Position numbers and translations under genes: made by a program. From assembly GCF_030684315.1 (NCBI RefSeq), contig NW_026728203.1, positions 1-64,000 on the forward strand: DNA of 64,000 nt, given 5' to 3'. This document shows positions 1 to 64,000 of this stretch, one piece after another. The DNA comes from Stegostoma tigrinum (taxonomy: Eukaryota). Within the stretch, counting starts at the first letter, position 1, and every line of letters starts with the position of its first letter. The notes below the pieces were generated by a model, which did not search any database, had not been told where the DNA came from, and saw only the letters and a list, made by a program, of their open reading frames with translations.

Positions 1-2224
1 GCTCCCAGTCTCTTCAGGTTGGTGATGTGATCTCCCAGCTTCTTGATCATCTTCACTTGCTCATCCAAGTATTGCCTCTCCAGGAAGTCACACAGCTGGA
101 AGAGAAAATTAATCCAGAGGATCAAAAGTGTCTGAAAGTGACCCCCATGACAGATGTGACCATCACAACCAGGTGGAGGTCCACTGAGGTGATGCATTTG
201 TAAGTTTGTTTTAACAGCCTGCAGGAGGCTGGGAGAAGGTAATTGGATTTTTACCCAGAGAGTGCACAAACACACCACTTTCTTCCAAGAAGAAAGTTTA
301 CAAACTCACATGAGGGTCAGTGTGGCCAGAGGCGAGTTTGTGCAGATCCAGCAGACTCTGGTTCACATCCTTCTCCATCTGCAGAGCTCTCTGCATTGCC
401 TCCAGACCACTGCCCCACTCATCCTGCTCTGGCTTCTGGAGGGAGGGAAGCAGGAACAGAAAGCACAGTTCAGCAGGCAGTTGTATCATTAGTCTACATC
501 TGATCAGTTAGTTATCCCTCATCATTGTAGGGGAGGTACTGCAAACCAACTTTAATTTGAAGACAACAACTAGATTTTGTACTGAGGGAATAACAAATTT
601 TCTAAACACATTCTACTGTTAATGTAGATTCTCAGAATTCACATGTAGAGAATAGGTACCAATGGAAGTAGTTCCTGGCTTCACTATTGTGGTGTTAGAA
701 ACATCTTCCAGATTCAGAAAGGCTGGACACTGCTACTTTCCACAGTGCAACAATTTCCTGTCTTAGCTTTTGTTACCTCATTCTGTCTGAAGGAGAGTCA
801 TTCACATTGATATCTACTCACTATTCTGGTTCCTCTCAATTGCCCTCATAAGTGCAGAGTATTTCCTTTCAACCTAAAGGAATCCTATTTTGGTGAACAC
901 CCTCCCCTTCACACAGTATTTGTTCAAGGCTAAAGCTAAATAGATGGAGATACCAGTCGATTGTAGCTGCTCACAAAAAGCTGCAAACAGAAGGCTTCAG
1001 AATCTAACCTTAATGTCCTGCAGGAGGACTCGACCTCCACGTTTATTCTGGAATGCCATCAGTTTCTCAGCGTGTTCCCGTTCCTCATGGGACTGCTCCT
1101 TGAAGAACTCAGCAAAGTGATGCAGGGCAACATCATCCCGGTCAAAGTAAGAGAACTGTGGGAAGAGAGGCTGAAAGGAAACTGTCTGAAATTCATGAAT
1201 GACACTCCTCACTCTGGAACTAACCTGGGCACCATCTGGATTCCACATTTAAGTGGTTAAAAAAACAGACAAAGCAGGAAGTCACCTTCCATGGATGATG
1301 AAGGGGAGAGCTGTCTAGAGCCATTAGACATCCGTGCTCTGCAGGTTAGAAACACTATTGTTCAGGAGGTGGAGACCAGTTCGGCCCCTGTCCAACTGAA
1401 TGAAGGGACATGTGTTCATTAACACAACCAGAAAGCTCAGTCAGCAGTCTCATTATCACTATCACCCACCTGAATAACCGCAGTGTCCTACCACCCACTC
1501 CACAGAATTTTAACTGCTTTGTTAGAGAGAGAAAGAAAAAAAAACACATACATAGTCTGAAAATGTGCCCCTTTCCTCACATTGCATAGCTCAAAGCCAC
1601 TTCTGAGAAAGGGTCAATGGACCCAGAGCTTGGATTTCTTCCAGCTCTGTAGAGCTTTTCTAGCTATTTTTGTTAGTGTTTAATGTCTAGCAGCAGCTGT
1701 TCTTTTAGTTCAGGGAACTTGACATCTTGAGCACAAGACAGTCCGGTGAATAGGGCAAGGTTTTAAAAAAGGAGTATATTTGTGTCAGGAAAAGCTTTTG
1801 TTGAGAAAAGGAATACAACCAAAGTTTTACAAAAATTAATTATTGACCAAGACCAGATCATCCCTCCAGAGTTAGATGAAAAAAATCACCAAGGGTTACA
1901 TTGTCCAGAGACAGCAAGCTGGGCATCCACATCCAGGAGCCAGTTGGACATGAAGACAGTGGTCAAGTTTTGAACAGAGAGTCAGTGATAAGACCTGCAC
2001 TAGATTACAACAGGGGAAGGGCCACAGAAAATAATACATGTTACAGCTAATTCATTAACCCAGCATAAAAACCAAACAGGTCAACACTATCATAGCACAG
2101 GCTTCAATTCCACAAAGCTCACCATGGAGAGGTAAACATAGGAGGAATAGAGCTCCAGGTTGATCTGCTTGTTAACAGCATCCTCACAGTCCTGGTGGTA
2201 GTTCTGACACACTTGGGAAACCAT
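1..2224 (-). CDS. Ferritin heavy/middle-type subunit, array gene 1 (type A); exon 4 runs off the window start
   Basis: Exons 2123-2224 ([34 protein letters not shown]), 1009-1155 ([24 protein letters not shown]), 310-435 ([11 protein letters not shown]), <1-95 ([15 protein letters not shown]..). GT-AG phase-0 introns at the standard vertebrate ferritin positions. Confidence 0.95.
1601..1705 (+). mobile_element. Degenerate Penelope-like/hammerhead-type short repeat in intron 1 (homologues near 13404, 19494, 27584, 34321, 50772, 57578)
   Basis: CTGAGAAAGGGTCAATGGACCCAGAGC resembles a decayed CTGANGA-stem-GAAAC minimal hammerhead core followed by the same pyrimidine-rich tail in each copy. Confidence 0.45.
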
Positions 2225-2540
2225 CTTCACTATTCCTGCTCACAAGCACCAAGAAAACTCTAGAACTAAGTCTCTCTCTCCCACAGGCTCTTGTATTTAT
2301 AGTCCTGGGACCATCCTGCAGTCACACAGAGAGAGGCAGAACTGATGATGACTGACAGTTGCTGGTGGCCAATCAGGAACCACCCCTGCATACAGGCACC
2401 AATGAGAGAGAGGGGGAGGGTGTGTTAAGCAGAGCTGATCAGAGGTGGAGATGAGAGCCAGGTCTGGATGGTTATTCTGTGATTGGAACAGCAGGAGGCC
2501 ATTCGGCATCTCAAACCTTCTGCACCACTCAATCAGGTCA
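2225..2540 (-). promoter_or_regulatory. 5' UTR and proximal promoter of ferritin gene 1
   Basis: TATAAATA (minus strand) at 2294-2301, about 70 nt upstream of the ATG; CCAAT boxes at 2369-2373, 2399-2403 and 2482-2486; block conserved in genes 2, 3, 5, 7, 8. Confidence 0.75.
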
Positions 2541-2734
2541 TGGGTCATTTGGTTCTTTTTTAAAATAAGTCAATTTGGTTTGAGAAAAGTTTTCACATTT
2601 TTTTTAATTAAGGTGGTTGTGAGCAACTGCACGAGGGATTCAATGAGGAAGAGGGGCATCAGTTTCTCAGCTTGTTATGCTGGGATTTGGGAAAGAAAGT
2701 TGGGAAATTGTCTCTGGATCATAGAAAATTGTAA

Positions 2735-3066
2735 CAGTGTCAGCTGTGGAAAAGACAGGAAGGATGTTCCTGATTATGGGGGAGTTCAGGACCAGGGTTT
2801 GCAGTCTAAGGATACATTTAGAACTGAGGTGAGGAGAAATCTCTTCACCTCGGGGGGCGGGGTGGTGGATCCTGTGGAATTCTCTGCCACAGAAAAGGAT
2901 TGAAGCCAAAACAGGAATTGGGGAGAGCTTTGAGGGCTGGATCAAAAGGGAATGCAGAGAGGGTGAGAATATGGTGCTGAGTTATGGAATCAGCCACAAT
3001 CACATGGAATGGCAGAGCAGGCTGGAAGGGATGAATGGCCGACTCAACATTTATTTTCTATGATTC
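2735..3066 (+). mobile_element. Old CR1-type LINE 3' fragment (homologues near 20640, 35456, 51910, 58725)
   Basis: Decayed ORF2 C-terminal DNA (aggagaaatctcttcacc..tgtggaattctctgccacag) ending in gaatggcc..ttctatg tail. Confidence 0.65.
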
Positions 3067-3089
3067 CACGTTTGTGCAACTAGCGCAGC

Positions 3090-3620
3090 CAGGGTCTTGT
3101 GGTTAAGGGGTCATGTCCCTAGCTGTGGACCAGGAGGCCTTGGTACAAGTTCCTACCAGATCCAGAGATCTTAAATCATCTCTACAGGCAGATTTAGAAA
3201 ACAACCAGAACAGGTACAGGCACAAAGGACCGAATGGCCTCCTGCTGTGCCATAACAATTCTCCGATTCTGTGGTGGGTCTGTACCTGAGCAGAATCTCC
3301 CTGCCTCCAGCTCCTGCCCGTGGATTGTCACCTCGCAGTGATGGAAAGCCTCGAGTGTTCTGTTGGTTCTCAGAGTGATAAGTGAAGAGGATTTCACCTC
3401 CTGGCAGGGCCACCCAGGATGGTACGATCGAGGGGAGGGTCCTGATAAAGTGCAATGCAAAACCAGTCCCCAGCGGCCATCCAGGTGGAAGATAGGTGTG
3501 TGCGATCGTTGGCTGTGACAGTGGGTGTTGGTCAGCAGTGGGGGGATCCCCAGTCAACATTTCTTTGCCAGTGGAACTGGGTCTACCTTGTGTAAAGGAC
3601 CATGTCTCTGCTGGCGTGTA
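3090..3620. mobile_element. Probable SINE-derived interspersed repeats (homologues near 21010, 35810, 52265, 59095)
   Basis: tRNA-like head tggttaagggg..ggtacaagttcc (degenerate A/B boxes) at about 3100-3155; GC-rich block repeated in A- and C-type spacers; no credible protein. Confidence 0.35.
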
Positions 3621-3719
3621 ACAGCTTTCCCACATTAAAGGTGCCTTCTACAGGTGGAATTCAAACCCCGTCCCCAAACTCTCAGAATTTCCTGAGTGGA
3701 AATTCAGAGCGTTTTTCAC

Positions 3720-4500
3720 AACAGGAGGCCGTTCAGCCCACCGTTCCTGTAATAGCTTCTGAAAGAGCTACCTGATTAGTCTCACTTTCCAGCCCTATCT
3801 CTGTCACTCTCTAAATTCGTCACTTCCAACGACATATCCAACTCTTGTTCTGAAACCAACCATGGAATCGACCTCCGTCACTCTCCCAGGCAGCACATTC
3901 CAAATCCGAACAACTTTCTGAGCAAAGAGTTTTCTAACCATTTCACTCTGATCTCCCCTACTGACAAACTGTGACCCCTCGTCACTGACAAGTCAACTGC
4001 TGAAATCAGAATATCCTGCTTTACTCTGACAAAATTGATCATAGTTTTGATCACGTCAATAAGGTCACCTACAAGGAGATTTCCCCCATTTTCCTTAATC
4101 TTTCCGTGTATCTAAAATTCCCCATTCCTGGGGTCATTGTAATAAATCACCTTTGAACACTTTTGAGGTTTTTCACATCCTTCCTTGAATGTCACGCCCA
4201 GAACTGAGTACATAATGGAAATGTGGTCTAACCAATGATTTGTAGAGGTGTAACATCAATTCGTTGCTTTTATACTCGATGCCTCAATTTGAAAACACAA
4301 GGTTCACAAAAGTGGCTCAATCTCCATTAATAACAGCTTCATCCTGCCTGACCACTTTCAGATAATCACATACTTGAAACTGAAAGTCGCTGAGCTCCTG
4401 TACTCACATCAGATTTGTAACATCGAGCCTGTTTTGACTTTGTGTTTCTTTGACAAAAATGCATTACTCACTTTTTTTTGTTGAAATTGGAAAGTGATTG
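3720..4500 (-). mobile_element. Ancient degraded CR1 LINE 3' fragment shared by the spacers (also about 14865-15640, 21650-23620, 28685-29430, 36440-37220, 52895-53680, 59735-61700)
   Basis: aggaggccgttcagccc tail motif and gcccagaactg..tgtggtctaacc segment alignable by eye to the young CR1 RT C-terminus (VRPHLEYCVQFW region). Confidence 0.6.
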
Positions 4501-5164
4501 GCAACATCAAACCTTGTGCAGTAAATATCTGTGTGTGCAGATATTGTCCTTTCCACAAAGAAATTGTTTTTGATATTATCCTGGATGATGTAGTTCTAAT
4601 GTGAAGATTGTCATCCCATTCTGCGCACAGTCCGAGATGATCATTGAGAAGAAATGGGTTCTTTCCTCTCTACCCTGTCAAATCCATTAATCCTCTGAAA
4701 ATTATCAATTACAGCCATCCCTTAACTTCCTACACAGAGGGACTGGACAAGCCGTTATCATGAATTAACCATCTCTCTGTCCAGGTTACTTCCAGAAATT
4801 CCGTGCATAACCATCTTTGGGTCGAACCTGCCAGAACTGTGCACTCCGGCTGTGGTTGAACAGGAACTTGACCATTTCACCAAAACCTCTTCATCCAGAG
4901 GTATTTGAACCCCTCAGAGATCAGGGCCAACATTAGTTTAGAGAATGTGGTGACTTGCCTTCTTGCATTACTGTTGCCCATTTGGTGTAATCAAACCCAT
5001 ACTGCTGTTAGGGAGGGAACCTGGGAGCGATGTTTCCAACACCAGCTGATCGGTGGTTTGGTGTAGAACGTGGTGTTAGAACATAGAACATAGAACAGTA
5101 CAGCACAGAACAGGCCCTTCAGCCCACAATGTTGTGCCGACCATTGATCCTCATGGATGCACCC

Positions 5165-8064
5165 TCAAATTTCTGTGACCATATGCATGTCCAGCAGTCT
5201 CTTAAATGACCCCAATGACCTTGCTTCCACAACTGCTGCTGGCAACGCATTCCATGCTCTCACAACTCTCTGCGTAAAGAACCTGCCTCTGACATCCCCT
5301 CTATACTTTCCACCAACCAGCTTAAAACTATGACCCCTCGTGCTAGCCATTTCTGCCCTGGGAAATAGTCTCTGGCTATCGACTCTATCTATGCCTCTCA
5401 TTATCTTGTATACCTCAATTAGGTCCCCTCTCCTCCTCCTTTTCTCCAATGAAAAGAGACCGAGCTCAGTCAACCTCTCTTCATAAGATAAGCCCTCCAG
5501 TCCAGGCAGCATCCTGGTAAACCTCCTCTGAACCCTCTCCAAAGCATCCACATCTTTCCTATAATAGGGCGCCCAGAACTGGACGCAGTATTCCAAGTGC
5601 GGTCTAACCAAAGTTTTATAGAGCTGCAACAAGATCTCACGACTCTTAAACTCAATCCCCCTGTTAATGAAAGCCAAAACACCATATGCTTTCTTAACAA
5701 CCCTGTCCACTTGGGTGGCCATTTTAAGGGATCTATGTATCTGCACACCAAGATCCCTCTGTTCCTCCACGCTGCCAAGAATCCTATCCTTAATCCTGTA
5801 CTCAGTTTTCAAATTCGACCTTCCAAAATGCATCACCTCGCATTTATCCAGGTTGAACTCCATCTGCCACCTCTCAGCCCATCTCTGCATCCTGTCAATG
5901 TCCCGCTGCAGCCTACAACAGCCCTCTACACTGTCAACGACACCTCCGACCTTTGTGTCGTCTGCAAACTTGCTGACCCATCCTTCAATTCCCTCGTCCA
6001 AGTCATTAATAAAAATTACAAACAGTAGAGGCCCAAGGACAGAGCCCTGTGGAACCCCACTCACCACTGACTTCCAGGCAGAATATTTTCCTTCTACTAC
6101 CACTCGCTGTCTTCTGTTGGCCAGCCAATTCTGTATCCAAGCAGCTAAGTTCCCCTGTATCCCATTCCTCCTGACCTTCTGAATGAGCCTTCCATGGGGA
6201 ACCTTATCAAATGCCTTACTGAAGTCCATATACACCACATCCACAGCTTGACCCTCATCAACCTTACTAGTCACATCCTCAAAAAACTCGATAAGGTTTG
6301 TAAGGCATGACCTACCCCTCACAAAGCCGTGTTGACTGTATTTGATCAAGCCATGCTCTTCCAGATGGTCATAAATCTTATCCCTCAGAATCCTTTCTAA
6401 CACCTTGCAGACGACAGACGTGAGACTTACCGGTCTATAATTGCCGGGGATTTCCCTATTTCCTTTCTTGAAGAGAGGAATTACATTTGCCTCTCTCCAG
6501 TCCTCAGGTACGACTCCAGTGGAGAGCGAGGATGCAAAGATCTTCGCAAGTGGCGAAGCAATTGCATTTCTCGCTTCCCAAAGCAGCCGAGGACAAATCT
6601 GATCCGGGCCTGGCGACTTGTCAATCTTAATGTTTGACAAAATTTTCAGTACATCAGCTTCCTCTATCTCTATCCATTCCAGCATGCACACCTGCTCTTC
6701 AAAAGGTTTCATTCACTACACAGGTCGTTTCTTTCGTAAAGACAGAAGCAAAAAACTCATTTAGGGCTTCCCCTACCTCCTCAGGCTCCACACACAAGTT
6801 CCCTATGCTATCCCTGATCGGCCCTACTCTTTCTTTGACCATTCTCTTATTCCTCACGTAAGTGTAAAATGCCTTTGTGTTTTCCCGGATTCCTTCTGCC
6901 AAGCCTTTCTCGTGCCCCCTCCTGGCTCTCCTCAGACCATTTTTGAGCTCCTTCCTTGCCTGCATGTAATCCTCTCTAGCTGAACTTGACCCTAGCTTCC
7001 TCCACCTTATGTAAGCTACCTTCTTCCTTTTCACTAGAAGCTCCACCGCTCTCGTCATCCAAGGTTCCTTTATCTTACCCCGTCTTGCCTGTCTCAGAGG
7101 GACATATTTACTCATCACTCCCAACAACTGTTCCTTAAACCATCTCCACATGTCTATAGTTCCCTTACCATGGAACAACTGCTCCCAGTCCATGCTTCCT
7201 AACTCGTGTCTAATCGCATCATAGTTTCCTCTTCCCCAATTAAATATCCTCCCATTCTGCCTAATCCTCTCCTTCTCCATAGCTATGTAGAATGAGAGAG
7301 TGTTATGGTCACTATCACCAAAATGCTCTCCCACCACAAGATCTGATACCTGCCCCGGCTCGTTTCCGAGCACCAAGTCTAGAATGGCCTCTCCCCTCGT
7401 CGGCCTGTCAACGTACTGCGTTAGGAAACCCTCCTGAACACACCTTACAAAAACAGCTCCATTCAAATCCTTCTGCTCGAAGGAGGTTCCAATCAATATT
7501 AGGAAAGTTAAAGTCACCCATTACAACAACCCTACTGCGTCCACACTTTTCCAAAATCTGTCGACCTATGCTTTCTACAATCTCCCTGCTGCTATTGGGG
7601 GGCCTGTAGTAAACCCCTAACGAGGTGACTACTCCCTTGCTGTTCCTAATTTCCACCCATACTGACTCAGTAGGCAGATCTTCCTCGACAATGGAAGCTT
7701 CTGTAGCTGTGATACCCTCTCTGATTAGTAGTGCTACACCCCCTCCTCTTTTTCCCCCCTCCCTATTCTTTTTAAATGTTCTAAACCCTGGAATATCCAG
7801 CAACCATTCCAGCCCATGAGAAACCCATGTCTCTGTTATGGCCACAACATCATAGCACCAGGTACTGATCCATGCTCTAAGTTCATCACTTTTATTCCTG
7901 ATACTCCTTGCATTAAAGCAAACACACTTTAACCGATCCCTTGGTTCCTTCCCAGGAAAATCCTTCCCACTAGCTGGTCTACCTCTTGCTACTGCCTCAC
8001 CTGCATCAACGCTCACCTCTGGTATACAGCTCAGGTTCCCACCCCCCTGCCATACTAGTTTAAA
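5165..8064 (-). pseudogene. CR1 ORF2 (APE endonuclease + reverse transcriptase), interrupted by two 1-bp insertions
   Basis: Motifs FNARS, ITETW, YYRPP, MGDFN, SDH, NYRPVSL, DFSKAFD, GVPQGSVLGP, FADD split over ORFs 7408-8175, 6699-7517 and 5165-6712; extra base in runs at 7465-7467 and 6701-6704. Confidence 0.9.
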
Positions 8065-8990
8065 CCCTCTCGAACTACTCGAGCAAACCTTCCACCCAGG
8101 ACATTGGTCCCCTTCCAGTTCAGATGCAACCCGTCCTTCTTGTACAGGTCCCACCTTCCCCAGAAGGCATCCCAATTATCAACATATCTGAAACCCTCCC
8201 TCCTACACCAGCTGCGTAGCCACGTGTTCAGCTGCGCCCGCTCCCTGTTCCTCACCTCGCTATCTCGTGGCACTGGTAGTAAACCAGAGAACACTACTCT
8301 GTTCGTCCTGCTCTGCAGCTTCCATCCTAACTCCCTGAAATCACTTTTTATATCCTCAAACCTATTTCTGGCTATATCATTTGTGCCAATATGTAACACG
8401 ATTTCTGGCTGTTCACCCTCCCCTTTCAGAACTTTATACACCCGATCGGAGACGTCCCGGACCCTGGCACCAGGGAGGCAACATACCTTCCGGGAATCCC
8501 GATCTTGCCCACAAAATCTCCTGTCGATTCCCCTAACTATCGAGTCCCCTACCACGAGTACTTTTCTATTCTGCCCCCTTCCCTTCTTTGCCACAGTGTC
8601 AGGCTCAGTGCCAGAGAACTGACTACTATGGCTTTCCTCTGGTAGGTCAACCCCCCCAGCAGTATCCAAAACGGTATACTTATTGCTGAGGGGAATGCCC
8701 ACAGGGGATCTCTGCACTGTCTGTCTGTCCCCTTTCCTCCCCCTAACTGTAACCCATCTATCCTCGTCCTGAGCCTTAGGAGTGACCAACTCCCGATAAC
8801 TCCTCTCAATTACCCCCTCTGCCTCCCGAATGATCCGTAGTTCATCCAGCTCCAGCTCCATTTCCCTAACACGGTTTTCAAGGAGCTGTAGCTGGGTGCA
8901 CTTCCCGCAGATGTAGCCAGCGGAGACGTGTGCCACATCTCCCAACTGCCACATTTTGCAGGAGGAGCAAGCAACTGCCCTAGCATCCAT
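8055..8990 (-). CDS. CR1 ORF1p: CxxC..CxxC zinc finger, coiled coil and SGNH/GDSL esterase domain
   Basis: 311-aa open ORF: CSSC..CGKC, heptad LQLLENRVREMELELDEL, VGDS, HIGTND, DGLH motifs typical of esterase-type CR1 ORF1. Confidence 0.9.
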   Translation of the reverse strand: MDARAVACSSCKMWQLGDVAHVSAGYICGKCTQLQLLENRVREMELELDELRIIREAEGVIERSYRELVTPKAQDEDRWVTVRGRKGDRQTVQRSPVGIPLSNKYTVLDTAGGVDLPEESHSSQFSGTEPDTVAKKGRGQNRKVLVVGDSIVRGIDRRFCGQDRDSRKVCCLPGARVRDVSDRVYKVLKGEGEQPEIVLHIGTNDIARNRFEDIKSDFRELGWKLQSRTNRVVFSGLLPVPRDSEVRNRERAQLNTWLRSWCRREGFRYVDNWDAFWGRWDLYKKDGLHLNWKGTNVLGGRFARVVREGLN

Positions 8991-9191
8991 ACCCCACTTA
9001 TCTGAACACCCACTCAGTACTAAAGCAGAAAGCTCACTTCAAGTAATAATAACAAATTAATAACAAACTTATGTTCAATAGAGAAAGTTTAGAATGAACC
9101 TTACCTTATTAACTAGGTTAGAGGAGGAGGGCGGGTGGGAGACACTACAGTTGTAGAGTCTCGGGTTAAGCCGCCTTGCTGATATATATGG

Positions 9192-9600
9192 TCACTGCTT
9201 TCCTTCCCGGCTGCCCCTCTGGTCCTCGTCACTTCCTCTGATGCTCCCGCTCCTTCTCTGAAAGAGCAAAAAAAAACACCGCTGCCCGCTACCGGTAAGT
9301 AATTTTAAAAATAAACTGCTTTACCTTAGCTGCAGTCTTCCGGGTCCGTCTTGCCTCCGCTGCTGCTCGCACTCAAAAAGGCCGTTGGCGTCGAAGGGTG
9401 AGTATTTATACTCACTGCTTTCCTTCCCGGCTGCCCCTCTGGTCCTCGTCACTTCCTCTGATGCTCCCGCTCCTTCTCTGAAAGAGCAAAAAAAAACACC
9501 GCTGCCCGCTACCGGTAAGTAGTTTTAAAAATAAACTGCTTTACCTTAGCTGCAGTCTTCCGGGTCCGTCTTGCCTCCGCTGCTGCTCGCACTCAAAAAG
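9192..9600. repeat. Two 189-bp direct repeats (period 220) forming the LINE 5' end
   Basis: 9192-9380 and 9412-9600 match except one substitution (aattttaaaa vs agttttaaaa). Confidence 0.9.
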
Positions 9601-9886
9601 TTCCCACATATCATCTGCCCTTGTCCGATGGAAAGTAGTTACGGTTTTAAGAAGTTGGCTGAGGAGCTTTGGTGGATTCCTACAGCATTTGGTACATGGT
9701 ATATATTGCAGTCTCTGCGTATGTCAGTGGTGGAAGGATAGACGAAAGTGGCTGCTCGTTTGCTGGAGGCTGTCAACATTCTGGAGTGTTAGACTGACAC
9801 CTGTAATCCTGATACTGTCTGACTTGACAGAATTTCATGCACATCATTCTCTTTCCAGAAGAGATGGTCCAAACAAGCCTCTTCTG

Positions 9887-10055
9887 GTTCACTAATGTCC
9901 TTGTTCGTAAGAAACTGCCATCCTTACCTGATCGGGCCTTTGCGTAACGCCACAGGCAGAGCAAAGGGGTTTAATTTGAATTACTCATGGGCTGGGTGGG
10001 TAATCAGAGATGGATAATAAATGCTGCCTGTCAGTGATAGCCTGATCCTGTTAAA
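9887..10055 (+). mobile_element. Old SINE/L2-like 3' fragment (homologues near 16515, 24525, 31500, 42608, 47795, 54550, 62610)
   Basis: ggttcactaatgtcc..ccatccttacctg..ggataataaatgctg block recurring in every spacer; family assignment is tentative. Confidence 0.45.
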
Positions 10056-11078
10056 GCACTTACACAAACCAGTCACATTGTAATTCAGGGCTGATTGATA
10101 GTGATTAGGCCACCACAGTGCACTGTTTGGAGTCACAGGTCAGCCAGATCAGCTCTCCTGCTGAAGATTAATAAACGTAAAAATTGGAACTGCCGATTCT
10201 GCACATGGTATTTGTATTTTAGCTTGATTTTCCACCAGGCATCCTCAGTATTTGTCACCTCTTCGTTGCAGGGTAATAATAGAAATTATCACACAGGGAA
10301 CGAGGTGGGCACCGCTTCATTCGCATGGCCGTTCCTAGACGTTAGCATTCTAAGAGAAGGTAGATTTTTCCTTCTCCTACATGTATAAAGGAAATACTGA
10401 AGAAACTAATTCCCTAGCTCTGGGAACAATGACATGAGCAATTGCTTATGTCAAAGAAAAAAAGAGACTGTGGAAAAGCATTGTATCTTAGTCTTGTAAG
10501 GAGGAATTTTACAAACTACTAAAATCACTAACATCTAGGCATGAGAACAAATTGCTGGAAAACACCTCACTGTCAGGCAACAAAGTCAATCAAGAGATGA
10601 TTGAGTGTCTCATGTCCAGGTTCTGTTCAACCCTTCTCCCTACCAATGCTGCCCAACCTGAGATTTCCCAGCAGGTTGTGTTCCTGGTTTCCAGAATCTC
10701 CTTATTTAAAAGAGATGCAAACACATGGCCAAGGACAGTGCATTAGATCAGTGCCTACCCTTTAGGCAAAGGAATGATTTCAGTCAGTGTATTGATTAGA
10801 AGCTGGTCCTGCAAACTTGTCCCTGTGAGTACATGTCAGTAATGCTGATTTATCTGTCAACAACCTTACCAGTTATGGAATTTCCAATTAAAGGATTGCC
10901 CACTCAATCCCCAGATACAGCAGAATCAAACACTGATCAAGGTACTGGGGCAGGCATTGAATCAAAAGCTTGTCACAAAGAACAAAGGATTGATGATCAG
11001 ACATTAAAACACAAAAAGCTCCAAGAACCAGAAGCTATGAAAATTACACACTGTGCTCAGTTCCATGGTGAACACTAT

Positions 11079-11084
11079 TTTAAT
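11079..11084 (-). terminator. Putative poly(A) signal ATTAAA of gene 2 (same motif at equivalent position in most copies)
   Basis: tttaat on + strand about 73 nt downstream of the stop codon in a conserved 3' block; altered to ATCAAA in gene 3. Confidence 0.5.
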
Positions 11085-11156
11085 TTGCTCAGAGCACAAC
11101 TAGTCATTTAGTAGAATGAGGTCACCTTGTACAACAGATATAGATATTGACCCCAT

Positions 11157-14083
<2,927 letters not shown>

Positions 14084-14387
14084 CTTCACTATTCCCACTC
14101 AAGAAGTGAGTTGCTCTTCCACAAGCTCTGTATTTATAGTCCTGGGACCATCCTGCACTCACCCATGGAGAGGCAGAACTGATGATGACTGACAATTGCT
14201 GCTAGCCAATCAGGAACCACCCATGCATACAGGCACCAATGAGAGAGAGGGGGTGGGTGTGTTAAGCAGAGCTGATCACAGGTGGAGATCATATTCAGGT
14301 CTGGATGGTTATTCTGTGATTGGAACAGCAGGAGGCCATTCAGCATCTCAAACCTGTTGCTCCACTCAATCAGGTCATGGGTCATTT
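14084..14387 (-). promoter_or_regulatory. 5' UTR and promoter of gene 2
   Basis: TATAAATA at 14131-14138 and conserved CCAAT boxes; 5' UTR shorter than in type A. Confidence 0.7.
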
Positions 14388-14481
14388 GTAGAACAAGGTG
14401 TTGAGCTGGATGAACACAGCAGGTCAAGCAGCATCAGAGGAACAGGAAAGCTGATGTTTCAGGTCTGGACACTTCTTCATA
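14388..14481 (-). mobile_element. Penelope-like/hammerhead-type short insertion upstream of gene 2
   Basis: Absent at the same point of A and C promoters (ggtcatttggttc); minus strand reads ATGAAGAAGTGTCCAGACCTGAAACATC..gatgctgcttgacctgctgtgttcatccagc. Confidence 0.55.
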
Positions 14482-17400
14482 AGTTATTTGGCTCTTTTTT
14501 AAAAAGAACTGCATTTGGTTTGAAAAAAGCTTTAACATTTTGTTTCTAAATTAAGGTGGTTGTGACAAACTGCACGAGGAAGTCAATGAAGAAGAGGTGT
14601 CAGTTTCTCAGCCTGTTGTGCTGGGATATGAGACAGAAAGGTGGGAAATTGACTCTGGGTCATAGAAAACTGTGACAGGATCAGACGGGGCAAGGACAGG
14701 AAGGATGTTCCCAATGAGGAGGGGGGGAGGGGGGGGGGGGAAGTCCAGGATCAGGATCAGGGTATCCTGATGTAAGAGGACTGGGTTGGACATTTAAGAC
14801 TGAGAGGAATACAAACCCAAAATTTACAAAAGTTCCTGGGTGGACATTCAGAGGATTTTTAATGACAGAGGCCATTCATCCCATCATGTCCGTATCGGCT
14901 TCCGAAAGAGCTACCCACCTAGGCCCCCTCCCCAGCCCTATACCCTCTATATTCGTCACTTCCAAGTATATATCCAGCTCTTGTTTTGAAGCCACCTATG
15001 GGATCTACCTCCGCCACTCTCCCAGGCATCAGATTCCAAATCCTAACAACCTTCTGAATAGAGAGGTTTGTTCTCATCTCAGAGCTCCATTACTGACAAA
15101 CTGTGACCCCCTCATTACTGCCATAATCAACTGGTGAAAACAGAATGTCCTCCTTTACCCTGACAGAATTGTTCATTATTTTGATCACTTCAACAGAGTC
15201 ACCTCTTAAACATTTATGCTCCAAGGAGATTTACCCCAATTTCTTCCATCTTTCCTTGTATCTGAAACACCTCATTCCTGGTGTCATTCTCGTAAATGCC
15301 CTTTGAACTCTGTCCAGGGCTTTAATGTCCTTCCTTAAATACCATGCCCAGAACTGAACACAACACTGCACATGTGGTCTAACCCATGATTTGTACAGGT
15401 GTAACATCTATTCTTCGCTTTTATACTCTCTGCGTCCATTTGAAAACACACATTTCACAAAAGCCTTCTCATCGCAGCTTTATCCCGCTCAGCCACTTTC
15501 CAGTAATCACATACTTGAAACCCAAAGTCCCTCTGCTCTTGTACTCGCCTCAGAATTGAAACATCGAGCCTGTTTTGTCTTTCTACGTTTGTTCAAGCAA
15601 AATGCATTCATCTTTTATGTTCATATTGGAAAGCAATTGGCAACATCAAATCTGACCAAATAAAAATGTATCTGCTGATTCACATATTATCCTTTCCAAA
15701 ACGAAGCTGTTTTTGGCTTTATCATAGATGATTTACTTCTAATGCGAGGATTGTAATCATATTCCCCACTCTTAGTCCTAGATGAGGATTGAAAAGAAGC
15801 AGGATCTCTCTATGTACCCTGTCAAATGCATTAATCCACTTTGAAACTTGAAGCACAGACGTCCTTTACACTTCTACACAGAGGGGCTTGGGCAAAGTAT
15901 TATCATCGTAACCAATTAACTTTCTGTCCGGGGGCATTCCAGAAATTCTGTTCATAACGATCTTTGCGTCCAACCTGCTCGAACTGTGCACTCCAGATAT
16001 GTTTGAACTAGAACAAAAGAACCTCCACGCTGAGATATTTGAACTGGTCCGAGATCAGGCCTAACATTAGATTCGCGAATGTGGTGGCTTGCCTTCTTGA
16101 ACTGTTGTTGATTTAGTGGAGGCAGATCCCCAATGCTCCTGGTGAGGCAATGGCAGCATTTTGATCCACCAACACTGGATGAATGGGGGCTTTGGAAGGT
16201 GTTGTCTAAGAAGATTTGGTGGATTTCTACAGCATTTGTTAGACGGCACATATTGTAGTCCCTGTGTGTCAGTGGCGGAAAGAATGAATCTCGCGGCTGC
16301 TCTGAGCTGGAGGCTCTTAAGCTCCTGGCGTGTTGGACCGATACCCGTTGACCTGATTCTGTCTGAACAACTCTCTTCTGGCAATAAGAACCTAATAATG
16401 AGCTTGACAATCATTGCTTGGAGCTGGAGGCCATCAAGTTTTTGGAGTGTTGGCCTGATCTCCTGATTCTATCTGACACCGCTCTGGAATTAAGAAGGTA
16501 ATGAGGAGCATTCAATTCAGTGTCAAAAACCCATCCTTACCGAGCCTGGCCTGCATATGACCCTGCAAGCACAGCGATGTGTGCACCTCTGACCTGGCCT
16601 TGTGGCAATTTGAAATGGATAATAAATGCTGTCAGCTCCGAGACATCCACATCCTTTTAATAGAGGAGACTGTCACCCCTGAACATCAGGAACAAGGCAG
16701 GCACAGAGCAGTGCATGTGCTGGCACATGCAGGTCAGTTGAGAGCAGGAGAGCTGATTTCATTGAAAATAAAGAGCTAAAGATTGGAACTGCTGATTTCT
16801 CCTCGTGGTATTTGGGTTCTAACTTTACTTTCACCTGGTGTTCTTAGCCTATGTAATCTTTACGTTGCAGAGCACTGAGAAGTTGTGCCACACCTGCTCC
16901 AAGATGGGCACTGCTGCCTTGACTAACAGGTCATTCTCTCTGGCGAGTGCACGCATGAGAGCCTGAGACAAGTGAAAACAAGTTTTCTCATTCTCTTACA
17001 GGCAGCCATGAGACTCACTCCTTCCACCAGTGATAAAGGAGCAAAGGAAATGGGAGCGAAACCACTTGTATCCTTTGTAGATAAGCAATTGCTAAAGAGA
17101 TCAGTGCATCTTCCAGGCTAAATTTTTTTTACTTTACATTCACTTTGCAAACAAGAATATAGGCTCAAATCATTAGACTCCAAGTGCTAGAAAAAGTCAC
17201 AGGTGTGGCAACATCTGTCAGGAGATGATAATGTGTCTCAGGTCCTGGGACTGAACAGTTCTTCCCCCAGGTGCAGCCAAACCTGAGATTTCCTGCAGCT
17301 GCTTATTCCAATGAGACCTGAACATTGCACAGGGCAGGGCTCCAGTTCAGTTCCCAACACTTAGCTTGACTGAGACCAGTCCCCTGCCTATTGACTAGAA

Positions 17401-17735
17401 GCTGGTCCTGAAAAGTTGTTTGGCTAGTAAACAGTGTTGTACTGACAAAAAAAACCCAAACACTTGTGGGATTTCCACTACATTGATTGCTGACTGAATT
17501 CGTACAGACAAAAGAGGAGCAAACTACTGGGGCAGGCATTGAATTAAAGGTTAATCAGAAGTAACAGAAAAGGATTTAATGATCAGGTGTGCAAACAGCA
17601 ATACCAAGAGCCAGAAGCAGCTGTGAAATTAGGCAAAGTACTCAGTTCCATGGTGAACACTATTTTGATTTGCTCAGCACAACCGAGTTACTAGCATTAT
17701 GTCACCATGTACAACAGACACATTATTGACCCCAT

Positions 17736-20123
<2,388 letters not shown>

Positions 20124-20445
20124 CTTCACTATTCCTGCTCACAATCACAAGGACAACTCTGGAACAAAGGCCTCAATCCCCAAAGCTGTTGTGTTTCTAC
20201 TCCTGAGACAACCGGCACTCACCCAGAGGGAGACCGAACTGATGATGACTGACAGTTGCTGCTGGCCAATCAGGAACCACCCCTGCATACAGGCACCAAT
20301 GAGAGAGAGGGGGAGGGTGTGTTAAGCAGAGCTGATCAGAGGTGGAGATGAGAGTCAGGTCTGGATGGTTATTCTGTGATTGGAACAGCAGGAGGCCATT
20401 CGGCATCTCAAACCTTCTGCACCACTCACTCAGGTCAGAGATCAT
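20124..20445 (-). promoter_or_regulatory. Promoter of gene 3, TATA box degenerate
   Basis: TAGAAACA at 20192-20199 replaces TATAAATA; upstream TGACTGACAG/CCAAT block conserved. Confidence 0.65.
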
Positions 20446-22238
20446 TTGGTTCTTTTCTGAAAGAAGTAAATATGGTTTGAGAAAAGATTGCTCGTTTTGT
20501 TTTTAAATTATGGTGGTTGTGATCAACTGCAGAAGGGACTCATTGAGGAAGGGGAGTGTCAGTTTCTCAGCCTGTTGTGCTGGGATTTGGGAAAGAAAGG
20601 TGGGAAATTGGCTCGGGGTCATCGAAAATTGTCATAGTGTCAGCTGTGGAAAAGACAGGACGGATGTTCCTGATGATGGAAAAGTTTAGGACCAGGGGTC
20701 ACAGCCTAAGGACACATTTAGGACTGAGATGAGGAGAAATCTCTTCACCGAGAGAGTGGGGGTCCTGTGGAATTCTCTGCCACAGAAAACATTTGAGGCC
20801 AAAACTTTGAATTTTTTCCAGGAGCAGTTGGGTGTAGCTTTGAGGGCTGAAGGGATCAAAGAGTATGGAGAGAGAGTGGGAAGATGGGACTGAGTTATGG
20901 AATCAGCCACAATCACATGGAATGGCAGAGCAGTCTGGAGGGGTCTGAATGGCCGAATCCAACAATTTTTTTTCGATGATTCTAAGTTTGTACAACCAGT
21001 GCAGCCAGGGTATTGTGATTCAGGGGTAATGTCCCTAGCTGTGGACCAGGAAGCCTTGGTCCAAGTCCATACCAGATCCAGAGATTTTGTAACATCTCTA
21101 CAGGCAGAATTAGAAAACAACCAGAACAGGTGCAGGCACAAAGGACCGAATGGCCGCCTGCTGTGCCACAACAATTCTCCGATTCTGTGATGGGTCTGTA
21201 CCTGAGCAGCATCTCCCTGCCTCCAGCTCCTGCCTGTGGATTGTCACCTCGCAGTGATGGAGAGCCTCGAGTGTTCTGTTGGTTCTGAGAGTGATACCTG
21301 AAGAGGATTTCACCTCCTGGCAGGGCCACCCAGGACGGTACGATCGAGGGGAGGGTCCTGGTAAAGTGCAATGCAAAACAAGTTCCCAACGGCCATCCAG
21401 GTGGAAGATAGGCGTGTGCTATCGTTGGCTGTGACGGTGGGTGAAGGTCAGCAGTGGGGGGATCCCCAGTCAACATTTCTTTGCCAGTGGAACTGGGTCT
21501 ACCTTGTGTAAAGGACCATGTCTCTGCTGATGTGTAACAGCTTTCCCACATTAAAGGTGCCTTGTACAGGTGCCCACTGAGAGGAGTACAAAGCCCCTCT
21601 CCAAACTCTGAGAATTTCCTGGGGGAACATGCAGAGGATTTTTAATGATAGGAGGCCATTTGGCCCATCGTGCCTGATTCAGTTTCTGAAAGCATTCCAC
21701 ACCCAGCCCCACTCTCCAGCCCTATGTCTGTATCCCTCTAAATTTGCCACTTCCATATATGTATACAGCTGCTTTGCTAAAGCCACCTACGGAATCTGCG
21801 TCCATCACTCCTGTCAGCTACGCATACCAAACCCTACCAACTTTCTGAGTGAAGAGGTTTCTCCTCCTCTCACTGTGAGCTCCCTCACTGACAAATTGTG
21901 ACCCCTCGTCACTAACGTATCCACTGGTGAAAACAGAATATCCCCCTTTACCCTGACAGAATTGGTGATAATTTTGATCACTTCAACAAGTGCTCCTTGC
22001 TCCAAGGAGAATAAGCGCTATTTCTTTAATCTTTCCGTGTGTCTGAAATTCCCCATTCCAGGTGTCATTATTATAAATCACCTTTGAACTCTGTCCAGGG
22101 CTTGAATGCCCTTCCTTAAAAGCCACGCCCAGAACTGAGCACATCACTGCAAATGTGGTCTAACCAATGAGTTGTAGAGGGGTATCATCAATTCCTTGCT
22201 TTTATGCTCGATGCCTCAATTTGAAAACACAAGGTTCA

Positions 22239-23428
22239 TAGAACAATACAGCGCAGAACGGGCCCTTCGGCCCTCGATGTTGCGCCGACCTGTGAGCTAA
22301 TCCAAGCCCCACCTCCAACACAATCCCGTCACCATCCATATGCTTATCCAAGGACTGTTTAAATGCCCCTAACGTGGCTGAGTTAACTACATTGGCAGGC
22401 AGTGCTTTCCACGCCCTTACCACTCTCTGAGCAAAGAACCTGCCTCTGACAAATGTCTGAAATGTATCACCCCGCAATTTGTAGCTATGCCCCCTTGTAC
22501 AAGTTGAAGTCATCATCCTCGGAAAAAGACTCTCACTGTCCACCCTATCTAATCCTCTGATCATCTTGTATGTCTCTATTAAATCCCCTCTTAGCCTACT
22601 TCTCTCCAATGAGAACAGATCCAAGTCCCTCAGCGTTTCTTCATTGGGCCTGCGCTCCAGACCAGGCAACATCCTGGTAAATCTCCTCTGCACCTTTCCC
22701 AATGCTTCCACATCCTTCCTGTAATGGGGTGACCAGAACTGCACGCAATATTCCAAATGAGGCCGCACTAGCGTTTTGTACAGTTGCAGCATGACATCAC
22801 GGCTCCGGAACTCAATCGCTCTACCAATAAAACCTAACACACGGTAAGCCTTCTTATCAGCATTATCAACCTGGGTGACAACTTTCAGGGATCTATGTAC
22901 ATGGACACCAAGATCCATCTGCACATCCACACTGCCAAGAATCTTTCCATTGACCCGGTATTCTGCCTTCCTGTTATTCCCCCAAAATTGAATCAACTCA
23001 CATTTATCTGCATTGAACTCCATTTGCCACCTTTCAGCCCAATTCTGCAGTTTATCCAAGTCTCCCTGCAACGTGCAACATTCTTCCACCCCGTCCACCA
23101 CTCCACCGACTTTAGTGTCATCTGCAAACTTACTAACCCATCCACCTATGCCTGCGTCCAAGTCATTTATAAAAATGACAAACAGCAGTGGTCCTAAAGC
23201 AGATCCTTGAGGCACACTACCAGTGACCTGACTCCAGGCTGGATATTTTCCATCAACCACCACTCGTTGCCTTCTTACAGAAAGCCAGTTTCTAATCCAA
23301 ACTGCTAAATCTCCCTCAATCCTCTGCCTCTGTATTTTCTCCAATAGCCTACCATGTGGAACCTTATCAAAGGCTTTACTGAAGTCCATGTACACCACGT
23401 CAACTGCCCTTCCCTCATCCACATGCTT
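22239..23428 (-). mobile_element. 5'-truncated young CR1 (RT half of ORF2)
   Basis: ORF 22202-23422 with DFSKAFD, PQGSALGP, FADD; GGTTCA repeated at 22233-22238 and 23429-23434; empty site near 4300 (caaggttcacaaa). Confidence 0.92.
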
Positions 23429-25819
23429 GGTTCACCACAGCCTTCTCAATAACAGCATCATCTTGGCTGGTCACTTTCAGATAATCACATACTTGAAACC
23501 CAAAGTCTCTCTGCTCCTGTACTCACATCAGATTTGGAACATTGAGCCTGTTTTGTCTTTCTATGTTTCTCAAACAAAATGTGTTATTCACATATTTTTA
23601 GTGTTGAAATTAGAAAGTGATTGTCAAAGTCAAGCCTTACCCAATAAACATCTAACAGCACGTGCACATATTATCTTCTCCACAAAGAAGCTGTTTTTGA
23701 CACTATCCTGGATGATTTAGTTGTAATGTGAAAATTATAATCCTATTTTGCACACAGTCCTCAATGACCATAGACAAGAAACAGATTCTGTCTGTCCACT
23801 CTGTCAAATCCATTAATCCTCTTTGAAATTTCAAACACAGCCATCCCTTAACCTTCTACACAGAGGGACTGGGACAAACTGTTATCATCAATGAACCAGC
23901 TCTCTGTCCAAGTTCATTCCAGAAATTCTGTGCATAACCATCTTTGGGTCGAAGCTGTTAGAACTGAGCACTCCAGCTGTGGTTGAGCTAGAACTTGACA
24001 ATTTCACAAAAGAACCATCAGCCAGAGGTAGTTGAAACCCTCGGAGATCAGGCCTAACATTAGATGAGAAAATGTGGTGGCTTGCGTTCTTGAATTGCTG
24101 TTGCCCATTTGGTGTAGGCAGATCCCCAATGCTGTTCGGGAGGGAATTCCAGGATTCTGATCCAGCACACTAGGGGAATGGGACCATGTTTCCAACTCAG
24201 GATGGTGAATGGCTTGGTGTAGAACTTAGAGGCGGTTGTGTTCCATGTATTTGCTGCCCTTGTCCCATGGCAAGTAATGGGGGCTTTGGAAGGTGTTGTC
24301 TAGGGAGCTTTGGTGGATTTCTACAACATTTGGTGATAGTACACATTGCAGTCCCTGTGTGTCAGTGGTGGAAGGAGTGAATCTCGTGGCTGCTCTGAGC
24401 TGGCAACTGTTAAGCTTCTGGAGTGTGGGACTGATGCCCATTGTCCTGATTCTGTCTGAAAAACTCTCTTTGGGCATTATGAACCTAAAAATGAGCATGC
24501 AATTCCTAGTCTGAATAAAATATCCTTTTCACTGAAGTCATTCAGGGAAGGGAACTGCCAAACTGCCATCCTTACCTGGTCTGGCCAGTATATGACACCA
24601 AGCCTAAAGCACTGTAGTTGACTAATGGGCCCATGGGCAGTTCAGACAGAGGATAAATGCTGCCTGGTCAGTGACATCCTTATCCTGTCAAGGAATTGTC
24701 AGTGGTCACCCATTAGAAACCAGTGACTGATTGTGATTGACAGCAATGAGCTAGACCCAATGCAGCGTGTGTGGAGCCACATGGAGGCCAGATTACATCA
24801 GAAAGCTGATTTTCTTCACAATTAAATGTAAAGGAAATTGGAACTACTGACTTCTGCAAGTGGTATTTTGGTTTTTGCTTTATTGTCATCAGGTGTCCTC
24901 AGCATTTGTCACCTTTGCATTGCAGAGCAAGGACAGGAGTTACAGCAGATGCTTTAGAAGGTGGGCACTGCTTCATTGCCTAATAGAGGCCATAGTCATT
25001 AGCATTGTCAGGGAGAAAGCAGAGCTTTCATTCTACTGAATGGAAAGGACATACTAGAGAAACAATTCTCTAGCTCAGGAAACATGTAAATGGTAAGCAA
25101 TTGCAGAAAAGCAGGTGTACCTTGCACGATTGGTCAACTTTATATCCTTGTAATGAGGAATTTTGTGACCTATTAAAGTCAGTAGGATTTAAGCAAGAGA
25201 ACAAGTAGGTGCAAAACACCTCATGGCCTGGCAACAAAATCAGTCAAGAGATAAACACGTGTCTCGTGTCCCGGTTCTGTTCAACACTTCTCACTACCAA
25301 ACCTGAGATTTCCCAGCAGCTTTTGTTCCTGGTTTCCAGTGTCAGCTTGGTTTTTCCAAAAATGCTGAAGATTGAATGAATGGACAGGCCTTGGCAATGC
25401 CTAATGTTTAGGCACAGGACAGATTTCAGTCATGGTTTTGAGCCGAAGCTGGTCCTGAAAAATTGTCCTGGGAAAGCTGAGGACAGATTTTGTTCTGGCA
25501 TTGTCTGCAATGCAGATATTTGCCAGTTGTGGCATTTCCAAGGACAAGATTGCCCACTCAATCCCTACAGACTCTCAGCAGAAGCAAACACCGAGCAAAT
25601 TACTGGGGCAGGCATTGAATCAAAGGTTGCAAGAAAGAACAGAAAATGGATTTGATTACCAGATGTTAAAACACAAAAAACCTCCAAGAACCGGAAGCTA
25701 TGAAAATTACACACTGTACTCAGTTCCATGGTGAACACTCTTTTAATTTGCTCAGAGAACAACTAGTCATTTAGTAGAATGAGGTCACCATGTACAACAG
25801 ATATAGATATTGACCCCAT

Positions 25820-28228
25820 TCAACGGAGTGGCAGCCTGTCAAACATGTACTCTCCCATGCCATTGTCAGGGGCTCCCAGTCTCTTCAGGTTGGTGATGTG
25901 ATCTCCCAGCTTCTTGATCATCTTCACTTGCTTATCCAAGTAGTGCCTCTCCATGAAATCACAGCTGGAAGACAAAATTAATCCAACAAGGATCAAAAAA
26001 TGTCAGTGACCTCCCATGACAGAAGTGACCATCACCTCACTATGGGGGAGGGGCATGCAAGTGATGCCTTCACAAGGTTTTGTTTAAACATCCTGCAGGA
26101 GGCAGAGAGAAAAATAATTGGATTCCCCACCCTGGAAGTACACAAACAGATCACTTTCTTCCAGGAAAGGGATAAAACCTCACATGAGGGTCTATGTGGT
26201 CAGAGGCAAGTTTGTGCAGATCCAGCAGACTCTGGTTCACATCCTTCTCCATCTGCAGAGCTCTCTGCATCACCTCCAGACCATTGCCCCACTCATCCTG
26301 CTCTGGCTTCTGAAGGGAGGGAAGCAGGAACAGAAAGCACAGCTCAGCAGGCAGTTCTATCATTAGTCTACATCTGATCAGTTAGTTATCCCTCATCATT
26401 TCCAGGGGTTACATTCAGACAAAAAATTTTACTTGGATACAAAAACCCTCTAGATTTTATGCTGGTCTGAGAATAAAGAAATGTTAACATATCCCACTGT
26501 TACTGTGAATTCTGAAAGAAGTCGTATCTAGAATCAGTCGCAATGGAAGTAATCCCTTGCTTTACTGTTTGATGTAGTGACCAGAATGGTCCCAAGGCAT
26601 TACAAACCTCTTCTGGATGTAGTGAGGTTGGATGCTGCTGCTTTTTGTAGCTGCAAGTTCTCAGCCTTACCTTTTGTTACCTCACCTTGTCCATATAGAG
26701 TCACATACAGGGACATGTGCTCACCATCCAGTAGCCTGGATCATCAGAATTGCCTTCTGCTATTGAGTCACAAATGCAAAGTATTTCCCTTTTCCCTAAA
26801 CAAATCCTGTTTTGGTGAACAACTTGCCCTTGACATAGTATTTGATCAATCCTGAAGCTAAATAGATGGAGATACCAGTCGATTGTAGCTGCTCAAAAAG
26901 CTGCAAACAGACAGACATTCTCAGAATCCAACCTTGATGTCCTGCAGGAGGACTCAGCCTCCACGTTTATTCTGGAATGCCATCAGTTTCTCAGCATGTT
27001 CCCGCTCCTCATGGGACTGCTCCTTGAAGAACTCAGCAAAGTGATGGAGGGCAACATCATCCCGGTCAAAGAGAGAGAACTGCAAACAGACAAAATGGGA
27101 AGTAAATTTCACTCAATTCAGCTTGGTTTTGCTCACGAAATGGAAGTTAGATGGACAGTAAGAAGACAGGTATTTACATTTATGGTCATCCATAAACTAA
27201 ACTAGACAGACATTTGTTCAAACATCTAGAAATAAAGATTAAGTAGCACCCGCTACAACCGCTGGTCGGTGACTTGGTGAGACAGTGCACGGTGACGGTC
27301 ACAGCTGGCAACAGGCATTAGACATCCCTGCACTGCAGGTCAGAAACACTATTACCCAGTGCTGGAAGCCAATCAGGGCATTGTCCAACAGAACGAAGGG
27401 ACATGTGCATGTTGACCAAGAGAAGCTGAAATCTGAGCTCCTCACATTACCAACATCACTCATCTGATTTAGCCCCACTGTCCTAACACCTCATCTGCAC
27501 AGAGACAGTGACTGATTTTTGTTCCAGATAATCCATCTTGGGAGTGGAAAAAGTCTGCTCCTCATAATTAGCAACTAAAAACCATGAAGGAAAGGTCACT
27601 GGACCAAAAACAGGAACTTATTTCTCACCACAGATCCTACCAGACCCACTAAGCTTTTCCAGCAGCTCATTTTAGTCTTTTATTTCCAGTAGTTAATCAC
27701 AGTTAGGATGCTTATTAAAAAAAAGGCTTCATTAAAAGGACAAGATATAAAAAGTTAGATTTGGACTGATGCAGGCTTCCACAAGGATGTAAATGATTTC
27801 AAATATAAATGGGCCATTGATATCAACATGGAAGGAGGAGTTGAATTGAGAAGCAGAACCAGGCCATCCCTCAGCACCAAAAATGTGCTCTGCCCAGAAT
27901 TACAACATACTGGGGACTCCTAGACAAGAGCCAGCTCCAACACAAGACAAGCTTAAAATTGCTACAGAATTAGTATTAAGAGCACTCACAGGATTCATTC
28001 CAGGAAGGACAACAGACAAGATATATGGTAGTACTAAATCATTGAGCAAGAAGCCACTTAAAGGCTCAGTACAATCATATCACAGCCCTAACACTGAAAT
28101 AGACCATTCAAGATCACAAGTCTCACCATGGAGAGGTAAACATAGGAGGAATAAAGCTCCAGGTTGATCTGTTTGTTCACAGCATCCTCACAGTCCTTGT
28201 GGTAGGTCTGACACACTTGGGAGGCCAT
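25820..28228 (-). pseudogene. Ferritin pseudogene, gene 4 (type D)
   Basis: Exons 28127-28228, 26933-27079, 26184-26309, 25820-25964; in-frame TGA (CGA>TGA) at 26954-26956; 2-bp deletion at the start of exon 4 giving CTG TGA; promoter deletion near 28362. Confidence 0.9.
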
Positions 28229-29434
28229 CATCACTAGCCTTGTTCATTAAAACCAAGACCACCCTAGAACTGAGTTGCTCCCCGACAAGCTCTGTATTTA
28301 TACTCCTGGGGGCCATCCCGCACTGACGCAGAGAAGGGCAGAACTGATGATGACTGGCAATTGAAAAAAGCTTTAACATTTTGTTTCTAAATTAAGGCGG
28401 TTGTGACAAACTGCACGAGGAAGTCAATGAAGAAGAGGTGTCAGTTTCTCAGCCTGTTGTGCTGGGATATGAGACAGAAAGGTGGCAAATTGGCTCTGGG
28501 TCATAGAAAACTGTGACAGGATCAGACGGGGCAAGGACAGGAAGGATGTTCCCAATGATGGGGGAGTCCAGGATCAGGGTATCCTGATGTAAGAGGACTG
28601 GGTTGGACATTTAAGACTGAGAGGAATACAAACCCAAAATTTACAAAAGTTCCTGGGTGGACATTCAGAGGATTTTTAACGACAGAGGCCATTCAGCCCA
28701 TCATGTCCGTATCGGCTTCCGAAAGAGCTACCCACCTAGTCCCCCTCTCCAGCCCTACACCCTCTATATTCGTCACTCCCAAGTATATATCCAGCTCTTG
28801 TTTTGAAGCCACCTATGGGATCTACCTCCGCCACTCTCCCAGGCATCAGATTCCAAATCCTAACAACCTTCTGAATAGAGAGGTTTGTCCTCATCTCAGA
28901 GCTCCCTTACTGACAAATTGTGACCCCTCATCACTGCCGTATCAACTGGTGAAAACAGGATATCCTCCTTTACATGCCAGAATGTTCATTATTTTTGTCA
29001 CTTCAACGGGGACACCTCTTAATCAACTATGCTTCAAGGAGATTTATCCCAATTTCCTTCATCTTTCCTTGTATCTGAAATCCCTCATTCCTGGTGTCAT
29101 TCTCGTAAATGCCCTTTGAACTCTGTCGAGGGCTTTAATGTCCTTCCTTAAATACCATGCCCAGAACTGAACACAGTACTGCAAATGTGGTCTAACCCAT
29201 GATTTGTGGAGGTGTAACATCTATTCCTCGCTTTTATACTCTCCGCATCTATTTGAAAACACACATTTCACAAAAGCCTTCTTCATAGCAGGTTAGTCCC
29301 GCTCGGCCACTTTCAGATAATCACATACTTGAAACCCAAAGTCCCTCTGCTCCCGTACTCACCTCAGATTTGTAACATCGAGCCTGTTTTGTCTTTCTAT
29401 GTTTCTCAACCAAAATGCATTAATCTTTTATGTT

Positions 29435-30596
29435 ATAGAACATAGAACATTACAGCACAGTACAGGCCCTTCGGCCCTGACGTTGTGCCGACCTGTCATA
29501 CCGATCTGAAGCTCATCTAACCAACACTATTCCACGTACGTCCATATGCTTGTCCAATGACGACTTAAATGTACTTAAAGTTGGTGAATCTACGACCGTT
29601 GTAGGCAAAGCGTTCCATACCCTTCCTATTCTCTGAGTAAAGCAACTACCTCTGACATCTGTCCTATATCTTTCACCCCTCAATTTAAAGCTATGCCCCC
29701 TCGTGCTCGCCGTTTCCGTCCTAGGGAAAAGGCTCTCCCTATCCAACCTGTCTAACCCTTTGATTATCTTATATGTCTCAATTAAGTCACCTCTCAACCT
29801 TCTTCTCTCTAACGAGAACAGCCTCAAGTCCCTCAGCCTTTCCTCGTAAGACTTTCCCTCCATACCAGGCAACATCCTAGTAAACCTCCTCTGCACCCTT
29901 TCCAAAACTTCCACATCCTTCTTATAATGCGGTGACCAGAATTGTACGCAATGCTCCAAGTGCGGCCGCACCAGAGTTTTGTACAGCTGCAGCATAACCT
30001 CTTGGTTCCGGAACATGATCCCTGGATTCATAAAAGCTAAAACACTGTATGCCTTCTTAACAACCCTGTCAACCTGGGTGGCAACTTTCAAGGATCTGTG
30101 TACATGGTCACCGAGATCTCTCTGCTCATCTACACTACCAAGAATCTTACAGTACTTTGCCTTCCGGTTCCTCCTACCAAAGTACAACACCTCACACTTG
30201 TCCGCATTAACCTCCGTTTGCCACCTCTCAGCCCAGCTCTGCAACTTATCTACGTCTCTCTGTAACCTACAACATTCTTCGTCACTATCCACATCTCCAC
30301 CGACCTTCGTGTCGTCTGCAAATTTACTAACCCATCCTTCTACGTTTATAAAAATGACAAACAGCAGTGGACCCAGCACCGACCCTTGCGGTACACCGCG
30401 AGTAACCGGTCTCTAGGATGAACATTTCCCATCAACCACCACCCTGTCTTCTTTCAGCAAGCCAATTTCTGATCCAAACTGCTATATCTCCCACAATCCC
30501 ATTCCTCCGTATTTTGTACAATAGCCTAATCGAAAGCCTTGCCGAAATCCATATACACCACATCAACCGGTTTTCTCTCATCTACCTGTTTGGTCA
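29435..30596 (-). mobile_element. 5'-truncated CR1 (RT half of ORF2)
   Basis: ORF 29513-30379 with FADD; TATGTT target duplication at 29429-29434 and 30597-30602; empty site near 15615-15622. Confidence 0.92.
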
Positions 30597-32669
30597 TATG
30601 TTGCAATGGGAAAGTGATTGGCAACATCAATATCCTACCGAATAAATATCTAACTGCTCATTCACATATTATCCTTTCCAAAAAGCAGCTGTTTTTTGCT
30701 TTATCATGGATGATTTACTTCTACTACTAGGAATGTAATCATATTCCCCACTCTCGGTCCTGGAATGGAATTGAAAAGAAGCAGGATCTCTCTATCTACC
30801 CTATCAAATCCATGAATCCACTTGTAAATTTCAAGCACAGACATCCCTTCCACTTCTACACCGAGAGACTTGGGAAAACTATTATCATCGTAGCCAATTA
30901 ACTTTCTGCCCAGGTTCATTCCAGAAATTCTGTGCATAAGCATCTTTGGATTGAACCTACTGGAACAGTGCACTCCAGATGGGGTTGAACTAGGACTTGA
31001 CAATTTCACAAAAGAAGGCCCATCCCGAGGTATTGGACCCGGTCTGAGATCAGGCTCACCATGAGAGAATGTGGTGGCTTTCCTTCTTGAATTGCTGTTG
31101 CCTATTTGCTGTCGTCAGATCCATAATGTTCTGAGTGAGGGAATTCCAGGATTCTGATCCACCGACCCTGGAGCATGGCGGGTCACGTTTCCAACTCAGG
31201 ATGGCATGTCGCTTGGTGGAGTAGTTAGAGGGGGTGGTGTTCCCCTGTATCAGATGCTTTTCTCCCATGGCACGTAATTAGGGCTATGGAAAGTATTGTC
31301 TCAGGAGCGATGGTGGATTTCTGCAGCTTTTGGGAGGCAGTACACAGTGTACTCTGTGTGTGTCAGTGGTGCAAAGAATGAATCTCGTGGCTGGTGGGAG
31401 CGGGAGGCCATCACATTTCTGGAGTGGTGGACTGATCTTCTAATTCTGTGCAACAACTCTCTGGAGTTCTAGAATTAAGAAACTGATGAGTAGCATTAAA
31501 TTCAGTGTCAAAAATGCATCCTTACTTAGTCTGGCCTGCATATGACACTGCAACCACAGCAAAGCGTGACACTCTGACCTGGCTTTGGCGGGGGGCAATC
31601 GGAAATGGATAAATGGTGTCAGCTCAGAGACATCCTCATCCTTTTTATAAAGGAATCTGTCACCCCTGAGCATCAGTAATTCGGCAGCCAGAGTGCTCTG
31701 CAGGTGTAGGTACATTCCAGTCAGTCAATCTACATCAGGAGAGCTTATTTCCTTGCTAAGAATAGGAACTGCTGCTTTCTGCCAGTGGCATTTGGGTTCG
31801 AGCTTTATTTTCTCCTGGTGTCATGAGCATTTGGCGTCCTTAGACTGCAGAGAAGTGATGAAGTTCTAGCACAGGGGCTCGAAGGTGGGCTGCTTCATTA
31901 CGTAATCAGGATCATTGTCTAGAAGCAGAGAGACTGATACACAAGAAAACAAACTTTGCCATTCTCCTACAAACAGCCACTGCCCTCACTCCTTCCACCA
32001 CCGCAGCAAAAGAGAGAAACCGATTTCCCAGATCTGGACACAATTGCTTATCTAAATGCTAAAGATCAGTGCATCTGAAATGCTGGATGTTCTGCTATAT
32101 ATATTCCTGTTCCAAAAAGAGTGAATGTATGCTCAAATCATTAGATTTGAAGTGCGACAACAAAATTGCTGGAAAGCTTGGGTCCTGGGACTGAACAGTT
32201 TTCTCTCCACAGATGCTCCCCAAACTTGCTATTTCCTGCCCCTGCTGATTTACAAAAGAGACCTAAACATTTGCAAGGGCAGTGTCTAACATTGAGACAG
32301 GGGGCTGGTTTCACTGAAGATATTGACCAGAAGCTGGTTTGGAATAAAGAAGTCAATACAACACTGCTTACTAGCCAAAAAAACCCAAACTGAACACTTG
32401 TGGAATTTCCACTACAAGGATTGCCCACCTAATTCCTACAAACAAGAGAAAAGGAGCAAGCCAGTGGGGCAGGCATTGAATCAAAGGTTAATCAGAACAG
32501 AAAAACACTTCATGATCAGGTGTCAAACAGCAATACCAAGAGCCAGAAGCAGCTGTGAAATTATGCAAAGTACTCAGTTGCATGGTGAACACTATTTTAA
32601 TTTGCTCAGAGCACAACCAAGTTACTAGCATTATGTCACCATGTACAACATACACATTATTGACCCCAT

Positions 32670-34945
32670 TCAGCCGAGTGTGAGCCTGTCAAACAGGTAC
32701 TCTCCCATGCCATTGTCAGGGGCTCCCAGTCTCTTCAGGTTGGTGATGTGATCTCCCAGCTTCTTGATCATCTTCACTTGCTCATCCAAGTATTGCCTCT
32801 CCAGGAAGTCACACAGCTGGAAGAGAAAATTAATCCAGAGGATCAAAAGTGTCTGAAAGTGACCCCCATGACAGATGTGACCATCACAACCAGGTGGAGG
32901 TCCACTGAGGTGATGCATTTGTAAGTTTGTTTTAACAGCCTGCAGGAGGCTGGGAGAAGGTAATTGGATTTTTACCCAGAGAGTGCACAAACACACCACT
33001 TTCTTCCAAGAAGAAAGTTTACAAACTCACATGAGGGTCAGTGTGGCCAGAGGCGAGTTTGTGCAGATCCAGCAGACTCTGGTTCACATCCTTCTCCATC
33101 TGCAGAGCTCTCTGCATTGCCTCCAGACCACTGCCCCACTCATCCTGCTCTGGCTTCTGGAGGGAGGGAAGCAGGAACAGAAAGCACAGTTCAGCAGGCA
33201 GTTGTATCATTAGTCTACATCTGATCAGTTAGTTATCCCTCATCATTGTAGGGGAGGTACTGCAAACCAACTTTAATTTGAAGACAACAACTAGATTTTG
33301 TACTGAGGGAATAACAAATTTTCTAAACACATTCTACTGTTAATGTAGATTCTCAGAATTCACATGTAGAGAATAGGTACCAATGGAAGTAGTTCCTGGC
33401 TTCACTATTGTGGTGTTAGAAACATCTTCCAGATTCAGAAAGGCTGGACACTGCTACTTTCCACAGTGCAACAATTTCCTGTCTTAGCTTTTGTTACCTC
33501 ATTCTGTCTGAAGGAGAGTCATTCACATTGATATCTACTCACTATTCTGGTTCCTCTCAATTGCCCTCATAAGTGCAGAGTATTTCCTTTCAACCTAAAG
33601 GAATCCTATTTTGGTGAACACCCTCCCCTTCACACAGTATTTGTTCAAGGCTAAAGCTAAATAGATGGAGATACCAGTCGATTGTAGCTGCTCACAAAAA
33701 GCTGCAAACAGAAGGCTTCAGAATCTAACCTTAATGTCCTGCAGGAGGACTCGACCTCCACGTTTATTCTGGAATGCCATCAGTTTCTCAGCGTGTTCCC
33801 GTTCCTCATGGGACTGCTCCTTGAAGAACTCAGCAAAGTGATGCAGGGCAACATCATCCCGGTCAAAGTAAGAGAACTGTGGGAAGAGAGGCTGAAAGGA
33901 AACTGTCTGAAATTCATGAATGACACTCCTCACTCTGGAACTAACCTGGGCACCATCTGGATTCCACATTTAAGTGGTTAAAAAAACAGACAAAGCAGGA
34001 AGTCACCTTCCATGGATGATGAAGGGGAGAGCTGTCTAGAGCCATTAGACATCCGTGCTCTGCAGGTTAGAAACACTATTGTTCAGGAGGTGGAGACCAG
34101 TTCGGCCCCTGTCCAACTGAATGAAGGGACATGTGTTCATTAACACAACCAGAAAGCTCAGTCAGCAGTCTCATTATCACTATCACCCACCTGAATAACC
34201 GCAGTGTCCTACCACCCACTCCACAGAATTTTAACTGCTTTGTTAGAGAGAGAAAGAAAAAAAAACACATACATAGTCTGAAAATGTGCCCCTTTCCTCA
34301 CATTGCATAGCTCAAAGCCACTTCTGAGAAAGGGTCAATGGACCCAGAGCTTGGATTTCTTCCAGCTCTGTAGAGCTTTTCTAGCTATTTTTGTTAGTGT
34401 TTAATGTCTAGCAGCAGCTGTTCTTTTAGTTCAGGGAACTTGACATCTTGAGCACAAGACAGTCCGGTGAATAGGGCAAGGTTTTAAAAAAGGAGTATAT
34501 TTGTGTCAGGAAAAGCTTTTGTTGAGAAAAGGAATACAACCAAAGTTTTACAAAAATTAATTATTGACCAAGACCAGATCATCCCTCCAGAGTTAGATGA
34601 AAAAAATCACCAAGGGTTACATTGTCCAGAGACAGCAAGCTGGGCATCCACATCCAGGAGCCAGTTGGACATGAAGACAGTGGTCAAGTTTTGAACAGAG
34701 AGTCAGTGATAAGACCTGCACTAGATTACAACAGGGGAAGGGCCACAGAAAATAATACATGTTACAGCTAATTCATTAACCCAGCATAAAAACCAAACAG
34801 GTCAACACTATCATAGCACAGGCTTCAATTCCACAAAGCTCACCATGGAGAGGTAAACATAGGAGGAATAGAGCTCCAGGTTGATCTGCTTGTTAACAGC
34901 ATCCTCACAGTCCTGGTGGTAGTTCTGACACACTTGGGAAACCAT
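32670..34945 (-). CDS. Ferritin heavy/middle-type subunit, gene 5 (type A, duplicate of gene 1), intact, 173 aa
   Basis: Exons 34844-34945, 33730-33876, 33031-33156, 32670-32816; ends DRLTLG-TGA. Confidence 0.95.
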
Positions 34946-35261
34946 CTTCACTATTCCTGCTCACAAGCACCAAGAAAACTCTAGAACTAAGTCTCTCTCT
35001 CCCACAGGCTCTTGTATTTATAGTCCTGGGACCATCCTGCAGTCACACAGAGAGAGGCAGAACTGATGATGACTGACAGTTGCTGGTGGCCAATCAGGAA
35101 CCACCCCTGCATACAGGCACCAATGAGAGAGAGGGGGAGGGTGTGTTAAGCAGAGCTGATCAGAGGTGGAGATGAGAGCCAGGTCTGGATGGTTATTCTG
35201 TGATTGGAACAGCAGGAGGCCATTCGGCATCTCAAACCTTCTGCACCACTCAATCAGGTCA
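34946..35261 (-). promoter_or_regulatory. 5' UTR and promoter of gene 5
   Basis: TATAAATA at 35015-35022; same as gene 1 promoter. Confidence 0.75.
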
Positions 35262-37885
35262 TGGGTCATTTGGTTCTTTTTTAAAATAAGTCAATTTGGT
35301 TTGAGAAAAGTTTTCACATTTTTTTTAATTAAGGTGGTTGTGAGCAACTGCACGAGGGATTCAATGAGGAAGAGGGGCATCAGTTTCTCAGCTTGTTATG
35401 CTGGGATTTGGGAAAGAAAGTTGGGAAATTGTCTCTGGATCATAGAAAATTGTAACAGTGTCAGCTGTGGAAAAGACAGGAAGGATGTTCCTGATTATGG
35501 GGGAGTTCAGGACCAGGGTTTGCAGTCTAAGGATACATTTAGAACTGAGGTGAGGAGAAATCTCTTCACCTCGGGGGGCGGGGTGGTGGATCCTGTGGAA
35601 TTCTCTGCCACAGAAAAGGATTGAAGCCAAAACAGGAATTGGGGAGAGCTTTGAGGGCTGGATCAAAAGGGAATGCAGAGAGGGTGAGAATATGGTGCTG
35701 AGTTATGGAATCAGCCACAATCACATGGAATGGCAGAGCAGGCTGGAAGGGATGAATGGCCGACTCAACATTTATTTTCTATGATTCCACGTTTGTGCAA
35801 CTAGCGCAGCCAGGGTCTTGTGGTTAAGGGGTCATGTCCCTAGCTGTGGACCAGGAGGCCTTGGTACAAGTTCCTACCAGATCCAGAGATCTTAAATCAT
35901 CTCTACAGGCAGATTTAGAAAACAACCAGAACAGGTACAGGCACAAAGGACCGAATGGCCTCCTGCTGTGCCATAACAATTCTCCGATTCTGTGGTGGGT
36001 CTGTACCTGAGCAGAATCTCCCTGCCTCCAGCTCCTGCCCGTGGATTGTCACCTCGCAGTGATGGAAAGCCTCGAGTGTTCTGTTGGTTCTCAGAGTGAT
36101 AAGTGAAGAGGATTTCACCTCCTGGCAGGGCCACCCAGGATGGTACGATCGAGGGGAGGGTCCTGATAAAGTGCAATGCAAAACCAGTCCCCAGCGGCCA
36201 TCCAGGTGGAAGATAGGTGTGTGCGATCGTTGGCTGTGACAGTGGGTGTTGGTCAGCAGTGGGGGGATCCCCAGTCAACATTTCTTTGCCAGTGGAACTG
36301 GGTCTACCTTGTGTAAAGGACCATGTCTCTGCTGGCGTGTAACAGCTTTCCCACATTAAAGGTGCCTTCTACAGGTGGAATTCAAACCCCGTCCCCAAAC
36401 TCTCAGAATTTCCTGAGTGGAAATTCAGAGCGTTTTTCACAACAGGAGGCCGTTCAGCCCACCGTTCCTGTAATAGCTTCTGAAAGAGCTACCTGATTAG
36501 TCTCACTTTCCAGCCCTATCTCTGTCACTCTCTAAATTCGTCACTTCCAACGACATATCCAACTCTTGTTCTGAAACCAACCATGGAATCGACCTCCGTC
36601 ACTCTCCCAGGCAGCACATTCCAAATCCGAACAACTTTCTGAGCAAAGAGTTTTCTAACCATTTCACTCTGATCTCCCCTACTGACAAACTGTGACCCCT
36701 CGTCACTGACAAGTCAACTGCTGAAATCAGAATATCCTGCTTTACTCTGACAAAATTGATCATAGTTTTGATCACGTCAATAAGGTCACCTACAAGGAGA
36801 TTTCCCCCATTTTCCTTAATCTTTCCGTGTATCTAAAATTCCCCATTCCTGGGGTCATTGTAATAAATCACCTTTGAACACTTTTGAGGTTTTTCACATC
36901 CTTCCTTGAATGTCACGCCCAGAACTGAGTACATAATGGAAATGTGGTCTAACCAATGATTTGTAGAGGTGTAACATCAATTCGTTGCTTTTATACTCGA
37001 TGCCTCAATTTGAAAACACAAGGTTCACAAAAGTGGCTCAATCTCCATTAATAACAGCTTCATCCTGCCTGACCACTTTCAGATAATCACATACTTGAAA
37101 CTGAAAGTCGCTGAGCTCCTGTACTCACATCAGATTTGTAACATCGAGCCTGTTTTGACTTTGTGTTTCTTTGACAAAAATGCATTACTCACTTTTTTTT
37201 GTTGAAATTGGAAAGTGATTGGCAACATCAAACCTTGTGCAGTAAATATCTGTGTGTGCAGATATTGTCCTTTCCACAAAGAAATTGTTTTTGATATTAT
37301 CCTGGATGATGTAGTTCTAATGTGAAGATTGTCATCCCATTCTGCGCACAGTCCGAGATGATCATTGAGAAGAAATGGGTTCTTTCCTCTCTACCCTGTC
37401 AAATCCATTAATCCTCTGAAAATTATCAATTACAGCCATCCCTTAACTTCCTACACAGAGGGACTGGACAAGCCGTTATCATGAATTAACCATCTCTCTG
37501 TCCAGGTTACTTCCAGAAATTCCGTGCATAACCATCTTTGGGTCGAACCTGCCAGAACTGTGCACTCCGGCTGTGGTTGAACAGGAACTTGACCATTTCA
37601 CCAAAACCTCTTCATCCAGAGGTATTTGAACCCCTCAGAGATCAGGGCCAACATTAGTTTAGAGAATGTGGTGACTTGCCTTCTTGCATTACTGTTGCCC
37701 ATTTGGTGTAATCAAACCCATACTGCTGTTAGGGAGGGAACCTGGGAGCGATGTTTCCAACACCAGCTGATCGGTGGTTTGGTGTAGAACGTGGTGTTAG
37801 AACATAGAACATAGAACAGTACAGCACAGAACAGGCCCTTCAGCCCACAATGTTGTGCCGACCATTGATCCTCATGGATGCACCC

Positions 37886-40785
37886 TCAAATTTCTGTGAC
37901 CATATGCATGTCCAGCAGTCTCTTAAATGACCCCAATGACCTTGCTTCCACAACTGCTGCTGGCAACGCATTCCATGCTCTCACAACTCTCTGCGTAAAG
38001 AACCTGCCTCTGACATCCCCTCTATACTTTCCACCAACCAGCTTAAAACTATGACCCCTCGTGCTAGCCATTTCTGCCCTGGGAAATAGTCTCTGGCTAT
38101 CGACTCTATCTATGCCTCTCATTATCTTGTATACCTCAATTAGGTCCCCTCTCCTCCTCCTTTTCTCCAATGAAAAGAGACCGAGCTCAGTCAACCTCTC
38201 TTCATAAGATAAGCCCTCCAGTCCAGGCAGCATCCTGGTAAACCTCCTCTGAACCCTCTCCAAAGCATCCACATCTTTCCTATAATAGGGCGCCCAGAAC
38301 TGGACGCAGTATTCCAAGTGCGGTCTAACCAAAGTTTTATAGAGCTGCAACAAGATCTCACGACTCTTAAACTCAATCCCCCTGTTAATGAAAGCCAAAA
38401 CACCATATGCTTTCTTAACAACCCTGTCCACTTGGGTGGCCATTTTAAGGGATCTATGTATCTGCACACCAAGATCCCTCTGTTCCTCCACGCTGCCAAG
38501 AATCCTATCCTTAATCCTGTACTCAGTTTTCAAATTCGACCTTCCAAAATGCATCACCTCGCATTTATCCAGGTTGAACTCCATCTGCCACCTCTCAGCC
38601 CATCTCTGCATCCTGTCAATGTCCCGCTGCAGCCTACAACAGCCCTCTACACTGTCAACGACACCTCCGACCTTTGTGTCGTCTGCAAACTTGCTGACCC
38701 ATCCTTCAATTCCCTCGTCCAAGTCATTAATAAAAATTACAAACAGTAGAGGCCCAAGGACAGAGCCCTGTGGAACCCCACTCACCACTGACTTCCAGGC
38801 AGAATATTTTCCTTCTACTACCACTCGCTGTCTTCTGTTGGCCAGCCAATTCTGTATCCAAGCAGCTAAGTTCCCCTGTATCCCATTCCTCCTGACCTTC
38901 TGAATGAGCCTTCCATGGGGAACCTTATCAAATGCCTTACTGAAGTCCATATACACCACATCCACAGCTTGACCCTCATCAACCTTACTAGTCACATCCT
39001 CAAAAAACTCGATAAGGTTTGTAAGGCATGACCTACCCCTCACAAAGCCGTGTTGACTGTATTTGATCAAGCCATGCTCTTCCAGATGGTCATAAATCTT
39101 ATCCCTCAGAATCCTTTCTAACACCTTGCAGACGACAGACGTGAGACTTACCGGTCTATAATTGCCGGGGATTTCCCTATTTCCTTTCTTGAAGAGAGGA
39201 ATTACATTTGCCTCTCTCCAGTCCTCAGGTACGACTCCAGTGGAGAGCGAGGATGCAAAGATCTTCGCAAGTGGCGAAGCAATTGCATTTCTCGCTTCCC
39301 AAAGCAGCCGAGGACAAATCTGATCCGGGCCTGGCGACTTGTCAATCTTAATGTTTGACAAAATTTTCAGTACATCAGCTTCCTCTATCTCTATCCATTC
39401 CAGCATGCACACCTGCTCTTCAAAAGGTTTCATTCACTACACAGGTCGTTTCTTTCGTAAAGACAGAAGCAAAAAACTCATTTAGGGCTTCCCCTACCTC
39501 CTCAGGCTCCACACACAAGTTCCCTATGCTATCCCTGATCGGCCCTACTCTTTCTTTGACCATTCTCTTATTCCTCACGTAAGTGTAAAATGCCTTTGTG
39601 TTTTCCCGGATTCCTTCTGCCAAGCCTTTCTCGTGCCCCCTCCTGGCTCTCCTCAGACCATTTTTGAGCTCCTTCCTTGCCTGCATGTAATCCTCTCTAG
39701 CTGAACTTGACCCTAGCTTCCTCCACCTTATGTAAGCTACCTTCTTCCTTTTCACTAGAAGCTCCACCGCTCTCGTCATCCAAGGTTCCTTTATCTTACC
39801 CCGTCTTGCCTGTCTCAGAGGGACATATTTACTCATCACTCCCAACAACTGTTCCTTAAACCATCTCCACATGTCTATAGTTCCCTTACCATGGAACAAC
39901 TGCTCCCAGTCCATGCTTCCTAACTCGTGTCTAATCGCATCATAGTTTCCTCTTCCCCAATTAAATATCCTCCCATTCTGCCTAATCCTCTCCTTCTCCA
40001 TAGCTATGTAGAATGAGAGAGTGTTATGGTCACTATCACCAAAATGCTCTCCCACCACAAGATCTGATACCTGCCCCGGCTCGTTTCCGAGCACCAAGTC
40101 TAGAATGGCCTCTCCCCTCGTCGGCCTGTCAACGTACTGCGTTAGGAAACCCTCCTGAACACACCTTACAAAAACAGCTCCATTCAAATCCTTCTGCTCG
40201 AAGGAGGTTCCAATCAATATTAGGAAAGTTAAAGTCACCCATTACAACAACCCTACTGCGTCCACACTTTTCCAAAATCTGTCGACCTATGCTTTCTACA
40301 ATCTCCCTGCTGCTATTGGGGGGCCTGTAGTAAACCCCTAACGAGGTGACTACTCCCTTGCTGTTCCTAATTTCCACCCATACTGACTCAGTAGGCAGAT
40401 CTTCCTCGACAATGGAAGCTTCTGTAGCTGTGATACCCTCTCTGATTAGTAGTGCTACACCCCCTCCTCTTTTTCCCCCCTCCCTATTCTTTTTAAATGT
40501 TCTAAACCCTGGAATATCCAGCAACCATTCCAGCCCATGAGAAACCCATGTCTCTGTTATGGCCACAACATCATAGCACCAGGTACTGATCCATGCTCTA
40601 AGTTCATCACTTTTATTCCTGATACTCCTTGCATTAAAGCAAACACACTTTAACCGATCCCTTGGTTCCTTCCCAGGAAAATCCTTCCCACTAGCTGGTC
40701 TACCTCTTGCTACTGCCTCACCTGCATCAACGCTCACCTCTGGTATACAGCTCAGGTTCCCACCCCCCTGCCATACTAGTTTAAA
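37886..40785 (-). pseudogene. CR1 ORF2 (APE + RT) with the same two frameshifts
   Basis: ORFs 40129-40896, 39420-40238, 37886-39433 identical to copy 1. Confidence 0.9.
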
Positions 40786-41711
40786 CCCTCTCGAACTACT
40801 CGAGCAAACCTTCCACCCAGGACATTGGTCCCCTTCCAGTTCAGATGCAACCCGTCCTTCTTGTACAGGTCCCACCTTCCCCAGAAGGCATCCCAATTAT
40901 CAACATATCTGAAACCCTCCCTCCTACACCAGCTGCGTAGCCACGTGTTCAGCTGCGCCCGCTCCCTGTTCCTCACCTCGCTATCTCGTGGCACTGGTAG
41001 TAAACCAGAGAACACTACTCTGTTCGTCCTGCTCTGCAGCTTCCATCCTAACTCCCTGAAATCACTTTTTATATCCTCAAACCTATTTCTGGCTATATCA
41101 TTTGTGCCAATATGTAACACGATTTCTGGCTGTTCACCCTCCCCTTTCAGAACTTTATACACCCGATCGGAGACGTCCCGGACCCTGGCACCAGGGAGGC
41201 AACATACCTTCCGGGAATCCCGATCTTGCCCACAAAATCTCCTGTCGATTCCCCTAACTATCGAGTCCCCTACCACGAGTACTTTTCTATTCTGCCCCCT
41301 TCCCTTCTTTGCCACAGTGTCAGGCTCAGTGCCAGAGAACTGACTACTATGGCTTTCCTCTGGTAGGTCAACCCCCCCAGCAGTATCCAAAACGGTATAC
41401 TTATTGCTGAGGGGAATGCCCACAGGGGATCTCTGCCCTGTCTGTCTGTCCCCTTTCCTCCCCCTAACTGTAACCCATCTATCCTCGTCCTGAGCCTTAG
41501 GAGTGACCAACTCCCGATAACTCCTCTCAATTACCCCCTCTGCCTCCCGAATGATCCGTAGTTCATCCAGCTCCAGCTCCATTTCCCTAACACGGTTTTC
41601 AAGGAGCTGTAGCTGGGTGCACTTCCCGCAGATGTAGCCAGCGGAGACGTGTGCCACATCTCCCAACTGCCACATTTTGCAGGAGGAGCAAGCAACTGCC
41701 CTAGCATCCAT
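40776..41711 (-). CDS. CR1 ORF1p (zinc finger, coiled coil, SGNH esterase), copy 2
   Basis: 311 aa; differs from copy 1 by QTVQR > QTGQR. Confidence 0.9.
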   Translation of the reverse strand: MDARAVACSSCKMWQLGDVAHVSAGYICGKCTQLQLLENRVREMELELDELRIIREAEGVIERSYRELVTPKAQDEDRWVTVRGRKGDRQTGQRSPVGIPLSNKYTVLDTAGGVDLPEESHSSQFSGTEPDTVAKKGRGQNRKVLVVGDSIVRGIDRRFCGQDRDSRKVCCLPGARVRDVSDRVYKVLKGEGEQPEIVLHIGTNDIARNRFEDIKSDFRELGWKLQSRTNRVVFSGLLPVPRDSEVRNRERAQLNTWLRSWCRREGFRYVDNWDAFWGRWDLYKKDGLHLNWKGTNVLGGRFARVVREGLN

Positions 41712-41912
41712 ACCCCACTTATCTGAACACCCACTCAGTACTAAAGCAGAAAGCTCACTTCAAGTAATAATAACAAATTAATAACAAACTTATGTTCAAT
41801 AGAGAAAGTTTAGAATGAACCTTACCTTATTAACTAGGTTAGAGGAGGAGGGCGGGTGGGAGACACTACAGTTGTAGAGTCTCGGGTTAAGCCGCCTTGC
41901 TGATATATATGG

Positions 41913-42321
41913 TCACTGCTTTCCTTCCCGGCTGCCCCTCTGGTCCTCGTCACTTCCTCTGATGCTCCCGCTCCTTCTCTGAAAGAGCAAAAAAAAACAC
42001 CGCTGCCCGCTACCGGTAAGTAATTTTAAAAATAAACTGCTTTACCTTAGCTGCAGTCTTCCGGGTCCGTCTTGCCTCCGCTGCTGCTCGCACTCAAAAA
42101 GGCCGTTGGCGTCGAAGGGTGAGTATTTATACTCACTGCTTTCCTTCCCGGCTGCCCCTCTGGTCCTCGTCACTTCCTCTGATGCTCCCGCTCCTTCTCT
42201 GAAAGAGCAAAAAAAAACACCGCTGCCCGCTACCGGTAAGTAGTTTTAAAAATAAACTGCTTTACCTTAGCTGCAGTCTTCCGGGTCCGTCTTGCCTCCG
42301 CTGCTGCTCGCACTCAAAAAG
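41913..42321. repeat. Two 189-bp direct repeats at LINE copy 2 5' end
   Basis: Same as 9192-9600 plus 32,721. Confidence 0.9.
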
Positions 42322-43877
42322 TTCCCACATATCATCTGCCCTTGTCCGATGGAAAGTAGTTACGGTTTTAAGAAGTTGGCTGAGGAGCTTTGGTGGATTC
42401 CTACAGCATTTGGTACATGGTATATATTGCAGTCTCTGCGTATGTCAGTGGTGGAAGGATAGACGAAAGTGGCTGCTCGTTTGCTGGAGGCTGTCAACAT
42501 TCTGGAGTGTTAGACTGACACCTGTAATCCTGATACTGTCTGACTTGACAGAATTTCATGCACATCATTCTCTTTCCAGAAGAGATGGTCCAAACAAGCC
42601 TCTTCTGGTTCACTAATGTCCTTGTTCGTAAGAAACTGCCATCCTTACCTGATCGGGCCTTTGCGTAACGCCACAGGCAGAGCAAAGGGGTTTAATTTGA
42701 ATTACTCATGGGCTGGGTGGGTAATCAGAGATGGATAATAAATGCTGCCTGTCAGTGATAGCCTGATCCTGTTAAAGCACTTACACAAACCAGTCACATT
42801 GTAATTCAGGGCTGATTGATAGTGATTAGGCCACCACAGTGCACTGTTTGGAGTCACAGGTCAGCCAGATCAGCTCTCCTGCTGAAGATTAATAAACGTA
42901 AAAATTGGAACTGCCGATTCTGCACATGGTATTTGTATTTTAGCTTGATTTTCCACCAGGCATCCTCAGTATTTGTCACCTCTTCGTTGCAGGGTAATAA
43001 TAGAAATTATCACACAGGGAACGAGGTGGGCACCGCTTCATTCGCATGGCCGTTCCTAGACGTTAGCATTCTAAGAGAAGGTAGATTTTTCCTTCTCCTA
43101 CATGTATAAAGGAAATACTGAAGAAACTAATTCCCTAGCTCTGGGAACAATGACATGAGCAATTGCTTATGTCAAAGAAAAAAAGAGACTGTGGAAAAGC
43201 ATTGTATCTTAGTCTTGTAAGGAGGAATTTTACAAACTACTAAAATCACTAACATCTAGGCATGAGAACAAATTGCTGGAAAACACCTCACTGTCAGGCA
43301 ACAAAGTCAATCAAGAGATGATTGAGTGTCTCATGTCCAGGTTCTGTTCAACCCTTCTCCCTACCAATGCTGCCCAACCTGAGATTTCCCAGCAGGTTGT
43401 GTTCCTGGTTTCCAGAATCTCCTTATTTAAAAGAGATGCAAACACATGGCCAAGGACAGTGCATTAGATCAGTGCCTACCCTTTAGGCAAAGGAATGATT
43501 TCAGTCAGTGTATTGATTAGAAGCTGGTCCTGCAAACTTGTCCCTGTGAGTACATGTCAGTAATGCTGATTTATCTGTCAACAACCTTACCAGTTATGGA
43601 ATTTCCAATTAAAGGATTGCCCACTCAATCCCCAGATACAGCAGAATCAAACACTGATCAAGGTACTGGGGCAGGCATTGAATCAAAAGCTTGTCACAAA
43701 GAACAAAGGATTGATGATCAGACATTAAAACACAAAAAGCTCCAAGAACCAGAAGCTATGAAAATTACACACTGTGCTCAGTTCCATGGTGAACACTATT
43801 TTAATTTGCTCAGAGCACAACTAGTCATTTAGTAGAATGAGGTCACCTTGTACAACAGATATAGATATTGACCCCAT

Positions 43878-45087
<1,210 letters not shown>

Positions 45088-45204
45088 CCGTGGGGAAGAG
45101 AAAGGCAGGAAAGGGAAACATATCTGATGTTAATCAATGGCACTCCTCAATCAGAAACTAACCTGGTCACTATCTTGACTCCACATTTAAGAACAAAGAA
45201 AATC

Positions 45205-45718
45205 ACAGCACAGGAACAGGCCCTTCGGCCCTCCAAGCCTGCACCGATCGAGATCCTGTGTAAGTCTGTCATCTCTTTTCTAGGGTCAGTATCCCTTTGC
45301 TCCCTGCCCATCCATGTACCTGTCCTGATACATCTTAAAAAGACACTTGCGTGACTTCGTCTACCACCTCCACAGGCAAAGTGTGCCAGGCACCCTCCAA
45401 CCTCTGCGTAAAGAGCTTGCCACACATCCACATGATAAATTGCCCGTAGCGTTCAGAAGTGTGGGGGGTTTTGGTGGGATGCTTCAAGGGCCAGTGTGGA
45501 CATTTTTGGCTTAAAGGGCCTGTTTCCACACTGTAGGCAATCTAACCAAATCCCCTCTAAACTTTGCTCTTATTTTGAACTCATGACTCCGAGTCATTGA
45601 ATCCCCGACTCTGGGAAAAAGCTTCTTGCTATTCACCTTGTCTATAGTTCTCATGATTTTGTTGACCTCAGTCAGGTTCCCCCCCGACCCCATCACCCTT
45701 CTAATGAAGATAATCTTA
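45205..45718 (-). mobile_element. CR1 fragment with nested SINE piece, same insertion as 12458-13098, cut by a deletion
   Basis: acagcacaggaacaggcccttcggccc tail; same nested insert ending gggcctgtttccacactg. Confidence 0.75.
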
Positions 45719-45739
45719 AATGCATTCATCTTTTATGTT

Positions 45740-46915
45740 ATAGAACAGAGAACATGACAGCACAGTACAGGCCCTTCGGCCCTTGACGTTGTGCCGACCT
45801 GTCATACCGATCTGAAGCTCATCTAACCTACACTATTCCATGTACGTCCATATGCTTGTCCAATGACAACTTAAACGTACTTAACGTTGGTGAATCTCCT
45901 ACCGTTGCAGGCAAAACGTTCCACACCCTTGCTATTCTCTGAGTAAAGAAACTACCTCTGACATCTGTCGTATATCTTTCACCCCTCAATTTAAAGCTAT
46001 GCCCCTCGTGCTCGCTGTCTCCGTCTTGGGAAAAAGGCTCTCCCTATCCAACCTGTCTAACCCTTTGATTATCTTAGATGTCTCAATTAAGTCACCTCTC
46101 AACCTTCTTTTCTCTAACGAAAACAGCCTCAAGTCCCTCAGCCTTTGCTCGTAAGACTTTCCCTCCATACCAGGCAACATCCCAGTAAACCTCCTCTGCA
46201 CCCTTTCCAAAACTTCCACATCCTTCTTATAATGCGGTGACCAGAACTGTACGCAATGCTACAAGTGCGGCCGCACAAGAGTTTTGTACAGCTGCAGCAT
46301 AACCTCTTGGTTCCGGAACACGATCCCTGTATTCATAAAAGCTAAAACACTGTATGCCTTCTTAACAACCCTGTCAACCTGGGTGGCAACTTTCAAGGAT
46401 CTGTGTACATGGTCACCGAGATCTCGCTGCTCATCTACACTACCAAGAATCTTACAGTACTTTGCCTTCCGGTTCCTCCTACCAAAGTGCATCACCTCAC
46501 ACTTGTCGGCATTAACCTCCATTTGCCACCTCTCAGCCCAGCTCTGCAACTTATCCACGTCTCTCTGTAACCTACAACATTCTTCGTCACTACCCACATC
46601 TCCACCGACCTTAGTGTCATCTGCAAATTTACTAACCCATCCTTCTACGTTTATAAAAATGACAAACAGCAGTGGACCCAACACGGACCCTTGCGGTACA
46701 CCGCGAGTAACCGGTCTCCAGGATGAACATTTCCCATCAACCACCACCCTGTCTTCTTTCAGCAAGCCAATTTCTGATCCAAACTGCTATATCTCCCACA
46801 ATCCCATTCCTCCGCATTTTGTACAATAGCCTACTGTGGGGAGCCTAATCGAACGCCTTGCCGAAATGCATATACACCACATCAACCGGTTTACTCTCAT
46901 CTACCTGTTTGGTCA
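45740..46915 (-). mobile_element. 5'-truncated CR1, paralogous copy of the 29435-30596 insertion
   Basis: Same TATGTT duplication, same internal deletions (FINVEGW, KYCKILG); ORFs 46259-46765 and 45986-46219. Confidence 0.9.
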
Positions 46916-49001
46916 TATGTTCCAATGGGAAAGTGATTGGCAACATCAACATCTTACCGAATAAATATCTAACTGCTCATTCACATATTATCCTTTCCAA
47001 AAAGCAGCTGTTTTTTGCTTTATCATGGATGATTTACTTCTACTGCTAGGAATGTAATCATATTCCCCCCTCTCAGTCCTGGATGTGAATTGAAAAGAAG
47101 CAGGATCTCTCTATCTACCCTGTCAAATCCATGAATCCACTTGTAAATTCCAAGCACAGACATCCCGTCCACTTCTACATCGAGGGACTTGGGAAAACGA
47201 TTATCATCGTAGCCAATTAACTTTCTGCCCAGGTTCATTCCAGAAATTCTGTGCATAAGCATCTTTGGATTGAACCTACTAGAACCATGCACTCGAGATG
47301 GAGTTGAGCTAGAACTTGACAATTTCACAAAAGGCGGCCCAGCCAGAGGTATTTGACCCGCTCGGAGATCACACCCACCATGAGAGAATGGGGTGGCTTT
47401 CCTTCTTTAATTGCTGTAGTCAGATCCACAATGTTCCTAGTGAGGGAATTCCAGGATTCTGATCCACCAACACTGGAGAATGGGGTGTTGTGTTTCCAAC
47501 TCAGGATGGCAGGTAGCTTGATGGAGAACTTAGAGGGGGTGGTTTTCCCCTGTATCAGATGCCTTTCTCCCATGGCAAGTAATTAGGGCTTTGGAAAGTA
47601 TTCTCAGGAGCTTTGGTGGATTTCTCCAGCTTTTGGGAGGCGGTACACAGTGTACTCCGTGTGTGTCAGTGGTGCAAAGAATGCATCTAGTGGCTGCTGG
47701 AGGCCATCAAGTTTCTGGAGTGGTGGAATGATCTCCTAATTCTGTGCGACAACTCTCTGGAGTTCTAGAATTAAGAAGCTGATGAGGAGCATTATATTCA
47801 GTGTCAAAAACCCATCCTTACCTGGCCTGCGTATGACGCTGCAACCACAGCCACGTGTGTGACTCTGACCTGGCCTTGGGGACAATGAGCAATGGATAAA
47901 TAAATGGTGTCAGCTCAGAGACATCCTCATCCTTTAAATAAAGGAAACTGTCACCCCTGAGCACCAGTAATTAGGCAGCCATAGCACATTGCAGGTGGAG
48001 GTACATGCCGGTCAGCGTACATCAGGAGAGCTTATTTCCTTGCTAAGCACACAAACTGCTGCTTTCTGCTAGTGGCATTTGCATTCTAGCTTTATTTTTA
48101 CTAGGTGTCCTGAGCCTTTGGCATCTCTACATTGCAGAGCAATGATAGAAGTTCTACCACAGGGGCTCCAAGGTGGGCACTGCTGCATTACATAATGAGG
48201 ATCATTGTCTAGAAGCAGAAAGACTGATACACGAGAAAACAAATTTTGCCATTCTCCTACAATCAGGCAGTGCCCTTACTCCTTCCCCCACTGCAGCAAA
48301 AGAGAGTAAACTATTTCCCAGCTCTGGAAACAATTGCTTATCTAAAGTGCTAAAGATCAGTGCATCTTAGATGCTGGATGTTCCACTATATATTCCTGTT
48401 CAAAAGAGTGAAAGTATGCTCAAATTGCTAGATTTGAAGTGCGACAAAAAAATTGCTGGAAAGCCTCACAGGTCTGGCAACATCTGTCACGAGATGTGAC
48501 TGTATCTTGGGTCCTGGGACTGAGAACAGTTCTCTCCACAGATGCTCCCCAAACCTGCTATTTCCTGCCCCTGCTTATTTACAAAAGAGACTTGAACATT
48601 GCCAAGGGCAGTGTCTAACATTGAGACAGGGGGCTGGTTTCACTGAAGATATTGACTAGAAGCTGGTTTGGAATAAAAAAGTCAACACAACACTGCTTAC
48701 TAGCCAAAAACCCAAATTGAACACTTGTGGAATTTCCACTGCAAGGATTGCCCACCTAATTCCTACAAACAAGTGAAGAGAAAAGGAGCAGACGACTGGG
48801 GCAGGAATTGAATCAAAGGTTAATCAGAACAGAAAAGGAATTAATGATCAGGTGTCAAACAGCAATACCAAGAGCCAGAAGCAGCTGTGAAATTATACAA
48901 AGTACTCAGTTCCATGGTGAACACTATTTTAATTTGCTCAGAGCACAACCAAGTTACTAGCATTATGTCACCATGTACAACAGACACATTATTGACCTCA
49001 C

Positions 49002-51397
<2,396 letters not shown>

Positions 51398-51715
51398 CTT
51401 CACTATTCCTGCTCACAAGCACCAAGAAAACTCTAGAACTAAGTCTCTCTCTCCCCAGGCTCTTGTATTTATAGTCCTGGGACCATCCTGCAGTCACACA
51501 GAGAGAGGCAGAACTGATGATGACTGACAGTTGCTGGTGGCCAATCAGGTACCACCCCTGCATACAGGCACCAATGAGAGAGAGGGGGAGGGTGTGTTAA
51601 GCAGAGCTGATCAGAGGTGGAGATGAGAGTCAGGTCTGGATGGTTATTCTGTGATTGGAACAGCAGGAGGCCATTCGGCATCTCAAACCTTCTGCAGCAC
51701 TCAATCAGGTCATAG
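51398..51715 (-). promoter_or_regulatory. 5' UTR and promoter of gene 7
   Basis: TATAAATA at 51466-51473; TGACTGACAG and CCAAT boxes conserved. Confidence 0.72.
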
Positions 51716-54700
51716 ATCATTTGGTTCTTTTCTAAAAGAAGTCAATTTGGTTTCAAAAAAGTTACACATTTTTTAAAAATTAAGGTGGTTGTGACCAAAT
51801 GCACGAGGGATTCAATGAGGAAGAGGGGCATCCGTTTCTCAGCTTGTTGTGCTGGGATTTGGGAAAGAAGGGTGGGAAATTGTCTCTGGGTCATAGAAAA
51901 ATTATAACAGTGTCTGCTGTGGAAAAGACAGGAAGGATGTTCCTGATTATGGGGGAGGCCAGGACCAGGGTTTGCAATCTAAGGATACGTTTAGGACTGA
52001 GGTGAGGAGAAATCTCTTCACCTCGGGGGGCGAAGTGGTGGAACCTGTGGAATTCTCTGCCACAGAAAAGGATTGAAGCCAAAACAGGAATTGGGGAGAG
52101 CTTTGAGGGCTGGATCAAAGGGGATTGCAGAGAGGGTGAGAATATGGTGCCGAGTTATGGAATCAGCCACAATCACATGGAATGGCAGAGCCGGCTGGAA
52201 GGGATGAATGGCCGACTCAACATTTCTTTTCTATGATCCTATGTTTCTGCAACCAGCGCAGCTAGGGTCTTGTGGTTTAGGGGTAATGTCCCTAGCTGTG
52301 GACCAGGAGGCCTTGGTACAAGTTCCTACCAGATACAGAGCTCTTAAATCATCTCTACAGGCAGATTTAGAAAACAACCAGAACAGGTACAGGCACAAAG
52401 AACCGAATGGCCTCCTGCTGTGCCATAACAATTCTCCGATTCTGTGGCGGGTCTGTACCTGAGCAGAATCTCCCTGCCTCCAGCTCCTGCCTGTGGATTG
52501 TCACCTCGCAGTGATGGAAAGCCTCGAGTGTTCTGTTGGTTCTGAGAGGGATACCTGAGGAGGATTTCACCTCCTGGCAGGGCCACCCTGGACGGTACGA
52601 TCGAGGGGAGGCTCCTGATAAGGTGCAATGCAAAACCAGTCCCCAGCGGCCATCCAGGTGGAAGATAGGTGTGTGCGATCGTTGGCTGTGACAGTGGGTG
52701 TTGGCCAGCAGTGGGGGGATCCCCAGTCAACATTTCTTTGCCAGTGGAACTGGGCCTACCTTGTGTAAAGGACCATGTCTCTGCTGATGTGTAACAGCTT
52801 TCCCACATTCAAGGTGCCTTCTACAGGTGGAATTCAAACCCCGTCCCCAAACTCTCAGAATTTCCTGGGTGGAAATTCAGAGCGTTCTTCACAACAGGAG
52901 GCCGTTCAGCCCACCGTTCCTGTATTAGCTTCTGAAAGAGCTACCTGATTAGTCCCACTTTCCAGCCCTATCTCTGTCCCTCTCTAAATTCGTCACTTCC
53001 AAGGACATATCCAACTCTTGTTTTGAAACCACCCATGGAATCTACCTCCGTCACTCTTCCAGGCAGCACATTCCAAATCCGAACAACTTTCTGAGCAAAG
53101 AGGTTTCTTCCCATTTCACTCTGATCTCCCCTACTGACAAACTGTGACCCCTCGTCACTGACAAGTCAACTGCTGAAATCAGAATATCCTTTTTACTCTA
53201 TCAAAACTGTTCATAGTTTTGATCATGTCAACAAGGTCACCTGTAAGGAGATTTAGCCCATTTTCCTTCATCTTTCTGTGTATCTAAAATTCCTCATTCC
53301 TGGGGTCATTCTAATAAATCTCCTTTGAACTCTTTTGAGGTTTTTCATGTCGTGCCTTGAATGCCATGCCCAGAACTGAGTACATAATGGAAATGTGGTC
53401 TAACCAATGATTTGTACAGGTGCAATATCAATTCATTGCTTTTATTCTCGATGCCTCAATTTGAAAACACAAGGTTCACATAGGTGGCTCAATCTCCATT
53501 AATAACAGCTTCATCCTGCCTGACCACTTTCAGATAATCGCATACTTGAAACCGAAAGCCTCTGAGCTCCTGTACTCACATCAGATTTGTAACATCGAGC
53601 CTGTTTTGTCTTTCTGTGTTTCTTGGACAAAAATGCATTACTCACTTTTTTTTTTATGTCTTGAAATTGGAAAGTGATTGGCAACATCAAGCCTTGTGCA
53701 GTAAATATCTGTGCGTGCAAATGTTGTCCTTTCCACAAAGTAACTGTTTTTGACATGATCCTGGATGATGTAGTTCTCATGTGAAGATTGTCATCCCATT
53801 CTACGCACAGTCCGAGATGATCATTGAGAAGAAATGGGTTCTTTCCTCTCTACCCTGTCAAATCCGTTAGTCCTCTGAACAATATCAGTTACAGCCATCC
53901 CTTAACCTTCTACACAGAGGGACTGGACAAGCCATTATGATGAATTAACCATCTCTCTGTCCAGGTTACTTCCAGAAATTCTGTGCATGACCATTGTCGG
54001 GGTCGTACCTGCCAGAACTGTGCACTCCGGCTGTGGTTGAACAGGAACTTGACAATTTCACCAATACCTCTCCATCCAGAGGTATTTGAACCCCTCAGAG
54101 ATCAGGGCTAACATTAGTTTAGAGAACGTGGTGACTTTCCTTCTTGCGTTACTGTTGCCCATTTGGTGTAGGCAAAGCCATACTGCTGTTAGGGAGGGAA
54201 TGTGGGGCTATGTTTCCAACGCCAGATGAGCAGTGGCTTAGTGTAGAACGTGGAGAGGCATGGTGTTCCCACATTTCTGCGGCCCTTGTCCGATGGAAAG
54301 TAGTTATGGTTTTAAGAAGTTGTCTGAGGAGCTTTGGTGGATTCCTACAGCATTTGGTAGATGGTATATATTTTGCAGTCTCTGCGTATGTCAGTGGTGG
54401 AAGGATTGACTAAAGTGGCTGCTCGTTTGCTGGAGGCTGTCAACATTCTGTAGTGTTAGACTGCTACCTGTTTTCCTGATTCTGTCTGACATCACTGAAT
54501 TTCCTGCACATCATTCTCATTCCAGAAGTGATGGTGCAAACAAGCCTCTAGTTCACTAATGTCCTTGTTTGTAAGAAACTGCCATCCTTACCTGCTCTGG
54601 CTTATGTGTAACCCCACGGCCACAGCAAAGGGGTTTAATTTGAATTACTCATGGGCTGGGTGGGTAATCAGAGATGGATAATAAATGCTGCCCGTCAGTG

Positions 54701-55814
54701 ATAGCCTGATCCTGTTAAAGCACTTACACAAACCAGTCACATTGTAATTCAGGGCTGATTGATCGTGATTAGGCCCCCAGCGTGCACTGTGTGGAGTCAC
54801 AGATCAGCCAGTCGACAGCAGGCGATCTGATCTGCTTGAAAATTGAAACTGCTGATTTCTGCACATGCTCGTTGCATTTTAGCTTGCTTTTGCACCAAGC
54901 ATCCTCAGTATTTGTCACCTCTTCGTTGCAGGGTAATAATAGAAATTATCACACAGGCAACAAGGGGGGCACTGCTTCATTCCCAACGCAGTTCCTCATC
55001 ATCTTTAGCATTGTAAGACAAGGTAGATGTTTCCTTTCTCTTACATGTAAGGAGATACTGAAGAAACTAATTCCCTAGCTCAGGGAAGAGTGCAATAAGC
55101 AATTGCTTATGTCAAAGAAAAAAACTGCGGAAAAGCATTCTATCTTACTCTTTGGGAGGAGGAATTTTACGATTTACGAAAATGAGTAACACCAAGGCAT
55201 TAGAACAAATTGCTGGAAAACACCTCACTGTCAGGCAACAAAATCAAACAAGAGATGATCACGTGTCTCATGGCCAGGTTCTGTTCAACCCTTCTCCCTC
55301 CCAATGCTGCCAAACCTGAGATTTCCCAGCAGGTTTTGATCCTGGTTTCCAGAATCTGCTTATTTAAAAAGAGACCCAAACACATGACCAAGGGCAGTGC
55401 ATTAGATCAGTGCCTACCCTTTAGGCAAAGGACTGATTTCAGTCAGTGCATTGATTGGAAGCTGGTCCTGCAAACTTGTCCCTGCGGGTAGATGTCAGTA
55501 ATGCTGACTTATCTGTCAACAACCTTACCAGTTATGGAATTTCCAATAAAAGGATTGCCCACTCAATCCCCAGACACAGCAGAATCAAACACTGAGCAAG
55601 TTACTGGGGCAGGCATTGAATCAAAGAATGTCACAAAGAACAAAGGATTGATGATCAGACATGACAGCACAAAAAGCTCCAAGAACCAGAAGCTATAGAA
55701 ATTACACACTGTACTCAATTCCATGGTGAATACTATTTTAATTTGCTCAGAGCACAACTAGTCATTTAGTAGAATGAGGTCACCATGTACAACAGATATA
55801 GATATTGACCCCAC

Positions 55815-58208
<2,394 letters not shown>

Positions 58209-58530
58209 CTTCACTATTCCTGCTCACAATCACAAGGACAACTCTGGAACAAAGGCCTCAATCCCCAAAGCTGTTGTGTTTCTACTCCTGAGACAACCGG
58301 CACTCACCCAGAGGGAGACCGAACTGATGATGACTGACAGTTGCTGCTGGCCAATCAGGAACCACCCCTGCATACAGGCACCAATGAGAGAGAGGGGGAG
58401 GGTGTGTTAAGCAGAGCTGATCAGAGGTGGAGATGAGAGTCAGGTCTGGATGGTTATTCTGTGATTGGAACAGCAGGAGGCCATTCGGCATCTCAAACCT
58501 TCTGCACCACTCACTCAGGTCATAGGTCAT
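58209..58530 (-). promoter_or_regulatory. Promoter of gene 8, TATA box degenerate
   Basis: TAGAAACA at 58277-58284, as in gene 3. Confidence 0.65.
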
Positions 58531-60323
58531 TTGGTTCTTTTTTAAAAGAAGTAAATATGGTTTGAGAAAAGATTGCTCGTTTTGTTTTTAAATTATGGTG
58601 GTTGTGATCAACTGCAGAAGGGACTCATTGAGGAAGGGGAGTGTCAGTTTCTCAGCCTGTTGTGCTGGGATTTGGGAAAGAAAGGTGGGAAATTGGCTCG
58701 GGGTCATCGAAAATTGTCATAGTGTCAGCTGTGGAAAAGACAGGAAGGATGTTCCTGATGATGGAAAAGTTTAGGATCAGGGGTCACAGCCTAAGGACAC
58801 ATTTAGGACTGAGATGAGGAGAAATCTCTTCACCGAGAGAGTGGGGGTCCTGTGGAATTCTGTGCCACAGAAAACATTTGAGGCCAAAACTTTGAATGTT
58901 TTCCAGGAGCAGTTGGGTGTAGCTTTGAGGGCTGAAGGGATCAAAGAGTATGGAGAGAGAGTGGGAAGATGGGACTGAGTTATGGAATCAGCCACAATCA
59001 CATGGAATGGCAGAGCAGTCTGGAGGGGGCTGAATGGCCGAATCCAACAATTTTTTTTCGATGATTCTAAGTTTGTACAACCAGTGCAGCCAGGGTATTG
59101 TGATGCAGGGGTAATGTCCCTAGCTGTGGACCAGGAAGCCTTGGTCCAAGTCCATACCAGATCCAGAGATTTTGTAACATCTCTACAGGCAGAATTAGAA
59201 AACAACCAGAACAGGTACAGGCACAAAGGACCGAATGGCCGCCTGCTGTGCCACAACAATTCTCCGATTCTGTGATGGGTCTGTACCTGAGCAGCATCTC
59301 CCTGCCTCCAGCTCCTGCCTGTGGATTGTCACCTCGCAGTGATGGAGAGCCTCGAGTGTTCTGTTGGTTCTGAGAGTGATACCTGAAGAGGATTTCACCT
59401 CCTGGCAGGGCCACCCAGGACAGTACGATCGAGGGGAAGGTCCTGGTAAAGTGCAATGCAAAACAAGTTCCCAACGGCCATCCAGGTGGAAGATAGGCGT
59501 GTGCTATCGTTGGCTGTGACGGTGGGTGAAGGTCAGCAGTTGGGGGATCCCCAGTCAACATTTCTTTGCCAGTGGAACTGGGTCTACCTTGTGTAAAGGA
59601 CCATGTCTCTGCTGATGTGTAACAGCTTTCCCACATTAAAGGTGCCTTGTACAGGTGCCCACTGAGAGGAGTACAAAGGCCCTCTCCAAACTCTGAGAAT
59701 TTCCTGGGGGAACATGCAGAGGATTTTTAATGATAGGAAGCCATTTGGCCCATCGTGCCTGATTCAGCTTCTGAAAGCATTCCACACCCAGCCCCACTCT
59801 CCAGCCCTATGTCTGTATCCCTCTAAATTTGCCACTTCCATATATGTATACAGCTGCTTTTCTAAAGCCACCTACGGAATCTGCGTCCATCACTCCTGTC
59901 AGCTACGCATACCAAACCCTACCAACTTTCTGAGTGAAGAGGTTTCTCCTCCTCTCACTGTGAGCTCCCTCACTGACAAATTGTGACCCCTCGTCACTAA
60001 CGTATCCACTGGTGAAAACAGAATATCCCCCTTTACCCTGACAGAATTGGTGATAATTTTGATCACTTCAACAAGTGCTCCTTGCTCCAAGGAGAATAAG
60101 CGCTATTTCTTTAATCTTTCCGTGTGTCTGAAATTCCCCATTCCAGGTGTCATTATTATAAATCACCTTTGAACTCTGTCCAGTGCTTGCATGCCCTTCC
60201 TTAAAAGCCACGCCCAGAACTGAGCACATCACTGCAAATGTGGTCTAACCAATGAGTTGTAGAGGGGTATCATCAATTCCTTGCTTTTATGCTCGATGCC
60301 TCAATTTGAAAACACAAGGTTCA

Positions 60324-61513
60324 TAGAACAATACAGCGCAGAACGGGCCCTTCGGCCCTCGATGTTGCGCCGACCTGTGAGCTAATCCAAGCCCCACCTC
60401 CTACACAATCACGTCACCATCCATATGCTTATTCAAGGACTGTTTAAATGCCCCTAACGTGGCTGAGTTAACTACATTGGCAGGCAGTGCTTTCCACGCC
60501 CTTACCACTCTCTGAGCAAAGAACCTGCCTCTGACAAATGTCTTAAATGTATCACCCCGCAATTTGTAGCTATGCCCCCCTTGTACAAGTTGAAGTCATC
60601 ATCCTCGGAAAAAGACTCTCACTGTCCACCCTATCTAATCCTCTGATCATCTTGTATGTCTCTATTAAATCCCCTCTTAGCCTACTTCTCTCCAATGAGA
60701 ACAGATCCAAGTCCCTCAGCGTTTCTTCATTGGGCCTGCGCTCCAGACCAGGCAACATCCTGGTAAATCTCCTCTGCACCTTTCCCAATGCTTCCACATC
60801 CTTCCTGTAATGGGGTGACCAGAACTGCACGCAATATTCCAAATGAGGCCGCACTAGCGTTTTGTACAGTTGCAGCATGACATCACGGCTCCGGAACTCA
60901 ATCCCTCTACCAATAAAACCTAACACACGGTAAGCCTTCTTATCAGCATTATCAACCTGGTGACAACTTTCAGGGATCTATGTACATGGACACCAAGATC
61001 CATCTGCACATCCACACTGCCAAGAATCTTTCCATTGACCCGGTATTCTGCCTTCCTGTTATTCCCCCAAAATTGAATCAACTCACATTTATCTGCATTG
61101 AACTCCATTTGCCACCTTTCAGCCCAATTCTGCAGTTTATCCAAGTCTCCCTGCAACGTGCAACATTCTTCCACACCGTCCACCACTCCACCGACTTTAG
61201 TGTCATCTGCAAACTTACTAACCCATCCACCTATGCCTGCGTCCAAGTCATTTATAAAAATGACAAACAGCAGTGGTCCTAAAGCAGATCCTTGAGGCAC
61301 ACTACCAGTGACCTGACTCCAGGCTGGATATTTTCCATCAACCACCACTCGTTGCCTTCTTACAGAAAGCCAGTTTCTAATCCAAACTGCTAAATCTCCC
61401 TCAATCCTCTGCCTCTGTATTTTCTCCAATAGCCTACCATGTGGAACCTTATCAAAGGCTTTACTGAAGTCCATGTACACCACGTCAACTGCCCTTCCCT
61501 CATCCACATGCTT
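60324..61513 (-). mobile_element. 5'-truncated CR1, duplicate of 22239-23428
   Basis: Same GGTTCA flanks; RT frame broken by a 1-bp loss near 60958 and a 1-bp gain near 60577. Confidence 0.92.
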
Positions 61514-63904
61514 GGTTCACCACAGCCTTCTCAATAACAGCATCATCTTGGCTGGTCACTTTCAGATAATCACATACTTGAAACCCAAAGTCTCTCTGCT
61601 CCTGTACTCACATCAGATTTGTAACATTGAGCCTGTTTTGTCTTTCTATGTTTCTCAAACAAAATGTGTTATTCACATATTTTTAGTGTTGAAATTAGAA
61701 AGTGATTGTCAAAGTCAAGCCTTACCCAATAAATATCTAACAGCACGTGCACATATTATCTTCTCCACAAAGAAGCTGTTTTTGACACTATCCTGGATGA
61801 TTTAGTTGTAATGTGAAAATTATAATCCTATTTTGCACACAGTCCTCAATGACCATAGACAAGAAACAGATTCTGTCTGTCCACTCTGTCAAATCCATTA
61901 ATCCTCTTTGAAATTTCAAACACAGCCATCCCTTAACCTTCTACACAGAGGGACTGGGACAAACCGTTATCATCAATGAACCAGCTCTCTGTCCAAGTTC
62001 ATTCCAGAAATTCTGTGCATAACCATCTTTGGGTCGAAGCTGTTAGAACTGAGCACTCCAGCTGTGGTTGAGCTAGAACTTGACAATTTCACAAAAGAAC
62101 CATCAGCCAGAGGTAGTTGAAACCCTCGGAGATCAGGCCTAACATTAGATGAGAGAATGTGGTGGCTTGCGTTCTTGAATTGCTGTTGCCCATTTGGTGT
62201 AGGCAGATCCCCAATGCTGTTAGGGAGGGAATTCCAGGATTCTGATCCAGCACACTAGGGGAATGGGACCATGTTTCCAACTCAGGATGGTGAATGGCTT
62301 GGTGTAGAACTTAGAGGCGGTTGTGTTCCATGTATTTGCTGCCCTTGTCCCATGGCAAGTAATGGGGGCTTTGGAAGGTGTTGTCTAGGGAGCTTTGGTG
62401 GATTTCTACAACATTTGGTGATAGTACACATTGCAGTCCCTGTGTGTCAGTGGTGGAAGGAGTGAATCTCGTGGCTGCTCTGAGCTGGCAACTGTTAAGC
62501 TTCTGGAGTGTGGGACTGAGGCCCATTGTCCTGATTCTGTCTGAAAAACTCTCTTTGGGCATTATGAACCTAAAAATGAGCATGCAATTCCTAGTCTGAA
62601 TAAAATATCCTTTTCACTGAAGTCATTCAGGGAAGGGAACTGCCAAACTGCCATCCTTACCTGGTCTGGCCAGTATATGACACCAAGCCTAAAGCACTGT
62701 AGTTGACTAATGGGCCCATGGGCAGTTCAGACAGAGGATAAATGCTGCCTGGTCAGTGACATCCTTATCCTGTCAAGGAATTGTCAGTGGTCACCCATTA
62801 GAAACCAGTGACTGATTGTGATTGACAGCAATGAGCTAGACCCAATGCAGCGTGTGTGGAGCCACATGGAGGCCAGATTACATCAGAAAGCTGATTTTCT
62901 TCACAATTAAATGTAAAGGAAATTGGAACTACTGACTTCTGCAAGTGGTATTTTGGTTTTTGCTTTATTGTCATCAGGTGTCCTCAGCATTTGTCACCTT
63001 TGCATTGCAGAGCAAGGACAGGAGTTACAGCAGATGCTTTAGAAGGTGGGCACTGCTTCATTGCCTAATAGAGGCCATAGTCATTAGCATTGTCAGGGAG
63101 AAAGCAGAGCTTTCATTCTACTGAATGGAAAGGACATACTAGAGAAACAATTCTCTAGCTCAGGAAACATGTAAATGGTAAGCAATTGCAGAAAAGCAGG
63201 TGTACCTTGCACGATTGGTCAACTTTATATCCTTGTAATGAGGAATTTTGTGACCTATTAAAGTCAGTAAGATTTAAGCAAGAGAACAAGTAGGTGCAAA
63301 ACACCTCATGGCCTGGCAACAAAATCAGTCAAGAGATAAACACGTGTCTCGTGTCCCGGTTCTGTTCAACACTTCTCACTACCAAACCTGAGATTTCCCA
63401 GCAGCTTTTGTTCCTGGTTTCCAGTGTCAGCTTGGTTTTTCCAAAAATGCTGAAGATTGAATGAATGGACAGGCCTTGGCAATGCCTAATGTTTAGGCAC
63501 AGGACAGATTTCAGTCATGGTTTTGAGCCGAAGCTGGTCCTGAAAAATTGTCCTGGGAAAGCTGAGGACAGATTTTGTTCTGGCATTGTCTGCAATGCAG
63601 ATATTTGCCAGTTGTGGCATTTCCAAGGACAAGATTGCCCACTCAATCCCTACAGACTCTCAGCAGAAGCAAACACCGAGCAAATTACTGGGGCAGGCAT
63701 TGAATCAAAGGTTGCAAGAAAGAACAGAAAATGGATTTGATTACCAGATGTTAAAACACAAAAAACCTCCAAGAACCAGAAGCTATGAAAATTACACACT
63801 GTACTCAGTTCCATGGTGAACACTCTTTTAATTTGCTCAGAGAACAACTAGTCATTTAGTAGAATGAGGTCACCATGTACAACAGATATAGATATTGACC
63901 CCAT

Positions 63905-64000
63905 TCAACGGAGTGGCAGCCTGTCAAACATGTACTCTCCCATGCCATTGTCAGGGGCTCCCAGTCTCTTCAGGTTGGTGATGTGATCTCCCAGCTTCTT
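63905..64000 (-). pseudogene. 3' end of exon 4 of gene 9, type D; probably a pseudogene like gene 4
   Basis: Encodes [31 protein letters not shown], matching gene 4; the disabling lesions would lie outside the window. Confidence 0.65.

What the first reader, a model, noticed from the sequence alone, without database searches (positions are those of the whole stretch)
2225..2301. Ferritin genes with no iron-responsive element; possible deleted IRE relic
Seen: TATA lies only about 50-70 nt from the ATG, so the 5' UTR is short, and there is no CAGUGN loop between TATA and ATG in any copy that has exon 1. The type A UTR reads TTCTTG-GTGCTTG-TGAGCAGGAA and type C reads TCCTT-GTGATTG-TGAGCAGGAA. 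Established: vertebrate H/L/M ferritin mRNAs usually carry a 5' IRE like TTC(C/T)TGCTTCAACAGTG(C/A)TTG..GGAA. Inference: the array escapes IRP translational repression, and the UTR may be an IRE that lost CTTCAACA (speculative).
Basis: partly seen in the sequence, partly recalled or inferred. Interest (0 to 1): 0.7.

Follow-up and report, generated by a model that had tools for sequence, protein, structure and literature searches.

The report
Shark ferritin array lacking iron switch
A shark carries a row of near-identical iron-storage (ferritin) genes that lack the RNA hairpin which normally ties ferritin production to cellular iron, which would suit stockpiling iron in eggs; the gene expansion itself is already published, and the idea that a broken hairpin is still visible is unproven.

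Summary
The window is a tandem array of M-like ferritin genes (seven copies with exon 1, one without, one cut by the edge) in a carpet shark; two copies match named zebra shark proteins 173/173. In types A, B and D a TATA box and initiator predict 5' UTRs of only 24-43 nt. No CAGUG lies between TATA and ATG in 7 of 7 copies, and Rfam finds no IRE anywhere in 64 kb, while two teleost controls score 46-52 bits. The intervals between genes were scanned too, so a nearby upstream IRE exon is unlikely.

The genes form an elasmobranch-only clade, distinct from the ordinary shark M-type and H ferritins, with intact ferroxidase residues. Read-through translations suggest the same short IRE-free leader in horn and basking shark. 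A 2024 preprint reports ancient, ovary-expressed ferritin clusters in sharks without mentioning IREs.

Best reading: an amplified, transcription-controlled, IRP-independent ovarian iron store, working like IRE-less snail yolk ferritin. The relic idea is borderline: not significant against shuffles with generic aligners, p about 0.005 only for type A with a tailored model. Start site, IRP binding and the shark orthologue's own IRE are untested.

The parts
2294..2301 (-). TATA box of copy A1 (TATAAATA)
   Evidence: the same 9-mer starts the promoter of the IRE-bearing teleost control L002
2263..2269 (-). Initiator-like TTAGTTC; predicted +1 A at 2267, 34 nt after the first T of TATA (31 nt in B1 and D1, 33 in A3, none in C1)
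   Evidence: the YYANWYY consensus and the -31 spacing are recalled; start site not measured
2225..2267 (-). Predicted 43-nt 5' UTR of A1, no IRE
2233..2255 (-). Stretch resembling the two outer arms of a ferritin IRE without the upper 5' stem and first loop bases (the proposed relic); its type C form appears conserved as far as sawfish
   Evidence: borderline statistics; peptide LVIVS shared by a C1 frame and P0106
2369..2403 (-). Two inverted CCAAT boxes (ATTGG at 2403 and 2373), present in 5 of 6 promoters examined, absent in D1
2123..2224 (-). A1 exon 1 coding part (34 codons, GT donor)
1009..1155 (-). A1 exon 2
310..435 (-). A1 exon 3
   Evidence: exon 2-3 junction spliced in one contig of run X2
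1..95 (-). A1 exon 4 (cut by the window edge)
11160..14138 (-). Copy B1: intact 173-aa ferritin gene, predicted UTR only 24 nt, lacks the relic-like stretch
17739..20199 (-). Copy C1: intact ORF, degenerate TATA and initiator
25820..28302 (-). Copy D1: pseudogene (stop in exon 2, frame lost in exon 4), TATA and initiator intact; low end approximate
32673..35022 (-). Copy A2: identical to A1 over 2600 nt, intact ORF
43881..45087 (-). Copy B2: exons 2-4 only, exon 1 missing, exon 2 acceptor AG lost
49005..51473 (-). Copy A3: intact ORF
55818..58284 (-). Copy C2: intact ORF, degenerate TATA
63957..64000 (-). Part of exon 4 of a further copy, cut by the window edge

Best explanation
The region is the core promoter and very short 5' UTR of one member of an old elasmobranch-specific ferritin clade. 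The clade arose beside the ordinary M/L-type ferritin gene and was tandemly amplified. Shown: four-exon genes, intact ferroxidase residues, no IRE, own clade. Inferred: transcription starts at the initiator about 31-34 nt after TATA and gives a 24-43 nt leader that IRP1/IRP2 cannot bind, so output is set by transcription and copy number, not by cytosolic iron. Inferred further: the clade serves the ovary or oocyte, building an iron store ahead of demand for large yolky eggs, while the linked single M-type gene and the H gene keep the normal IRE control.
For: No IRE in 64 kb; controls detected. TATA plus initiator in 4 of 5 promoters tested. Window proteins fall in an elasmobranch-only clade with SH-aLRT 100 (41 of 77 rows; 14 of 53 rows), apart from ordinary elasmobranch M-type (98) and H chains (96). 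Both types share a contig length in 12 of 12 species where both were listed with one. E27, Y34, E61, E62, H65, E107 and Q141 (human H numbering, recalled) are present in 5 of 5 intact copies examined. Crude pN/pS is 0.16-0.29 in 7 of 10 pairs. Horn shark P0060 reads through TATA to ATG in 76-79 nt and cannot encode CAGTG in any codon choice; basking shark P0048 reads through in 69 nt. [quoted passage not shown] Snail yolk ferritin lacks an IRE (PMC10799875).
Against: No start-site, IRP-binding or translation data. Ovary expression comes from another species, and orthology of that cluster to this array was not tested (no Greenland shark protein among the listed hits). The IRE of the ordinary shark M gene was not seen. 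The trees are quick trees and do not resolve the array's sister group. Of 8 copies, D1 is dead, B2 lacks exon 1, and C1 and C2 lack TATA; 3 of 10 pairs have pN/pS 0.42-0.78. No cytoplasmic polyadenylation element lies before the poly(A) signal in 6 of 6 copies, and there is no signal peptide, unlike snail yolk ferritin. Basking shark P0048 could encode CAGTG just before its ATG.
Confidence: 0.6

Rival explanations
1. The stretch at 2233-2255 descends from the ancestral IRE. One 8-9 nt deletion removed the upper 5' stem and first loop bases and switched off IRP control in the founder of the clade. This can be true together with the best explanation.
For: Type A aligns to the L002 IRE with both arms and the GGAA end in order. 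The tailored one-deletion model gives p=0.005 for A and 0.06 for C. Salmon M chains have a CAGUGA loop (PMC4117605), matching the type C form. Linkage to the M-type gene makes an IRE-bearing ancestor likely.
Against: 0 of 40 generic tests reach shuffle p<0.05. The tailored model was designed after seeing the match. D gives 0.15 and B 0.67. The stretch starts about 13 nt after the predicted cap, against about 26-31 nt in L002, and ends 8 nt before the ATG, against about 140 nt, so two more losses are needed. The aligner picks a different gap placement for each type.
Confidence: 0.3
2. The conserved UTR stretch is a core-promoter or translation element in its own right (about +17 to +31, where downstream promoter elements sit; recalled). 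Its likeness to an IRE is chance.
For: The peptide LVIVS is shared between a read-through frame of C1 and sawfish P0106, which implies up to 15 conserved nt across the shark-ray split. Related runs appear in horn and basking shark read-throughs.
Against: Conservation is seen only through amino acids of predicted proteins. B1 has deleted the stretch yet keeps TATA, initiator and an intact ORF. Among A, C and D the last 45 nt are only 74% alike, little above introns at 55-73%.
Confidence: 0.25
3. IRE loss is incidental. These are birth-and-death duplicates of low importance, and the missing IRE has no physiological role.
For: One pseudogene, one truncated copy and two TATA-less copies among 8; a recent 13-kb duplication at 98.3%; several odd or fused models among homologues.
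Against: Purifying selection between types, intact catalytic residues, and a clade spanning sawfish and many shark orders. Tissue-specific expression of a large cluster is reported.
Confidence: 0.17
4. The mRNAs do carry an IRE, supplied by an upstream non-coding exon or a distant shared 5' exon, or they bind IRP through a non-canonical structure.
For: An acceptor-like AG with a pyrimidine run lies just upstream of TATA at 2316-2317 in types A and B. One CAGTG pattern hit lies at 15374, 1.3 kb upstream of B1.
Against: The intervals between successive genes lie inside the window and hold no Rfam IRE at E<=10. The 15374 hit has 4 G-U pairs of 5 and matches the chance rate. The acceptor-like AG is missing in C and D. 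No YAG with a pyrimidine fraction above 0.64 lies between TATA and ATG, against 0.79-0.93 at the true acceptors. Predicted UTR folds show no IRE hairpin.
Confidence: 0.05

Closest known systems
Ancient shark ferritin clusters (Sahm et al., bioRxiv 10.1101/2024.09.09.611499; passage and part 1 of 4 read)
   Same: Tandem, mostly full-length ferritin copies in clusters conserved between Greenland and white shark. The window array is very probably the carpet-shark counterpart (inference).
   Different: That text labels them FTL and FTH1 and does not mention iron or IREs ('iron' 0 occurrences). Here they form a separate M-like clade with a short IRE-free leader.
Vertebrate M-chain ferritin (teleost and frog middle subunit)
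   Same: Best PDB matches (using relative P0014); four exons and three introns; ferroxidase residues; same TATA 9-mer as L002.
   Different: Teleost M mRNAs carry a 5' IRE (salmon M1-M3, PMC4117605; L002, L003), with TATA to ATG 231 nt in L002 against 55-77 nt here. Met stands at the position of human A144 / frog D140.
Snail yolk ferritin (Biomphalaria, Lymnaea; PMC10799875 passages)
   Same: No IRE in the 5' UTR; tied to egg provisioning.
   Different: Secreted, with a signal peptide and a 42-aa insertion. The shark proteins have neither.
Mammalian FTMT and FTHL17 (PMC7760355 passages)
   Same: FTMT is not under IRE/IRP control; FTHL17 is germline-expressed and multicopy in mouse.
   Different: FTMT is intronless and mitochondrial; FTHL17 lacks ferroxidase activity. 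The shark genes keep introns and catalytic residues and have no N-terminal targeting extension.

Membership tests
Iron-responsive element (Rfam RF00037; features after Volz 2021, PMC8466369) | C14-G18 cross-loop pair with AGU at 15-17 (CAGUG) | tested here: not met
   0 of 7 TATA-to-ATG segments contain CAGTG
Iron-responsive element | Bulged C8 followed by a five-pair upper helix | tested here: not met
   No pattern hit in any leader; predicted folds show no such hairpin
Iron-responsive element | Covariance-model score at or above gathering (34 bits) | tested here: not met
   No hit at gathering or at E<=10; controls 51.6 and 46.2 bits
Iron-responsive element | IRP1/IRP2 binding and iron-dependent translation | not testable with these tools
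   Needs gel shift and reporter assays
IRE relic (descent from an IRE) | Similarity to an IRE above chance | tested here: inconclusive
   Generic shuffle p 0.06-0.98; tailored model A 0.005, C 0.06, D 0.15, B 0.67
IRE relic (descent from an IRE) | Colinear homology with the 5' UTR of the IRE-bearing shark paralogue | not testable with these tools
   No genome held; only teleost controls obtained, and MAFFT did not align the L002 IRE to the stretch
Vertebrate cytosolic ferritin, ferroxidase-active | Ferroxidase-centre residues E27, Y34, E61, E62, H65, E107, Q141 (numbering recalled) | tested here: met
   5 of 5 intact copies examined; activity itself not measured
Vertebrate cytosolic ferritin | Four exons, three introns | tested here: met
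   GT-AG junctions in the intact copies; same layout reported for salmon
H chain (FTH1 orthologue) | Groups with gnathostome H chains | tested here: not met
   H clade (96) holds chimaera and skate H chains and excludes the window genes (quick tree)
Ordinary elasmobranch M-type gene | One-to-one orthologue of P0114/P0127 | tested here: not met
   Separate clades (98 and 100); their relation is unresolved
Yolk ferritin (snail type) | Signal peptide and 42-aa insertion | tested here: not met
   173 aa; highest 9-residue hydropathy 0.02 in the first 25 aa
Ovary-specific shark ferritin cluster | Ovary-restricted expression | not testable with these tools
   No tissue-labelled RNA run available; taken from another species' report

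The most novel reading that the evidence does not exclude
Before sharks and rays split, one small deletion disabled the IRE of a duplicated M-type ferritin gene. The freed gene was amplified to tens or hundreds of copies as a vertebrate, non-secreted 'egg ferritin', converging on the IRE-less yolk ferritins of snails, and the broken IRE arms were kept as a working leader or promoter element.
Probability: 0.18. Interest if true: 0.68.

Novelty: new variant of a known kind. Interest (0 to 1): 0.42.

Why it matters
IRE/IRP control is treated as a standard feature of vertebrate cytosolic ferritin. An old, amplified, intron-containing and catalytically intact clade without it would be a large natural exception. 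It would explain why many copies are useful, since dosage only raises output if IRP cannot cap translation. It would also change how shark ferritin expansions are read: probably as egg iron provisioning, and not as extra FTH1/FTL. The claim can be tested directly with existing shark genomes, ovary CAGE and a gel shift.

Tried and rejected
Whole genome not held, so the IRE-bearing shark paralogue could not be aligned. Run search: no RNA holder listed. The two guessed-RNA runs cover bin 2141-2247 but not 2248-2354; contigs cannot show a start and the loose-end table was cut, so this says nothing on the start site. Contig depths were not used to rank expression. The IRE pattern scan of metagenomes gave 5 loci: 2 true teleost ferritin controls and 3 matches with no ferritin reading frame found and no Rfam hit, which were dropped. 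A search with the horn shark read-through region found only itself and one coding match among 21 candidates. Read-through test: 13 of 36 N-terminally extended rows showed an IRE translation, none of them array-clade; several of the 36 were mis-split, and extensions of P0007, P0058, P0073 and P0271 do not resemble the promoter and were not used. The pattern hit at 15374 was rejected as chance. The careful tree did not finish; quick trees were used. Piccinelli and Samuelsson 2007 was not available. Word searches of the whale shark genome paper (PMC8455134) and bioRxiv 10.1101/2025.02.19.638963 found no ferritin mention; the zebrafish IRE preprint has no fthl mention. Three look-ups of earlier scan findings gave nothing relevant. 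No structure or complex prediction was run, as the fold is not in question.

Full report
What is there. The window holds a minus-strand tandem array of ferritin genes: A1 (ATG 2224), B1 (14083), C1 (20123), D1 (28228), A2 (34945), B2 (no exon 1), A3 (51397), C2 (58208) and the 3' end of a ninth at the right edge. A2, B1, C1, A3 and C2 encode intact 173-aa proteins. A1 is identical to A2 as far as the window reaches. D1 has a stop in exon 2 and loses frame in exon 4. The best homologues of exon 2 are carpet-shark ferritins at 92-98%, and C1 and A3 are 173/173 identical to records named Stegostoma tigrinum.

The observation. TATAAATA starts at 2301, 77 nt before the ATG. First-T-to-ATG distances are 55-77 nt in the seven copies with exon 1, and none contains CAGTG. 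C1 and C2 have TAGAAACAC in place of TATA. An initiator match lies 31-34 nt after the first T in A1, A3, B1 and D1 but not C1 (4 of 5 tested), predicting UTRs of 43, 43, 24 and 43 nt (consensus recalled). For scale, 110 FTH1 5' UTRs average 245 nt (PMC8466369 supplement, passage), and a teleost M gene fetched here spans 231 nt from TATA to ATG (L002). Rfam finds no IRE in the window at gathering score or at E<=10, while L002 and L003 score 51.6 and 46.2 bits. A motif-plus-stem scan gave 1 weak hit at 15374 against 1.4 expected. Because the genes are in tandem, the DNA between each gene and its upstream neighbour lies inside the scanned window for A1 through C2, so a local upstream IRE exon is unlikely. 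A distant shared exon is not excluded.

The family. In two quick trees the window proteins sit in an elasmobranch-only clade with SH-aLRT 100. It includes sawfish, sevengill, sawshark, horn, cat, smooth-hound, white, basking, whale, bamboo and zebra sharks. It is separate from an ordinary elasmobranch M-type clade (98) and from H chains (96); the branching among these is open. In 12 of 12 species where both types were listed with a contig length, the M-type gene and array genes share it. Skates and Narcine had no array-clade protein among the listed hits. Local duplication from the M/L locus is therefore inferred from linkage, not from the tree. All seven ferroxidase residues are kept in 5 of 5 intact copies, with Met at the position of human A144 in most clade members listed. 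Crude pN/pS is 0.16-0.29 in 7 of 10 pairs and 0.42-0.78 in the other 3.

Age of the IRE-free leader. Some predicted proteins read through their 5' UTR. As a control, 13 of 36 extended rows, all mammalian or teleost H-type, show the IRE translated as LLQQC, ASTV or CFNS. Horn shark P0060 reads SINTRAC, as does a frame of A1 across its TATA box (INTRAC), and reaches the ferritin start 76-79 nt later; no codon choice yields CAGTG. Basking shark P0048 reads YKYKSL, like another A1 frame, reaches the start in 69 nt, and could hold CAGTG only just before the ATG. Sawfish P0106 shares LVIVS with C1 but shows no TATA and could hide CAGTG. This assumes those models follow the genome without a splice. 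It suggests that the short IRE-free leader is at least as old as galeomorph sharks.

The relic idea. Type A does align to a real IRE with both arms in order and an 8-nt gap. With generic local alignment, 0 of 40 tests reached shuffle p<0.05 (best 0.056) and 3 of 40 reached it against genomic windows (best 0.013). A model made afterwards to favour one free deletion gave p=0.005 (A), 0.06 (C), 0.15 (D), 0.67 (B). The stretch also sits nearer both cap and ATG than a true IRE. An IRE-bearing ancestor is likely, so a relic is plausible, but I put it at about 0.3. The stretch may be conserved for another reason.

Expression. One contig of run X2 (RNA status a guess) joins exons 2 and 3 of a close array copy. 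Exon-exon joints for all three introns also appear in X6, which covers introns and so looks like DNA; processed copies would hint at germline transcription, but some may come from other ferritin genes. The deepest contigs in X1 and X2 have loose ends that translate like the ordinary M-type proteins. No start-site information was obtained.

[quoted passage not shown] Salmon H1, H2 and M1-M3 all have IREs (PMC4117605, passages). Snail yolk ferritin has none (PMC10799875, passages), and FTMT is not IRE-regulated (PMC7760355, passages). Ferritin in fish, amphibian and invertebrate eggs is noted in PMC1488847 (passages). IRE criteria are from PMC8466369 (parts 1-3 of 5 and supplement rows). Ten searches found no report of IRE loss in shark ferritins. 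The library lacks most subscription journals and bioRxiv supplements were closed. PMC13701976 (passages) cites a further Greenland shark genome study on ferroptosis that I did not see.

Mechanism and verdict. Most likely these genes start at a TATA/initiator promoter with inverted CCAAT boxes and make mRNAs that IRP cannot bind, so ferritin output follows transcription and gene number. The likely use is iron storage in ovary or oocyte, ahead of demand. Absence of the IRE: about 0.9. The full reading with the ovarian role: 0.6. The expansion is known; the IRE-free leader as a clade trait was not found in print; IRE-less ferritins as a kind are known. New variant of a known kind, interest 0.42.

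Noticed in passing
window 470-525, minus strand (intron 2), and the same place in all 8 copies (e.g. 11710-11765, 26344-26399): A 51-56 nt element with box C, D', C' and D-like motifs, ending 34 nt before the exon 3 acceptor. The last 95 nt of intron 2 are 88-93% alike across types A-D, against 55-73% for other intron segments. Rfam gives only a sub-threshold archaeal sR1 match (best E 1.5e-5). It could be an undescribed C/D snoRNA, a branch-point or splicing element, or a gene-conversion tract; no target was tested.
   Followed up: partly
residue 141 of each intact copy (exon 4): Met stands at the position of human H A144 / frog M D140 beside the ferroxidase centre in most array-clade proteins listed; ordinary shark M and H chains have Ala or Ser.
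   Followed up: partly
window 1-12971 versus 32722-45714; 18672-25915 versus 56728-64000: Higher-order duplications at 98.3% and 97.9%, with A1 and A2 identical over 2600 nt: recent unequal crossing-over or an assembly effect.
   Followed up: no
window 45088-46200: Copy B2 has lost exon 1 and its exon 2 acceptor; the DNA upstream looks like LINE/SINE-type repeat (recalled likeness).
   Followed up: partly
proteins P0006, P0007, P0121 and cluster 6: A second, more divergent multicopy ferritin type lies on the same contig as the array in carpet sharks, with changed ferroxidase-site residues (SQEKREH, EEV). Its IRE status is unknown.
   Followed up: no
run X6 laid on window 1-3200: Exon-exon joints across all three introns in a run that also covers the introns: possible processed ferritin copies.
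   Followed up: no
proteins P0111, P0162, P0223: Records labelled as bacterial ferritins are vertebrate-type sequences (P0111 groups with shark M chains): probable database contamination.
   Followed up: partly

Follow-up and report, generated by a model that had tools for sequence, protein, structure and literature searches.

Probable programmed −1 ribosomal frameshifting at the ORF1-ORF2 junction of vertebrate CR1 LINEs with an esterase ORF1

How do ribosomes reach the second open reading frame of a LINE that offers no start codon for it? In most vertebrates, members of the CR1 group dominate among the retrotransposons according to the abstract of PMC13343379, and the mode of LINE ORF2 translation is described as unclear in the sections of PMC3708506 covered here. 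On the minus strand of a 64,000-nt stretch of DNA, analysed as a whole and called the window below, a full-length CR1 LINE has its ORF1 stop codon directly behind U_UUA_AAC, and ORF2 follows in the −1 frame. We propose from sequence comparisons, with a probability of roughly 85%, that CR1 LINEs with an esterase ORF1 express ORF2 by programmed −1 ribosomal frameshifting, which would explain why ORF2 has no start codon of its own. The features of the element are as follows.

5078..9599, minus strand: full-length CR1 LINE of 4,522 nt, with boundaries set against a paralogous site without the element near 54253-54265
5075-5077 and 9600-9602: probable 3-nt target duplication, GTT, in the flanks of the LINE
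8991..9599, minus strand: 5′ UTR without ATG
8055..8990, minus strand: ORF1, 311 aa, from ATG at 8990 to TAG at 8057-8055, with the C-terminus G-L-N-stop
8109..8552, minus strand: SGNH/GDSL esterase domain, residues 147-294 (Pfam PF13472, E 1.4e-13; PDB 4C1B, E 8e-43)
8061..8067, minus strand: second in-phase heptamer G_GGU_UUA, overlapping the slippery heptamer below
8058..8064, minus strand: slippery heptamer U_UUA_AAC in the X_XXY_YYZ phase, from the sequence and its conservation in relatives
8055..8057, minus strand: ORF1 stop UAG directly 3′ of the heptamer (UAG, UAA or UGA in relatives)
8038..8047, minus strand: G-rich tract G6-U-G3, 10 nt after the heptamer, a candidate stimulator
7915..8057, minus strand: −1-frame linker from the shift site to the first endonuclease motif, without stop or AUG
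7519..7521, minus strand: first in-frame ORF2 AUG (MGDFN), deep within the endonuclease
5165..8057, minus strand: ORF2 with linker, APE endonuclease and reverse transcriptase (RT), and two +1 breaks near 7460 and 6705
5744..6469, minus strand: RT domain (Pfam PF00078, E 2e-35)
5078..5164, minus strand: 3′ UTR with short GTTCTAT repeats at its end and no poly(A)
40779..40785, minus strand: the same heptamer in a duplicate element (37799-42320), part of a segmental duplicate

The 5′ UTR holds a tandem duplication with a 220-nt unit (9599-9403 and 9380-9183 match at 98%), and ORF1 is laid out as a Cys motif, a coiled coil, a disordered linker and an SGNH esterase. The best match to ORF1 was a RefSeq protein of Stegostoma tigrinum (zebra shark), at 99%, and an esterase tree made by a quick method placed it among shark and amniote sequences and away from the L2-type ones. 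A 3′ end of short tandem repeats without poly(A) is a CR1 feature. Within the CR1 group, poly(A) is found only in Zenon according to the main text of PMC13343379. By its ORF1 and ORF2 domains and its 3′ end, not by an RT tree, the element belongs with the esterase-type vertebrate CR1s described in the main texts of PMC13343379 and PMC4120745. A domain search found no protease domain in its ORFs, and a scan for bacterial promoters and terminators, not applicable here, gave 0 matches.

The minus strand reads GAG GGU UUA AAC UAG at the end of ORF1, with U_UUA_AAC (8064-8058) in phase, as a preliminary description of this DNA had stated. Canonical heptamers occupy 3 of the 309 in-phase positions of ORF1, and 2 of these 3 lie at the junction; the overlapping G_GGU_UUA, which we take to be the site of yeast L-A, was found in several shark and ray consensuses and is missing from the reptile ones. 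The −1 frame had been described as open into the endonuclease, and it is indeed open from 8175 to 7408, reading GFKLVWQGGGNL into the FNARS and ITETW motifs. Between the heptamer and FNARS this frame has 0 stops in 51 codons, as compared with 5 and 6 in 50 codons of the other frames. Its first AUG was located at 7521, in MGDFN and past both motifs, just where it had been placed before; an in-frame AUG ahead of the first endonuclease motif, as in L1, is absent from this element. When the two 1-bp insertions behind the +1 breaks are mended, the fusion of both ORFs is computed at 1,274 aa, the approximate length given earlier.

The motif alone is not beyond chance, since TTTAAACTAG with at most one mismatch occurs 4 times in the window against 3.99 expected; only its position and conservation are. 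The heptamer is present at 40779-40785 as well, as previously reported, but that copy is not independent and adds no support because it lies in the near-identical segmental duplicate of about 11.4 kb (offset 32721, a single mismatch before position 11429).

At the DNA level, we took junctions from the vertebrate consensuses in Supplementary Table 2 of PMC13343379, covering about the first 400 nt per cell and reading the rows by eye. The term 'ttaaactag' gave 14 matches, 11 of them ORF1-end junctions, and 'ttaaactaa', 'ttaaactga' and 'ttaaattag' gave 20 matches with 7 junctions; the AAT-TAG variant had 3 matches in that table, all away from a junction. Every one of the 18 consensus junctions found reads TTTAAAC with the stop adjoining it (TAG in 11, TAA in 6, TGA in 1), including the first T of the heptamer, which the search terms did not require. 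Their hosts are sharks, sawfish, stingray, chimaera, coelacanth, bowfin, teleost, bullfrog, bearded dragon, alligator and crocodile, and the heptamer is thus conserved in DNA across jawed vertebrates. The preliminary description had suggested a check on the conservation of TTTAAAC-TAG and of the −1 phase: the heptamer was kept, whereas the stop varies. Several of these consensuses are gappy, and because the rows were found through part of the motif, lineages without it could be missed. Anchors independent of the motif brought 3 distinct junctions into view, each of which has the heptamer, along with one row that ends before it. The files examined from the supplements of PMC4316615 (2 of 3), PMC2817409 (2 of 3) and PMC8665684 held no junctions, their matches being a decoy in the ORF2 C-terminus, so bird junctions were seen only at the protein level.

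The closest consensus, PriPec_CR1-7 of sawfish, has the same phase and spacing as the window, reads FKLVWQGDGNQ and shows no in-frame AUG in its 33 visible codons. It carries TTG in place of the ATG at 8053, which is out of frame in our element. As the spacing is identical there, a one-base error in the G run of this copy does not explain why the 8053 AUG is out of frame, and we rejected a copy-specific extra G. None of the sequence features named beforehand as counting against frameshifting, an AUG-initiated or in-frame ORF2 in the family consensus or a heptamer free to vary at synonymous positions, was seen for this CR1 family.

The C-termini of ORF1 homologues were compared at the protein level. 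Among the 120 matches listed, we counted the 94 with the DxxH region and left out the 26 without it. LN-stop ends 83 of the 94, 80 at equal distance from the catalytic His; 1 ends in IN, 5 have other endings and 5 read on, 3 of them through FKL. The hosts include sharks, rays, coelacanth, a teleost, frogs, turtles, lizards and a bird. In 47 representatives thinned from 120 LN/IN tails, a chemically mixed set of residues preceded LN (G, A, T, Y, F, S, C, H, N, D or L). The residues E, Q, K, M and W, whose codons cannot end in U, stood there in 0/47, compared with 18% over the eight positions before it (binomial 8e-5, with relatedness left out of account); E precedes LN in 3 of the 120 tails, and these three dropped out on thinning.

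Twenty records, picked by eye, that cross or precede the junction have a −1 frame reading FKL or VKL; they come from ray, tortoise, two birds, frog and other contigs. When both frames were fitted together, frog records agreed with the ORF1 P0109 at 25/25 positions and four records with P0354 at 22/25, as against at most 12/25 in a +1-frame control. The frog fit with P0109 forces G_UUA_AAY, as does the frog sequence P0139, and not U_UUA_AAC; G_UUA_AAC is presumably the site of equine arteritis virus. LN lies six residues further from His in the P0354 family, and its position is thus tied to the stop rather than to the fold.

A quick tree of 71 esterase domains, made with the tails left out, shows the ORF1 ending covarying among slippery-site peptides. 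LN ends 29 of the 33 rows of the vertebrate CR1 branch and none of the six rows of the L2-type branch, while another branch has QGN in 7/13 rows and yet another has xKN or xFL/FF at the equivalent place; in the xKN and xFL lineages the stop comes 1 to 11 codons later. With the vertebrate and L2-type groups set aside, a canonical heptamer fits 24/31 tails against a background of 19%, and it fits L2-type tails in 2/6 cases against 14%, in a 10-residue window that was chosen after inspection and with P values that ignore the relatedness of the sequences. The QGN, xKN and xFL endings would be peptides of other classic slippery heptamers, the codons of QGN and xKN being deduced from protein and most of these proteins being only putative members of CR1 elements.

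The sole DNA case of an alternative heptamer is L003, a CR1-like contig within an archaeal assembly. Its esterase ORF1 (hhalign 99%) ends T_TTT_TTA GTG TAA, with U_UUU_UUA at the aligned position and a −1 frame that is open for 1,003 codons; a 9-bp hairpin lies 11 nt downstream (z −2.3; 11 of 500 shuffles were as good). A GTDB scan with the endonuclease alignment gave 4 loci, namely L003, two loci without a junction and L004, whose non-esterase ORF1 overlaps in −1 and has no canonical heptamer at its end; the scan with the ORF1 alignment gave 0 loci.

Taken together, we infer from the comparisons that slippage occurs at the heptamer and yields a fusion protein. Most ribosomes would terminate ORF1 at the stop right after U_UUA_AAC, and a minority would shift back by one base on the heptamer and read on as ...EGLN/LVWQG..., passing the variable linker into the endonuclease and RT. 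The product would be a minor, Gag-Pol-like ORF1-ORF2 fusion of about 1,270 aa. A search for a natural single-ORF fusion of ORF1 and ORF2 found no fused family among 23 matches, a result of little weight; these were gene models of mutated stork copies, unrelated fusions and bacterial hydrolases.

ORF2 could instead be made as a separate protein by termination-reinitiation, either in the SART1 manner, at a UAAUG overlap, or in the L1 manner, at a near-cognate codon or variable AUG of the linker. TAATG, an in-frame stop-start overlap, does occur in 3 of the 18 consensus junctions (ScyCan_CR1-1a, SquAca_CR1-17a and SquAca_CR1-6c), and reinitiation is possibly real in such UAAUG lineages. In our element the near-cognates CUG 8034, AUA 8025 and GUG 8016 are in frame in the linker, where AUC also occurs, and L003 has an in-frame AUG about 30 nt past its stop. 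SART1 is a precedent, and the sections of PMC3708506 covered here contain the argument that ORF1p must be apart from ORF2p. Among the 120 ORF2 matches compared, 109 have a NARS-like motif and 103 of these have some Met upstream of it, in a set biased toward an upstream Met because gene callers need a start; the nearest such Met lies at 47 different distances and is absent in 6. Five amniote records, among the 11 without a NARS-like motif, begin at MGNK, past the first motif. However, the element reads UAGUA at its stop, its nearby AUG at 8053 is out of frame, and 15/18 junctions are without UAAUG. As reinitiation predicts neither an invariant heptamer nor switches between slippery-site peptides, we consider it improbable as the general route to ORF2.

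Leu-Asn might also be kept for the sake of the ORF1 protein, for packing or as a C-terminal motif, with ORF2 reached by splicing at the junction, by internal initiation or from an upstream −1-frame start. Among the LN-ending proteins selected for alignment, L310 and N311 do not vary; TTTAAACTAG closes with an AG that resembles an acceptor; and the −1 frame here is open for 37 codons upstream of the junction. Yet 4C1B, a homologous esterase from L2, stops about 2 residues short of the CR1 ORF1 end, and the L2-type clade is without the LN ending. In the predicted structure the last ORF1 helix ends at residue 307 and N311 has a pLDDT of 46, evidence that is weak at a terminal position, since low pLDDT is usual at protein termini. 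Constraint on the peptide would not fix the synonymous positions of the heptamer either. The stop varies while the heptamer is constant, so the acceptor AG is not kept: it is lost in the TAA and TGA lineages, and we rejected a splice acceptor at TAG. Upstream starts are excluded in five consensuses where, by eye, the −1 frame is closed by a stop a few codons before the heptamer and has no AUG between the two. This explanation thus seems very improbable to us, and the chance is slimmer still that the frames are joined at the site by polymerase slippage in U3A3, or by a single slip of the P-site tRNA-Asn with the stop in the A site. The stop adjacent to the heptamer in 18/18 junctions and the lack of a strong 3′ structure in our folds would suit such non-tandem slippage, but a single tRNA needs no conserved first heptamer position, which all 18 keep, and the stop further on in the xKN and xFL lineages does not fit. 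A U3A3 run is also short for slippage of a polymerase. We therefore retain tandem −1 slippage on the heptamer as the explanation.

Regarding its stimulator, the preliminary description had proposed that CAGG and CCTG, followed by TACC, form a hairpin or an H-type pseudoknot. These sequences are present, but the sequence 3′ of the heptamer does not fold better than shuffled versions of it (z +0.34 for 60 nt and −1.21 for 40 nt), and we rejected the pairing of 4+4 bp, geometrically possible as it is, as one of dozens of equally short combinations. Nor is the stem conserved, its 3′ arm reading CCAG in sawfish and CCAA in catshark. Rfam gave no match at the junction and one unrelated sub-threshold match. 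The ORF1-ORF2 fusion by −1 frameshifting proposed at the outset probably stands on comparative grounds, whereas its hairpin or pseudoknot part is unsupported. The junction is a real, deeply conserved feature that would work like a Gag-Pol −1 frameshift but is without the stable conserved hairpin or pseudoknot 5-9 nt downstream by which the canonical cassette is defined.

The pattern G5-N2-G3 has only one match in the whole element, the G-rich tract at 8038-8047. A run of at least 4 G within 10 nt of the stop was seen by eye in 14/18 consensus junctions and is missing in 4/18, and it shows in the −1 frame as FKLxxxG. Folding as a G-quadruplex came out ahead in one of three window lengths, weakly (−14.4 vs −12.9 kcal/mol), and the best long-range partner of the tract was a pyrimidine tract in the 5′ UTR (−27.6 vs −23.5 kcal/mol for the next region) in a screen without statistics. 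Synthetic G-quadruplexes stimulate frameshifting, and their natural use for it was not known at the time of a 2016 review, in the part of that review covered here (PMC5009743). In the weaker and more speculative part of our proposal, the stimulator would most likely be the adjacent stop together with the G tract, as a protein-binding site or a G-quadruplex, and not a local hairpin. The joint reading, an unreported LINE fusion strategy in which a vertebrate frameshift is driven by the adjacent stop and this G-rich motif rather than by a pseudoknot, is tentative and, taken as a whole, somewhat doubtful.

A few non-LTR elements of protists and insects have been proposed to use frameshifts. For CR1 we found no such report within the literature covered, which included the accessible parts of PMC3708506, PMC4255032, PMC2734521 and PMC3747384; an earlier remark in the founding CR1 papers or in Repbase/Dfam notes, outside this scope, is quite possible. 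The words 'frameshift', 'overlap' and 'slippery' do not occur in the main text of PMC13343379, 'frameshift' does not occur in the text of PMC3905857 available to us, and 'CR1' does not occur in the first 300,000 of the 449,034 characters of PMC5009743. The first 300,000 characters of PMC11835228 mention frameshifting only for retroviruses.

If ORF2 is expressed in this way, the esterase-endonuclease-RT fusion would, like Gag-Pol, tie the RT to the ORF1 particle, for which membrane binding has been proposed. Annotations that start ORF2 at the first AUG, losing the first endonuclease motif, would need correcting, and the fusion would define an intact CR1 and the design of a retrotransposition assay. 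Vertebrate genomes would then hold many natural frameshift signals, possibly with a new kind of stimulator. If the joint reading also holds, these LINEs would have an unreported Gag-Pol-like fusion strategy together with a natural frameshift stimulated by a G tract.

In its domains the element resembles the canonical vertebrate CR1 (PMC13343379; subgroup 7/type IVB in PMC4120745), with which it shares the esterase ORF1, the APE-RT ORF2 and a range from shark to bird, and the junction of sawfish PriPec_CR1-7 in PMC13343379 is nearly identical to its own. 'Frameshift' is absent from the main texts of both papers, and the expression mechanism is an addition of the present analysis. The only non-LTR recoding cases in the examined part of the Atkins review (PMC5009743) are HeT-A and TART of Drosophila; in HeT-A the shift is within gag and there is no RT, and TART has a +1-frame AUG after a spacer. 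SART1 and L1 likewise have a bicistronic LINE mRNA that needs little ORF2p, and three shark consensuses share UAAUG, but our element has no in-frame AUG at or after the stop, and its product would be a fusion instead of free ORF2p. Retroviral and Ty3-gypsy Gag-Pol and coronavirus ORF1a/1b likewise place an in-phase X_XXY_YYZ at the end of the first ORF, with the polymerase in the −1 frame, and U_UUA_AAC is the site of IBV (in the examined part of PMC5009743). In contrast to these systems, CR1 is a non-LTR element, its stop adjoins the heptamer, and no conserved pseudoknot or hairpin 5-9 nt downstream and no protease domain were found. PRRSV also has, instead of a fold, a short motif of low complexity some 10-11 nt beyond the shift site, where nsp1beta and PCBP act on CCCANCUCC (in the same part of PMC5009743); the CR1 motif differs in being G-rich and, by analogy, may be a binding site.

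In the window CR1, ORF2 carries an in-frame FKL..G motif close to its C-terminus that looks like the -1-frame reading of the ORF1/ORF2 junction. In bird CR1s, TTTAAAC encodes this C-terminal FKL..G motif, which acts as a decoy in motif searches. The two breaks in ORF2 lie inside short T runs and are common to the two duplicates of the element.

Window ~5330-5300, minus strand: in-frame FKL..G motif, ORF2 C-terminus
Window ~7460 and ~6705: ORF2 breaks

The 5′UTR of the element contains a tandem duplication and a pyrimidine tract. Of all segments of the CR1 element, this pyrimidine tract best complements the junction G tract. Tandem 5′UTR arrays occur chiefly in ORF1-less elements according to PMC13343379. 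The pyrimidine tract is also splice-acceptor-like.

Window 9599-9183, minus strand: tandemly duplicated 220-nt unit, CR1 5′UTR
Window 9141-9124, minus strand: pyrimidine tract, CR1 5′UTR

The CR1 was inserted into a separate multi-copy repeat family several kb long, and a CR1-free paralog of the insertion site is found near window 54253-54265. The window also harbors a second CR1 family, whose four copies are ~70% identical and lack the junction.

Window 1296-5073, 9600-12449 and 50472-57124: multi-copy repeat family around the CR1
Window 22237-23431, 29435-30594, 45740-46913 and 60322-61516: second CR1 family, 5′-truncated copies

Self-comparison revealed a mosaic organization of the window, which is built from near-identical segmental duplications of up to ~13 kb, with a single mismatch between duplicates over the first 11.4 kb. 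These duplications originated either from a very recent event or from assembly duplication.

Window 1-12971 vs 32722-45714: near-identical segmental duplication
Window 18475-25915 vs 56525-64000: near-identical segmental duplication

Outside the window, four contig loci (L001, L002, L003 and L004) and three proteins (P0008, P0122 and P0228) were animal LINE sequences under prokaryote names. They sit on contaminant contigs of bacterial and archaeal assemblies. In L003, a CR1-like contig in an archaeal assembly, the -1-frame ORF2 is open for 1,003 codons, and this locus would suit a frameshift reporter assay as a clean second test case. ORF1 of L004 is of the non-esterase type and is likewise overlapped by ORF2 in the -1 frame; no canonical heptamer was found near its stop codon.

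L003 480-521: U_UUU_UUA and 9-bp hairpin, esterase-ORF1 element
L004 330-430: ORF1/ORF2 overlap, -1 frame

Among the rows read from the consensus table in the PMC13343379 supplement, AldAff_Crack-2 starts with the end of an esterase ORF1 and the CR1 junction motif despite its Crack label, and this consensus may therefore be misclassified or chimeric.
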